The notes under the pieces: model-generated
What the model saw: only the letters and a program-made list of their open reading frames with translations
What the model was told of the DNA's origin: nothing
The model's database searches: none
Part shown: piece by piece, positions 1 through 64,000 of the stretch
How the letters are laid out: every line of letters begins with the position of its first letter
Position numbering within the stretch: position 1 is the stretch's first letter
From: Anthoceros angustus
Lineage: Eukaryota > Plantae > Anthocerotophyta
Assembly: GCA_010909165.1 (NCBI GenBank)
Contig: MU008177.1
Span: forward strand, 186,001 to 250,000
Length of the DNA stretch: 64,000 nucleotides
Direction: 5' to 3'
Program-made: the position numbers and the translations under genes

Positions 1-980
1 CGCAGCAGACCTTCCTTCATGCACAATCGGAGCCGGCCAGTACCTGGTTCGACGGCCTTGAGTAATTGCTTCAGCTCAGCACGCGCAACTGGTGTTAACA
101 ACCTTCGCCAACGGCAGGAGCCTGCGAATCCAGCTGCCAAAGTCCCGAGGAAAGAGATGGAGAATAGCGCATTCCGGAACCGAGGGAGCGGTGGAGTATT
201 GTTGGAACCGCGTCATCACCCGGGATGGATGTGGGGGTCCTGGAATGAACAAACCCGCGTCCGAACATTCTAGAAACCCTGCTGCTGGGGAACATGCTCC
301 TCCACGTTCCGCTGCAGAACGTCGATCGTGGTTCTGCGAGCGTGAGGAGAAGAGGCGTATCCTTTGTACCAGGCCCTCATTTGGGAGGGCTGGCTGGTGT
401 GACTTTTTTAGGGCTTGGAAAAGTAGGGGGCAATCCAGTCTTATCCGAACTCTAATCGAGCCTAATCGTTAGATTCTCCTGGGTTGCAGGCAAAACATAG
501 GCGCCATAGCCAGTTCGTATTTCTGCTCACGCTCGCCAGCCACCGGAGCAAACACTCCCGAGGCCTGTGCCATTGTCGGGGATTCGGGAGGAAGGAATTA
601 AATGGAAATACATTTCACAGCAGCAAACGAAACGCCGAGCGTCCCTGGAGAACGTCCAGAGGACCCAGCTTGGATGGACGCATCATTCAGCACATTCATC
701 ACAGCAGCAAACGAAACGCTGAGCGGTCCCTGGGGAACGCTACGAGGTCCCAGCTTGGATGGATGCATCATCCAGCACATTCGAATTCATACATGCAATA
801 ATATTGCGTAGCCTTGACGTACGTAGACTGGTAGAGGCAGTCGTTGCGAGGGGCTGGTGAAGCTGAGTTGGTAGCAGCGACGATAGGGACTCTTGTCCCG
901 TTTGAGTTTGAATTCCGACCCTCCAGATCTCTGTATGTGCAAGGAAGGTGGAACTCCGATCGTCGGCTATAGTATCTTCC
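1..980 (+). repeat. Segmental duplication copy 1 (paralogous to 4991-5660, offset ~4990 bp; probably continues left of the window)
   Basis: Position 1 'cgcagcagaccttccttcatgcacaatcgg' recurs at 4991. Similarity continues with indels to 'ctccagatctct...tagtatcttcc' (~922-980 vs ~5602-5660). Confidence 0.9.
617..785 (+). repeat. ~83 bp tandem duplication (2 copies)
   Basis: 'cacagcagcaaacgaaacgc...cccagcttggatgga.gcatcat.cagcacatt' occurs at ~617 and ~700. Confidence 0.8.
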
Positions 981-1092
981 AGCCAAACGGTCAGAGGGTG
1001 AGGAATGTATCTGAATTCGAAGTTGACAAGAGAATTGCAAACCTTCAGCGGCTTCGAGTTCCCGCCGTTTCCAAAGTTCCAAGCTCTTGGCC

Positions 1093-1500
1093 ATGGAGGA
1101 GCGCGATGCTGGTGCTGGTGCTGGGGGTGGTGCTGGTGCGGGTGCTGGTATTGGTACTGGTGTTGGAGCTGGTGCCACTGCTGGTGCTGGTGCTGGTGCC
1201 AGTGCTGGTTCTACCACCACCTTCGACGATCTTTGTGATGACGTCCTGGAAATCATTCTGGAGCAGCTTTCTGCGGCACAGCTTCGGCGAGCTCGGACCG
1301 TAAGCAGGAGGTTCGATCGAGTAGTGTCTATCGTGAGGCGACGTGTGGTGGCACCGCTGCCAGCGCCGGGCCAGCTCTCCCAACTCGACCACTTTGATGA
1401 CAACGTCCTGAGAAACATTCTGGAGCGAGCGCTGCCTTCCCCGGCAGAGCGTGCGCGAGCTCGGACCGTGTCCGAAAGGTGGAACCGACTACTGTCCTGA
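1093..1500 (+). CDS. Small protein (135 aa) with a Gly/Ala-rich N-terminus and two tandem F-box-like motifs
   Basis: ATG at 1093 in a good context (gccATGG). Motifs FDDLCDDVLEIILEQLSAAQLRRARTVSRRFDRVV and LDHFDDNVLRNILERALPSPAERARARTVSERWNRLL both fit the F-box pattern L-P-x-D/E-V/I-L-x-x-I-L...V-S/C-R-R-W/F. Confidence 0.6.
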   Translation: MEERDAGAGAGGGAGAGAGIGTGVGAGATAGAGAGASAGSTTTFDDLCDDVLEIILEQLSAAQLRRARTVSRRFDRVVSIVRRRVVAPLPAPGQLSQLDHFDDNVLRNILERALPSPAERARARTVSERWNRLLS

Positions 1501-1597
1501 CGTACAGGCTCCTACAGAATTGTCCCGGGGATCCAACCCGATGGCGAGGTGTTGACAAGACGGTGCCTAGCCAATGCTCGTGAGGCTGTAGATGCAT

Positions 1598-1925
1598 CCC
1601 GTCGGATCTAGATCTGTAGTCCTACACATTGTTAGGGCATATTATGGCTTCGTCGTGCTCGGCAGGGCACGAAGTCCCATGACCATGCGACTCCATCATC
1701 TTCAAGCTTCTGGATCACATTCACGTCCAAGACAACATCGGACAGGCAAATCTATTCTACTCCCGTCGGATCTAGATCTGTAGTCCTACACATTGTTAGG
1801 GCATATTATGGCTTCGTCGTGCTTGGCAGGGCACGAAGTCCCATGACTATGCGACTCCATCATCTTCAAGCTTATGGATCACATTCACGTCCCAAGACAA
1901 CATTGGACAGGCAAATCTATTCTAC
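1598..1925 (+). repeat. ~164 bp tandem duplication (2 copies)
   Basis: 'cccgtcggatctagatctgtagtcctacacattg...ggacaggcaaatctattctac' at ~1598 and ~1762. Confidence 0.9.
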
Positions 1926-2035
1926 CTGCTCTTCTCGTGTCGTGTGCCAAGCTGGTGAGGCTCCACAAGCCCTAGCTTGTTGGCCAACAACATACCGCAC
2001 AAACTCCAATCGGGATGGCTTGTTTTTTCTTGACT

Positions 2036-2183
2036 AATGGGGGTAGCTTGTATCTATCCATACAAGCATAGGAGTGGCTTGGTGAGATGTGGTGAAGACT
2101 CGTGTTTGTATTTCTTCACCAATGGGGGTAGCTTGTATCTATCCATACAAGCATAGGAGTGGCTTGCTGAGATGTGGTGAAGA
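2036..2183 (+). repeat. ~86 bp-period tandem duplication
   Basis: 'aatgggggtagcttgtatctatccatacaagcataggagtggcttg' at ~2036 and ~2122. Confidence 0.85.
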
Positions 2184-2374
2184 TGTGTTTGTACTTACTG
2201 CAATTATAATTACTTATTATGTATTATTATTTAAATTATTATTAGGTATTAGATATTTAATATTCTTCTTATAAACTTATTATTGGGCAAAGTAATATAA
2301 ACTAAATCATTATGTAAATTAATTTAAAGTAAATCATTATATAAAGTAATTTAAAGTAATTTAGAATGGAAAAA

Positions 2375-2620
2375 TAATTTGCAGGATGGGTGTGTATAGT
2401 GTAGAGAAGAAATGTTGTTTCTACTTACTGAAATCATGATTATTGTGAGATGATAACTTTAAATTTTTATTGGGTATTAGGTTCCTAATATTTTGCCCAT
2501 GTTGGACTATAGGTGTGTAAGGATTATCATTAGGTGAGGAAAGTATGGGCAAGTTATTTGCATGATGGGTGTGCAAAGTGTAGGATGGGCATGAGGTTTG
2601 TTGAGGGCTTGAGGAAAAAA
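2375..2620 (+). repeat. Dispersed non-coding repeat, related to 42820-43050
   Basis: 'atttgcatgatgggtgtg.a.agtgtaggatgggcatgaggtttgttgaggg.ttgagg.aaaa' and the upstream 'ttattgggta..aggt.cctaatatttt.cccatg' are shared with 42900-43050. Confidence 0.75.
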
Positions 2621-2964
2621 AGCGCCTTTTGGCACCTTTTGGCACCTTCTGGCATCTTCATGCTCAAAAGCTTTCTTCTAAGAAAGAAAGAGGCGATTCT
2701 CAAAAGTGCCACACAATGATGACCACACGTATTTAGTAATTTCTTTTTGGCAGACACCAAGCAACTGCCAAAGACAACATGCTGGCAGTCTTTCGCGCTT
2801 CTCCAAAGCCTGAATAGCTGAATCCTTATCCCCGATGAATTTGCAATTCGGGTTGGCGTCTTGATGAAGAGCATCAGTTGCAAGTGATCAATTTGCCACT
2901 ATCACTTTGAATGCTCAACGACTTAATTTGAAGTGATTTCAAGTGATGAGTTTGCTACTATTAC

Positions 2965-3100
2965 TGCTAATGAGTTTGCCATTGTCACTGTTACTAGAAT
3001 GAGTTTGCCATTGTCACTGTTACTAGTAATGAGTTTGTCATTGTCACTGTTACTAGTAATGAGTTTGCCATTGTCATTGGTAATGAGTTTGCCACCATTA
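2965..3100 (+). repeat. ~30 bp minisatellite (aatgagtttgccattgtcactgttactagt)
   Basis: 4-5 near-identical units are visible. Confidence 0.85.
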
Positions 3101-4315
3101 CTGTCACATATTCACATGCCCGGCCCTTAGGGTTTAGGGCTTTTTTTGTTAGATCTGCGGCACAGCAATGTGTATTTTGGTGTTCTTACATGTTTAATGT
3201 AATCAAATTATCAAAGACTACATGGAGAATGTGAAACCCAATGAGTATCAAAATGATATGAGTACCTTTCTAGAACAAGGATTGAGTTATATGCTAAAAT
3301 TAAAACTATTTATTCGCAAAAAAAATTATTATCTGAAATTTATCATTGTGCATATTAGATTATATGATGATAAACATTTTATAATGCTGATGTCAAACTT
3401 AAATGATATTTATTACCATAGTTTATTGTGGTGATGTCAAGTTCAAATGATATTTATTAAAATCGAAGATTCCAAATAAGAAAACCTCTTGCTAAATTAA
3501 TGATCATTATTAAAAATTGTAGAAGGTTCCAAATAATTTCCACTAAGAAAATCTCTAAGACTTGCTGCATTACGAAACATAGTCATTGATGTTATCTAGG
3601 ACGTTAATGTGATATCCTGCTAAATTGTATGAGCAAGTGTCTTTCTGTTCTGATAAATGTAGAAGACATAAGTTAATCATAAGCCAATACTATCAAATGA
3701 ATATGTTTCTAGTAGTTCTTAAAGACAAAGATAATATTTTTTTCATGCAATATGAAAGTAAACAAAATCTATTGAAAAAATGTGTGTGCCATAACTTTGA
3801 ATTATACACATTGACTACATGAGTATTCTTACAAAACACTAGTAATCAGCATGTATAAAGAGAATGTTTGGATGTTGAGATTGTAGATAGTTAATCATTC
3901 GCATCATTTGTTGGACATGGGCTTCTAATGCTGTGCTTAAAACGTTTACTAGTTAAGTCTCATGTTTTAATCCAATAGCTAGACAAAATGTTTGTATTAC
4001 TTACATTTTCAATAATATAAACTACAATAAGTTGAATCTCTAGGATGACATAATGCAGGAGCAATGTTGTCGGGTCGTAAGTAGACGTGTTGAGAAACAT
4101 GTATGATGCAAGATAATTGTTACCCCTAATTTCAAATATATATAGTGCTTCTTTCAGATCTTTCTCTTTTGACAAGTGTTGTTTGTTCACGACATCTGCA
4201 TGTAAAAATTAAAATTAAAACTCTAAAATATAATTGAGTAATTTTAATATCCATCAATAAATCTCCGAACATAAACGTTACTGGATAGCATATGCTTACT
4301 TGCGAATTTAAAATT

Positions 4316-5130
4316 TCAAGGTTTCGAAGCCAGAACACAAATGTGTGCGCTGGCACCTAGTATCCATATACTGACAACTAAGATTATCTTAGACATTCGA
4401 ACACGGTTCAAATGCTTCTTCATCGGGTCCAGAATCTTGAAAACCGGGATGCTAACTAGGCCAGTTATTTTACCATGGTGAAAATTTCGGACGCTCCGAA
4501 TCAACATAAACGCGACGCTCAATGCTAGGATAAACGCGAAAATCTGCACGGGCGTGATCAGCAAACATTACAGATTAGGTAACCCTTGAGAGGCTCAGCT
4601 CGGCGGCAGAAACACTGACCAGCTCAAAACTCCTGGTGCAATGCACATGGCCATGATCAGCATTCCTGGTAACAGATAGAACGCTTACCGGCACGGCCCA
4701 GAATGGCACGGTGCTCGTCTGTAGTGGAAAGGAAACAGCGTAGGTCATAAGCGTGTTGATATATCGATGACAAGGCTCGATAAAATACGGCATGATGCCG
4801 AGGAGTGTGAGGACCAAGAAGATGATCCCGGCAAGCAAGTGAATCCCGAGCACATAATGAGACGAGTCTTTCCGCAGCCTCCCGGGCACATCACCCTTGA
4901 AATTGGACATGGTTACTGCCTGATACCAATCAGCAGCAGCGACAGGCAAAAATACAAAGCCAAGCAATGACGATTCGAACTCCGGGTCCTCGCAGCAGAC
5001 CTTCCTTCATGCACAATCGGAGCCGGCAAGTAGCTGGTTCGACAGCCTTGAGTAATTGCTTCAGCTCAGCACGCGCAACCGGTGTTAACAACCTTCGCCA
5101 ACGGCAGGAGCCTGCGAATCCAGCTGCCAA
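4316..5130 (-). pseudogene. Fragmented multi-pass membrane protein gene (DUF2306-like, tentative)
   Basis: Hydrophobic ORF pieces LGIHLLAGIIFLVLTLLGIMPYF and IFAFILALSVAFMLIRSVRNF...KHLNRV. A shifted frame gives EHRAILGRA, continuing as GMLIMAMCIAPG if a 23 nt GT-AG segment is removed. The frames are broken. Confidence 0.35.
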
Positions 5131-5660
5131 AGTCCCGAGGAAAGAGATGGAGAATAGAGCATTCCGGGGCCGAGGGAGCGGTGGAGCATTTTTGGAACCG
5201 CGTCATCACCTGGGATGGACGTCAGGGTCCTGGAATGAACGAACCCGCGTCCGAACATTCTAGAAACTCGGCTGCAGGGCTGCTGAGGAACATGGTCCTC
5301 CACGCTCCGCTGCAGAACGTCGATCGTGGTTCTGAGAGCGTGAGGAGAAGTGGAGGGGCGCATGGGCGCACCAGATCGGGCTGGCTGGCGTGGAGTGTTT
5401 TTTAGGGCTTGGAATTTTAAGCAGGGGATGCCCGCATTATCCAGCACATTCATCTCATGTACAGCAACAAACGAAACGCTGAGCGTTCCCAGGTGGGTCC
5501 TCTCTCATTCTGAGGACCTAGCTTGGATGGATGCATCATCCAGCACATTCGAATTCATACATGCATTAATATTGGGTACCCTTGACGTAGAGTAGCAGAC
5601 CTCCAGATCTCTTTATGTACAAGGAAGTTGGAACTCCGATCGTCTACCATAGTATCTTCC
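4991..5660 (+). repeat. Segmental duplication copy 2, truncated by the satellite array
   Basis: Matches 1-980. Similarity ends at 'tagtatcttcc', where the satellite begins. Confidence 0.9.
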
Positions 5661-8600
5661 GCCAATGGCTCCCCGCCACCCCTCCCGCCTCCTTCCCGCC
5701 ACCCTCCCCCACCAAAACTCTCCTCCATCCCTTCCCAATGGCACCTAACGCCTAACAATGGCTGGCCATACAATGGCGTAATGCCCGACAATGGTGCCCG
5801 ACAATGGCTGGCCATACAATGGCGCCAACGCACAAAGGTTGGCCCAACAATCGCTAGCTTAGCTCGCCAATGGCTCTACCGCCACCTCCTCGCCTCCTCC
5901 CCGCCACCTCCCCCACCAAAACGCTCCATCCCTTCCCAATGGCGCCTAACGCCTGACAATGGCCATACAATGGCCCGACAATGGCTGGCCGACAATCACC
6001 GCCCAAGAATCGTGGCCAACCTACCAATGGCTCCTCGCCACCCCTCCCTGCCTCCTCCCCGCCCTTTGCCACCCTCCCGCCTCCTCCCCGCCACCCCTTG
6101 CCCCCACCAAAACTCTCCTCCATCCCCTTCCCAATGGCTAGCCAAAAAGGCTACAATGGCGCCAATGCCCGACAATGGCTGGTCCGACAATCGCCGGCTG
6201 CCAATGGCTCCCGCCAGCCACCCCTTCCGCCTCGCCGCCTCCCGCCACGCTCCCCAACAAACACTCTCCTCCATCCCCTTCCCAATGGCGCCAACAATGG
6301 TTGGCCACAATGGCGCCCGATGATAATGGCCATGGCGCCTAACGCCCGACAATTGCTGGTCCGACAATTTGCTTGCCATGGCTCACGCCACCCTCCCGCC
6401 TCCTCCCGTCTCCTCCCGCCTCCTCCCCGCCACCCTCCCCCACCAAAACTCTCCTCCATCCCCTTCCCAATGGCACCTAACGCTGACAATGGCTGGCCAT
6501 TGTCAGCCAATGCCCGGCAATGTGGCTCGACAATGGCTGGCCCGACAACTGGCCCGGTGGGCAGCCCGGCGATGGGCGGCCCGGCTGCTGGCCCGACAAT
6601 GGCGACAATGGCGGCAATGGTCCGACAATGGCTGGCCCGACAATGGTGGCCGACAATGGCTACAATGGCGAATGCCCAATGGCGCCCGACAAAGGCTGGC
6701 CCAACAATCGCTAGCTAGCCAATGGATCCCACGCCACCCTCCCCCACCAAAACTCTCCGTCCATCCCCTTCTCAATGATGTGAAATGGCTAGCCATACAA
6801 TGGCCCCATGCCCGACAATGGCGCCCGACAATCGGTAAGCACAATGGCTCCCTGCCACCCCTCCGTCTCCTCACGCCACACCTCCCCCACCAAAACTCTC
6901 CTCCATCCTTCCCAATGGCGCCCCCAACCTTCCATACAATGGCGTAATGCCCACAATGGCTGGCGACAATGTTGGCCAGCACGCGCAATGGCCCGCCGCC
7001 ACCCCTCCCGCCTCCTCCGCCCGCCACCCTCCCCCACAAAACTCTCCTCCATCCCCTTCACAATGGCGCCCAATGTCCGAATGGTGGCCATACAATGGCG
7101 CGCAACGCCGACAATGGTGGCCGACAATTGAGACGCCTATGGCTCCCTGCCACCCCTCCCGCCTCCTCCTCGCCTCGCCACCCTCCCCACCTCCTCCCTG
7201 CCACCCTCCCCCACCAAAACTCTCCCTCCATCCCCTTCTCAATGGCGCCAATGGCCCGACAATGGCTAGCCATACAATGGCGCCAATGACAATGGGCGGC
7301 CCGATGCTGGCGGCCCGACAATGGTGGCTCGACAATGGGCGGCCCGACAATGGCTGGCCCGACAATGGCGGCAATGGCGGCCGACAATGGCTGACAATGG
7401 TGGCCCAACAATGGCTGCCATACAATGACAACGCCCGACAAAGGCTGGCCCAACAATCGTGGCTAGCACGCCAATGGATCCCCGCCACCCCTCCCCACCA
7501 AAACTCTCGTCCATCCCCTTCTCAATGTAGACAATGGCTAGCCATACAATGGCCCCATGCCCGAACAATGGCTGGCCCGACAATCGCTAGCTCGCCAATG
7601 GCTCCCGTGCCACCCCTCCCGTCTCCTCCCCGCCCGCCACCCCACCAAAACTCTCCCTCCATCCCCTTCCCAATGGCGCCCCAACATGGCCATACAATGG
7701 CGTAATGCGACAATGGCTGGCGACAATGTTGGCCAACGCTCCCCGCACCGCCACCCCTCCCGCCTCCTCCCGCCCGCCACCCTCCCCCACAAAACTCTCC
7801 TCCATCCCCTTCACAATGGCGCCCAATGTCCGAATGGTGGCCATACAATGGCGCGCAACGCCGACAATGGTGGCCGACAATTGAGACGCCTATGGCTCCC
7901 TGCCACCCCTCCGTCTCCTCACCGCCACACCTCCCCCACCAAAACTCTCCCTCCATCCCCTTCCCAATGGCGCCCATAACACCTGGCTGGCCATACAATG
8001 GCGCCCAATGCGGCACAATGGCTGGCGACACCGGCCACACAATGGCTCCCGCCACCCCTCCCGCCTCCTCCGCTGCCACCCTCCCCCACAAAACTCCTCC
8101 ATCCCCTTCACAATGGCGCCCAATGTCCGAGAATGGCGGCCATACAATGGCGCAACGCCGACAATGGCCCGACAATCGGCCAGCCTATGGCTCCACTTTG
8201 CCACCCTCCCGCCTCCTCCTCGCCTCGCCACCCTCCCCCACCTCCTCCCTGCCACCCTCCCCCACCAAAACTCTCCCTCCATCCCCTTCTCAATGGCGCC
8301 AATGGCTCCCTGTGCTAGCCATACAATGGCGCCAATGACAATGGGCGGCCCGATGCTGGCGGCCCGGCGGTGGTCTGACGGGCGCGGCGACAATGGCTGG
8401 CCCGACAATGGCGGCAATGGCGGCCGACAATGGCTGACAATGGTGGCCCAACAATGGCTGCCATACAATGACAACGCCCGACAAAGGCTGGCCCAACAAT
8501 CGTGGCTAGCACGCCAATGGATCCCCGCCACCCCTCCCCCACCAAAACTCTCGTCCATCCCCTTCTCAATGGCTAGCCAATGGCTAGCCATACAATGGCC

Positions 8601-9310
8601 CCATGCCCGAACAATGGCTGGCCCGACAATCGCTAAGCTCGCTTAATGGCTCCCGTGCCACCCCTCCCGTCTCCTCCCCGCCCGCCACCCCACCAAAACT
8701 CTCCCTCCATCCCCTTCCCAATGGCGCCCCAACATGGCCATACAATGGCGTAATGCGACAATGGCTGGCGACAATGTTGGCCAACGCTCCCGCACCGCCA
8801 CCCCTCCCGCCTCCTCCCGCCCGCCACCCTCCCCCACAAAACTCTCCTCCATCCCCTTCACAATGGCGCCCAATGTCCGAGAATGGACAATGGCGCGCAA
8901 CGCTCGACAATTGCTGGCCCGACAATCGGCGCCTGCCTATGGCTCACTTTGCCACCCCTCCGCCTCCTCCTCGCCACCCTCCCCCACCTCCTCCGCCGCC
9001 ACCCTCCCCCACCAAAACTCTCCCTCCATCCCCTTCTCAGGCCAGCACCGACAATGGCTAGCCATACAATGGCGCCAATGCCCGGCAATGGCGGCCCGAC
9101 AATTGTTGGCCCAACAATCATTGGACCGCCAATGGCTCCTCGCCGCCACCCCTCCCGCCTCCTCCCGCCCGCCACCTCCCCCACCAAAACTCTCCTCCAT
9201 CCCCTTCACAATGGCGCCTAACGCCCACAATGGTGGCCGACAATGGTGGCTCGACAATGGCCGACAATCACGACCCTGCCAATGGCTCACCGCCACCCCT
9301 CCCCCAAAAA
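5661..9310 (+). repeat. C-rich complex satellite array A (monomer ~150-300 bp built from ACAATGGC-type subunits)
   Basis: The marker 'caccaaaactctcctccatccccttcccaatggc' recurs about 20 times, with 'ccgacaatggctggcc', 'ccatacaatggcgcc' and C-rich tracts between markers. Confidence 0.92.
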
Positions 9311-9662
9311 CCTAAGATATCCTGTGGCATGAGCATATGCGAAATATCCCCTAGAATACACTATAATATGCAAGGAATATGCCCAAGCATATTACTTGAG
9401 CTTATCCACTTAGCTATTGTATCCTAAGAATACACTATAATATGCAAGGAATATGCCAAAGCATATTACTTGAGCTTATCCACTTAGCTATTGCTAACCA
9501 TATTTAATTAATACTAATCAATGCTTAATTAACACTAATCAATGCTTAATTAACATAAGCAGCTTAGATTAATTAACACTAATTATTTACTTAAAGATAA
9601 GTAATTAGATTAATTAATGCTAATCAAACACTAAACCCAAGTGCAGAGATTAGTATATCACA
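9311..9662 (-). mobile_element. Partial LTR (element-5'/U3 portion) of the same family as 36694-37254; probable 3' LTR of the Gypsy element
   Basis: Aligns with 36999-37254 ('cctaagatatcc...ttagta..tcaca'). It has a ~74 bp internal tandem duplication (9350-9495) absent from the other copy. Confidence 0.8.
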
Positions 9663-9825
9663 GATGAAGCGCACGAGGTAAGCACTTGAATTCATATAAG
9701 CACTTCCTCGACCAACAACCAAGCAAACAAATCTAATACGCGGTATATAGGTGCAAACCAATCCCCCGATAATGTGAGACTCCAAGTCAAAACATTATCA
9801 TTAGTAGGACTACATACGACGCACC

Positions 9826-9969
9826 TCATGTAGTGCATTGTGCACAAAACCAATCTTCCTGAATGTCGTCAAGAGGTGGTTGAACACAAAACATGTGGTA
9901 TCCCCTATTGCACCGATCACAAAGAAGCATTACATCATCATCAAGACGTCCACAAAACCGACACTCCAA
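9826..9969 (-). pseudogene. PHD finger at the integrase C-terminus
   Basis: ECRFCGRLDDDVMLLCDRCNRGYHMFCVQPPLDDIQEDWFCAQC is a canonical C4HC3 PHD with the conserved W before the last CxxC. Confidence 0.92.
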
Positions 9970-10082
9970 GTCTTTGGGTGGACGCCACATTGTAGGCCGA
10001 GTTGAGGGTCCAAATTGGGTAAGTGGCATGGTGCGCGATTCTTGAGGTGATCCTTCCATCTTCGCCATCGGATCCTTCGAGC

Positions 10083-11080
10083 TCAAGCACTCCATCTTTG
10101 CCTACTCGCACGACCCGCAAGATGACTCGGTGGATACCTCCAAGGTGTTGCCCGCTTCCGGCGTGTAGACATAATCTCCAACTTCGAACTTGCGCACCTT
10201 GGGTTTCCATGTCCCTCCTCGTGTGTAAGCATAGCGCAGCTTGATCCTGTTGCGCTATGGCAAGGTTCTCCATTGCCATGGGCATGATCCGTTTGAAAAG
10301 CTCGCCCGCCTTTCCGTGTCTCGTAGGCAATCATCCGCATTGCGCCAATCCACCGGGTGCTTGTAGCCTTGCTTGCCTCACGTTTGGCAAAATGGTTGTC
10401 GCCCATACAACAAGTAGTATGGTGAAAAATTGCTCAAGGTCGCTTGATTGCTCACCTGCCCCTAGCACTAGGTATGGCATCCCTTCATCCCATGTCTTGG
10501 TCATTTGTGAGACAATACGCAAGGCCCGCTTGAAGGTCCGCACCAAGCTCAGAAGTCCATCGGCTTGAGGATGATCTCTCGACGACGTCGATGATCAATC
10601 AAGCTCTGTCAAGCAAGTCTTGAAATTCCCCACGAATTCTTTGCCCTCGTCTGAGAACCTCGCACATGCTCCATATCGACTAAGAACGGAAGCCAAGAAC
10701 GCCTTATTGGTAAGCCGAGAGTCACGCTTGGGTAAGATGGCAACCTCGCACCACTTGCTGAAATGCTCCACCATTAGCATGACATGCTTGTTTCCAGTAC
10801 GCGTCTCTGGCATGTCTGGCATGAGATCCACACTCCACCTGTAGAAGAGTCCTCGGATCGGCAGAGAGTGAAGCACAACATCATTGGCTGTGAACCTTGC
10901 CTTCACTCGATCGCACACTCTACATTCTGCGACCAGCCTTTCCACATCTCCATACATCCTTGCCCAGAAGTGTGTGGCTCGAGCATGTCAGAGGTGCGCT
11001 TAGCACCAAAATGCCCTAAGCCTTCATGCACTGGTGATGAGTCTCACCCGGTCCTCCGGCTTGGGTACAATTCTATCTCA
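10083..11080 (-). pseudogene. Gypsy DDE integrase (zinc-binding plus rve core), frameshifted
   Basis: MYGDVERLVAECRVCDRVK; LPIRGLFYRWSVDLM; GNKHVMLMVEHFSKWCE; VLSRYGAC..SDEGKEF; VRTFKRAL..WDEGMPYL. Confidence 0.9.
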
Positions 11081-11409
11081 GTAATCACGGACATACATTA
11101 TGTCCTCCTTCCAATAGTACCGAGCCACCTTCTCGCGTAGCTTGGCCTCGCTCGAGATGAAAGCCCTTGTGGCAATTCCCGACCTTAGGAAGGTCACCGC
11201 TATTGCATCCGCCTGCATGTCCCCGACGGACTCGAGACACAAAGCGATGAGTGGAGGGTTCAAAGATCCTCATGCAGATGGCCAACATGGTATCTGGACT
11301 ACTCTCCCCCGGTTGCTCGTCATCCGAATCTTGCCTGCCCCCGTAGTGTCTTCGTTACGAGGTAGAGGATTCCTTGACAACCCATCGATTAGAGTGAACT
11401 CTACGCTCG

Positions 11410-11760
11410 GTGTTCGATGACAAAGTCATACTCCTGGAGAATGAGAGCCCACCTCGCCAGCTTTCCTGTAAGCTTGGCGTTCGTCATCAACCAGTGCAAG
11501 GGTTGATGGTCGGTGATTAGTCGAAATTGATGTCCAAACAAGTACGGACGAAAGTGTCCGCCCACATCGCAAGACATTCTCCTTCATAGGCGTAGTAGTT
11601 GGACTCACCGGTTGTTGCTCCGATGGCATAGGCAATGACATGTTCCTCTTCCTTGTCATTGATCTGCGCCAAGATCCCCTATGCCGTACTTGCTCCAATC
11701 GATGTAAAGTACGAACACCATCAAGTTTGATGACCAAGAATTGGCGAGCTCATGAGTCTA
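11410..11760 (-). pseudogene. Gypsy RNase H, frameshifted
   Basis: Shifted frames give DWSKYGIG, EEEHVIAYA, NYYAYEGECLA and KLTGKLARWALILQEYDF. Confidence 0.8.
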
Positions 11761-12554
11761 CCCTTCAACTCCATGAAAGCCGACTCCTCTTGAGTCCAAC
11801 GCCAAGTCACCAATGTCATTCAACGCAAGTCATGAACTTCTTCAACCCAAGAATGCTCCTCAATGGTCACAATCGCTCCACCTTGGTGGCATGCGGCGAG
11901 ATCCCAAATCCATGGCCAACTCCTCTCGTGCTCGCTCTCCTTGCCTCCAATCGACACTGATGGGCCTTCAACTCGACAAGCTGGCTCAATGCGATGATGC
12001 TCCTCAAAGAAGGCGAGATCCCAAATCAAGTTGGCTCATGTCTTCAACCAAATGGCATGTAATTCCACCGACAAGCAATCCCCAAACGCTTTTTCTTCTT
12101 GTCTTCTTGATCTCTACTTGGTGAAACCCTAGCCTCAAGTCCAATGTTGAGAAGAACTTGGCACCCAATGGTGTCGAAGATCTCTTGAGTCGGCATGGGA
12201 TAGTGGTCATGTGGGATTCGCTCGTTCAACGGCCGATAGTCACCACACATTCTCCTCTCCGTCCACAATCCATTCTCATCCTTCTTTTCGAAGCACCGCC
12301 GCATGCATCGCGAGTTAGATCGTCGAATCAGCCCTAGCTTGAGAAGCTCTTGGCATCGATTCTCAACCAAATCCCACTCGGCCTTGCGAGCATCCTCTGC
12401 GGAACACCGGTTCATCCGTGGTCAGTTCTATGTGGAACTTCCCTTTGGTGTACTTCCCCATCTCCGCAAGCGTGAAAGCAAACACATGTCGCGATGCCTC
12501 CAACAACTCCTTTAGCCGACGCTGATTGCTCTTCAACTCGACGCCTGTAACCAC
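11760..12554 (-). pseudogene. Gypsy reverse transcriptase, frameshifted and partly deleted
   Basis: LKELLEASRHVFAFTLAEMGKY; QELLKLGLIRRSNS; RMCGDYRPLNERIPHDHYPMP; AKFFSTLDLRLGFHQV; WNYMPFG. Confidence 0.9.
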
Positions 12555-12714
12555 TCATGTGGTTGTGGCTCGATGGCTTGCACGCTTCCTCTCGTGCTCG
12601 CCTCCTTGCCTCCAAACTCGCCTTCTCCTGAGATGCGAGTGCCGGAATGTCCTTCACCCACCGAACCCGCTTCAACCCCGCCTTCTTGGTTTTGAAGTTG
12701 GTAAGCGACTCCGC

Positions 12715-13690
12715 TAAACAACCAGGTCATCATGTTCACGCCAAATGCTTGCCCAAGCAATCGACACCGTTCCTTCTCGGTCACTCCGGTGTCTTCGTGG
12801 CTCCCATCAAATCCCATGGCCAACTCCTCTGTGTGCTGGCTCTCCCAAGGCCTCGCCATGTCCACCCACCACAACGCCGGGCCATGGTTCCAAGGCGTAA
12901 GACTTGGACTTAGACACAAAGGTTGGCCAAGCCGCCATGGGGTGTCAGGCGTGTTCACGAAGTGCGGCGGCTTGTCGCCTTGATGACTTGTTGGGCATGC
13001 CTTCCGATGCTAGCACATCCTTGACAACATGATTAGGTCGCTTGGTGAACGACCAAGACACTTCAAATGTTCCAAGGGAGCAAGGTTAGTCCACATGGAC
13101 CTCAACCTATGAGCCCTCGAACCAAATTGAGTCGCATCCAATAGAAGCTCCCGACCCAACACTCCTCGGATCGTGGCAAAGTCCTCCGAACTTGCTTCTT
13201 CACGCTCATGTATGCTGGTACATTCTCTAACATGTATCCACAAGGCCTTTCTTGCCCTTTCTAGATCAAGCGCAAGATCCTCATCAGGTCGTAGAACAAT
13301 GCTGTTCGTGGTTCCTTCAGACCTTGACCCTTGCCTGCAGAGGATAATCCTTGACATTCCCAACCTGCGATGACAAGGTCCACCGGTTGCCCAAGACAAC
13401 TCAAATGGGACAACCCTATCATGCGAACATCCATCGGCGCCTGCGGTAACCCTTCACCGACTCCCACGCCGAGGTTAGGTACTCCCCATCAAGTCTCTTA
13501 CGCTCGTGACACAATCCTTGCTTTTGGATCCGGGTCACAACGCACGTATCTTCGCACTTTGATGCCACACTTTAGCACTGCTTCCAAGCCGGTACTAATG
13601 CCTCCAAAGAGTTCCAGGAGCACTATGCCGCCTTCTCGAGGTCGCCATGTGATGACCTGGGTGTTTAGGTCACAAACAGGCTCAACCCTA
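12715..13690 (-). pseudogene. Retrotransposon-borne DNMT3-like C5-cytosine DNA methyltransferase, frameshifted
   Basis: Motif I IVLLELFGGISTGLEAV; motif IV VDLVIAGWECQGLSSAG...RTALFYDL; motif VI RPCGYMLENVP (~13217-13250); motif VIII LLDATQFGSRAHRLRSMWTNL; motifs IX-X ELAMGF...TEKERCRLLGQAFGVNMMTWLF. The motifs are in the correct order. Confidence 0.88.
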
Positions 13691-13699
13691 GGCAAGAAC

Positions 13700-14330
13700 T
13701 GAGGTCTTCTCGGCTTTCCTCGGTTCACCAGATTTCTGTTTTCGGCATTCCCTTTCCCAATGCCCTTGCAGCCCACACCAGTTGCAAGTGCCAGATCTTT
13801 TGGTCTGTCCTGGTTTGGAAAGACAACTACCAGGGGAGTTTCTATTCCCATTCTACGATTTGCCTTTTGATGCATAGAGAGAGTACTTTATCCGTCTTAG
13901 TGCATCATGATCCATGACTGGATGAACTGGCATGACTTTTCTCCTCTTGAAATAAAGCACCAACAACATTTGTAAAACTAATAGTGGTTGGTTTACCTGC
14001 AGCTACAACATTACCAGCATCCCGGAGGGTGGCTCCATAGCTGGAGACAAAAGGCTGGTAACTAGAAGGCAGGCTAGTTAGGAGTTGAGCAACAACATCC
14101 AGTTCACTCATGGTGGAGCCTAAGGAGATGAGTTGTGCACGAAGCTGACGGAATCTGCCAAGGAAAGCTGCAGCCTTCTCGCCTTCGCGCATCCGGAGGG
14201 AGAAGAGTTCCCCTCGGACAGCACATAGAATGAGAATGTTCTTCACCTCGTTTGACTGCGCAAGTTGTGTCCATATCTCCTCCGCTTTGTTCAGGTAAGC
14301 AACATCTGGAACCAGGACCTCATCAAGGCC
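13700..14330 (-). pseudogene. Ty1/Copia gag remnant (UBN2/Retrotran_gag_2 plus CCHC zinc knuckle)
   Basis: ELFSLRMREGEKAAAFLGRFRQLRAQLISLGSTMSELDVVAQLLTSLPSSYQPFV; knuckle CNWCGLQGHWEREC at ~13745-13786. Confidence 0.85.
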
Positions 14331-14692
14331 ACTTTTTTCTTTGAAGTCGATAGCATATGCAGGTTGAGCGTAAGGTGACGAGGCGGAGGTGGTGGAGGAG
14401 TAGAGGTAGACATGGTGGAGAGCACCTGGTCAGAGTAGCCAGCAGGAGTTAAGGGGAGCAAGAGCTCCCGAATTTGGCTCCTGTTCTGAAACGACCAGTC
14501 TCTTCACCAGATTAGTTACAGGTGAGTAACGATTCATCTCATCAGCTGAAGCGGGATGTAGATGAAGCAGTGCCTTCAAGAAACTGACGTGCCATTTGGT
14601 TCCCTTCCTCGTAGACGTGGCTCTGGAAAGGAAGAGGCGCCTAGGCGCTCACAACAGTTAGGATCTGAGCCCGAAGCGTGATCCCAGTGCCA

Positions 14693-14940
14693 TGTTTTGA
14701 TGGAAAGCCTCACGCAAGAAACAAGATCGCTCAAACAAAGAAATCAACTTTTTGTAATGAAGATCGACTTCCTCCACTCGAGCTTTCAGGTCCTGTAGAT
14801 CCCGAAACGTGATGATGAGACAATCGTCAGAAAGAATGGGGGTTCTTTGAGTTGTGTGGTGAGGTCTGTGGCGTTCGCAACAGTGAAATTGCTGTCTTGG
14901 ATTTGAAATCCTTGAAGAGGCTGAGAACGGTGACTGGATA
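14693..14940 (-). mobile_element. Putative Copia 5' LTR, left part (continues at 36480-36693 and 37255-37264)
   Basis: Starts TGTT at 14693, right next to a minus-strand TGG-starting PBS-like sequence (TGGCACTGGGAT). A matching ...AACA end lies at 37264 once the two insertions are removed. Confidence 0.4.
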
Positions 14941-14970
14941 CCCTACTAGAAAAGGGCACCCTATGTTACA
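14941..14970 (+). repeat. Left TIR (30 bp)
   Basis: Exact reverse complement of 36447-36476. Confidence 0.95.
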
Positions 14971-15949
14971 CTTTATGTTAAGATTTGGACCCCTGGATGT
15001 AACACTCATGTTGCAATTTTGGGGTCATGTAACACTTTTGGGCCCCTTGTTACACTTTTGGCTTGGAAACCATACCACGGCCGTTGTTGCAATCATGTTG
15101 CAATGGTGTTGCAATTATGTTAAGATGAAGTGAGAGGTGGTTTTGCCTCTCTCAAAATTGCAACATGATTGCAACATCTAAAATGTTACAAGAGAGGTCT
15201 TGTAACACTTTTGGAGGCTTGGTAGAACCTCCTCCCCATCCACTATTTTCCTTTTACTTTTGCCCTTGCAATACCACGTTTACTTGGTAGTTACCTGTGC
15301 CTTCAATCGACCATATATAAAATACATGCGAATACATCCTTATACTATACACATGTAGTCTGATAAATGTAATATATTATTCTAAGTGCTATAAGGCGTA
15401 TTCAATTTCATATAAAATAAGTTTGTATACTATCGTATTCCATACGTACCTTTTGGTATACATATTCATGATGCGGTACTATGTATTTACTATCGTGTAA
15501 ATAGCGGCTCTTTCTACCCCTACTTTATAGCATGCGGCGTGCGGTTTGTCCTTCCACGTCACCAATAGCCAGCTTCATATAGTCCCCACCTATCACCTTA
15601 TTGTGACGCATCACGTGAGGTTATGCCCCTACAAGATTGTCTTTGTGCGGAGGTTTTGGTATGCTCGGCTTATGCTTTTACGCCTCCATGTAAGGCACTT
15701 CCTACTCGTCATCGTATGCACCTCGAAACTTCCGCCCTCCGTTCGATTCCCAATTTTCTTCTTCCCCTCACTTGCGTTGGTGAGGCAAGCTTTGCCACTT
15801 CTACCGCTTCCTCCACGCGCTGCATGCACATACAACCAACATGGCCATCATGAGTTACCCAACGTTAATGGGTGTACCAATCACCATAGTGACCATTTGC
15901 CTTACCTTCCGTCGGTCCCTCCTCGTATCTTACGCTTGGTGGGCGGTTT

Positions 15950-17560
15950 CCTCGTCCGTCCTTCTTCCGTATGGCCCGTGCCCTTGTCACTCGCCCACCG
16001 CCGCCTCTACTCCTCCTCTTTTCCTCTTCGCCCGCCACCCTTTATCGCGGTGGCGTTGCCTCAACTGGGCTCCACTATGTAGGTCCATGCTCTCGGCCGG
16101 AGGCTGCAAGATATGTGTCTGCACGAAATTAGGCACCTCGTCCTCTTGACTGCCTCTTGGATCGTCCATTTATCGCGTCCCCCCGTCCTGTCCCCCTTGC
16201 CGCATCGTGCGGCCTTTGCCCATATCAAAGGCGCCTGCATGATGCCCTCTTGGACCTCCTTCATTCTCTCTCCCCCTGGACATCTGCCTCATGCTAGTGA
16301 CGCGCCTTTTTGGCCCTGCCCCGAGCATGGATGCTGCTGGGTGATCCACTGCTGTCCGTCCCCGCCACCCGCTCCTCCTACTCCCCCTGCGTTTTTTTGG
16401 CTGTCCACCGTGCACACAAGTGTGTTTCCTCCTGGTGACGGATCAGTTGCCCCCCTCCGTGGTCCACCACCCGACTCCTGCCCTCCACACTCATTGTTCC
16501 TGCCATTCAGCAGCGTCGTCATCCATCGATCCCACGGCCTCCACCCTCCGCAAACATGGTCACCTTCCGGTCTCGGGCACTCCTCCACCTCTTCTCCATT
16601 TGCTTGCTGCCCACGTGACCTGACCCTCGCCTCCACACTCATTGTTCCCATTCAACGGCGTCGTCAATCCATCCGATCCCAACGGCCTCCACCCTCCGCA
16701 AACATGGCGTCACCTTCCGGTCTGCACCTCCACCTCTTCTGTTGCTTGCTGCCCACGTGACCCTCCGCCGCCTCCAATCACACCATTCCGGGCATGCGGC
16801 TTCCACCAAACACAGGCGATCGTGGTGTCGCGGCACCAATTCGTCCATCTGTCGTTTCCCCTCTGCTGCCTCCCTCGCTTGCGCCCTCGTGATGCGTGGC
16901 CCGTCTCCACTTCACCCACTCTTGTTTCATCGTCGCCTTTCCCCCTTCCAATACCGTTGTGCCCGCCTCCTCCCCCAAGCCCCCCTTAGTGCCATCTGCA
17001 TTCCTTCCTAGCCTCTCCACGTCCACATCGCCACCACGTGCACCTGCTGCCTCCACCCCTTCCTTCCGTCGCCTCGGAAGGCCACCATATCGAGGATCCA
17101 TCTCCAATTCAATGTCATTAAGCAAAATGGTCATTTCCTTGTTCTCCTTGCAATGGCACGAATCTACGGTGTCTTGTCATACACTCCACCTTACCGCTGT
17201 AGGAACCTGCAGAACCCCACTATCGCGGACCGCCCACAGTGCATGGAAATCGTCCTCTTCAACCTCCCATACTGCCTCTTCTTCCGTTGGAAACCGCCCA
17301 TCTTGATTCTCAAACCTCACCACCAGACGCCCTCCCTTTCCCCATGGGTTTGGACCCATCCCCGTTTTGGCTAGCCTCTCTTTTGCTGCGATTTCGTACT
17401 TGATGGCTCAAACTTCCGTTCCTCTTCAACTCCATCCGAGCCCATGCAAGTGCATCTTCCCACTCTTCGTCATCCACCATGCTCGGTTTCTTCCATGTCC
17501 TCCCCTCTACCATTTCCTCTAGCGCCGGCGCCTTCTTCCACACATCGAGTGCGTGTCCGC
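15950..17560 (-). pseudogene. CACTA TnpA/ORF2-like remnant (Transposase_24-like), tentative
   Basis: KKPSMVDDEEWEDALAW...GSKPMGKGG...GRFPTEEE and WTIQEAVKRT, lying downstream of the transposase on the same strand. Includes a ~150 bp tandem duplication at 16482-16763. Confidence 0.45.
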
Positions 17561-20500
17561 GTCATCTGCGAGAAGTGTCGGCTTATCTTGGACTTGACCA
17601 CAGTGCAGGAATGCTTGAGACACGGATTTCACTAACGTGCTTTCTCTTCTTCGGGCGTCCGCCATCTTGCGGTGCAGTTCATTCACAACCTTCGTCCTCA
17701 CGGTACCAGCGATTGCGTGCCTTGCTCGCCCGAACAACATGAGTCCCTCCCCGCTTCATGTGGTTGCATGGCCTCCTTGACCATTTCACCCCATGCTTGT
17801 TTATCAAGGCTTTAACGATTGCATCGTTGTCCACCGCACTCACGCGCCCGGCGGATCCGAACCTGCCTCATCACAGGTTAGAACACCACCCCTTGCGAAA
17901 TTGATTGCGCCATTCGAGATCAAGTGCGTGTCGTATTGTCGCTGCCTCTGCTTCCGGCCTTCCGATTCCACTTTCCCTTCTTGCAATCGCCACCGCCCGG
18001 CCCTCGAAAGGTTGCCTCCCTTGTCCCCATGCTTAAACACCCCGGCATGCGGTGCTCTGTGTTACCGTTTGTCCACCATGCCCACTCGGCTGCAAACTTG
18101 AGCGTGTGCACACTTGCGGCGTCACTTGCGGCAAAGTGTGCACTTGGTGCACACTTTGCCGGCATCACTTGCCGTTAAATCGACTCCGACAACCAACCTC
18201 ATCCAAGCGTAAATAGCTCCTCCTCTATGTCGTTCAATTCTTGCACGCAATGCTCCAACTCGCATCCGTGGGAGGTTCCAGATCTCGGCGTCGTCAAAAT
18301 CAACTCCTGTTCGTGACCATCTCGCCCTCGCCTCTTACCTTCCTGGCCGTCTTGATGAGGAGGCCGCTTCTTGGTCGCCGATGTCGAATGAAGACCGCGG
18401 TGGGTGCGGGGATAGCGGCCGAGGCGGTTGCCCCCATCCTCCCCACCCGGATCGGTCCATCGTCGTCGGCCGTCGGCGGCGCCACGTGGTGTTCGCGGCG
18501 CCCGTCAGCGACTCGCCCAAGCCTCGGTCCGCCATCTTGCGGTGCGAGTTCATTCACTTCGTCCTCACGGTACCAGATTCTGCGTGCCTTGCTTCGCTCG
18601 GCCCGCGAACAACATGAGTCCCTCCCCACACTTCATGTGGTTGCATGGCCTCCTTCACCATTTCACCCCATGCTTGTTTATCAAGGCTTTAACGATGCAT
18701 CGTTGTCCACCGCACTCAGCGCGGCTGCAGACCTACCTCATCACGGTTAGAACACCACCCCTTGCGAAATTGATTGCGCCATTCGAGATCAAGTGCACTG
18801 CGTCGTGTCGCTGCCTCTGCCGGCTTGTCCGGCCCCTTCCGATTCCACTTTCCCTTCTTGCAATCGCCACCGCCCGGCCCTCGAAAGGTTGCCTCCCTTG
18901 TCCCCATGCTTAAACACACCGATGCGGTGCTCTGTGTTACCGTTTGTCCACCATGCCCACGGCACGCAAACTTGAGCGTGTGCACACTTGCGGCGTCACT
19001 TGCGGCAAAGTGTGCACTTGGTGTTGCCGGCATCACTTGCCGTTAAATCGACTCGCGACAACCAACCTCATCCGACGTAAATAGCTCCTCCTCTATGTCG
19101 TTCAATTCTTGCGCAATGCTCCAACTCGCATCCGTGGGAGGTTCCGATCTCGGCGTCGTCAAAATCAACTCCTGTTCGTGACCATCTCGCCCTCGCCTCT
19201 TACCTTCGCGGCCGTCTTGATGAGGAGGCCGCTTCTTGGTCGGATGTCGAATGGCCGCGGTGGGTGCGGGGATGAGCGACACCCGAGGCGGTTGCCCCCA
19301 TCCTCCCCACCCATCGGTCCATCCATCGTCGTCGGCGCCGCCGCCCGCGTGGTGTTCGCCTTATCACTGGCGAAGCAAGCCTCGGTGGCCATACTCTCCA
19401 CCTGTGAACCGGTTGTCCACCGCCTTCGTTCCATCTTTGAATGGCTTCCTCTCGGGCGGCGCCATGAGTCCGGTATGCGCATTCAAGGCACCATTTTGAA
19501 AAAGCTTGTTTGCAAAGGCGGCGGTGGTCATTTCTTGCTATCGGGACCAGTAGCACTTGCTACTTGCCCATAATCACAACATTTTCGACCACAACCTCGG
19601 ATTTGTGGAGCAATTTTCATGTCCCATTGGTTCTGTGCGTTACTCGTGATGTATGATATTGCCCAAATGGCGCGCTCTCAATGCCCCCATTACTCCATTT
19701 TAACGAATCATCGACTTCCTCGACCATTCCCACGCGTCACTTGGGTATTGGCACATTCCGCCATTGGATCATGCTTGTTTGTTTGGAAATACTTTAATGC
19801 CCACTTGGCATCTTGGTTTTGCCCCCATCCGTTCGCTACTCAAAGCGACATGCCACAATCTATGTGCCGGTAGCATGGGTTCCTCCTCTCTCCATCCCTC
19901 GCCGGAGTAGGCACGGCCAAGGCCCACCCTGTTTCCATCCACTCTCCGGATGCATCATGCCTTGAGTTACTGCGATGGCCACACAAATGGACCATCGATG
20001 GAGTGCACCACCTGCGGAAACCTTCTCGGTATTCACAAGGTCAAACCGTGTCGACTTCGCGATGGCCTTGTCCCTCTGGCCGACACTCGTACCATCCAAC
20101 CTTCAGCAGGCTGGATTATACTCCTCAGAAGCGCATCCGCGATGTTGCTCTATGTGGCCGTAGAAGACGCGCTCCTCTTGAGCTCCCGGCCCTGTCCCAC
20201 CCATGATAAACTTTACTGCACTATCTTTTGTGCTCCGCCGTTTATGCCTCCTGATACGAGGTGGCTGCCTTTGTTCCACACATCGAGAATTGCGTGTCCG
20301 CGTCATCCGCGTGTCGGCTTATGGACTTGACCACAGTGCAGGAATGCTTCATGATTTCACTAACCGTGCTTTCTCTTCTAACGCCCCGCCATCTTGCAGT
20401 GCGAGTTCATTCACAACCTTCGTCCTCACCAAGATTCAGCGTGCCTTGCTCGCCCGAACAACATCGAGTCCCTCCCCGCTTCATGTGGTTTGCATGGCCT

Positions 20501-22110
20501 CCTTCACCATTTCACCCCATGCTTGTTTATCAAGGCTTTAACCAGCATCGTTGTCCACCGCACTCACCGCGCCAAGAAGATCAGACTCACCCCATCACCG
20601 CGGTTAGAACACCACCCCTTGCGAAATTGATTGCGCCATTCGAGATCAAGTGCGTCGTCGGCCGTCGGCGCCGTCTGCCTCACGCTTGTCCCCCTTCCAC
20701 GATTCCACTTTCCCTTCTTGCAATCGCCGCCACCGCCCGCCTCGAAAGGTTGCCTCCCTTGTCCCCATGCTTAAACACCGCCAAGATGCCGGTGCTCTGT
20801 TACCCGTTGTCCACCATGCCCACTAACCCACCGCAAACTTGAGCGTGTGCACACTTGGCAAAGTGTGCACTTGGTGTACACTTTGCCGATCACTTGCCGT
20901 TAAATCGACTCGACAACCAACCTCATCCGACGTAAATAGCTCCTCCTCTATGTCGCTCAATTCTTGCACGCAATGCTCCAACTCCGCATCCGTCGGGTGG
21001 GAGGTTCCAGATCTCGGCGTCAAAATCAACTCCTGTTCGTGACCATCTCGCCCTCGCCTCTTACCTTCACGACCGTCCGAGGAGGCCGCTTCTTGGTCGC
21101 CGATGTCGAATGAAGACGCACTGCGCGGGATGAGCGACATGCCCGAGGCCGGTTGCCCCCATCCTCCCCACCCGGATACGGTCCATCGTCCGACGCTGCC
21201 GGCGACGCCGCCTGGTGTGCGCCGCTTTCAGACGCTGACCGCAAGCCACCGCCATACTCTCCACCTTGAACCAGTCCACCGCCTGCTCCATGTCAAGGCA
21301 ATGGCTTCCTCTCGGTGAAAGCAGGAGCCATGAGTCCCTATGTCGCATTCAAGACATTTTTTGAAAAAGCTTGTTTGCAAAGGCGGTGGTCATTTATCTG
21401 CTACCGTACGCGTGCACTTTTACTTGCCCATAATCACAACATTTGTCGACCACAACCTCGATTGTGGAGCAATTTTCATGTCCCATTGGTTACGTGCGTT
21501 ACTCGTGATGTATGATATTGCCCAAATGGCGCAGCGCTCTCAATGCCCCCATTACTCCATTTTAACGAATCATCGACTTCCTCGACCATTCCCACACACT
21601 TGGGTATTGGCACATTCCGCCATTGGATCGTGCTTGTTTGTTTGGAAATACTTTAATGCCCACTTGGCATCGGTTTTGCCCCATCCGTTCAGCTACTCAA
21701 ACGACATGCCACAATCTATGTGCCGGTAGCATGGGTTCCTCCTCTCCATCCCTCGGAGTAGGCACGGCCAAGGCCCACCCTGTTTCCATCCATCGCCTCC
21801 GGATGCATCATGCATCGAGTTACTGCGATGGCCACACAAATGGACCATCGATGGAGTGCACCATACCGGAAACCTTCTCGGTATTCACAAGGTCAAATCC
21901 GGTGTACGACTTCCGCAGCGATGGCCTTGTCCCTCCTGGCCGACACTTGTACCATCGAATCTTCAACAGAATTGGATTATACTCCTCAAAGAACTGCATC
22001 CGCAGTATTTGCTCTATGTGGCCGTAGAAGAGGCGCTCCTCTTCAGGCTCCCCGGCAGCCCCTGTCCCACCCATGATAAACTTTGCACACACTACACTAT
22101 CTTTTGTCCG
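17540..22110. repeat. Internal tandem duplications of ~0.8-1.8 kb blocks (A-A'-B-A''-B')
   Basis: 17541-18480 matches 18527-19340 (partial) and 20279-21220; 19340-20240 matches 21220-22110. Copies differ mainly by small indels. Confidence 0.85.
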
Positions 22111-25100
22111 CTTGTCCGCCTCACTGCTCGAGGTGCCTTTGTTCCACATGTGACTATGTGCGATTGCACGCGGGCCATCCATTATAGCCCTCACTTCGTG
22201 GGTCATAGCAGGATGCCCCTCCCAAGCGCTCACCGCCCTTCTTACATGCACCCACCTCTTGAAACTTCGTCGTTCCTCATGTGCACCGTACATCCTCACC
22301 TCGTCTTAAATACATGTCCAAAAGCTGCATCACCTTCGTGTGATCGGCACATAAGTATGGGCTGGCGCACCTCAGCGGCATCCATTGTATGACGGCCGAC
22401 ACCCAGACTTTTCTCCCACACGGTCCTCGGGACTCCATGATCCACCACGTGACCATAGTAACGCGGAGGAATGACATGCCGAAATGCATACTCTCCTCTC
22501 TCATATACGGCTATCTTTGGACTCTGGTTTGGCGCCGTCACTTCTGGATCCTAAGTATCTCTCCACCGGGTACATCCACAGTGTGTGCCAATGCAATCCT
22601 CGTCCACTAAATGTATTATGAGGTGGGTTGATATATCAAAGACCTTTGGAGGAATTGCTTTTCCGAGCACATCACCATGACCTCTTCTCGTTGTGCTTGA
22701 ATTTCATGGCGGTATTGTCCGGCAAATCCATCTGTCTGATCGACCCAATTTTCACAACCGCCTTGTACACCTCGGGTCTATGCACCCCGAAGGACGATGG
22801 GAAGATGATTTCCGGCATGATGTGCGATCATGGCACTTCAAGCCCACTTTGCCCCCTCTAATTTCGCTCCTATGTTAGACCCATAGCACGTGGGCGCTTT
22901 ATGCGTTTAATTCTCTCTATGACTTGGCGGAGGTCGTCTTTCGCCAAAGCGTAAGGCGCCTCGGGCAATGGCGATCCTCTCCTACCGCCACAACCACCTT
23001 TTCCCTCCATTGGCTTCCATGTCCATCCTTGATGCTAGGTCGTCTCGCTCTCCCGTCAAAGTGTGCCATATGGCCTCTGCATTGTTCTTTTCCACGTGCA
23101 TGACATCCTTTGGCGCCATCACAAGAAGGTGGCGCCAATATGGGAGCACCCTAAACAGAGAAGACATCACGCGTTCCAAAATTTCCTCATTGCGGATCTC
23201 GGTGGCGCACCTTCTCTGCGTACCATATCATCACCACATCATCAAGCGTTGGTGGCACGGGTGGGGGGAGTTCCGCCGTCCATCGTGCCTCCATGTCTTC
23301 CCGTCCGCTATCGCCGGGCAACCACCTCTGCCAACATAAACTGCTTTTTAATTGATGAGAATAGCGGAATCCAGTCCGAATCCACACACGCCCGGGTCCC
23401 TTTCACTTGCAATCCGATCGGTGCCCAACCACAGGTAGTCGGCAATGACGTTCGGCCCCGCACCTAAAATGCCTCCTAGGATCGTTCACGGTATTGAAAA
23501 GTCTTCCATGTCCACCCCTCTCACAACTCTTCCGGTTCTTCTACCGGGCGCCATATAAACATCAAAATTTTTACCATGCCCGGTCTGGTACAATGAGAGG
23601 CATGATGACATGGGCGTCCTTTGTGCAAGCCGAGGCATGTTGTGAGCGAATAGCATAAGCGGCCATATGGACGTGTTGACACTGTGACCAAAGGGGTTGA
23701 AGCCGTCGTGCATAATGCCAACCTCAAGTTGCGAGGTTCATCCCGAACCCTTCAAGCGCATCAAATACTCTCCATGTTGGGGTGTCGCCATCATGGACAT
23801 GTCCCCATTCTCGCTTTGCCTCCCGACGTACCAAGTCATCATCATGCTATTTAGGCATTCGAACATGCGTTTCAATCGCGTCTTAGAGGAAATGCCGGAC
23901 CTTGCGAGAACGACATCTCGCTCATCAAACCCTTCCTTGTACGCGCGTGCCACTGCGAGGGCAATGGGCTGCCGCGTACTCACCCCCGAATAGAATACAA
24001 TCTTTTCACAAGCATGGATTTTCACGTATCTTGGCCCAAACATGTGCAACACTTTGCCTCGTACATGTCCTTGACTTGTTCGGCGGCAAAATATCCACAC
24101 TTAAGAGCTTTAAAAGTGCCGTCACGCGTCACGATGTCATACATCGTTTGCCACGGCAACAACGGTGTTGCGCTTAGCCCTTTCTTTCGATTGGACTTCC
24201 TCTTCAATGTGGTATAACGTTTCGCCGCGGCTCGACAAGCGGCGCCTGGACTCCATCCGCGCCCATCGCAACATCCGTGGCTTCCGACCACGTGTACGCC
24301 GGGCATATCATCACCTCCGAACCCTCATCCATACTTTCGTCGTCGGAACTACTAGTGTGGTCGGTAGGATGGCCACCGCTCGTTCCTGTCGGATCGAGCC
24401 GTATCCGAATCAATGGGGTGCGGGCGTCAAGGCACGCGCTCTTCTATGCCGCTCGTGTCGCCGACGCAAAAGCCACCTTAAAGCTAGAATTGGAGTGCAT
24501 TTGCTGGCCATTGATGCGAGAGAACTCACGGCCACGCGGGTGCACAGGCGGTGGCGCAGATGAATTCTTGAAATGTGTGCGAATACGAGCTGCGAGCTCG
24601 CGACCTGATGGCGGCGGGGACAATACATGTACACCGTGACCGCATTTCGTGGCATCCTCCCGTCGTGATCGGTAGGCACGGCAACACCTGACAAAGGTGG
24701 TACATCCGTTATCCGAACGCCCGTCCCCGGTGTGCAATCATGACTTCATGACCCATAAACACGACGACGTAGGACACAGGCGTGCTTGCGAAACCATGGA
24801 CGGAAGCACAAACGCGTCACACCGCATCGCATTTCGTGGCATCCTCCCTGTGGTCGTGATCCGTAGGCACGGCAACCACGACAGCAAAGGTGGTACATCC
24901 GTTATCCGAACGCCCGTCCCCACGGTGCAATCATGACTTCATGACCCATAAACACGAACACGTAGGACTGGAACGTGCTTGCGAAACCATGGACGGAAGC
25001 ACAAACGCCACCGCATGGAGATCCGCCGTCCGTGATGACCCACCGGCGGGTAAGTCGACCGACGATCGGGGCAAAGCGGCTACGCCGGCGATGCGCATCG

Positions 25101-26560
25101 ACGGCATCGGGGGCGACAAGAACCTCGCGCCTCGGACGCAGCAGCGAATTTGCGCAGAGCCACCACCGTCTTCCAATCCCAACTCGGGGGACGGAGTTCC
25201 CGTCCATCGTATCACCATGTCTTCCCACCGTCCGCTATCTCCGGGCAACCACCTCTGCCAACATAAACTAATTGATGAGAATAGCGGAATCCAGTCCAGA
25301 ATCCACACACGCCGGGTCCCTTTCACTTGCAATCCAGTGGTGCCCAACGGTAGTCGGCAATGACGTTCAGCCCGCCCCTAAAATGCCTCCTAGGATCGTT
25401 CACGGTGAAAAGTCTTCCATGTCCACCCCTCTCACAACTCTTCCGGTTCTTCTACCGCCATATAAACATCAAAATTTTTACCAATGCCCGGTCTGGTACA
25501 ATGAGAGGCATGATGACATGGGCCCTTTGTGCAAGCCGAGGAGGCATGTTGTGAACGAATAGCATAACGGCCATATGGACGTGTTGACACTGTGACCAAA
25601 GGGGTTGAAGCCGTCATGCATAATGCCAACCTCAAGTTGCGAGGTTCATCCCGAACCCTTCAAGCGCATCAAATACTCTCCATGTTGGGGTGTCTCGCCA
25701 TCATGGACATGTCCCCATTCTCGCTTTGCCTCCCGGCCAAGTCATCATCTGCTATTTAGGCATTCGAACATGCGTTTCAATCGCGTCTTAGAGGAAATGC
25801 CGAGGACCTGCGGGAACAGATCTCGCTCATCAAACCCTTCCTTGTACCGGCGTGAATCGAGGGCAATGGACGCTGCCCGTACTCACCGAATAGAATACAA
25901 TCTTTTCACAAGCATGGATTTTCACGTATCTTGGCCCAAACATGTGCAACATCGACTTTGCCTCGTACATGTCCTTGACTTGTTCGAACGCAAAATATCC
26001 ACACTTAAGAGCTTTAAAAGTGCCACAGCCGACGCCACGATGTCATACATCGCCACAAGACAACACAATGTTGCGCTTAGCCGCTTTCTTCGATTGGACT
26101 TCCTCTTCAATGTGGTATAACGGCGCCACCGCAAGCACGCTCGACTCCATCCCCGCGCCCATCGCAACATCCGTGGCTTCCAAAGAACTCGCCCACCGCA
26201 TATCATCACCTCGAACCCTCATCCATACTTTCGTCGGAACTACTAGTGTGGTCGGATGGCCACCGCCGTTCCTGACCCATCTCGAGCCCGTATCCGAATC
26301 CGTCTGGTGCGGAGACGCCAAGACGGCCGCGCTCTTCTATGCCGCTCGTGTCGCCGACCGCAAAAGCCACCTTAAAGCTAGAATTGGAGTGCATTTGCTG
26401 GCCATTGATGCGAGAGAACTCACGGCCACCGCGGTGCACAGGCGGTGGCGCAGACAGGAATTCTTGAAATGTGCTTGAATACGAGCTGCGAGCTCACTGG
26501 CGGTGGGACAATACATGTACACCGACCGCATTTCGTGGCATCCTCCCTGTGGTCGTGATC
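21700..26560 (-). pseudogene. En/Spm transposase (Transposase_21, DUF4218, DUF4216), frameshifted and partly duplicated
   Basis: YVKIHAC; HDGFNPFG..SIWPLMLFAHNMP; GKNFDVYM; LPYWRHLLVMAPKDVMHVEKN; WMYPVERYLG (~22550-22580); LLKIRWYK..GFDLVNT..GPFVWPSQ. Confidence 0.88.
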
Positions 26561-26880
26561 GTAGGCACGGCAACCACGGCAAAAAGGTGGTACATCCGTT
26601 ATCCGAACGCCCGTCCCCACGGTGTGCAATCATGACTTCATGACCCATAAACACGACGACACGTAGGACTGGAACGCGTTTAAAACCATGGACGGAAGCA
26701 CAAACGCCACTTATGGAGATCCGCCGTCGTGATGACCCATCGGCGGGTAAGTCGACCGACGATCGAAAAGCAGACGGCGATGACGATGCAGACTGACAAG
26801 AACCTCGCGCCTCGGACATGAGCAATGAATTTGCGAACCGAGGAGCCACCACCGTCTTCCAATCCCAACTCGGGCGACGA
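23270..26880. repeat. ~1.9 kb tandem duplication of the transposase core, plus a ~190 bp tandem unit
   Basis: 23270-24790 matches 25195-26690; 24640-24830 matches 24830-25010. Confidence 0.85.
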
Positions 26881-27214
26881 GAGCACGGTTGGCGAGCACG
26901 CCGGATGCACGCAATGTTCGCGGCAGTGCATGCTGGCGGCGGTGGAAGCTGCCGGGCGTTATGTCAAGCGTGGTAGCCGACTCTTTGACGGGCCCGGAGA
27001 TTGGGCGTAGTGTAGGGTGACACCGCAATGGAAAGGGAGGATGTGCTACCGGCTAGCTTGGTGGTCGGCACCAGCGGTCGGGATGGTTGACACGTATCGG
27101 TCATTGCATTTGGGGATGCGTGTTTTGATTTAAAGTTGATTACACACAATCCGAAGTTCGACAACGGCCTTGATCGTCCTAAGCTTGCAAGCAAATGCGA
27201 ACAAAGCGTTCGAG

Positions 27215-30200
27215 GAGGCGCCTTCCCCTTGGTGTAAACAACCTCCTTCATGTCCACTTCCGTCTGACAGGAATAGTGTTGAGCTCATTGTCTCAAAGTC
27301 TCTCTGACTCCCATGTTGCGTCGCCATTCACGTGAAAGGGCACCCGTGCCAGAGTCGTTCCATCTTTGTCTCGTCCAACGCATCCCAATTCCATTCTGTG
27401 AAGTGTGTAGCTTGAGCCCACGGTGGCGCGCGGTGAAGCCCCACATCGGCGGTTGTTCTATCCAAGCAGGCGACTCAATTTCTGCAACCTCCTCCTTGGA
27501 TCGTGGCCTCTGCAGAAATTGTAGCTCGAATGCGGTTCGCCTCTTCTTCCCATGGAGGAAATGTGGCTTGGGCCTGGCACTCCGTCGGCGCCCGGATGCG
27601 TCGCCGCCCGCGGCGATTGCTCCTCCACTTTCCTCTTGCCCTTCGCATCACCCGGGGCGGATCGGTCCCTACGGGAGGGTGGCGTGTACATCGCCTTACC
27701 CTTCTCTCTCAATCTCCCTCGCCTTCAACTTCCGAGGCTTGCGAGCCAATCCTTGCCAATTCTCTCCATCGAGGTATGCAATGGACCGGAATCTAGAGAA
27801 TGCCTTGTGCATCTAGGAGGAGAAGGCAAAGAGCTATAGCACCAATCACCATACTTTGTTTATTACGCGTGACTCGGAAGGGGCGTGCAAGCGGTGACTT
27901 GTCATGTCCGGTCAACGGTATGAGCGGGCACCAAACCATACCCATCCATTCCGCCAAGCGGGGCAGTCATCGAGTTTTATTGGGTGACATGAGAAGTACA
28001 CGTAGTGATCAAAGAAGAAGGACTTTCCCATCCCCGTTTAATTACGGTAATCATATACCCCACATTGTGAGGTATAAACCGTCCCTAGTCACACGGCTGC
28101 CGTGATCCGAGACGGCAAGAGCCAAGGGCGGCGGCACTCCATACCGGTCCTTGATGGCCGACAAGAGGAGAGCAACCTCCGTCCATCATCCTTGATGGCC
28201 ATCATTGTGAGGCTGCGGCCCTCGTCCTTGATGGGCATCGTCGGTTTCGACCAGCAACAACGATGTGCAAACACTTGCAATGATCCACAAAGCGGGCAGG
28301 TGAGCGGAATGTTGCGGGTTCTCAAATGCGGATTCCACAACACCTTCACTGCAGCATGAACTTGCGGGTTGGAGAAAAGGGCCAAACAAAAGTGTTCACA
28401 TGCGGCGCCTCCCGAGCACCAATCCATACCGTGCGGTCACGAACACCATGCCCGCACCGGTAGAAGGGACCACCTCGCTAGAGAAGGAACCACCTCGCCA
28501 CGGCAAGGCGTGAGGATAGCAAGAGGAGCTCGCCGTGAAGGCGGGGACACGCGCCCAACATTCCCATATGATCCTTGATGGCCATCGGCGGTATTTCCAG
28601 TTAGGCGGTGAAGATGGAGACATGCACACACGCCTCGTCTGCGAGCTACCGGTGGATACCCCACGGTGGTTTCGACGGAAGCTCGTTGCGGCATACTTGC
28701 ACATGTCCGTCATAGGCAAGGTAGAGCGACGGGAGGCGCCTTCCCCTTGGTGTAAACAACCTCCTTCATGTCCACTGCCTACGGCAAGGAATAGTGTTGA
28801 GCTCATTGTCTCAAAGTCTCAGACTCCCATGTTGCGTCGCCATTCTGTGAAAGGGCATCAACCCGTCGCAGAGTGCTCCATGCCGTCTCGCCCAACGCAT
28901 CCCAATTCCATTCTGAAGTGTAGCACCCACGCCGCCGGACGTGAAGCCCCACATCGGCGGTTGTTCTATCCGAACAGCGACTCACTGCAGAACCTCCTCC
29001 TTGGATCGTGGCCTCGCAGAAATTGTAGCTCGAATGCGGTTCGCCTTCTTCCCATGGAGGAAATGTGGCTTGACCGGCTGGCACTCCGTCGAGCGCCCGG
29101 ATGCGTCGCCGCCACAGCGATTGCTCCTCCACTTTCCTCGCATCACCCGGGGCCGGATCGGTCCCTACGGGAGGGTGGCGTGTACATCCTTACCCTTCTC
29201 TCTCAATCTCCTCTCGCCTTCAACTTCCGAGGCTTGCGAGCGACCAATCCTTGCCAATTCCATCGAGGTATGCAATGGACCGGAATCTAGAGAATGCCTT
29301 GTGCATCTAGGAGGGAGAAGGCAAAGAGCTATAGCACCAATCACCATACTTTGTTTATTACGCGTGACTCGGAAGGGGCGTGCGCAAGCGGTGACTTGTC
29401 ATGTCCGGTCAACGGTATGAACGGGCACCAAACCATACCCATCCATTCCGCCAAGGCAGAGTCATCGAGTTTTATTGGGTGACGATGAGAAGTACACGTA
29501 GTGATCAAAGAAGAAGGACTTTCCCATCCCGTTTAATTACGGTAATCATATACCCCACATTGTGAGGTATAAACCGTCCCTAGTCACGACGACCGCCGTG
29601 ATCCAGACGGCAAGAAGGCGGCGGCACTCCATACCAGGTCCTTGATGGCCGACAAGAGGAGAGCAACCTCCGTCCATCATCCTTGATGGCCATCGTCATT
29701 GACAGGAAGCAGCCTCGCCCTGATGGGCATCGTCGGTTCAAAGACGCAACAACGATGTGCAAACACTTCGCAATGATCCACAAATGAGTGGGTGAGGGAA
29801 TGTTGCGGGTTCGTCAAATGCGATTCCACAACACCTTCACACCGCATGAACTTGCGTTGGAGAAAAGGGCCAAACAAAAGTGTTCACATGCGGCGCCTCC
29901 CGAGCACCAATCCATACCGTGTGCGGTCACGAACACCATGCCCGCACTGTAGAAGGACCACCTCGCTAGAGAAGGAACCACCTCGGCAAGACGCCGTGAG
30001 GGATAGCAAGAGGAGACACGCCGTGAAGGCGGGGACACCGCGCCCAACATTCCCATATGATCCTTGATGGCCATCGATGATTTCCGGGCCAGCACCAAGA
30101 TGGAGACATGCACACACGCCTCGTCATGATGGATACCCCACGGTGGTTTCGACAAGCTCGTTGCGGCATACTTGCACATGTCCGTCATAGACGGCACAAG

Positions 30201-31440
30201 GTAGAGCGGCAGGAGGCGTGTTTCACTGGAAGACAAGCTCGCCCTCGGATGCGAAGATGACCAAAACAAAGGTAGTAGCGTGAAGCGAGGGCAAGGTGGT
30301 GACATTTAAAGCGGAACACGACCTTAGGCAGCCTCTTGTCCTCCGAGCCACATCGGGTTGCGGATGAGAGGATCTTGAATTTCACCGTTCCTTACATGTG
30401 AGAAAGGAGACATGGCGGTGGCATGGCGGTCATCGAGTTTTATTGGGTGACGATGAGAAGTACACGTAGTGATCAAAGAAGAAGGACTTTCCCATCCCGT
30501 TTAATTACGGTAATCATATACCCCGAGGTATAAACCGTCCCTAGTCACACGACGCCGTGATCCGAGGAGACGGCAAGAGCCAAGGGCGGCGGCACTCCAT
30601 ACCGGTCCTTGATGGCCGACAAGAGGAGAGCAACCTCCGTCCATCATCCTTGATGGCCATCGTCATTGACAGGCTGCAGCCCTCGTCCTTGATGGGCATC
30701 GTCGGTTTCCAGCAACAACGATGTGCAAACACTTCGCAATGATCCACAAGCAGGTGAGGAGCGGAATGTTGCGGGTTCGTCAAATGCGGATTCCACAACA
30801 CTTCACACCGCAGCATGAACTTGCGTTGGAGAAAAGGGCCAAACAAAAGTGTTCACATGCGGCGCCTCCCGAGCACCAATCCATACCGTGCGGTCACACA
30901 ACACCATGCCCGCACGGTAGAAGGACCACCTCGCTAGAGAAGGAACCACCTCGCCGAACGGCAAGGCGTGAGGGATAGCAAGAGGAGACAGCTCCACGCC
31001 GTGAAGGGCGGGGACACCGCGCCCCCAACATTCCCATATGATCCTTGATGGCCATCGACAGTATTTCCAGTTGGGCAGCTGAAGATGGAGACATGCACAC
31101 ACGCCTCGTGCTGCGAGCTACCAGTGGATACCCACGGTGGTTTCTGACGGAAGCTCGTTGCGGCATACTTGCACATGTCCGTCATAGACGGCACAAGGTA
31201 GAGCGACAGCAGGGAGGCGTGTTTCCGCTGGAAGACAAGCTCGCCCTCGGATGCGAAGATGACCAAAACAAAGGTAGTAGCGTGAAGCGAGGGGCAAGGT
31301 GGTGACATTTAAAGCGGAACACGACGACCTTAGGCAGCCTCTTGTCCTCCAGGCCACATCGGGTTGCGGATGAGAGGATCTTGAATTTCACCGTTCCTTA
31401 CATGTGAGAAAGGAGACATGGCGGTGGCATGGCGGCCGTC
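27215..31440. repeat. Tandemly duplicated and triplicated internal blocks of unidentified coding-like sequence
   Basis: 27215-28090 matches 28735-29590; 27965-28730 matches 29460-30200 and 30430-31200; 30200-30430 matches 31210-31437. Confidence 0.85.
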
Positions 31441-32409
31441 ATCGAGCGATGACGGTTGGCGGTAAATTCATGGAGGCGGTGGCGCGGGGCAAAGCGAGCC
31501 GAACACGGTAGATGTCATGTCTCCCAAGGTCCGGATATCCTTTGCGGCAGTGCGGCGCGGTGGCGTCGAGCCGTCACTGGCGTCTGCCAAGGTGTGAATA
31601 CATGACACGTTACGCCATGTGACGCGTTTGATTGGTGGGTACTGGAGTCTCGAACGATGCACATCATTATATGGGAGAACGCGAATTGGCATATATGGCA
31701 AATTCACATACGGGTCCTTCATTCATGGCATAATGAATGGGGCATTTAGTTTGCTTGAATGGCTCTCACGTGCCACCTACCGTCCTTGCACAATGGTGTA
31801 GAAGAAGCAGATACCGAAACAGAGAACGGGCGCGTCCGTCAATGCACACGACCTTCAGACATGGCATGTTTTCTACCATGCCCTGGCTTTTCAAATATTA
31901 AAATGGCTTCACCACACCTTTCTTGGACAACGGTGGAGAAGACAAGTTTATGCGAGAGATAGGGAGCCATTGTCTTTGGTTCATGGCAGGTTGTACGAAG
32001 GCCATGACATTGTCATGGCCTTCAACATAGGGGACCATACATGGCATGCATGGAGGAATGGCAAGCCAAGGTTGCAGGTGGCATAGCACGCCACGAAGTC
32101 TCCCTCCTCTCTCCTCTTTCCTCCCTCCCCACCGCCGCGCCCCGCCGCACCACTCCCCACACCATGGCCACCGTCATACCGTCACAGGGCTCCACGGAAT
32201 GTGGTCGCGGACATCGTCGCATCGGGCTGGATCGGTAGGCAATGTGGTATGCGAACGGGCAAAGCATAAAAATAGCAAATTAACACATGCATGGTCCGTG
32301 GAGCATGGGGTTCTAATGGTCTTGCCCTTGAAATGGCATGCCACATCTGTGGGCATTACCCAGGCGAAATGGCATTGCGAACACTTGTCCACAAAGGGCA
32401 AATTCATCT

Positions 32410-32830
32410 GGCTCTCCAAATGGTCATCCGTAATGGCCAAAATTGACATGAGGCAAAGACATGGTCATGACGAATGAGGAACATTTGTCCTTGGGTCACG
32501 TGATCATGCATGATGGGAATGTATTGTCCTTGGACCACATAGCGGTAATGAACAATGGCAAATTAGTGTCCGTCGATCGAAAATGATCTTCCATAATGGA
32601 AACATTTGTCCTTGGCTTTCAAATGGTCATCCGAATGGCCAAAATTGACTGAGGCCAAGGCATGGTCATGACAAATGAGGAACATTTGTCCTTGGGTCAC
32701 GAAATGACCATACATACGGAATGTTTTGTCCTTGGACCACGAAATGCGCATGAGCAAAGGGAAATTATTTTCCTTGATGCGATATGGTAATCCATAATGG
32801 GCTAAATTTGTCCTTGGATGACGAAAATCG
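32410..32830 (+). repeat. ~200 bp-period tandem repeat with a 'ttgtccttgg' core
   Basis: 'aaatggtcatccg.aatggccaaaattgac...gaggaacatttgtccttgggtcacg' at ~32417 and ~32621. The core recurs about 6 times. Confidence 0.75.
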
Positions 32831-33449
32831 TATAAACGGGATGCCTATATATGCCAAACATGCATGGATGCCATATAATGGTGTGGTGGACAATCGCCGA
32901 AGTTGCGCAGTGTTTTAGGCATGTGAATGCCACATGTACACATATAGGTGGTGGCGCAAACTCCGAGTTTGTGCCCGGTGAAATCGGCATGCATGGCACA
33001 TGAGCCGGTGGCATGCCCTAGGACTTCGCGCCTCGCCTCCCCCTTCTCCTCTTGCCCCTCTTCCCCATCACCAGGTTACCTCACCGCCTTGTCGGCCATC
33101 GTCGAGTTCCTGTTCACTTTGTCGCGGTTATCGGTTGTGCATGCAGTGACTCGGTTGGCCTTCCTCGACCATGGTTTGGGACGTTGACTTTGAGGATTTG
33201 GGTTTCGCTTAAGCTCGAACAACGCCGCCAATCCGGGCCGGATGTCCGTGCCCATAACGCCGCCGGAAGGAGGAGGAGATTGGGGGCCCATCGACAGGCT
33301 TGCGCCCACGCCGAGAGGAGAAATCTTGGAAGCCGGAAAATGGTCCACAAGGGACTTGGCGCGAGGCGAGCGGCCTGGATGGAAGCACGGCGCGGATGGT
33401 GGAAGCGGCAAGTGAGGTGGGCGCGGTCGTGGAGAAAGCCGATTCCAAG

Positions 33450-35600
33450 TGAGAGGGTGGATGCCCATGGCGTGGAGCGGAAGCGGCGGCGAGGTGGAGG
33501 TGCCGGAGGAGAACCTTCATACAGAGTGGAGTCTGCTGCAAGAGGCGGGCGATGCTCGGCCAGCGGAAGTGGAGTGGTGTCTCCAGTGGGGAGCTAACGC
33601 CAATTCTGCAGGAGAGATTCCAAAGTCGGAGGAGGGATCCGCGGCGGCGACATCCGGAGGAACGAGGACATTGGCCTTAGTCTGGAGCTTGAGGGCATGT
33701 CCAACTTGAGGAGCATGGTGGTGGTGCACAAGAGGGTGACCGTGGCCGAGAGAGATGGCATACGTTTGTGGACCTTCGCTCGGTGGCGGACAACCCCAAC
33801 AACGTGGCGGGAGGGAGCCTTTGGAGGAGGAGACTCCTGCGGTGGGAGTGGAGACCTGCTGGTGGACGCGGTTGCGGAGGAGGGCCAAGGAGCGCATGCC
33901 TATGATGGTGAGGAGGTGAGCGAGGAGGACACCGGCGAGGATGGGGAGAGCGGGAGCGAGGAGGAAGATGTGGAGATGGCGGATGCCGAGGTCGAGGAAG
34001 ACATGCCGACTACATTGCCAGACATGAAATTGGAGAATTGAGAGCACCGGCCGGTAAGCCATTAGACGATGTCATAGCCGTGTTGTCAGCTACATGGGCG
34101 TGGTGGCGTGTACATGGCATGAGCCGGTTGCGATGGAGGGTGGATAGAGAATGAGGAGGAGGATGAAGAGTCGTCCGATGAGGAAGGACGAGTGAGGAAG
34201 GCCTTCCACCAGCGTGTGTTGGAGCTAGTGTGTGCAAAATGGAGTGATGGTGCCATGGTCGAGCCACGAAAGTTTGAGAAAGACCGGTGAGGAAGGTAGA
34301 GTATGAGTTTGCAAGTATAGAGCGAGGATATTGTGGCCAGTTTGCGGTGCATCGCGGACAAGGAACCACAATGTGGGCAAGAAGGTGCGGCAAGCACAGT
34401 TACATGGAGGGAGAAGGGAAGGATGCAAAATGGTTGCATCCGCCTAATGTGAGCACGAAGGCATGGAGAAAGGCGTGCGGCAAGTGGTGACGCGCATGGG
34501 GTGTGTGGCCAACACCACGAAAGCCGCAACGTCGGCAAGAATTGCGGCACGAGCATGGGGATCCCTTTGGTCCAGGGAGCAAAGGAGTTCGAGAAACGGT
34601 ATGTCCAACGCGGGAGGAGCGCAACCTGGATGAGTTGAAGTGGGCAGCAAGGCATGGATTGGACAAAGATGCCGAGTAATCTTGGAGTGGTAAAATAGTC
34701 GTTGACGGTTAATGGAATGCTTGGTTGTGATATGTAGGTTTCGCTATGTAGGTTTCGCTATGTAGGACGTGAGTAAGTGATGCGTGTGCATGACGCAGGA
34801 AGAAGGGAAGGAAAACGGTGGAAGGTGAAGGCCCGGTCGTGAAGGAAGGCATGAACCCGGTGGAGAGAAGGAAGATGGAGGGGAAGGTGCCAAGCAGGGG
34901 CGTCACGTCAAGTGATGCCGAGGCAACGTGGATGGTGGGGATCCCGGAGGTGTGATGGCGGTGCCACCGACAAGGCGTATCACACGATCCGTGTCAAAAG
35001 CGTGAGTAGGGTGGCAACCCGATAGAGATTGAATGCTATTCGTTTGCCGTCTGTAATTGTGGAAGTGGTGATTTGGCAGCCTATGGGGCCGAGTGAAGGG
35101 CTAGCCATTGAGGCTAGTGGGTCGAATGCCGCCCACGGTGGACCACACCAGGGGAACGAGGAGGTCGAGCGAAGAGGGTCAAGCAAAAGACAACGGTGTT
35201 GAAGCCGCAAGAGGAGTCCGAGTCGGACGGTGGCGAAGGGGTGTAGGCGCAAGTGACATAGGAATGGTTGGTACCATCTGGGTAGGGGGCCGTTTGTGGA
35301 GGGGAATGTAAATGGTCGAGATGTTTTCTGGACGATGGAGTCGCGGTGCATGGGTGGACCGGTGATGGTCAATTAGCAACAAACAAGAGGGAATTGGTGC
35401 CACCTTTGTAGCCTAGCATTGACATGGGTCTAATTGTGAAAGTGGTTATAGAGGTCATTTGGATAGGTGTAGGAAGATGTGGAGGAACCACGAAACCATT
35501 GGTGTTGGTCCAAGAGTCACCAAGTGACGCCGCGATTCGAGGCACATGTTGGTGGTGCACGACATATGCCCATATCACGTGGAGTTCGTATTGCATCGTG
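33450..35600 (+). pseudogene. Second TnpA/ORF2-like remnant, opposite strand, tentative
   Basis: An acidic tract (EEVSEEDTGEDGESGSEEED) followed by WLHPPNVSTKAWRKACGKW and HGDPFGPGSKG, resembling Transposase_24-type motifs. Confidence 0.4.
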
Positions 35601-36446
35601 GAAACAAAGTGCAAGGGATAGAGGACGATTGAAGTGTCCAAAAATTTGATTTAAATTGTCAATAAAATCAAACACTTAGATATGTAAGGTATGAGAGTGA
35701 CGTAAGGGTTAGCACATATATATTATTATATAAACAAGTCTTGATGCCTATATACGTGCATACATCGTATACAAAGAGGCTGTAAATACACTAATATAAT
35801 AGAAGTATAACGGATGGATGTGTACATATAAAGCGTACACATACTTATGTCTTGAAGCCTACAAACATATATATGTATATTGAGTATATGCAAAGGAGGT
35901 AAAAGGAAGGAAGAAAGAGGCGGAGAGTCATTGTAACAAGCAAGTTGAAAGAGGAATAGTGGAAGAGTATAAAATGGTGATAGGGGAGGTCCTTCTCACA
36001 TGAAGGAGGAGGAGAAGTGAAAGAGTATAAAAGGGTGTGATAAGGGGCAATAAATAGGAGGGTGAGGGAGAGGAGAGAGACCAAGTATTGTGTTAAGATG
36101 GGGTGAGAAGTGGATAAGAAAAGGACACCTTGAACACCAAGCCACCATAAAGTGTTGCAATATTGAAGTGGTACATGAAGTGAGAGACCAAGCATTGTGT
36201 TAGGATGGTGGGAGAAGGAAGAGAAAGAATGGACCAACTTAACACCAAGCCATCAAACCATCTGGAAGTTGGAAGTGGAAATTATTAACAATGCTTGTGA
36301 GAGGGGTGTACCCGGAAGGGGAGGGGAAGAGATAGTGTCGTTCGTGTTAAGATGGGGTGCACCAAACGGGAGAACTAACAAACTTAATACCAACCCTCCA
36401 AAACATGTTGCAATGTGGAAGTGTAACAAAAAATTGCAACATCCAC

Positions 36447-36476
36447 TGTAACATAGGGTGCCCTTTTCTAGTAGGG
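36447..36476 (-). repeat. Right TIR (30 bp)
   Basis: tgtaacatagggtgcccttttctagtaggg, followed by the TSD ata. Confidence 0.95.
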
Positions 36477-36693
36477 ATAGAGCTTGTCTGTGTCTTGTTG
36501 CGCTGTGCAAGAAAGCGGCCAACCACTAAATGTGGCTTGGGAGCCTGGTAGAAGTAATCACTATTCCTTTGCGCCTGACTCAGGGAACGCGATTGCTAGC
36601 CAGAGTTGCGTCTCGGCATCCTCAAAGATTCAACTAGAATTGTGCACCGAGCTCTCTGTTAGTTGTGCAGCGGAAACTAGTTTGGTAGGCTAG

Positions 36694-37254
36694 TGTCGCA
36701 CGAGGTAAGCACTTGAATTCATGTAAGCACTTCCTCAACAAACAACCAAGCAAAACAAATCTAATATGCAAGTAAAGGTGCAAACCAATGAACAATAGGA
36801 GGGAGTAGCTCGCACGTCGTGGCACAAATACACATTTCCCACGAGAACAACACGCAAATTCCTCACACATCGCTCTCGGAGTCCTAGCTTTGGCCTCCTC
36901 ACAACACTCTTGCATTGCACATCTAGAGGACAAGCTATGATATGAACTTGTCCTCCGTGAAAGGGTCTATATATACTAGCCCTTGGCATCGTCATATTCC
37001 TAAGATATCCTATTGGCATCAGAATATGCCGGAAATATCCTAAGAATACACTATAATATGCAAGGAATATGCTTAAGCATATTACTTGAGCTTATCCACT
37101 TAGCTATTTCTAATCATGTTAATTAACACTAATAAATGCTTAATTAACATAAGTATTTTAGATTAATTAACACTAATTACTTACTTGAAGATAAGTAATT
37201 ATATTAATTAATGCTAATCAAACACTAAACCCAAGTGCAAATATTAGTATCACA
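36694..37254 (-). mobile_element. Full-length ~560 bp LTR (solo-like), same family as 9311-9762
   Basis: TGT...ACA termini and an internal ctatatata box. Both ends match the pieces at 9670-9762 and 9311-9662. No clean 4-6 bp TSD (gctag vs tagcg). Confidence 0.75.
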
Positions 37255-37264
37255 TAGCGTAACA

Positions 37265-37860
37265 TTGGGAATTCCAGTAGATGGATGTTTGCACAACCTT
37301 TTTATATGGCATCCTTGACGAGGATTTGTAGGACATTTGAGTAGCTGGAGAATCGCACACCCGCGATTATGTTTGTTTACTTATCAAATGCTTGTATGAA
37401 TTAAAGCAAAGTGCAGAAAGATGATACTTAAGCGATGTGATAAGGCCATCTAAGTACTTGGTTTTTGACAGTGCAAGGCTGTCCAATGTTTATGTTTTCC
37501 AAGATGGGTCCTCCTTTGTTATTCTCGCTCTCTACGTTGATGACCTTATCCTTGCTGCTAACAGCTCAACCTTGTTCATACATGTCAAGGGTATGTTACA
37601 TCAGACTTTTGAGATGACAAATAGTGGGGACCTGCAATTCTATCTAAGCATCCAGATCTTACGAGTCAGATATGAAGGCCTGCTAATTATTCATCAACAT
37701 AAATATATTGCTAAGATTTTTACAAGTTTGACATGGCACATTTCATCCGCTTCTACTCTAGGAGTCAGGAGTTAAGCTTACCCGCTATGAATCTCCGCTA
37801 TTAAAGTCGATAAGTCGACATGCAGGATATTCCATATCGATATGAAGCGTTATGCTTGCG
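37265..37860 (+). pseudogene. Ty1/Copia reverse transcriptase remnant
   Basis: WEFQ*MDVCTTFLYGILDEDL; IKCLYELKQSA; ILALYVDDLILA; FEMTNSGDLQFYLSIQI; HQHKYI. Confidence 0.88.
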
Positions 37861-37869
37861 TCACAAATA

Positions 37870-39742
37870 TGACTGCCATACAATGGCGCCGCGTACCGAC
37901 ATTGGCGCCCAACGCCCGACATTGACTTGCCATACAATGGCGCCTAACGCAAAATAATAATGGCGCCTATCGCCAGTGAACGCCCAATTATCCATAGTTG
38001 GGCGTTAATGGCGCCCAAATAACGCTCAACAATGGCGTCCAACGCCCAACTATGGCGCCCAATTATCGCCCAACAATGGCCCCCAATTAATGCCCAACAA
38101 TGGCCCCCAACGCCCAACTATGGCGCCCAACGCCCGACAATGGCTGGCCATCCAATGGCGCCCAACGCCCGACAATGGCTGGCCATACAATGGCGCCCAA
38201 CGCCCAAAAATCGCTGCCACCTACCAATGGCTCCCCGCCACCCTCCCGCCTCCTCCCGCCCGCCACCGACAATCGTTGGCCCAACAATCGATGGCCACCG
38301 CCCATGGCTCCTCGCCGCCACCTCCCGCCTCCTCCCCCCCGCCACCCTCCCCTACCAAAAACTCCCTCCATCCCCTTCCCAATGGCTAACGCCGACAATG
38401 GACGCTAATCGCGCCTAACGCCCAACAATGGCGCTGACACCCGCCAGCTCGCCAATGGCTCCCCGCCCGCCACCCTCCCGCCTCCTCCCCGCTACCCCGC
38501 CCGCCTCCTCCCGCCGCCACCCCGCCCGCCTCCCGCCCGCCACCCCGCCCGCCTCCTCACCGCCACCCCTGCCCCCACCAAAACTCTCCTCCATCCCCTT
38601 TCCAATGGCGCCTAACGACAATGGCTGGCCATACAATGGCGCCTAATGCCCACAATGGTCTGGCCCGACAATGGCTGGCCATACAATGGCGCCCAACGCC
38701 CGGCAAAGGTTGGCCCAACAATCAAGTAGCTAGCCCGCCAATGGCTCCCCACCGCTACCCCTCGCCTCCTGCCGCCACCTCCCTCCACCAAAACTCTCCT
38801 CCATCCCCTTCACAATGGCGCCCAATGCCCGAGAATGCCATACAATGGCGCCTAACGCCGACAATGCCCGACAATGGCCACCGCCAATGGCTCGCTTGCC
38901 ACCCTCCCGCCTCCTCCTCGCCACCCTCCCGCCTCCTCCGCCACCCTCCCCACCAAAACTCTCCTCCATCCCCTTCTCACCGGGCGCCTAACGCCCGACA
39001 ATGGCTAGCCATACAATGGCGCCTAATGCCCGACAATGGCTGGCCCGACAATGGCTGGCCCGACAATCGCTAGCTAGCCAATGGCTCCCCACCGCTACCC
39101 CTCCGCCTCCTCCCGCCACCTCCCTCCACCAAAACTCTCCTCCATCCCCTTCACAATGGCCCAATGCCCGGGAATGGCCATACAATGGCGCCCAACGCCG
39201 ACAATTGCTGGCCCGACAATCGTTGGCCCAACAATGGCCAGCCTAATCCCCGCTTGCCACCCTCCCGCCTCCTCCTCGCCACCCTCCCCACGCCTCCTCC
39301 TCCCCTCGCCACCTCCCCACCAAAACTCTCCTCCATCCCCTTCTCACTTGGCCTGGACAATGGCTAGCCATACAATGGCGCCCAATGCCCGGCACAATGG
39401 GCCGACAATGGCTGGCCCGACAATCGTTGGCCCAACAATCGCTAGCTAGCCCGCCATCGGTGGCCAGCCATCGGTGGCCAGCACAATGGCTCCTCGCCAC
39501 CCCTCGCCTCCTCCCCGGCTTGCAACCCTCCCCTACCAAAAACTCTCCTCCATCCCCTTCTCAATGGCGCCTAACGCCGACAATGGCTAGCCATACAATG
39601 GCGCCCAATGCCCACAATGGTCAGCCCGACAATCGTTGGCCCAACAATCGTGGCCACCGCCAATGGCTCCTCGCCACCCCTTCCGCCTCCTCCCTTTGCC
39701 ACCCTCCCCTACCAAAAACTCTCCTCCATCCCCTTCCAATGG
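37870..39742 (+). repeat. C-rich satellite array B (same family and orientation as array A)
   Basis: Same marker and subunits. The left end is made of simple ~20 bp 'tggcgcccaacgcccgacaa' units. Confidence 0.92.
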
Positions 39743-42700
39743 CGGCCAACGCCGGGCGGTCCAGTGCTGGCTGTCCGGGACGGCGGGGGCCCCATGGAGG
39801 TAGGGTGTGCGGAGGTAGGTGGCGGTGGCCGAGTCGAACAGCAAGTAGGTGGCCCGATTGCCTACGGCTCAGGCGGGCCAGGCTGTGGCTGACCCGAGTG
39901 CACACCGCCGGTGTGCCACCGTGGTGCGGTCGATGCGTGTGTTGCAATGGTGGCGGTGGGAATTTATTTTTCCTGGATTTTGTTGAGTTTCTTTCCGGTA
40001 GCTGGGGGATTTCCTACCCCCAGCTTTTGGTTGCGAGTTGCACGTGCGGGCGCTAGTTTGGTGGGTCGGCAGTGGTTCTGTGGGTTGCAGTCCCTCTAGG
40101 CAGAGCACAACAGGACACGGAGTGTCCTGTTGTGCTCAACTTTGCTATGGTGTCAAGAGGGTGAAAACCCACATTGGGCACATGCATAAAGATTTCGACC
40201 AGACTACTTGGGCTGCCCAAGTGCACATTGCGACCTCCTCAGTTACTCGGTGCGAGGCGTCGATGTCGTCCTCCTTTGGGGTGCTCTCTCTTCCACAGGA
40301 ATGGTGCGGGTCGGTGGATCACATCCTTGGGATGTTTGAAACCCGCTTTCCATGCATGCGCATCTTCCAGCTTCCCGCCACCTTCATGATGATGCACGTT
40401 TGGCGTTCCGTCTTCCTTGGATCGCCTTGCGCCGATCCCGTGACGAGTTAGCTGCTCACCTTCTCCCCGATCGCCTTGATTGTACTAGGGGTGGGGCTTC
40501 TGGACATCGGTTGCAAGCCGTCTTGGCGCTTTGGTGGTGTGGGCATCCTCCGTGAGGAGGCTGCGTGCTACCAAGGCTCAGGCGGAATCCGCATGTAGCT
40601 TGGAAGGTCCGGGTAATGCAACAAACTGCGTCGTTGCAAGTTTCTTGGGCAAGTGTATACTCGCTGCCAGGCTCTTGACCCCTCCCCAGCCCCGCAAGAG
40701 ACCATTGTTGCCCTCCGTGCCCTCCATCCAGCACCCAAGGATGCCATCCCGCCAGACATATCCGACTATGTCCCGGATGATCCCTTCTCCCTAGATCGGG
40801 TAGCTTTTGCTCTGGCACTCTCTACGACCCCATGTCTTTCATTTGCCGAGTTGTCAGGAATGGTGTTTGAACAACTCAAGGACCTTTTTCTCCTCGAAGA
40901 TCCATCTAGTGGCTTCCCAAAGCTCTTTTCTCTGGCCGCTGTGGTGGCTCGGGGTGAGACGCCTTACCGGATTTCCCATGTTCTTGCAGCTAGCAGGCTT
41001 GTCACTATGGACAAGTGCCCGATGCGCCCACTGCGGTCGGGAAGCCTTCATGCGGCTTCTCGCACTATTGCCCGCCCGTGCCGCTCCTTCTCCGGCACCT
41101 CAACCCCCCTTCAATTTGGCATTGCCACTCCGGGGGGCTGTAAGTCTGTGGTGCTTGGAGTGAAGGCATGCCTTGATACCCACCTGGAGTGGGTGGTCTT
41201 ACAGGTTGATGTCGAGGACGCCTTCAATACCATTTCTAGGAGCGTCATCTTCAAGGAGCTTAGGGATGCTAGCGGCGTCCTGGGGAGCCTTATACTTTTT
41301 GTCCGGTGCTTCTACGGGAGGTCCTCCAACCTCTACTACCAGCACAAGAATGTCTCTTCAGAGTTCTTGTCTCTGTCTTGAATCGTCGGTACCGTGCAAG
41401 CGACCCCAGGCGGTGCTCTCGCCATTGCTCTATAGGGCCCTATCTAGGCCTTAGCGCGCCGACCGTGTCTTCACCGGCACGATCTCTCACATGGTCGGGC
41501 CTGGGGACAGAGTCAAGGAGGCCTTTGAGCTCTTCTATCATGAGCTTTCTTTGGTGGGCTTGAAGATCAAGCTGTCCAAGTCCTGCGTCTGGTCTCCGTC
41601 GGGGATTTTACCTACTTTGCAGTTTCCTGCTGGGGAGATTGCTCCGGCATTGGGACTGCGGATTCTAGGGGTCCCTTCGGTTCCCTCTGACTCATCGGAG
41701 CTCTCGGACTGATCTCGCAGGACCTCTCCCATGTCGAGGACCTCCCTGTCAGGAGGATACATAGGTAGCCTTTGGAATTCTTTTCTCTGCTTTTGCTAGG
41801 CGCCACAGTTACCTCATCCGACGCCCCGCCTGGCCTCGACCTTTTGTCCCACGGCGCTTGATAGGAAGATTGCTCGACATTTATTACTGATGGTTTCAGG
41901 GGGTTGTAGGCATTCCTGCTCGAGAAGCAGCTCGGCCAGGCTTTCCAGTCTGTCCTCCAGGACCCCTCCATCCCCAAGTCCACAAGAGCGCTCCTCTTGT
42001 TCGAAGGGAGATGTTGGCTACTGGCCCGCCCATGCATACGGGGTTTTCACATCGCACCAACCACCTTCACTATTACGATGTGATTCCATCTTGGCCTCGC
42101 CCACTGCGGGCTTTGCTCCTTACTTGCAGTGCGGCTCGCCTCGATGATTCTCACACTTGCTCGCCGTCCCCGTGGGTCATCGACTGCACTCACGACGCCA
42201 TCCGCGATGTCATGTTCGGCCATCGTCATGAAAGGCTACACGCTTGAGGGAGCCGGTGTATACTCCGCACATGTCGCTCAATCGTGGCGACTGCACCTTG
42301 TCCATGGCGCAGTTTCGGCGTATGGTGGTTACCGATCCTACACGAGACACCATCTCCGCCAGTCATCACTAACCTGTGTTGGGTCGCACGGAGCAAAGGT
42401 GACTCTCAAGGTCCGCAAATATAGTGTGATGCAAGTGGGCCACCTCTTGATTCCGCCACACTAGAAACGATGGGTAATGGTCGAGGACTTTGACAAATTT
42501 GTCAAGTCCCATGCCAAAGCTTACCATGCAGACATGGTGCGGGCCGTCCTCTCAGATTTCACACTACTTCCAACAACGGGTTTCAATCGCCTTCAACGGC
42601 GCCTCAGCGATCCTCCACAAGGCGGTGGCAGTGGGTGACGCATCTTCCTCTACCTCCGTGGTTTGCAGCCGCTTATTCTTCCCGCATGACATTGTGGTGT

Positions 42701-42815
42701 GAGGTGACTTTAAGTAGGGAGCTCAGTTGCTCCTCTCCACCTCGACCCCCTGGTCCCCTTTGATTGCCCCCTTCTGGATGGGCTTTTCCTATCGTTTTTT
42801 CACCTCAATAAAAAC
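39743..42815 (+). mobile_element. CRE/SLACS-clade non-LTR retrotransposon (zinc finger, RT, RLE endonuclease), degenerate
   Basis: KTHIGHMH (C2H2-like); LRALHP; SGMVFEQL; PLQFGIATPGG; VLQVDVEDAFNTISR; FVRCFYG; GLKIKLSKS; GLRILGVP; THDAIRDV; KVRKYS; YFQQRVSIA. A short A-rich end 'caataaaaa' at ~42807-42815. Confidence 0.82.
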
Positions 42816-42819
42816 CTTT

Positions 42820-43050
42820 CCATTTGCATGATTCGTGTCTTTAAAGTGTAGTATGGGCATGAGGTTTGTTTGAGGGAAAACGCTGGAGATTATTACTTTA
42901 TATTGTTATTGGGTAGGTACCTAATATTTTCCCCATGACTTAAGGTGTCAAAACATTACCATTAGGTGTATATTATGGGGCAAGTAATTTGCATGATGGG
43001 TGTGTACAGTGTAGGATGGGCATGAGGTTTGTTGAGGGGTTGAGGGAAAA
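42820..43050 (+). repeat. Dispersed non-coding repeat, related to 2375-2620
   Basis: Shares 'atttgcatgatgggtgtgtacagtgtaggatgggcatgaggtttgttgaggg'. Confidence 0.75.
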
Positions 43051-43182
43051 GAGGCCGGCAGTCGAATTGGGAAAGAAATCCCACGTTCCTTGGCTCGGTT
43101 TGCGCTGTGGTTGCTTTGTCCTTGTCCTGCAGAGTGCGCATTGCGGTGCGATTGCTTTACCCGCTCCACACCCTGGGGTCTC

Positions 43183-43190
43183 TAGGGTTT
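43183..43190 (-). promoter_or_regulatory. Telo-box-like motif (AAACCCTA) upstream of the PUX10-like gene
   Basis: tagggttt lies ~360 bp upstream of the ATG. It is a short motif and could occur by chance. Confidence 0.3.
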
Positions 43191-43548
43191 GAGTCTGCAG
43201 GCGAGCACGCTCGGCCTCAGGAGGCGCCGTTGCTGGGGAGCAGGCTCGGTTTTATCAAGCACAAAGATCGGTGAGCCATGAAGCTGCACTTTGCATTTTC
43301 TGCGAGCTGTTGTGCTAATTTGCTGCTCAGCTCTGCAATTGTGCTTGTCGAGGGTTTGCGGCAGTGCTTTTGTAGCTCGGTTTGAAAGGGTGCTGAATTG
43401 CTCCTGCTCTCGCAGCGTGCGCAGACCGGATGAGCGAGAGCATCCAGATATGTGGAGATTCTCATGAGCAAGGGCGAGCGTGCGGGGGACGCGGGTAGGA
43501 GGGAGTAGGGGTTGAAGGTGGTTTGGCGGTGCGAGAGGGGGGCCAGAC

Positions 43549-45547
43549 ATGGCAGATCAGGACGGGGAGGCCGACCAGAAGCTGGCACACTTTCAGGATG
43601 TGACGGGTGTGGCCGACGCTGCCCTTTCGGTGCAGATTCTGGAGGCTCACGACTGGGATTTGCATGCGGCTGTGTCAGCCATGGTGGACCATGTTCCGGG
43701 GGAGAGCAACCTGCCTCCTTCCACGGGGGCTGGGGACTGGGATGCCAACGATTTAGGTGCCGAGGGCCAGCCGGAGCGGGAAGGTCTTGGTGCCCGGAAC
43801 GATGCCACCAGCAATGGAGCGCCGGCGGAGCCGTTACAGAGAGTGAACTCAGCCCCCTCCCAATTCTCACCCGGCTTGCTGCATTACCCCAGATTTAATT
43901 CCGCGCACTATGAGGGACTGGCCGGCCAGTTTCAGGAAAGGTACGGCATCCGGATCAATCAGATCATGCGGCAGCAGCCACAAGGTGCCCCCGGCCTGGT
44001 GTGGAGGATTGTAACCCTACCTTTTTCGGTCATTAGGGGAAGCTACAATCTCGTGTCTGGGGCTGTCGGGCTTGGTTGGTGGGTGGCTGGCGGCGTGTTG
44101 TCTTACGGGCTCGGGGCTTTGGGCTTGCTTGGTAATGCGGGCCAGGAAAGGAGGGGTACCGGTAGGCTTCTTCCGGCCTCCACAGGCGCCACGGAAGCAC
44201 AGAATTTCATAAGGAACTTTGAGAGGGAGTATGGCGAGATACATCCCGTCTTCCAGACCATGAGTTTTATGGAGGCCTTGAGAAGGGCTGGCGAAGAGTT
44301 CAAGTTTCTCTTCTTGTACCTGCATTCGCCAGAGCACGCAAACACTCCCCACTTCTGTTCCAGAACCTTGTGCTCTGAGGCTGTGGTTCAGTTTGTGAAT
44401 GACAATTTTCTGGCCTGGGGGGGAGATGTGAGAACAAGCGAAGGGTTCCAGATGAGCAACAGCCTTAAGGCGTCAACCTTCCCCTTTTGTGCTATTGTGA
44501 TGGGATCGTCAAATAATCGCATTGTTATGCTGCAGCAGGTGGGTATTACCACTGGGCTTTGATGGCCAGCCTTCACAGAGACGAAAGGGAACTCTTACAC
44601 TTTTTGTGTTTCTCTAGAGAATCTGCCTGCCTCCTTGTGCTTCTCTTACTTCATACCTCTCAAGTGGAGTTTATGATTAATTGTTTGGCTGCTGTTGGTA
44701 CAGATTGAGGGACCAAGGACACCGGATGAGCTGGTTGGGGTCTTGCGAAGGGTGGTGGAGGAGCAGGGTGCTGTCCTTGTTGCTGCAAGAGTGGAGGAAG
44801 AGGAAAGACGCCTGAACAGGCGGTTGAGGGAGGAACAAGATGCAGCTTATCAGGCTGCTCTCCAAGAGGATCAAGTAGGCCTATCTATATGGTTTGCTGA
44901 TGCTCTGTTACGCTGCATTGTGTCGTAGCTCTTTCATCACCTTCATGCACTCCGATATTGGGATAGGACAGCGATATGTATGCTTACAGGGGTGTGTCTT
45001 GGGATGGCAGGAGCGAGAGCGGAGAAGGCAGGAGGAAGCAGACCTGGCTGCGAAAGCAGCTGCAGAGGAGGAGAGGAGGAGGAAGGAGGAAGAGGAAGCA
45101 GCAGCCAGGGCAGCAGCAGAGGCAGCTGAGAGAGAAGCTGCTCTGGAGAGACGCAGGAAGGAAAAGGCTGCAGCCTTAGGTGTTGAACCAGAGAAAGGTC
45201 CTGAGATCACACAGGTGCGGGAAAGTGTCCAAAACCGTTTGAGTTGCTGGCAGTCAATGTGTCGAGAAAAGCTTGTTTCTCGGTATTGAACTTTGTGTCA
45301 AATGATTCTGCAGGTGGTTGTTCGGTTGCCTAATGGCGAGCGGAAGGAAAGAAGATTTCATTATTCGACCGCCGTGCACTCGCTTTATGACTTTGTGGAT
45401 TCATTAGGAAGCTTCAATGCCATCAAGTACAGCTTGGTTACAAATTTTCCTAGAACAGTATATGGGCCTGACATGCTGCAGGTCTCTCTCAAGGATGCTG
45501 CCCTCCATCCTCATGCCAACCTGTTTGTCCAAGTAGAGGACAGCTAG
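43549..45547 (+). CDS. PUX10: Plant UBX domain-containing protein 10-like (UBA-like, UAS, coiled coil, UBX); exons 43549-44538, 44704-44874, 45011-45214, 45314-45547
   Basis: KLAHFQDVTG..QILEAHDWDLHAAVS; FKFLFLYLHSPEH..FCSRTLCS; LREEQDAAYQAAL; VRLPNGERKERRF..NFPR. The GT-AG introns keep the frame. Confidence 0.92.
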
Positions 45548-45813
45548 GGTTCCGGTCTTTTGTTATTCCGTCGGTTATAACTCTGTGGACGAGAACGCTG
45601 CAGTTGCGCTGAACGAGTTTGAAGGGAACTGTTATTGTGGTTTGCCAAATGCCATGTTTTTGGCAGGTTCCAACCGTGAACTGCTGACTACCCTGTCAGA
45701 TACTTAACGGGGAAATTGGTCCATCTGTCGCACACCTAGCTTAGACCGACCGAAGCTTCAGGACGTCCCGAACGAAAGGAGGCACGATTCGCGACCAGGC
45801 TTAATAGGAAAAC

Positions 45814-47519
45814 ATGCAGATGGAGATGCCTCCCTGGGAACAGCATGCGGCTGTCATCAACATGCCCCGGTTCCTCTACAGCGTCTCTGCATCATTGCAC
45901 CAGGATTCGCACACGGGCTTCCTTATCACCTGCCCCTTCAGTGAGTGCTCATCTGAGACTTCTTCCATCGACATGCATGCTCGTGTCCCCTCTCAAGTTT
46001 CAGCTGTGATGCTGTGTGCCCTGCAACCCTAGTTGCAACGTGGAATTGGACTCGGTTGAAGTACCCGCCACTTTTTGCAAATGGCTGGCTACATTTTTGG
46101 AGATCTGTGGCCGTTTTCATTTTTGACAAGTTGAGATGGGTGCCATGATGCTTTCCAGGACGGGAAAAGAGTGCAACCAAAGAAGCCATAAAGCTTCTGC
46201 AGGAGGTACTACCAGCTCTTGGTGTCATGGTTGTGTCATTCTCCTCATTTCCCCTGAAGGCTCCTTGCCTTTTGCAGCTCTAAGCCTGTTTTCTCGTTTC
46301 CTGGCTTTGTGGCCAGCTATGTCTTTGTACAGAGACAGAATCAGGCAGTGGTGGAACTGGCCGAGCACCTACTGAAAGTGTTTCAGGGGAGGAAGAGAGT
46401 AGAGCAAGCTCTTCTTCAGAACTGCCGGAGGCAAAGAGGTTGAGATCTTTTTCTTCCATAGGTGCATGGAAATGCAGCGGGTTCGGTGATGGTGGGGACT
46501 GTAAGGACCCCGTGGTTTGTAGTGCGGATGCAACGTGCCCAATAGCAAAGGCTGCCAATGAGGTAGATGCAAATGAAGGTTCGTCACAATCGGAAGTCCC
46601 TGTTGAGGTCCAAGAAGCTGTGTCAGCCAAGTTGATGTTGGTGAAATTGGCAAAGATGGGCATTCTTTTTGTTGCGGCACCAGCGATGTCATCAAGCTCT
46701 GTTGTTTCCGTCGTGTCAAAGCTTTTTGGTGACATCCAAGCTGGTGTCAGAACACCCCCGCAGTAAGTTCACTCGTGTATGATTATCTGCTTCTTTTGAG
46801 TCTCTTCACTGGGGTTGTGGGACGTTCTTATGGCTTCAGATTTGACTTGCTACCCTGTAAATGATTTTCTTACTGCAAATTAGTATCGCATAGCAGGTGG
46901 TGTCATCGTATTCTTCCAGTTCAAGCTACATGTGTCTTGGATCATGATCCTTTGCAAGAACTGGTGTCTCGTCTGCTTAAGCTCTATCTGAAGGAGCATC
47001 TCTCTGACCCCCTGACCTCTGAAGAGCAGCACTTGAAGGTACCTGGGCAGGTTTAGCTTCATCCTGTATATAACCTTCAGTCTGATCTCATGTATAGGGC
47101 TATGTCTTGTTCGCAGTATGCTGTTGCATTCAATAGTCGAGGTGAGACGGACGAAAAAGATGGCGGAGAACCAAATTTCGGCAAAAGCCAGTGCATAAAT
47201 GCAGTGGCCGATGCAGTTCAGAGAGTTCTCCCCCCCACATCTGTCGACTTGGTTGCACCTCAAGTGAGAACCTTGTTGTTTACAGCTTGTCCAACAATGA
47301 GTCTTGAGCAACTTAGAGGATTTCAGAGACGATTGAAAGTAACCAAATTTTGGGGCGTGTATTTCTCTGTAGGTCGTGATTGTTGTTGAAGTGCTTCCGT
47401 TGGCTGGAAGTAGAAGTTCCCCGGTGTGCGCTGTTTCCGTTCTTCCGGGGCTCCTGTTGGACACGAAGCCCCGGATTTGTATCAAGCCTTTGATTGGCCC
47501 CAAAAGCAAGAGAAGATAG
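45814..47519 (+). CDS. THUMP domain-containing protein (plant type); exons ~45814-45940, 46159-46205, 46317-46763, 46896-47038, 47117-47263, 47372-47519
   Basis: PWEQHAAVINMPRF..SHTGFLITC|RREKSATKEA; WCHRILPVQATC; YAVAFNSRG; SVDLVAPQ; VVIVVEVLPL..KPRICIKPL. Canonical splice sites. Confidence 0.85.
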
Positions 47520-47847
47520 CAAACCGTCTGAAAATATGGCTGAAAATTTCGATCCTACTGTAAATGATGAAACCAGAGAGAAGGTTCATCCCGCACCCAG
47601 GTGGATAGCGACCACCAGGAGGAGTTTCAATTACCGGACATTGTTGCGAAGGTGGAAGGCCTTTCATTGAACTAGACAGCACATCTCCAAACGCTTGTGG
47701 CAAGACACAATAAACATATACATTAGGTCTTAACTATTATGGTTAAGAACTATTAAATCAAGTTCCATCAAGCTCATCGTCTTTGCATTACTCCCATTGT
47801 GCTCTGCCAGTTGAGACGATACCCATGATCTCGTGCTCCGCCCAAGT

Positions 47848-49891
47848 TCAGGAGTCTTCTGGGTTGGGTAGTGGGCAATATTCTGTTGTGTCAGTAGCCA
47901 ACCCATACAGGGTACGATAGACAGAGCCAGTTCTGTGTATGACCACAAAATTCAACAAAGCACCAATCAAGCACATTCCTGCCATGAGAATGAAGGTGGA
48001 CCGGAAACAATGTGCACCGTAGCATGTTTCATCTCCTGTGGTTTCCCTGTCATATAAAAAGCCTGCCAAAAGTCCTGAGAAGAGGTAGGAGCCCAGAGGA
48101 ATAGACATAGATAGGAAGTTGTAGTGCATGCCAAAGTTTTGAAGTCCAAACAGCTCTGATGCTGTGGGCAGTAGTATCGAGAAGTGGGCACCGTAGCTAA
48201 CTCCTAGGATGATTGACCCCACGTACAGTGAGCTAGGAAATGCCGAAGCAAACAGCAGGTGACTGATCAGCATGAGAGCTTGAGCAACCAGTAGCCATTT
48301 GAGCCTATGAGTTGCCGAGTACCTGTAACAAGGATTAATCGCACATTGTCACATTGTATATTAAGCTTCGCTTGCAGTCTAGACAATTTGGTAAGCACAA
48401 GCACATCCAGTCCAGACCTGAGATAGTACTCTGAGAGAGCGCCTGCTCCCAAGCGACCCAATGAGTTCCAGATGCTGACGAGAGAGATGAAGATGCCAGC
48501 ACTCGGATACCCTTGGGCCTCCCCCATTTGTCCAAGATTGTTGATGGCAGTAATACCAGAGCCCAGACCAAAAAAGAACACCAGAAACAACAGCCAGTAG
48601 TCCATGCTCACCATGGCCTGCATCAGAGTGAAGTCCTGTCCAAGCTTTGGTCCCAGACTCCTCCTTTCCTTTGATTGAAAACCACCAACCCTACTTGAAG
48701 ATTGTGCAATACAGCCGATGCTTGAGCTCTGGCCACAGGGTCTTTCCCCATCTACGCTCATAAAGTCCTCAGCAGACCAAACTCTCTCATCCACTTTAGG
48801 ATGAAGACTTTGTGTGCTACTCTGCTGTTCCGATCTGAGATGCGGATGAGGGTCGGTCCTGCCACCACGACAGTAGTCTATGAACATCTTGCCAGGAATG
48901 ACAAGTGGGAAGAGAAGAAAAGCGAGGACTGTTCCTGCAAAGAGCTTATGAGTAGCTGCGGTGATAGGGGCCAAGGCATCCTCGGCAACAACCACCCCCA
49001 TCAAGAATAGAGCTAATAACACAAAAATTGCCTGGATCACCATAAATCTCTTGTTTTCAGTCTGGCTTTCTCCAGCACCTTGTTGCCAATATGAAGTCCC
49101 TGCTAAGAGAAAACTCGGTAAATCAGGAGTTCCTCGTCAGACAGTCTCAATCCCTCGGCAATGTACAACTGCTCGACAAGTGAAATACCCACTCTGAGCA
49201 CCTGCAGTACCTTGCGGGGTTGTGATATGCAGGAATGGCATGGCGAGCAGGCAAACCACAGCAGGACCGACAGCTACAAGTAGCAGAAAGGATGCAGCAT
49301 CGTCGGTGAAAAGCACTGTGTAGAGCAGAGTGAAAATGGCACTGCTGAGGCCATAGCTGCCTTTCAGTACTCCAGTCACCATCCCTCTGTATGTGGGGAA
49401 GTTCTTCAGACAGGTGACTAAAGCTGCCGTATCCAACCATGTTGAGCTGTTAGCTCCGACACATATTGCAATGCACATCTGCCGACACCACGGCAGACAA
49501 GTTACTCACCACCCGTGCCTACTCACACCAGTGGAGGACCCGGCCACCCGCAATGGAATAGTACCTGCCAGAAGGGGAGGGGCGCGATTCGCTCACTGGC
49601 GACCAGCCACAACACGCCATAGCCTGCAAAACTGTGCAACGCGCCCATGACAAGAATCACCCATGGGGGCCAGTTGCTAGACGCCCATCCAGAGGGCAAG
49701 CCAACATTGTCACCAATATCTTTGGCAAAACCCAGATTATTAAGCTCAGATTGCGTATACTGCAACACAGTCTTCAGCACCGGAGAGTAGAAGCCAAATG
49801 TGTAGCCATTGCCTGCTGAGGCCTCAACCCAGGAGCCGGTGATCAATCCCACCCACGTCTTTGCAACCGTGGGTGCCAGATAGCCAGCCAT
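47848..49891 (-). CDS. NFD4/nodulin-like major facilitator superfamily transporter, paralogue 1; about 4 exons (49891-49565, 49478-~49193, ~49101-48417, ~48323-47848)
   Basis: WVEASAGNGYTFGFYSPVLK..LGFAKDIGDNVG; NSSTWLDTAALVTCLKNFP; GQDFTLMQA..INNLGQMG; SELFGLQNFG..CYGAHCF. Confidence 0.92.
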
Positions 49892-50302
49892 GACTGCCTT
49901 GACAGAGCGAAACTGGCTGTTCCCCAGGATCTCCGCCTGCATCAGTCCAGTCCAGATATTGGGCTTTCCGGGGAGGAGACTCGTAAGAAAGAGAGTGCCC
50001 AGGGAGCCTGTGGAAACGACACGTACAACGTGCCCACTTCGTTTTCCTATGAGCGAGCAATTGGGATCCTGCTCTGGTTCTGATGCAATTGGTCATGAGT
50101 CGCAGGCGCGTGGGCACACAAGGTTTGGTTGCACCAGCTCCAAGTCGGCTGTCTCATGGGTTGTTGCACCGATCGTGACCCCTAGGCTTGTCACAATGAA
50201 AGACGGGGGCGGGCTGCCTACCGGAATTGGAGGTTGGAATTTGTGAGCTTCTCTTTGTCAAACGGGAGCAGGTTGAATGTGGACTCGACGACGCGGCTCA
50301 CC

Positions 50303-52579
50303 ATGTCTCGTGCACTACAAGGCTCCTCTTCCCTCCTTTTCAAGAGGAGGAGTTTGTCTTTCACCTTTCTTGTAGTGGCTGCGTTCATGTTCTATGTCTT
50401 GGTGCCGTATCACACCAGATCGCAAGGAGGGGAGGTTCTTCAGGAGCAATTTGGTGTTGCTGACTGGGCAGAGGGCAGTTTACCACATTCAGAGAGAAGA
50501 GCAACAGAGTCCGCAATCTCCTACTGTGAGAGTTCGTCGCGGAGTTTGCCATCTGAAATTCTGGGCGCAGGAAGGGGTAGGAAATTGATGAACCCAGGGG
50601 TTATAGTGGAGGCGAAGAGGGCTTTGAAAAATTTGAAAATCCATCAGCACTTGGTGCAGAGCATTGCAGTGGTGGGAGCAGAAGAGAATGGCGCTTATGC
50701 ATCTGATGATGCTGAAGATGCTCACGACGAGGAGGCAGCATCAATAGACGATAGTGTCCTCCTATCTTCATATGGAAGTCACAGCTCGGAAATCAATCTG
50801 CTGAGCAAGGAGTTTCAGCTGGTCATAAATGTTCTTACGTACGACAGGCTGGAGTCTTTCGCTCGGTGTCTTGAATCTCTAGCCAAGGCTGATTACGGAG
50901 GAGACAGAGTGAAATTGCGCATTTATATCGATCATTTTGGACTGATCGCCGAGTCTGGGGACAAAGACGACGTTGTTGATAGATCTCTTATGACTGGTCT
51001 GGCCATTTTGAGCCATGCGGACCAGTTTCAGTGGTTTCATGGTCCCAAAGAGGTGCACTTCAGGACTGACAATGTAGGTTTGCAGGGTCAGTGGCTTGAG
51101 GCATGGTGGCCTTCCACGGACCATGAGTTTGCACTCATGGTGGAGGATGATATGGAGCTTTCCCCATTGTTTTACCGTTATCTTCGCTCTGTAATTGCTA
51201 CCTACTTCTACAATCCAGTAAACGCTGATCCCTCCATCTTTGGCATTTCCCTTCAGAGACCAAGATTTGTGCCAGGGAAAGGAGGCCGACCCCTTCAGGT
51301 AGACAACTCGACCCGTCTCTTTCTGTACCAACTGGTTGGCACATGGGGCCAACTTCTGTTCCCAAAGCCTTGGAAAGAGTTTCGAATATGGTATGACATT
51401 CACAAAGCCAAAGGGATAAAACCCTTTCTTGAGGGGATGGTCACCAATCGCTGGTACAGAAAGCTTGGTGAAAAGATATGGACACCATGGTTCATCAAGT
51501 TTGTGCATGCTCGACATTACTACAACCTGTATACAAACTTCTTGGAGGAGCGAGCGCTGATTGTCTCTCATAGGGATGCAGGTGTAAACTATAAGAGCAA
51601 TGTTGGACCTGACTCTCAGCTTATCGGTGCCAATGGTACAACAGACATCGATCTGTGGGAGATGGTGCCTCTGAAGTCGCTCAAGAGATATGACTTTTGT
51701 TTTCAGCCAGTTGTACCAAAGACAGTAGTGCGCAGCAGACCAGATAAGCTTCAATCGCTGCTTGCTGTGCTTCATGTAAAGAACGAGGTTGTGTTGGTGA
51801 GCACCCTGGGAGTGCCAAAGGCTATGGTACGAAACTGGCTGTGTCATTTTCAGAGATTTAGCCTCCACAACTATCTGCTCCTTGGGGATGACATTTTGCT
51901 TCTGAAGGAACTTGGAAGGCGCGGTCATGCTGTCATGCAACCTAGGCTTGCCAGTCAGGAGAGGAAATTACTGTTGAAAGCTCAGGAGGATAGCCTCGAC
52001 ACTACAGCCTTGCAGCGGGACCTTTTGACTCTGTCATCTATCAAGTCTATCGTTGCGTTTGGATACAACGTGCTGTTCACCAAAGCTGATAATCTTTGGC
52101 TTCAGAATCCATTTAGGGAGAACAATCGCTGGGGTGATGCTGACCTCGTAGCTGTAGCAGACGGAACAGGGTGCAGCACAGGTTTGATGTATTTTAAGAG
52201 CACTGAGAGGACCCAAGGGCTTCTGGGCTGTGCAGCGGACAATATTTGGTCTCAGGGAAGCATGGGAAGCACGGCGAAGGAAAGTGATGACAGCACAGCA
52301 CAAGCATGGGCGAGCAAAGTTTGCAAGTGTGGAGGTGAAACGCATGCTGATATCATGCATCTTGACCCCATGGACTTCCCTTTATTCTCCAAGTTAAAAG
52401 CAGGTGAAGAGGGATCCCCAGTGGGAGCTACAAATGCTACTATGTTCTTCGCTGGTTTGAGGTATAAAACCAGAGACCTGGTGCACGAAATGCAAGGCAG
52501 AGGATTGTGGCTGGTGGATGACGACCTCTCCTGCACCAGAGTCACTTGCCTACCTAAACATGTTGAGAAGAGCAGTTGA
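50303..52579 (+). CDS. Intronless type II membrane glycosyltransferase (GT-A/GT2-like domain plus a C-terminal nucleotide-diphospho-sugar transferase/GT77-like domain)
   Basis: N-terminal TM (FTFLVVAAFMFYVLV); VLTYDRLESFARCLESL; GLQGQWLEAWWP..EFALMVEDDMELSP; C-terminal NWLCH..FGYNVLF..DNLWLQNPF. The first in-frame ATG is at 50303. Confidence 0.88.
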   Translation: MSRALQGSSSLLFKRRSLSFTFLVVAAFMFYVLVPYHTRSQGGEVLQEQFGVADWAEGSLPHSERRATESAISYCESSSRSLPSEILGAGRGRKLMNPGVIVEAKRALKNLKIHQHLVQSIAVVGAEENGAYASDDAEDAHDEEAASIDDSVLLSSYGSHSSEINLLSKEFQLVINVLTYDRLESFARCLESLAKADYGGDRVKLRIYIDHFGLIAESGDKDDVVDRSLMTGLAILSHADQFQWFHGPKEVHFRTDNVGLQGQWLEAWWPSTDHEFALMVEDDMELSPLFYRYLRSVIATYFYNPVNADPSIFGISLQRPRFVPGKGGRPLQVDNSTRLFLYQLVGTWGQLLFPKPWKEFRIWYDIHKAKGIKPFLEGMVTNRWYRKLGEKIWTPWFIKFVHARHYYNLYTNFLEERALIVSHRDAGVNYKSNVGPDSQLIGANGTTDIDLWEMVPLKSLKRYDFCFQPVVPKTVVRSRPDKLQSLLAVLHVKNEVVLVSTLGVPKAMVRNWLCHFQRFSLHNYLLLGDDILLLKELGRRGHAVMQPRLASQERKLLLKAQEDSLDTTALQRDLLTLSSIKSIVAFGYNVLFTKADNLWLQNPFRENNRWGDADLVAVADGTGCSTGLMYFKSTERTQGLLGCAADNIWSQGSMGSTAKESDDSTAQAWASKVCKCGGETHADIMHLDPMDFPLFSKLKAGEEGSPVGATNATMFFAGLRYKTRDLVHEMQGRGLWLVDDDLSCTRVTCLPKHVEKSS

Positions 52580-53405
52580 CAGAGGCCACAACATGGGCGT
52601 TGAAGCTACACGGGTCATCCAGGTGAATGATGTGGGGTAAGAAACTGCAAGCCGTAGACGCTCGATAACAGCTGCACGCTCGTGCTTAGAAGAAAATGCT
52701 GAACACAGCACTGCATGCAATTGTCAAATGAAAGCTCGTCACTTCACAGCAAAAAGTGTCCTGATCATTCCGTGCAGGATGCAGGACTTCAATCTGGATT
52801 TGCCGAGCATATGAGCTGCTTGTCCTACTCTAGACGAGCTCAACTTCTGTAAGTGGCGGTGACCACAATCAGCCAGCTCACTCCCTGAAAACCCTTGCTA
52901 TGTGATTTGACAAGATTCTCCCAAATTCGTTTTCACACGAAGTACACCTCGCGCAGGAGCAACCGAAAGCTCAAAAAAACAACCGGTCAGATCAGATAGA
53001 TATATTTGTCATCCCTTAAAGCAGAAACGGACTGGAGACAAAAATTGCCAAATAAAAGCATGACACTGCCCTACCAGAAGTCTCCTGATGAATACGTGCA
53101 GGATCCCAATAAATAGCCATCACAAGGCAAATGTGCCGACAATGCAGCTGTTTCTGTACAGGTCTATACAAGCCCACACTTGTGAAGTCACCATTTGCTA
53201 ATGACGGTGACGAATAGGTAGCCATCTCCCTCCGTTAATCCCTTTCCTACGTCGTATGACTGATACTGGATGAACACCTCGCCGAGGAGCATTAAAAGCT
53301 CAACACAATACTTGACGGGCCTAGCTTTCTAAAACCAGACGTTCCAGGCAATCTCGACGCTGGAATATTTGCAGGTCTGTACAAGGTGTCCAAGCCCATG
53401 GCAGT

Positions 53406-54608
53406 TCAAGGATTGGTTTGGAACAGAGTAACTGTAGCTATGTGTCCGTTTTTCATCACCTCAAAGGCAATGTTCCTGTAACCATACACAAACGTTGGGC
53501 CAAACGGATTGCTTACCGAACCCTGAGTTTGTATTGCTGCCCGACCTCCATCGCCAAGCAGCTCCTGCACCTCATGCCACTTCGTATCAGCAGTTATTTG
53601 ACGACGAGAGACTTCCCCGTTGGCTATCTGGCCAGAATCATCCCCGTTCTCAGCTGCCAACGGTGGGCAGTGAATGAAAAAGTTGCACTTGATGTAGCAG
53701 TTGAAATCTGCATGACCTGGAAAATTGGTGTGCAAAACAAACTTCTTGATCCTGTGGGTCTGTCCGTCAAACAGAATATCCACACCCCTTGCAAAGTAAT
53801 TGTAGAAGTAATCGCCGCAGAGAGCAGTCCTGGGGCGGGGATCAGAGGCAGAGTGAATCACCATAGGGTCGACCTGCTTCTGATGAATACCACAGGGCCT
53901 ACCTAGCTCGGCCCAGACGTCCTGCGGGGAAGCCCCGAAAAACAGATGCTGATCCCCTCCCGTAAAGCACAACTCCTTCCCCAGCTTCACATGCACCTCC
54001 TCCATGTACAGGCTACCTGGGGGCAATTGCGGAGGCAGGGCCTTCTTCACCAAAGCGCCAAACTCAGGCCCTCCCCGCACGGTGCTGTCATAGATGCAAA
54101 CCCGCGACACGACCGGCGTGGTGCCATCCGGAAACTCCAAGGGCAGCTCAGCCTCCCTGTCCTGGCAGCACTTGGCGTGCTGTGCCGGTATGGGGAAGGC
54201 AAACGAGAGGCCCGGGTAGAAGAGAGTGTAGATGCGCCGCTCCACATCATAGGTGCCGGGAAAGGTAGGGCCGAAGAGGGCATACACAGCCACGAAGGTC
54301 GCAGCCAGACTAGGACCGCCAATGGACGATGTCGCATACCGGATCTGCAGGCGTTGCAAATCATACACCTCCACAAGCCGGAGTCGTTGGGAGTGAGGCT
54401 CAAACCGCAGGTGGAAGCCATGGGCCGGGAAGCTTATCACCAGATCCACCTTCAACGGCTCCTCATCGTTGTACTTGATGTGCATCACATCGAAAACGCT
54501 CCGATTCCTGTGCTGCTCCGCATACGCCAGGGCCTCGCAGACTGGCATCCCCAAATAAAACGGGCCAAGGCCTGCCCCGGGCCGCAGATCCAGTGCGAGG
54601 GCGCCCAT
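53406..54608 (-). CDS. PHAF1: PHAF1/UPF0183 family protein, intronless
   Basis: MGALALDLRPGAGLGPFYLGMP; FPAHGFHLRFEPHSQRLRLVEV; DYFYNYFARGVDILFDGQTHRIKKFVLHTNFPGHADFNCY; NPFGPTFVYGY..FEVMKNGHIATVTLF. Confidence 0.93.
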   Translation of the reverse strand: MGALALDLRPGAGLGPFYLGMPVCEALAYAEQHRNRSVFDVMHIKYNDEEPLKVDLVISFPAHGFHLRFEPHSQRLRLVEVYDLQRLQIRYATSSIGGPSLAATFVAVYALFGPTFPGTYDVERRIYTLFYPGLSFAFPIPAQHAKCCQDREAELPLEFPDGTTPVVSRVCIYDSTVRGGPEFGALVKKALPPQLPPGSLYMEEVHVKLGKELCFTGGDQHLFFGASPQDVWAELGRPCGIHQKQVDPMVIHSASDPRPRTALCGDYFYNYFARGVDILFDGQTHRIKKFVLHTNFPGHADFNCYIKCNFFIHCPPLAAENGDDSGQIANGEVSRRQITADTKWHEVQELLGDGGRAAIQTQGSVSNPFGPTFVYGYRNIAFEVMKNGHIATVTLFQTNP

Positions 54609-56159
54609 CCTCCTTCCACTACCAAGGTGGTGCTGCCATGTACACACTAAGCGGTCTCGATGATGCTGCCGTTTACCACCACCGCGGTGCTGCTGCTTCC
54701 AGGCATCGATGAACTAGGTCTCTGGTAGTGCCACCAGATCTCCCCTTCACCCCCACGCCCAACCTCGCAGTTTGCCCCAAAACGAAAGCACTCAAACCAC
54801 CTCATGGCACAAAAAAATACCGGGACGTGGCATTTTCCACGCCACGGTGCAAATTCCAGTGCATCACGGGTTCACATCGACGCGCGGCCCTGATGCCCTG
54901 GATGTTGAAGGTGAATGAAGCCAAATCCGTCGTCTTCGTAGGGGTGGTTCCACAGGGTTATGGCGAGATAATTATTTTTCAAAAACTAATAGATTCCACA
55001 TCTCTGTTTATATTGTTATTTTATTTTTATTTAAAATGTATATCTATATATAAAATATATACTTATATGCAACTAGGTATAGACCTCCCCCAAACAAGCC
55101 CTAGTTTCCCAGCTGCTACTCATGGCATGAGCTTAAAGTTCATAGCCCAGCTGCCCAATTTACACTCGAACTTTAGTTGAGTGTAAACACCATTTGAGCT
55201 GAGTTGCTCACTTAGTTCTAAGTCACCGCATAAATAGAATACCCAAATATCTACTGTATTTTTTTTCCTTTTTTCGTATGCTTGATGTCTTCATGTGCTT
55301 CCCATAATGGAGCATTGGAGTAGAGGTAGTTCTTGAACAGCTATACCAAAGAACTGGTGTCCTAAACTAATCAAGCCGAAATTATAGAAAGTCATAAAAT
55401 AACAGCCGAACAATTTTGTGAAAAAACACTAAAGGAGTGATCCCTAATCCTTTAGAGATATGCGAACAAAACAAGAATTGAAACTTTTTACTCTTATTTT
55501 TTTTAAGATAAGCCTATAAAATTTAGAGATGTACAAACTTAACAAAAACTATATTAACTTGCCAAAATTTAGAGAAGGTTACTCTCTAAGATTGTTAGGT
55601 GCTAGTATAGTACTTAGTTATTGCAGGTCAAGTTCATTAGTTAAGTGAAATAACAAATGTACAAAGGAATAGTTTAAATCTTCAATGATGATCTCCAGGT
55701 AGTAACTACTCCATTCTTCTTATCTAGGTACTTCTTCCCCAAGACATAGATTTTCATTTAGATGGATTATATAATGTTTATTTATATTACTTATATCTAT
55801 ATAGTATATTATATAATAATTATTTATATTAATAATTCATATGTATAATCAATTAGAATGTAAATTTGATACTATCTTTGATATAAGATCAATAATGTAA
55901 TTTTATAGTATGTTGGTTAAAGTTGGTCGTTTCTTCACCCATATCCTTAAGATTTACTCATATATATTTTTTATTTCATATAAGATATGTACTAAGATAT
56001 TAAGTGATTTGATTTAAACAACTAAAACTACAAAAGATAAAGCAGACAAACTTAGGCAGATACTCAATTGTAACTTTGAAAAGGACGAAGATAATTTGAG
56101 AATATTTTTATATTACCCCCTTATGTATTCAATTTGAGTTGCTTGATATAATGTCATAA

Positions 56160-57146
56160 TCATGTTAAAAGGCAGCCATCAATTTTTCTTTCTACATTTA
56201 AAACTTGGAGCTTAATTTGCGTTATACATGTTTCTATATGTTTTAGCTTCTTCAAGCAATCATGTAATTTATCTTTCAGCTCCATCCCATTTAGATGGTT
56301 TTGGAGCATGCTATCAGTAATATCCTTCTCATCTCCCTGATTTGCAAAGTGGTGAAGTTGGTTTAATAAATTCTTTCCTCTAACATTACAACATAGGTTT
56401 AAGATAGCAATAGATGAACATATATCGATGCTACAATTTGACACATCTTTAAAAGAAGTTTGTAGCTCTTCTGTAATGGTCCTCATCAACAAGATTATTG
56501 GTAAGTCTAGTACTTTAGATGAAGAGTCTATATTGACCTTACAAACTGCATTCGCATAACGAATTTGTAATGAACAAAGATCCAAATGAGTCACACAAAA
56601 TGCAAGTGTCTTGAAACATTCCTGTACCCCATTATAACAACTATCAAGCAACGTCGCACAAACATTCAAGCAGTACGAAGATGTTGATGAAGATATCTTG
56701 GGATCCCGTGTACTATGATTTTCCAATTCCTTCATTGCCACACCCATGAAGAATCTTTTGTTAAGCTGAGCATGGATTGGACAAGTACAAGTCAACCATT
56801 CATCTGGGTTAGTGTGCTGGTTGTTGTCTCCACGCATACTCAAATAAGGAGAAGTACCAAAGTTTGAAACAACTTCAAAATGGGGATCATCTTCATCCTT
56901 CATCACAACATCATTGTAGTCCTCCTCGTCTTCACAGATGCTTGAATAAGAAGACGCATGATCTTTATGCACACTTAGACAAGAAGAAGCACATTTTGGC
57001 GTAACTTCTATCTTGATATCCTCTAAATCCTTCATCACGGCACTCATGACACTCTTCCTTTCGAAAGCAAATGCTTCCCAACCTTTGTAGTCATATCTAT
57101 TTTCTTGGCATTGGGTTGAATGAAATTGACTACCCTCTCCCGTCAT
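56160..57146 (-). CDS. Hypothetical protein (328 aa) in an AT-rich island; no recognisable family
   Basis: An uninterrupted ~1 kb ORF in AT-rich DNA, where stops would be frequent by chance. It has an acidic patch and a heptad-like C-terminus. Confidence 0.5.
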   Translation of the reverse strand: MTGEGSQFHSTQCQENRYDYKGWEAFAFERKSVMSAVMKDLEDIKIEVTPKCASSCLSVHKDHASSYSSICEDEEDYNDVVMKDEDDPHFEVVSNFGTSPYLSMRGDNNQHTNPDEWLTCTCPIHAQLNKRFFMGVAMKELENHSTRDPKISSSTSSYCLNVCATLLDSCYNGVQECFKTLAFCVTHLDLCSLQIRYANAVCKVNIDSSSKVLDLPIILLMRTITEELQTSFKDVSNCSIDICSSIAILNLCCNVRGKNLLNQLHHFANQGDEKDITDSMLQNHLNGMELKDKLHDCLKKLKHIETCITQIKLQVLNVERKIDGCLLT

Positions 57147-57608
57147 GCTAACTTCAAGCACCAGCTAGAAGGAACTCCTTGGTAGGGGTAGGGCGGATTG
57201 TAGATTTCCTTTTAGGTGGGCAGGCGGTGCGGTATGCAAGCTGGATCCAATGCACACAAGTAAGAACGAACTCCACCCGGATGCGACCTGAGCTGGGGTG
57301 CTATTGTCCACAAAAAACAAACATGGGAGGAGTTGAGCACACAAAGTGGAGCACGGTGCACATGGTAGACCGGAGCCCGGTATGGGCCGACAAGTGGAGA
57401 GAGGGGCCGCCAGGTCAGGACTCACAGGTTGGGGTCGCTGGAGTCAGTAAAATAGTAATAAAAGCATCCACCTGGTGTGAGAGACTTCCAGCGCCTTCCT
57501 GCGCATAAAGCTGCGGGGCTTTGCAGAATTGCGCGCCGTCGCTTGCCGTTCCCATCGCGCCCCCGAGTCCACCAGCTTCGGCCTCGCCTCGCCGCGTCTC
57601 ATCGCCCC

Positions 57609-57640
57609 CGTCTCGTCTCGTCTCGTCTCGTCTCGTCTCG
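57609..57640 (+). repeat. (CGTCT)n pentanucleotide microsatellite
   Basis: About 6 perfect units. Confidence 0.9.
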
Positions 57641-58271
57641 CATTCGCCATCGCTGCCGCTTTCGCTTGTGTGTTCGCGTTTGAGTTTTCCGCCCATAGCC
57701 TGGCTCTCCTCTCCGAATCCGCTCGGGTTTGCTGCTCTCCTGCCCTGGCACTTGGCGCCTTCTACTCGCACTCCGCCTTCTCTCTCTCTCCGGAAGTTGG
57801 ATCCCCGGTTCCTCAGGAGTCGCACCGCGCATTCCTTTCGCGGGTTGAGAGAGAAGAGAGGGGCTCCAGCGCCTTGTTTGGTGCGGAATCCGGATCGGGA
57901 TACATACACAGCTCCTCCACGCCGCTGGGCTATGCTGGCTTGAGCGAAAAATACTGAGAGGCGGCGCTCGTGCCGTTTCCGGGAGCTTGGGAAATGGGCT
58001 GCAAATTGGGTGCTTGATTGGGCTTGCCTGTGCACTGCAGGTAGGGCCTGAGTGCGGTGTCAGAGGGGGCCGGACTCCCGGGCGGCGATGCTGGTGGGCA
58101 ACGGGTGGCCCTGTGATGGTGCTGCGGCTTAGTGGGTTGTTGGGTCCTTGAGTACGCAGTGGGAAGTCGGAAGGATCCGTTGGGCTGCGCGTGGAGTGAG
58201 CCAGCCGCATGGGAGCTGGGAGGTGGGTGTTTGTGGGTTGAGTCGGGGAGACCCGGGTGGGTGGAGGTGCA

Positions 58272-60530
58272 ATGGCCAGCGCGCAGGCCAACAAATGGCT
58301 GGGCCTGGTGGCCGGGATGTGGGTTCAGGCGGCCGGGGGAAGCGCGTACATGTTTCCTCACTACTCGCCGCTGCTCAAGAACGTGCTGCACTACAACCAG
58401 CTGCAGCTGAACAACCTGGGGGCGGCCAAGGATATCGGGGAGAATGTTGGGTTGTTGGCAGGAATTCTGTGCAACAAGCTGCCGGCTTGGTTCATTCTGT
58501 GCATCGGAGCGTTTGAGAGTGTGTTTGGATACGGAGTTCTCTGGCTCGTGGTGACTGAGCGCATCGCCCCGTTGCCGTACTGGCAGGTAAAAAATTGTAG
58601 TGTGGGGAGCTCGTGAGGTTTTTCGGTGGTGGGCAGGAATTGACGATGTTGTAAATTTGTGTTTGGGTGATGCATTGCTGTGGGGCAGATGTGCGCGCTG
58701 ATGCTGATTGGAGCGAATACGGCGACGTGGTTCAACACGGCAGTTCTGGTGACTTGTATGAGGAATTTCCCACAGAGCAGAGGGACGGTGGTGGGTATTT
58801 TGAAGGGATTTGTGGGGCTGAGTGGAGCTGTTTTCACTCAGATTTTCGCATCCTTCTTCAACAAAGATGCTGCGTCGCTGCTGCTGATGCTGGCTGTGGC
58901 GCCTCTGGGGATTTGTCTCGTGTCTATGTGGTTCGTCAGGCCTGTCCCGGCCAGTAACGTGCCGGATGATGCAGACGAGGAGATCAACTACTTTTTTTTC
59001 ATCAACGTGGTGTCCTTGGCGATGGCCTTTTACCTCCTGGCCGCCACCCTTGTGCAGGATCTCCTTCCAGTCAGTCACCTGGCCTCTCACATCATCACTG
59101 CTGTGATGTTGCTGTTTCTGGTTGCTCCCTTGGTGGTGCCTGGGAAGTTTATTGTGGAAGCGATTTGTTCGCCTGCTCAAGTTGAATACGCCATCGAAGA
59201 GGGGCATGGGAGCAATGGTGCTCAGGAACCCCTGCTCAAGGATGTTGAGAAGGTGGCAACAGGAGAAGGTGGAAGGAGTGACCTCTTAGCTGGTGGATCT
59301 GTGAATAGCGAGCCCGCTGATGATGCACGGTTAAAGGGTGACCTTTTCCCCATTTCAGAGATCGAGGAAATTGACACCCTGCTCCTCGTCGGTGAAGGAG
59401 CAGTCCTTCCAGCCAAGAGAAGGAAGGGTCCCAGAAGGGGAGAGGACTTCAAGCTCAGGCAGGCTTTTGTAAAGGCTGATTTCTGGCTCTTGTTTCTCAC
59501 CTATTTCTGTGGAGTAGGAACTGGCATTACCGTGATCAACAACCTGGGTCAGATTGGCGAATCTCTAGGCTATGGAGATGTGTCTATCTTCATATCACTG
59601 GTCTGTATTTGTAACTTCCTGGGACGCCTGGGAGGGGGAGCGTTGTCAGAATATTTTGTGAGGTACGCATGATCCTGTGACTTGCACTGCGGTAGTTAGT
59701 CACAGAGGAGGGCGTGGACAGGACTTCTTTGTGCAATGCAACACCGTGCTTGCATTAACTCTGTGTTCCGGTATGTCTGCAGGTTAGATGCCGTTCCCAG
59801 GACTGTGTGGATGGCTGTTGCACAGATTTTGATGATAGTAGGATATGTCCTGCTTGCCACAGCCCTGCCTGGGACACTGTACATTGGTTCCGCACTTCTC
59901 GGTATCTGTTATGGAGTTCACTTCTCCACCATGGTTCCCGCAGCCTCCGAGTTGTTTGGACTGAAGCACTTCGGGATGATCTACAATTTCCTCACCATGG
60001 CCAATCCCATAGGATCTATTATTTTCTCTGGGTGGATAGCAGGTACTATTTATGATAATGAGGCAGCGAAGGAAGCAGGCTCCAACTCCGGAACGACGTC
60101 TTTGGGCAACCTGTTGCGATCACATTTCCCGTGGCTCGGTGAGGGGGATGTATCGTCTGACGGCTTAACATGCCTGGGTCCCCGTTGCTACAGACTCACA
60201 TTTCTCATCCTGGCTGTGACTTGTGTCATCGGCATCGTCCTGAACTTCGTCCTGACTCAAAGGATAAAGCGGGTTTATGTGGCTCTGTACAAGTCGCCAC
60301 CAAGGAACGAATCCCTCGACTCTCTGCTGCTATCGGAAGATGGAACACCCTCCACAATCCCCAGAGTGGGTTCCAAGGGCTCTCTGAATGCGTACCTGCC
60401 CAGGCGTGGCTCACGGGATGCACTCAACACCTCAACAAACCCAACTTCTCTCCCAAGAAGTGGGTCACAGGGATCATCACACAGGCGGGTTGGTTCATCA
60501 GACAACTTAGCTTCCTTGTCCAGAAAATAG
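58272..60530 (+). CDS. NFD4/nodulin-like MFS transporter, paralogue 2; exons 58272-58586, 58689-59662, 59783-60530
   Basis: KWLGLVAGMWVQAAGG..AKDIGENVG; WFNTAVLVTCMRNFPQSRGTVVGILKGFVGLSGA; GPRRGEDFKLRQAFVKADFWLLF; SELFGLKHFG. Canonical introns. Confidence 0.94.
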
Positions 60531-61881
60531 ACCTGTGCTCGTAGGAGCGTGTAGCAAGTGTTTCGTGTCACCAGTACACTAACTAAACTATGTCGGTCAT
60601 ACTGAAGGAGCCGGTAGTGATGTTACCTCCAGCACTCATTTCCCGGCCCACAAAAATTGTATGCAGCTCGGCAAAGTGTGCATGACTTCAATTTTGTAAT
60701 ATGACAACTTAGAATTGATACTTCCATGGCACGGCCCCATGTCCACAAGCTAAATGAAAGACATTTTCAGCAAAAGCCGAAATCTGGAAGCTCCAACTGC
60801 CGCAGCCTTCAACGTCCTGATCGTGATCGTGGTCACCCTCCCAACACAAAGGGCCAACTGCCGACACTGACAAGCACCCACAACCGCTTCCACTTTGAAA
60901 CTTCTCCATCACCCCGTGCAGAGGCGGTGGCGCATTCCTCACCTTCCAGGCTTTCCAGCTGCAGCCTTATGGGTGACCAGTGCAGCAACCTCCCGTTCTG
61001 GCAGACAATGATTAGCTTGGATCCTGGGACAGGACAGTACAGACATTCTGTAATATACCCTCCTCGGGGAAAGGCTGGTGGCTGGGAAGAAGTTGTTGTG
61101 GCAGTTTCCTCCTCCTCCAGGCCAGCATCCTCTGCAGTCCGTAATAATGTACGTCCTCTTCAAGGCCCCCTTCAAGAGCGGCCGCCCGTTCCTGTCCTAG
61201 GTTGCGTGAGCAACGTGGTAAGAGGTGGAACGCAAAGAACTCACCGTTTTAATCCGCCCAGGATGTCTTACGTGTGTCTTGCAATGTCTCGTCGTGGATC
61301 CCCGGCAAGTGACATACGACAAGATGGTATCCACGGATTAGGATAAGGAAAGATGGGGCTTTCCGTGTGCCCTGTGCCGACCATGTATGTCCACGGCAAC
61401 TGCAACTCCGGGATTCGACAGACAGTTGGTACGTGTTCATAGCACATCCATTTGTCATCTCCTGACAGGAGCACTACAGATACATATGTACATACTTTAT
61501 GTATTGTACCGTTGGGTCCGTATCTCAACGGACCCCAAAGCACGACATGCGATGGCCTGCTTTCTCCGGCTCCTCCGAGGAACATTAAATAGGTAGGCAA
61601 GTATGCTGCACTGAGGTTCAGGGAACCAGTAGGATGTGAATCACATACAAAACAACAGATATTTGATGATTCTGGATATTTGTCTCACCCAGCATCCATT
61701 GCAAAACGGACAGCTCGTGCGTGCACTGGTGACCAACCAACCCTCAACGACCACACCTTTTTGATTCCACAGGCAAGTGGAACAAGAAACTTCTACAGTC
61801 ATGTTCGCCACCTTAGTCGCCTTATTCCGCTCAGAAAAAAGACCTTTCTCACCTTCAAAGTTGCTTTCATGTGGCAGGATA

Positions 61882-64000
61882 CTACCATCTGACAGGGATT
61901 TTCTGCTCGGTTTGTGCGCTATGGCTTTCTGCAGGCTTGTAAGTAGGAGGTAAAGGAACTTTCCTGAGACTGGCATAGTGCTTCTCTGCATCTGTGGTGT
62001 TGCGGAGATCAGGGAAATTGTCTGGATGCGGATTCCACACAAATGGAATATTATCAGGATCTCTTTCTGGTGGCTTGATGCCCTGCTGGACGCCGAGGTG
62101 CTCCTTGACAGCACTAGTCCTGTTGTGATACCTCGGGTCCCCGATGATGGGTGGGGGCTTAAATCCATCAAACCTGTGCTTGCTCCATATGTTTTCTGGT
62201 GGCCAGTAACCTGGAGTTGGCACGTTGTGCACAATGCCAGCATGTTCTGCCTGTTCCCGTGCTGGTATGCGGCGCAGAGTATGGATTTCTTGCTCTTGTC
62301 GTCTGTCGATTCCCTTTGCAATCTCTTTATCCCGTTCTGACTCAGAGATATAAGGAGTGCGATCCAAAACATGAGCCAAGCGGTGCCTGCGGGCCTTGAC
62401 CTCTGCATCAAGGTCTGGTGGGGGAGCCCAGTGTCCACCATAAGAGATCCGCAGCTTGGGTTGAGTGTTGCACTCGACATCTGGTACCATCCTCCTGCCC
62501 CGAGGTCTGGTGTTCTTCTTCTCTTCAGTACGCACGTCCTCAACCATCTAAGGATTCATTTGAAACACGTGGATAGGGTAAGTACAGACAAATTCATAGC
62601 TGAGAGTTCACCTTGACCAAGCACTACAGGCAAGACTATGGGTTCCAAACTTACGAGTTTTCCTCCCTTGGGGAAGCACTCGTTCCAGTACTCAAGCAAC
62701 TTATCAGCAGGCAGATTCTTGTCAATGCGAGGATGGTAAAGAACAGGATGAGACTGATATCTCCTGCAAAAGCATCAGCGAACATGTTAAAATAACAAGG
62801 CAGTTTAAATGCAGGTGCTTGTCCAGACCCCAATCGAAGGAGTTTGCTATCATAGCCTTGTGAAGAAGGTGAAGGCCCTTACTCTTGTACGCAAGCCTTG
62901 TTAAGAGGAATGTGAGTCTCATCCTCATCATCAGCATTAAGATGTCCGTGCACTGTGCTTCTGTAAAATGGAGGATTCCAAAGCGTTGGGTCCAAAATCT
63001 CCTTAGGCTTCACGCGCCGATCAACACGTATGCCCATGAACCGCTTCTCCGTTTCTTCCTGTCAACAAAGACAACGATCCAATTGATGCCAACAACAGGA
63101 GTCTAATTTGGGCTCACAGGCAACGGTTTAAGCCTCAAGTCATGGAATCAAAGGGAAAGAAACAGTTTTTGAACTTCAAAAGACGGACCTTTGTGATATC
63201 ATGCTTGAGAGGATCTCGCAACCCACTTGTAGTATACTTTCCATCCAGCCTTCCTCTTGCAAATGGATCATACTCTTTCAAATTAATGATGTCCCTGAAC
63301 ACTCTCTTGTGGTTGGATTGATTGATATACTCATAGTGATAATGCGCTGGCAAAGCGTTCCATGTTAGATAGACGGCAGAGACAAAAGCCTGTCGACTGT
63401 ATCAACTCTTGTAAAAGTAAGTGAAAGGTCAGCCATACACCAACATGATACATATTGTAGAAAACTCACTGTTTTTATTCATGATATCATCAACACTCAA
63501 AGCATCCATATTCCTGTCCACTTGATCTTGGATATATCTGAATACATATCTGACCCAATCACGATGCATCTGCTCTTTAGCTTCATCATCCTTCCTTTGC
63601 GCATTGTCCAGAGCTGTTAGGCATTCCTTAACAGTTGGTTCTTTACCAGCGATCCCATCTTCAATAACACTAATGTCCTCCATCAACTTGTCATGTTCTT
63701 TTGCATCTTTGATTGCCTTGCGCTTCATGCACAACTGAATACAAGACAACAACATACCATGTGCTTTTTCATAGCTAGATTGATGCAACAGTGTGTGCCC
63801 CAGGCCATTCCCTTGAATCCTTGCAAACAATCTTCAAGCTTGCCTAAGGTTCAGTGACTCAAATTCAGAGTGACGAACAATCTCTGCATCATCTTTTGGC
63901 AGATCATATTAATCGGACGGCAGAATCAAATCCAAAAGAATCCCTGTCGACCATTCCTCAGGAGAATCTAAGCTCCACCAACAAGTTGGCTCACCTCCAA
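61882..64000 (-). CDS. Partial multi-exon gene of unknown function (5' end outside the window; further exons toward ~60,700 possible)
   Basis: Consecutive minus-strand coding-like blocks bounded by GT/AG: ~63830-63440, 63353-63170, 63059-62885 (EETEKRFMGIRVDRR), 62763-62655 (RYQSHPVLYHPRID..KL|gtaagt) and 62547-61882. Confidence 0.6.

Follow-up and report, generated by a model that had tools for sequence, protein, structure and literature searches.

In the 64-kb stretch of Anthoceros angustus DNA analysed here (the window), the minus strand from 13700 to 9826 encodes a DNMT3-like methyltransferase (DNMT), a reverse transcriptase (RT), RNase H, an integrase and a PHD finger, in that order. This copy is a truncated, broken member of a multi-copy Ty3/Gypsy-type family. 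A gene tree of the host points to a non-seed land plant, probably a hornwort. The polyprotein of the family carries a DNMT3-like domain and has a terminal PHD finger. The reading that we regard as fairly probable is that, in active relatives, the DNMT modifies either newly made DNA of the element itself or its insertion site, while the PHD finger would anchor the integration complex to nucleosomes that are unmethylated at H3K4. The DNMT would be packaged in the particle. We infer the packaging, catalysis and substrate of the DNMT as well as the histone specificity and targeting. The original prediction treated such a writer-reader pair as a feature of one locus, which was an overstatement, as the sequences of the relatives indicate that DNMT and PHD are regularly paired throughout a large lineage that extends to the chlorophytes.

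The DNMT domain (12716..13681, minus strand) is intronless and frameshifted, with an in-frame stop near 13261. All of the predicted C5 cytosine methyltransferase motifs are found in the expected minus-strand order: motif I (LLELFGGISTG, 13620-13588), motif IV with its Cys (DLVIAGWECQGLS, 13380-13342), motif VI with its Glu-Asn (YMLENVP, 13236-13216), motif VIII (13138-13082), motif IX (ELAMGF, 12826-12809) and motif X (RCRLLGQAFGV, 12769-12737). The Pfam DNA_methylase profile matches the domain with an E-value of 1.8e-7 and 31.4 bits (cut-off 22). It had been claimed that the DNMT is directly followed by a pre-RT linker, RT, RNase H and integrase, which is correct for the order of the domains but not for the RT, whose catalytic core is missing. 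Only the N-terminal part of the RT (12023..12379, minus strand) is present, corresponding to profile positions 2-129 of 205, and the place of the core (11895..12027, minus strand) is taken by a scrambled stretch in which 12587-12615 and 12814-12830 recur as short pieces and which contains contig joints. RNase H (11401..11795, minus strand; Pfam RT_RNaseH E 1.1e-11) precedes an integrase (10000..11219, minus strand) consisting of an H2C2 zinc-binding part, a DDE core and a C-terminal region; its Pfam matches (rve, E 1.2e-4; Integrase_H2C2, E 1.4e-3) are both under the cut-off. A C4HC3 PHD finger (9826..9966, minus strand; Pfam PHD E 4.8e-10, 39.7 bits, cut-off 24) lies at the integrase end and closes with a stop codon at 9828-9826. 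As predicted, it is contiguous with the integrase, and unbroken relatives are arranged alike. The Pfam scan of the plus strand gave no match. Family profiles scored 134.6+76.7 bits (DNMT) and 49.1 bits (PHD) on the window, with maxima of 2.3 and 4.1 bits, respectively, in a shuffle control (n=50). The window is collinear with the unbroken relative P0356 in one alignment from 13666 to 9835, and 203 of 466 aligned residues in the integrase and PHD finger are identical to those of P0032.

At its 5' end the element breaks off abruptly (13700..13701), adjoining a foreign neighbour, an unrelated Copia-type gag fragment with a CCHC knuckle (13745..14315, minus strand; Retrotran_gag_2 E 5.1e-12 at 14315-13923, knuckle at 13786-13745). 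Since only some 45 nt separate the end of the knuckle from the break, on the same strand, one might suppose that the window contains a new chimeric element in which a Copia gag is joined to a Gypsy pol with a DNMT. This is very improbable, however, because contig depth drops from hundreds or thousands to 0-27 across the Copia gag, contigs depart from the window sequence at 13700, the relatives bring their own gag and protease, and the knuckle and the DNMT lie in different frames as assembled. Two contigs cease to align at 13700 and continue with different sequence, and both DNA runs have almost no contig depth across 13861-14824. Family profiles detected neither the family gag nor the family protease anywhere in the 64-kb window. 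Contigs of the two DNA runs, which have different organism labels, cover all bins of 9282-13860. In run X1 the contig depth over the DNMT is several-fold that over the RT and integrase, a measure which cannot rank the parts. The claim that this copy is frameshifted stands with a qualification: the number of frameshifts is 20-33, varying with the reference used, and deletions predominate, but these are probably in part assembly noise and are consequently a poor guide to the age of the copy.

Three relatives (P0356, P0347 and P0360) have unbroken frames with the DNMT before the RT plus a PHD finger. A query with the DNMT only returned 46 proteins, and a PHD finger is on record for 25 of them. 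Among metagenome loci (the best 80 of 442), which include many near-copies or single insertions assembled twice, the RT follows the DNMT in 64 of 80 and a protease lies directly before the DNMT in 67 of 80, and in 63 of the 67 having at least 800 nt upstream. The family order is Gag-protease-DNMT-RT-RNase H-integrase-PHD. Named hosts of the relatives are the liverwort Calypogeia, Closterium and the chlorophyte Scenedesmus, the last of which has a second order, RT-RH-DNMT-IN-PHD. In a domain tree the window DNMT groups with the element DNMTs of Calypogeia and Closterium. The suggestion that a host DNMT3 gene was captured here once, or that the assembly is chimeric, could appeal to the noise of the window in repeats and to its scrambled RT core. 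It is scarcely credible, however: unbroken frames share the order, as do 64 of the best 80 of 442 metagenome loci, introns are lacking, and the domain groups with the Calypogeia and Closterium DNMTs; the unbroken frames and the multi-locus order refute it. None of the contrary outcomes that had been named with the original prediction occurred: the DNA_methylase profile matched, relatives carry the DNMT without introns, and the PHD finger is contiguous with the integrase.

Elements with the DNMT before the RT cluster in the DNMT tree (15 of 16, support 87) and in the RT tree (8 of 9, support 89) and are split in the integrase tree; these trees were made by a quick method with no outgroup and with near-copies excluded. 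In a search of 1.84 billion representatives with a profile that contained the integrase and PHD columns of the second order, the best 150 matches favour that order and the totals include unrelated integrases, such that these counts do not measure the relative abundance of the orders. One subfamily has a leaky-stop-like signal after the DNMT, with CAA following the stop codon. For a structure model of the relative P0048 (mean pLDDT 60, second half of the DNMT below 50), the first match was the Ty3 RT, in a fold search that was dominated by the RT and is silent on the motif IV substitution described below. Viral contigs yielded no more than 12 loci, all of them weak (E 1e-10 or worse, chiefly short motif matches), and no trace of the element.

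The termini of the family were taken from the window itself together with the relatives. Related loci have split repeats arranged as A-coding-B-A-B, which are complete in 7 loci, and B...B is found in 13 of 24 eligible loci. Relatives have TG...CA ends, and a perfect 4-nt target duplication was seen by eye in 4 of the 6 related loci looked at. In the window, B1-A2 and one solo A-B are retained, and A1 and B2 are missing because the copy is truncated. A G-run resembling a polypurine tract (9767-9763) is followed by repeat B1 (9762-9665; together 9665..9767, minus strand), which ends in CA, a layout matched in related loci. Repeat A2 (9311..9662, minus strand) begins with TG 2 nt after B1 and is shortened by a GC-rich tandem array; B2 is absent. 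The solo A-B unit of the family (36694..37254, minus strand) is 561 nt long, runs from TG to CA and is flanked by GCTA and CTAG, without a clean 4-nt duplication. The DDE integrase and the 4-nt target duplications of the relatives rule out a DIRS element. Troyka elements are likewise ruled out, as these are described in PMC12440569 as having CG...CG ends and 3-nt duplications and as occurring in animals only.

The DNMT3-like character of the methyltransferase was borne out by ranking of PDB entries, in which DNMT3A/B came first for the window domain (E 3.8e-8, followed by DRM at 1.4e-4 and HaeIII/HhaI at 4e-4) and for the family profile (5.6e-17 versus 1.2e-8 and 5.4e-8). The frameshifted second half of the window DNMT, searched alone, matched nothing meaningful in the PDB. 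Motif IV is present as predicted but reads Glu-Cys rather than the canonical Pro-Cys, and among 134 domains tallied Glu is found in 81 and Pro in 47. This substitution raises the possibility that the domain is kept for binding, as a decoy or a DNA- or RNA-binding module, or that RNA is its substrate, instead of catalysing DNA methylation, to which may be added that the CpG of the window element is not depleted and that no methylation was seen with the Klebsormidium domain in yeast, as described in PMC5890265. We consider this unlikely, given that the catalytic Cys, the motif VI Glu-Asn and both motif VIII Arg residues do not vary among the 18 relatives aligned, that Pro is kept in 47 of 134 domains, and that the related SymbioDIRS-Dnmt3 domains are active, with CG methylation shown (PMC5890265). 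The same paper's account of the yeast experiment is that the isolated KnitGypsy DNMT left yeast DNA unmethylated, a result its authors view as inconclusive.

DNA methylation by the DNMT, which remains the preferred reading, is consistent with the selection acting on the domain. Median dN/dS for pairs with dS < 0.3 was 0.42 for the DNMT, 0.36 for the PHD finger, 0.35 for the RT and 0.46 for the integrase, in a set of 22 of the 80 loci in which pairs are non-independent and dead copies are included. For the DNMT, the value was 0.42 over 88 close pairs and 0.29 over 7 farther pairs, similar to the RT and integrase. These ratios indicate that the DNMT and PHD finger are under purifying selection in the relatives, and the constraint on the DNMT (0.29-0.42) is weaker than the <0.2 published for Klebsormidium in PMC5890265. 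CpG observed/expected is 0.80 in the window element versus 0.41-0.68 in three neighbouring genes, and the footprint of heavy CG self-methylation is thus absent from this copy. CHG is depleted in the window element (0.55), which fits with silencing by the host.

The best solved relatives of the window PHD finger are UHRF2, KDM5A, ATXR5, KDM5B, KMT2D and UHRF1. In a tally of 140 PHD fingers, Gly occupies the cage-Trp position in 123, Asp follows the third Cys in 130, and Asp lies three residues before the first Cys in 65. The window PHD finger has the C4HC3 pattern, lacks the cage Trp and possesses all three tallied features (the Gly and two Asp). We take a cage Trp to mark readers of H3K4me3, and acidic residues with no Trp to mark readers of unmethylated H3K4; the family PHD finger is predicted to be one of the latter. 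Together with the DNMT it would be the retroelement counterpart of the ADD reader and catalytic domain of animal DNMT3A. A PHD finger was found in 27 of 30 related loci reaching at least 500 nt beyond the integrase. It is missing after the integrase in relatives P0388 and L003, and is thus dispensable in some relatives. No chromodomain was matched in the window or in 33 relatives scanned, and the absence of one after the integrase rules out a chromovirus.

It is conceivable that the PHD finger does not choose sites but acts once insertion has taken place, holding the DNMT on new nucleosomes or activating it there and so leading to self-silencing or camouflage of the element. The second order places the DNMT directly before the integrase and PHD finger, such that all three may remain one protein, and the likeness to UHRF1/2-type fingers would also suit this role. 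In the window order, however, the DNMT and PHD finger stand more than 900 residues apart. In addition, the PHD finger occupies the place of the chromoviruses' targeting chromodomain, as set out in the text of bioRxiv 10.64898/2026.05.21.726589. On balance, a post-insertion role seems rather improbable, and anchoring of the integration complex is preferred. A point against the preferred reading is that the RT and RNase H lie between the DNMT and PHD finger in this order, such that protease cleavage could part the two.

A DNMT3-bearing Gypsy element with A-coding-B-A-B repeats is already known from Klebsormidium nitens, where KnitGypsy-Dnmt3 was described by de Mendoza et al. 2018 (PMC5890265). 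As judged from that published description, the predicted kinship in kind is supported: both have an intronless DNMT3-like domain inside a Gypsy Pol, both combine the domain set of Gypsy with DIRS-like A-coding-B-A-B repeats, and in both the DNMT is under purifying selection. The window family differs in its land-plant host, the PHD finger of its integrase and its two DNMT positions. The word 'PHD' has 0 occurrences in the main text and three supplement files of PMC5890265, figures (Fig. 4c) aside. In the 2018 paper the Gypsy element is taken to have acquired its DNMT within the Klebsormidium lineage, whereas the relatives described here include those of Closterium, Scenedesmus and a liverwort. 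That a non-seed land plant has a multi-copy family, with liverwort and chlorophyte relatives, points to an old, persistent lineage instead. An opinion paper (PMC6338049) states that land plants such as tracheophytes have no transposons encoding DNA methylases, these having been lost during land-plant evolution; the land-plant host extends the range of such DNMT-bearing elements beyond the algae to which the papers found confine them, as had been anticipated. In the open-licence literature, Repbase reports and figures aside, no description of a land-plant Gypsy element with a DNMT or PHD finger was found. The texts of PMC10952607, PMC12344493 and PMC8075897, as far as available, contain nothing on DNMT-bearing Gypsy elements in land plants, and 'methyltransferase' has 0 occurrences in the main text of the plant Gypsy survey of Neumann et al. 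2019 (PMC6317226). PMC12344493 labels streptophyte elements 'LTR Copia', in contrast to the 2018 paper.

The land-plant hosts, the H3K4-reader-like PHD finger, the second order in Scenedesmus and the leaky-stop-like signal appear to go beyond the literature found. A more far-reaching interpretation, which we offer tentatively and would not call likely, is that an old lineage, with hosts ranging from chlorophyte algae to liverworts and hornworts, has a functional writer-reader module, in which the PHD finger would dock on H3K4-unmethylated nucleosomes and the DNMT3 would start the methylation of every new copy. Within Pol the DNMT would have moved between two places, one subfamily would produce the DNMT at the level of Gag by way of its leaky stop, and the split repeats would point to a mode of replication that lacks a standard tRNA primer site. 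If true, the element would give bryophytes, which keep their own DNMT3, an additional and selfish source of de novo methylation, and a PHD finger replacing the chromodomain would add another mode of integration targeting. Bryophytes are tractable and have methylomes, and the role of a retrotransposon methyltransferase thus becomes testable there.

Other elements share parts of this architecture. The EpiLTRs of Cymbomonas and Euglena are also LTR elements with methyl writers and a histone reader, but as described in bioRxiv 10.64898/2026.05.21.726589 their reader is a chromodomain and their writers are DAM and an enzyme related to DNMT4, whereas the window family has a PHD finger and a DNMT3-like domain with no DAM. 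SymbioDIRS-Dnmt3 likewise has a DNMT3-like domain in Pol, two domain orders and split repeats; according to PMC5890265 it possesses a tyrosine recombinase, unlike the DDE integrase and target duplications seen here. Chromoviruses carry a chromatin reader at the integrase C-terminus, which is a chromodomain in the survey of Neumann et al. 2019 (PMC6317226) and a PHD finger here. The Ginger1-9_HM transposase also has a PHD finger C-terminal to a Gypsy-like integrase, but is described in PMC2836005 as belonging to an animal DNA transposon with Ulp1 and neither RT nor DNMT.

The six methyltransferase motifs, reverse transcriptase (RT), RNase H, integrase and PHD finger named in the original prediction lie in the proposed order on the minus strand, from 13700 to 9826. 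Pfam cut-offs are passed by DNA_methylase, RT_RNaseH and PHD, with weaker integrase matches, and 50 shuffles scored far below the family-profile scores of the element. The DNMT3-like identity of the methyltransferase domain (DNMT) also held, as DNMT3A/B rank first among solved structures, DRM second and bacterial enzymes third. For the PHD, the top solved-structure matches are UHRF2, KDM5A, ATXR5, KDM5B, KMT2D and UHRF1. The DNMT/PHD element is real and the artefact reading is rejected.

Searching with the window's DNMT piece identified 5 longer proteins among 349 candidates, and the leading matches were to the liverwort Calypogeia fissa (44%), a Gag-protease-DNMT frame and Closterium. A second, DNMT-only query returned 46 proteins, 25 of which have a PHD on record. 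The order protease-DNMT-RT-RNase H-integrase-PHD is shared by the window and the related proteins P0356, P0347 and P0360, and is matched by the Calypogeia and Closterium proteins over their extent. P0356 also carries CCCH zinc fingers towards its N terminus, and another related protein, P0321, has two PHDs. A second order, RT-RNase H-DNMT-integrase-PHD, occurs in P0258, in P0389 of the chlorophyte Scenedesmus sp. PABB004 and in many other proteins. DNMT and PHD occur together in 85 of the 150 best representatives, a set obtained with a search profile biased towards the second order. None of the best 80 of 442 metagenome loci, near-copies included, has that order; RT lies downstream of DNMT in 64 of them and protease directly upstream of it in 67, and a PHD is present in 27 of the 30 loci whose sequence continues beyond integrase. 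Protein P0388 and locus L003 are relatives without a PHD. It is very improbable that the domain combination is a chimera or artefact. The DNMT and PHD are under selection in relatives, with dN/dS similar to that of RT and integrase (22 of the best 80 loci), and this is directly observed, as are architecture, repeats and host group. In unrooted trees the window's domains group with first-order rows, without starred support.

In 10 of 49 in-frame loci, all of one subfamily (L001:4661, L002:4509, L003, L004, L007, L010, L011, L013, L035 and L037), a stop followed by CAA lies 82-92 codons upstream of RT, a pattern resembling a leaky-stop signal. Related proteins P0008-P0011 and P0013 terminate 91-150 residues past the DNMT. 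If the stop is leaky, more Gag-protease-DNMT would be made than RT and integrase. No stop of this type is present in the window's copy.

Judged from sequence, the family somewhat more probably than otherwise encodes a writer that is active and a reader that targets integration. The DNMT would be carried along with Pol and methylate either the newly made DNA or the insertion, a mode of action already suggested for elements of this type. The cage Trp is missing from 139 of 140 PHD sequences, and the acidic residues typical of unmethylated-H3K4 readers are retained; from these features the PHD would be predicted to prefer chromatin distant from active promoters. That the reader instead serves the DNMT once insertion has occurred seems doubtful. 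Against an active writer, motif IV has Glu in place of Pro in most relatives, CpG is not depleted in the window's element, and the Klebsormidium DNMT domain was inactive in yeast, a result that its authors do not treat as decisive (PMC5890265). A non-catalytic role for the DNMT is considered unlikely.

The window's element stops at 13700, adjoining a Copia-type gag (13745-14315). Across two DNA runs, which are probably relatives' DNA because they contain only 0.26 and 0.06 of words, all bins of 9282-13860 are covered, with summed depth ranging from 75 to 37,000 there and just 0-27 over the Copia gag, depth not equating to copy number. Two of the contigs listed diverge from the window's sequence at 13700. 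A family-profile search found no family gag or protease anywhere within the window, and a scrambled stretch stands in place of the RT core. The copy had been described as frameshifted, and 20-33 frameshifts, mostly deletions, are present. We infer that many of these breaks are assembly noise, since of 11 repeat pairs compared in 16469-31446, 6 differ by more small indels than substitutions (e.g. 37 to 15; 40 to 14), whereas nearby frames of 435 and 797 codons are clean; indel-rich repeats beside clean genes are what long-read assemblies show where repeats were left unpolished. The truncations and a few in-frame stops may be genuine. As assembled, the copy cannot be active.

Relatives consist of repeat A (~290 nt), the coding region, a G-run, repeat B (~180 nt), A and B, the layout published for KnitGypsy-Dnmt3. 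The full A-coding-B-A-B arrangement occurs in 7 related loci and B...B in 13 of 24 eligible; ends are TG...CA, and of 6 loci inspected 4 have a perfect 4-nt duplication. The window keeps the G-run and B1 but only the beginning of A2. It also holds, 27 kb from the element, a solo A-B unit of the kind expected after A1 has recombined with A2. By eye, in L015, L018, L040, L045, L062, L080 and the window (9767-9661), the G-run lies upstream of B1 and not of the TG end, and B1 is joined to A2 as CA-(2-3 nt)-TG, resembling a circle junction; A1 is not followed by a TGG-type primer site in the loci so inspected. A single family of degenerate, GC-rich tandem arrays (units ~140-190 nt) occupies 5600-9310 and 37850-39800, and one of the arrays interrupts the element's 3' repeat.

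Gypsy-DNMT3 is known from Klebsormidium (PMC5890265) and is cited as streptophyte in a 2026 preprint, which also describes EpiLTRs, elements combining a writer with a chromodomain (bioRxiv 10.64898/2026.05.21.726589). The present family is a Gypsy-DNMT3 member in kind, matched by published description. New relative to the Gypsy-DNMT3 descriptions found are the PHD, the land-plant range, the second domain order and the leaky-stop-like subfamily. The literature found, in the portions available, contains no land-plant or PHD-bearing Gypsy-DNMT3; because Fig. 4c of PMC5890265 and Repbase fall outside that coverage, the figure may already draw a PHD. An opinion paper holds that transposon-encoded methylases were lost in land plants (PMC6338049).

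The original prediction was conditional on a land-plant host, and PHAF1 gives good support for a non-seed land plant; this intronless gene ~40 kb from the element has 80% identity to clubmoss/moss proteins and ~70% to flowering plants. In its tree, built from 34 of 120 listed matches with none labelled as hornwort, a starred group unites it with mosses, liverworts and Selaginella; there it sits beside one other protein and belongs to neither the moss nor the liverwort clade. By elimination, the host is probably a hornwort. Host genes at 43516-60530 and 1027-1497 comprise a UBA/FAF1-domain gene, two nodulin-like/NFD4 transporters (one with introns of ~86 and ~95 nt), a nucleotide-sugar transferase, PHAF1 and an F-box fragment. 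A Copia RT fragment at 37260-37730 (plus strand; RVT_2, E 6e-19) and the Copia gag at 13745-14315 are on opposite strands. A CACTA/EnSpm-type DNA transposon of 21.5 kb (14941-36476; Transposase_21, E 1.5e-6) has 46-nt inverted ends and a 3-nt duplication, ATA, on both sides, and contains several tandem duplications.
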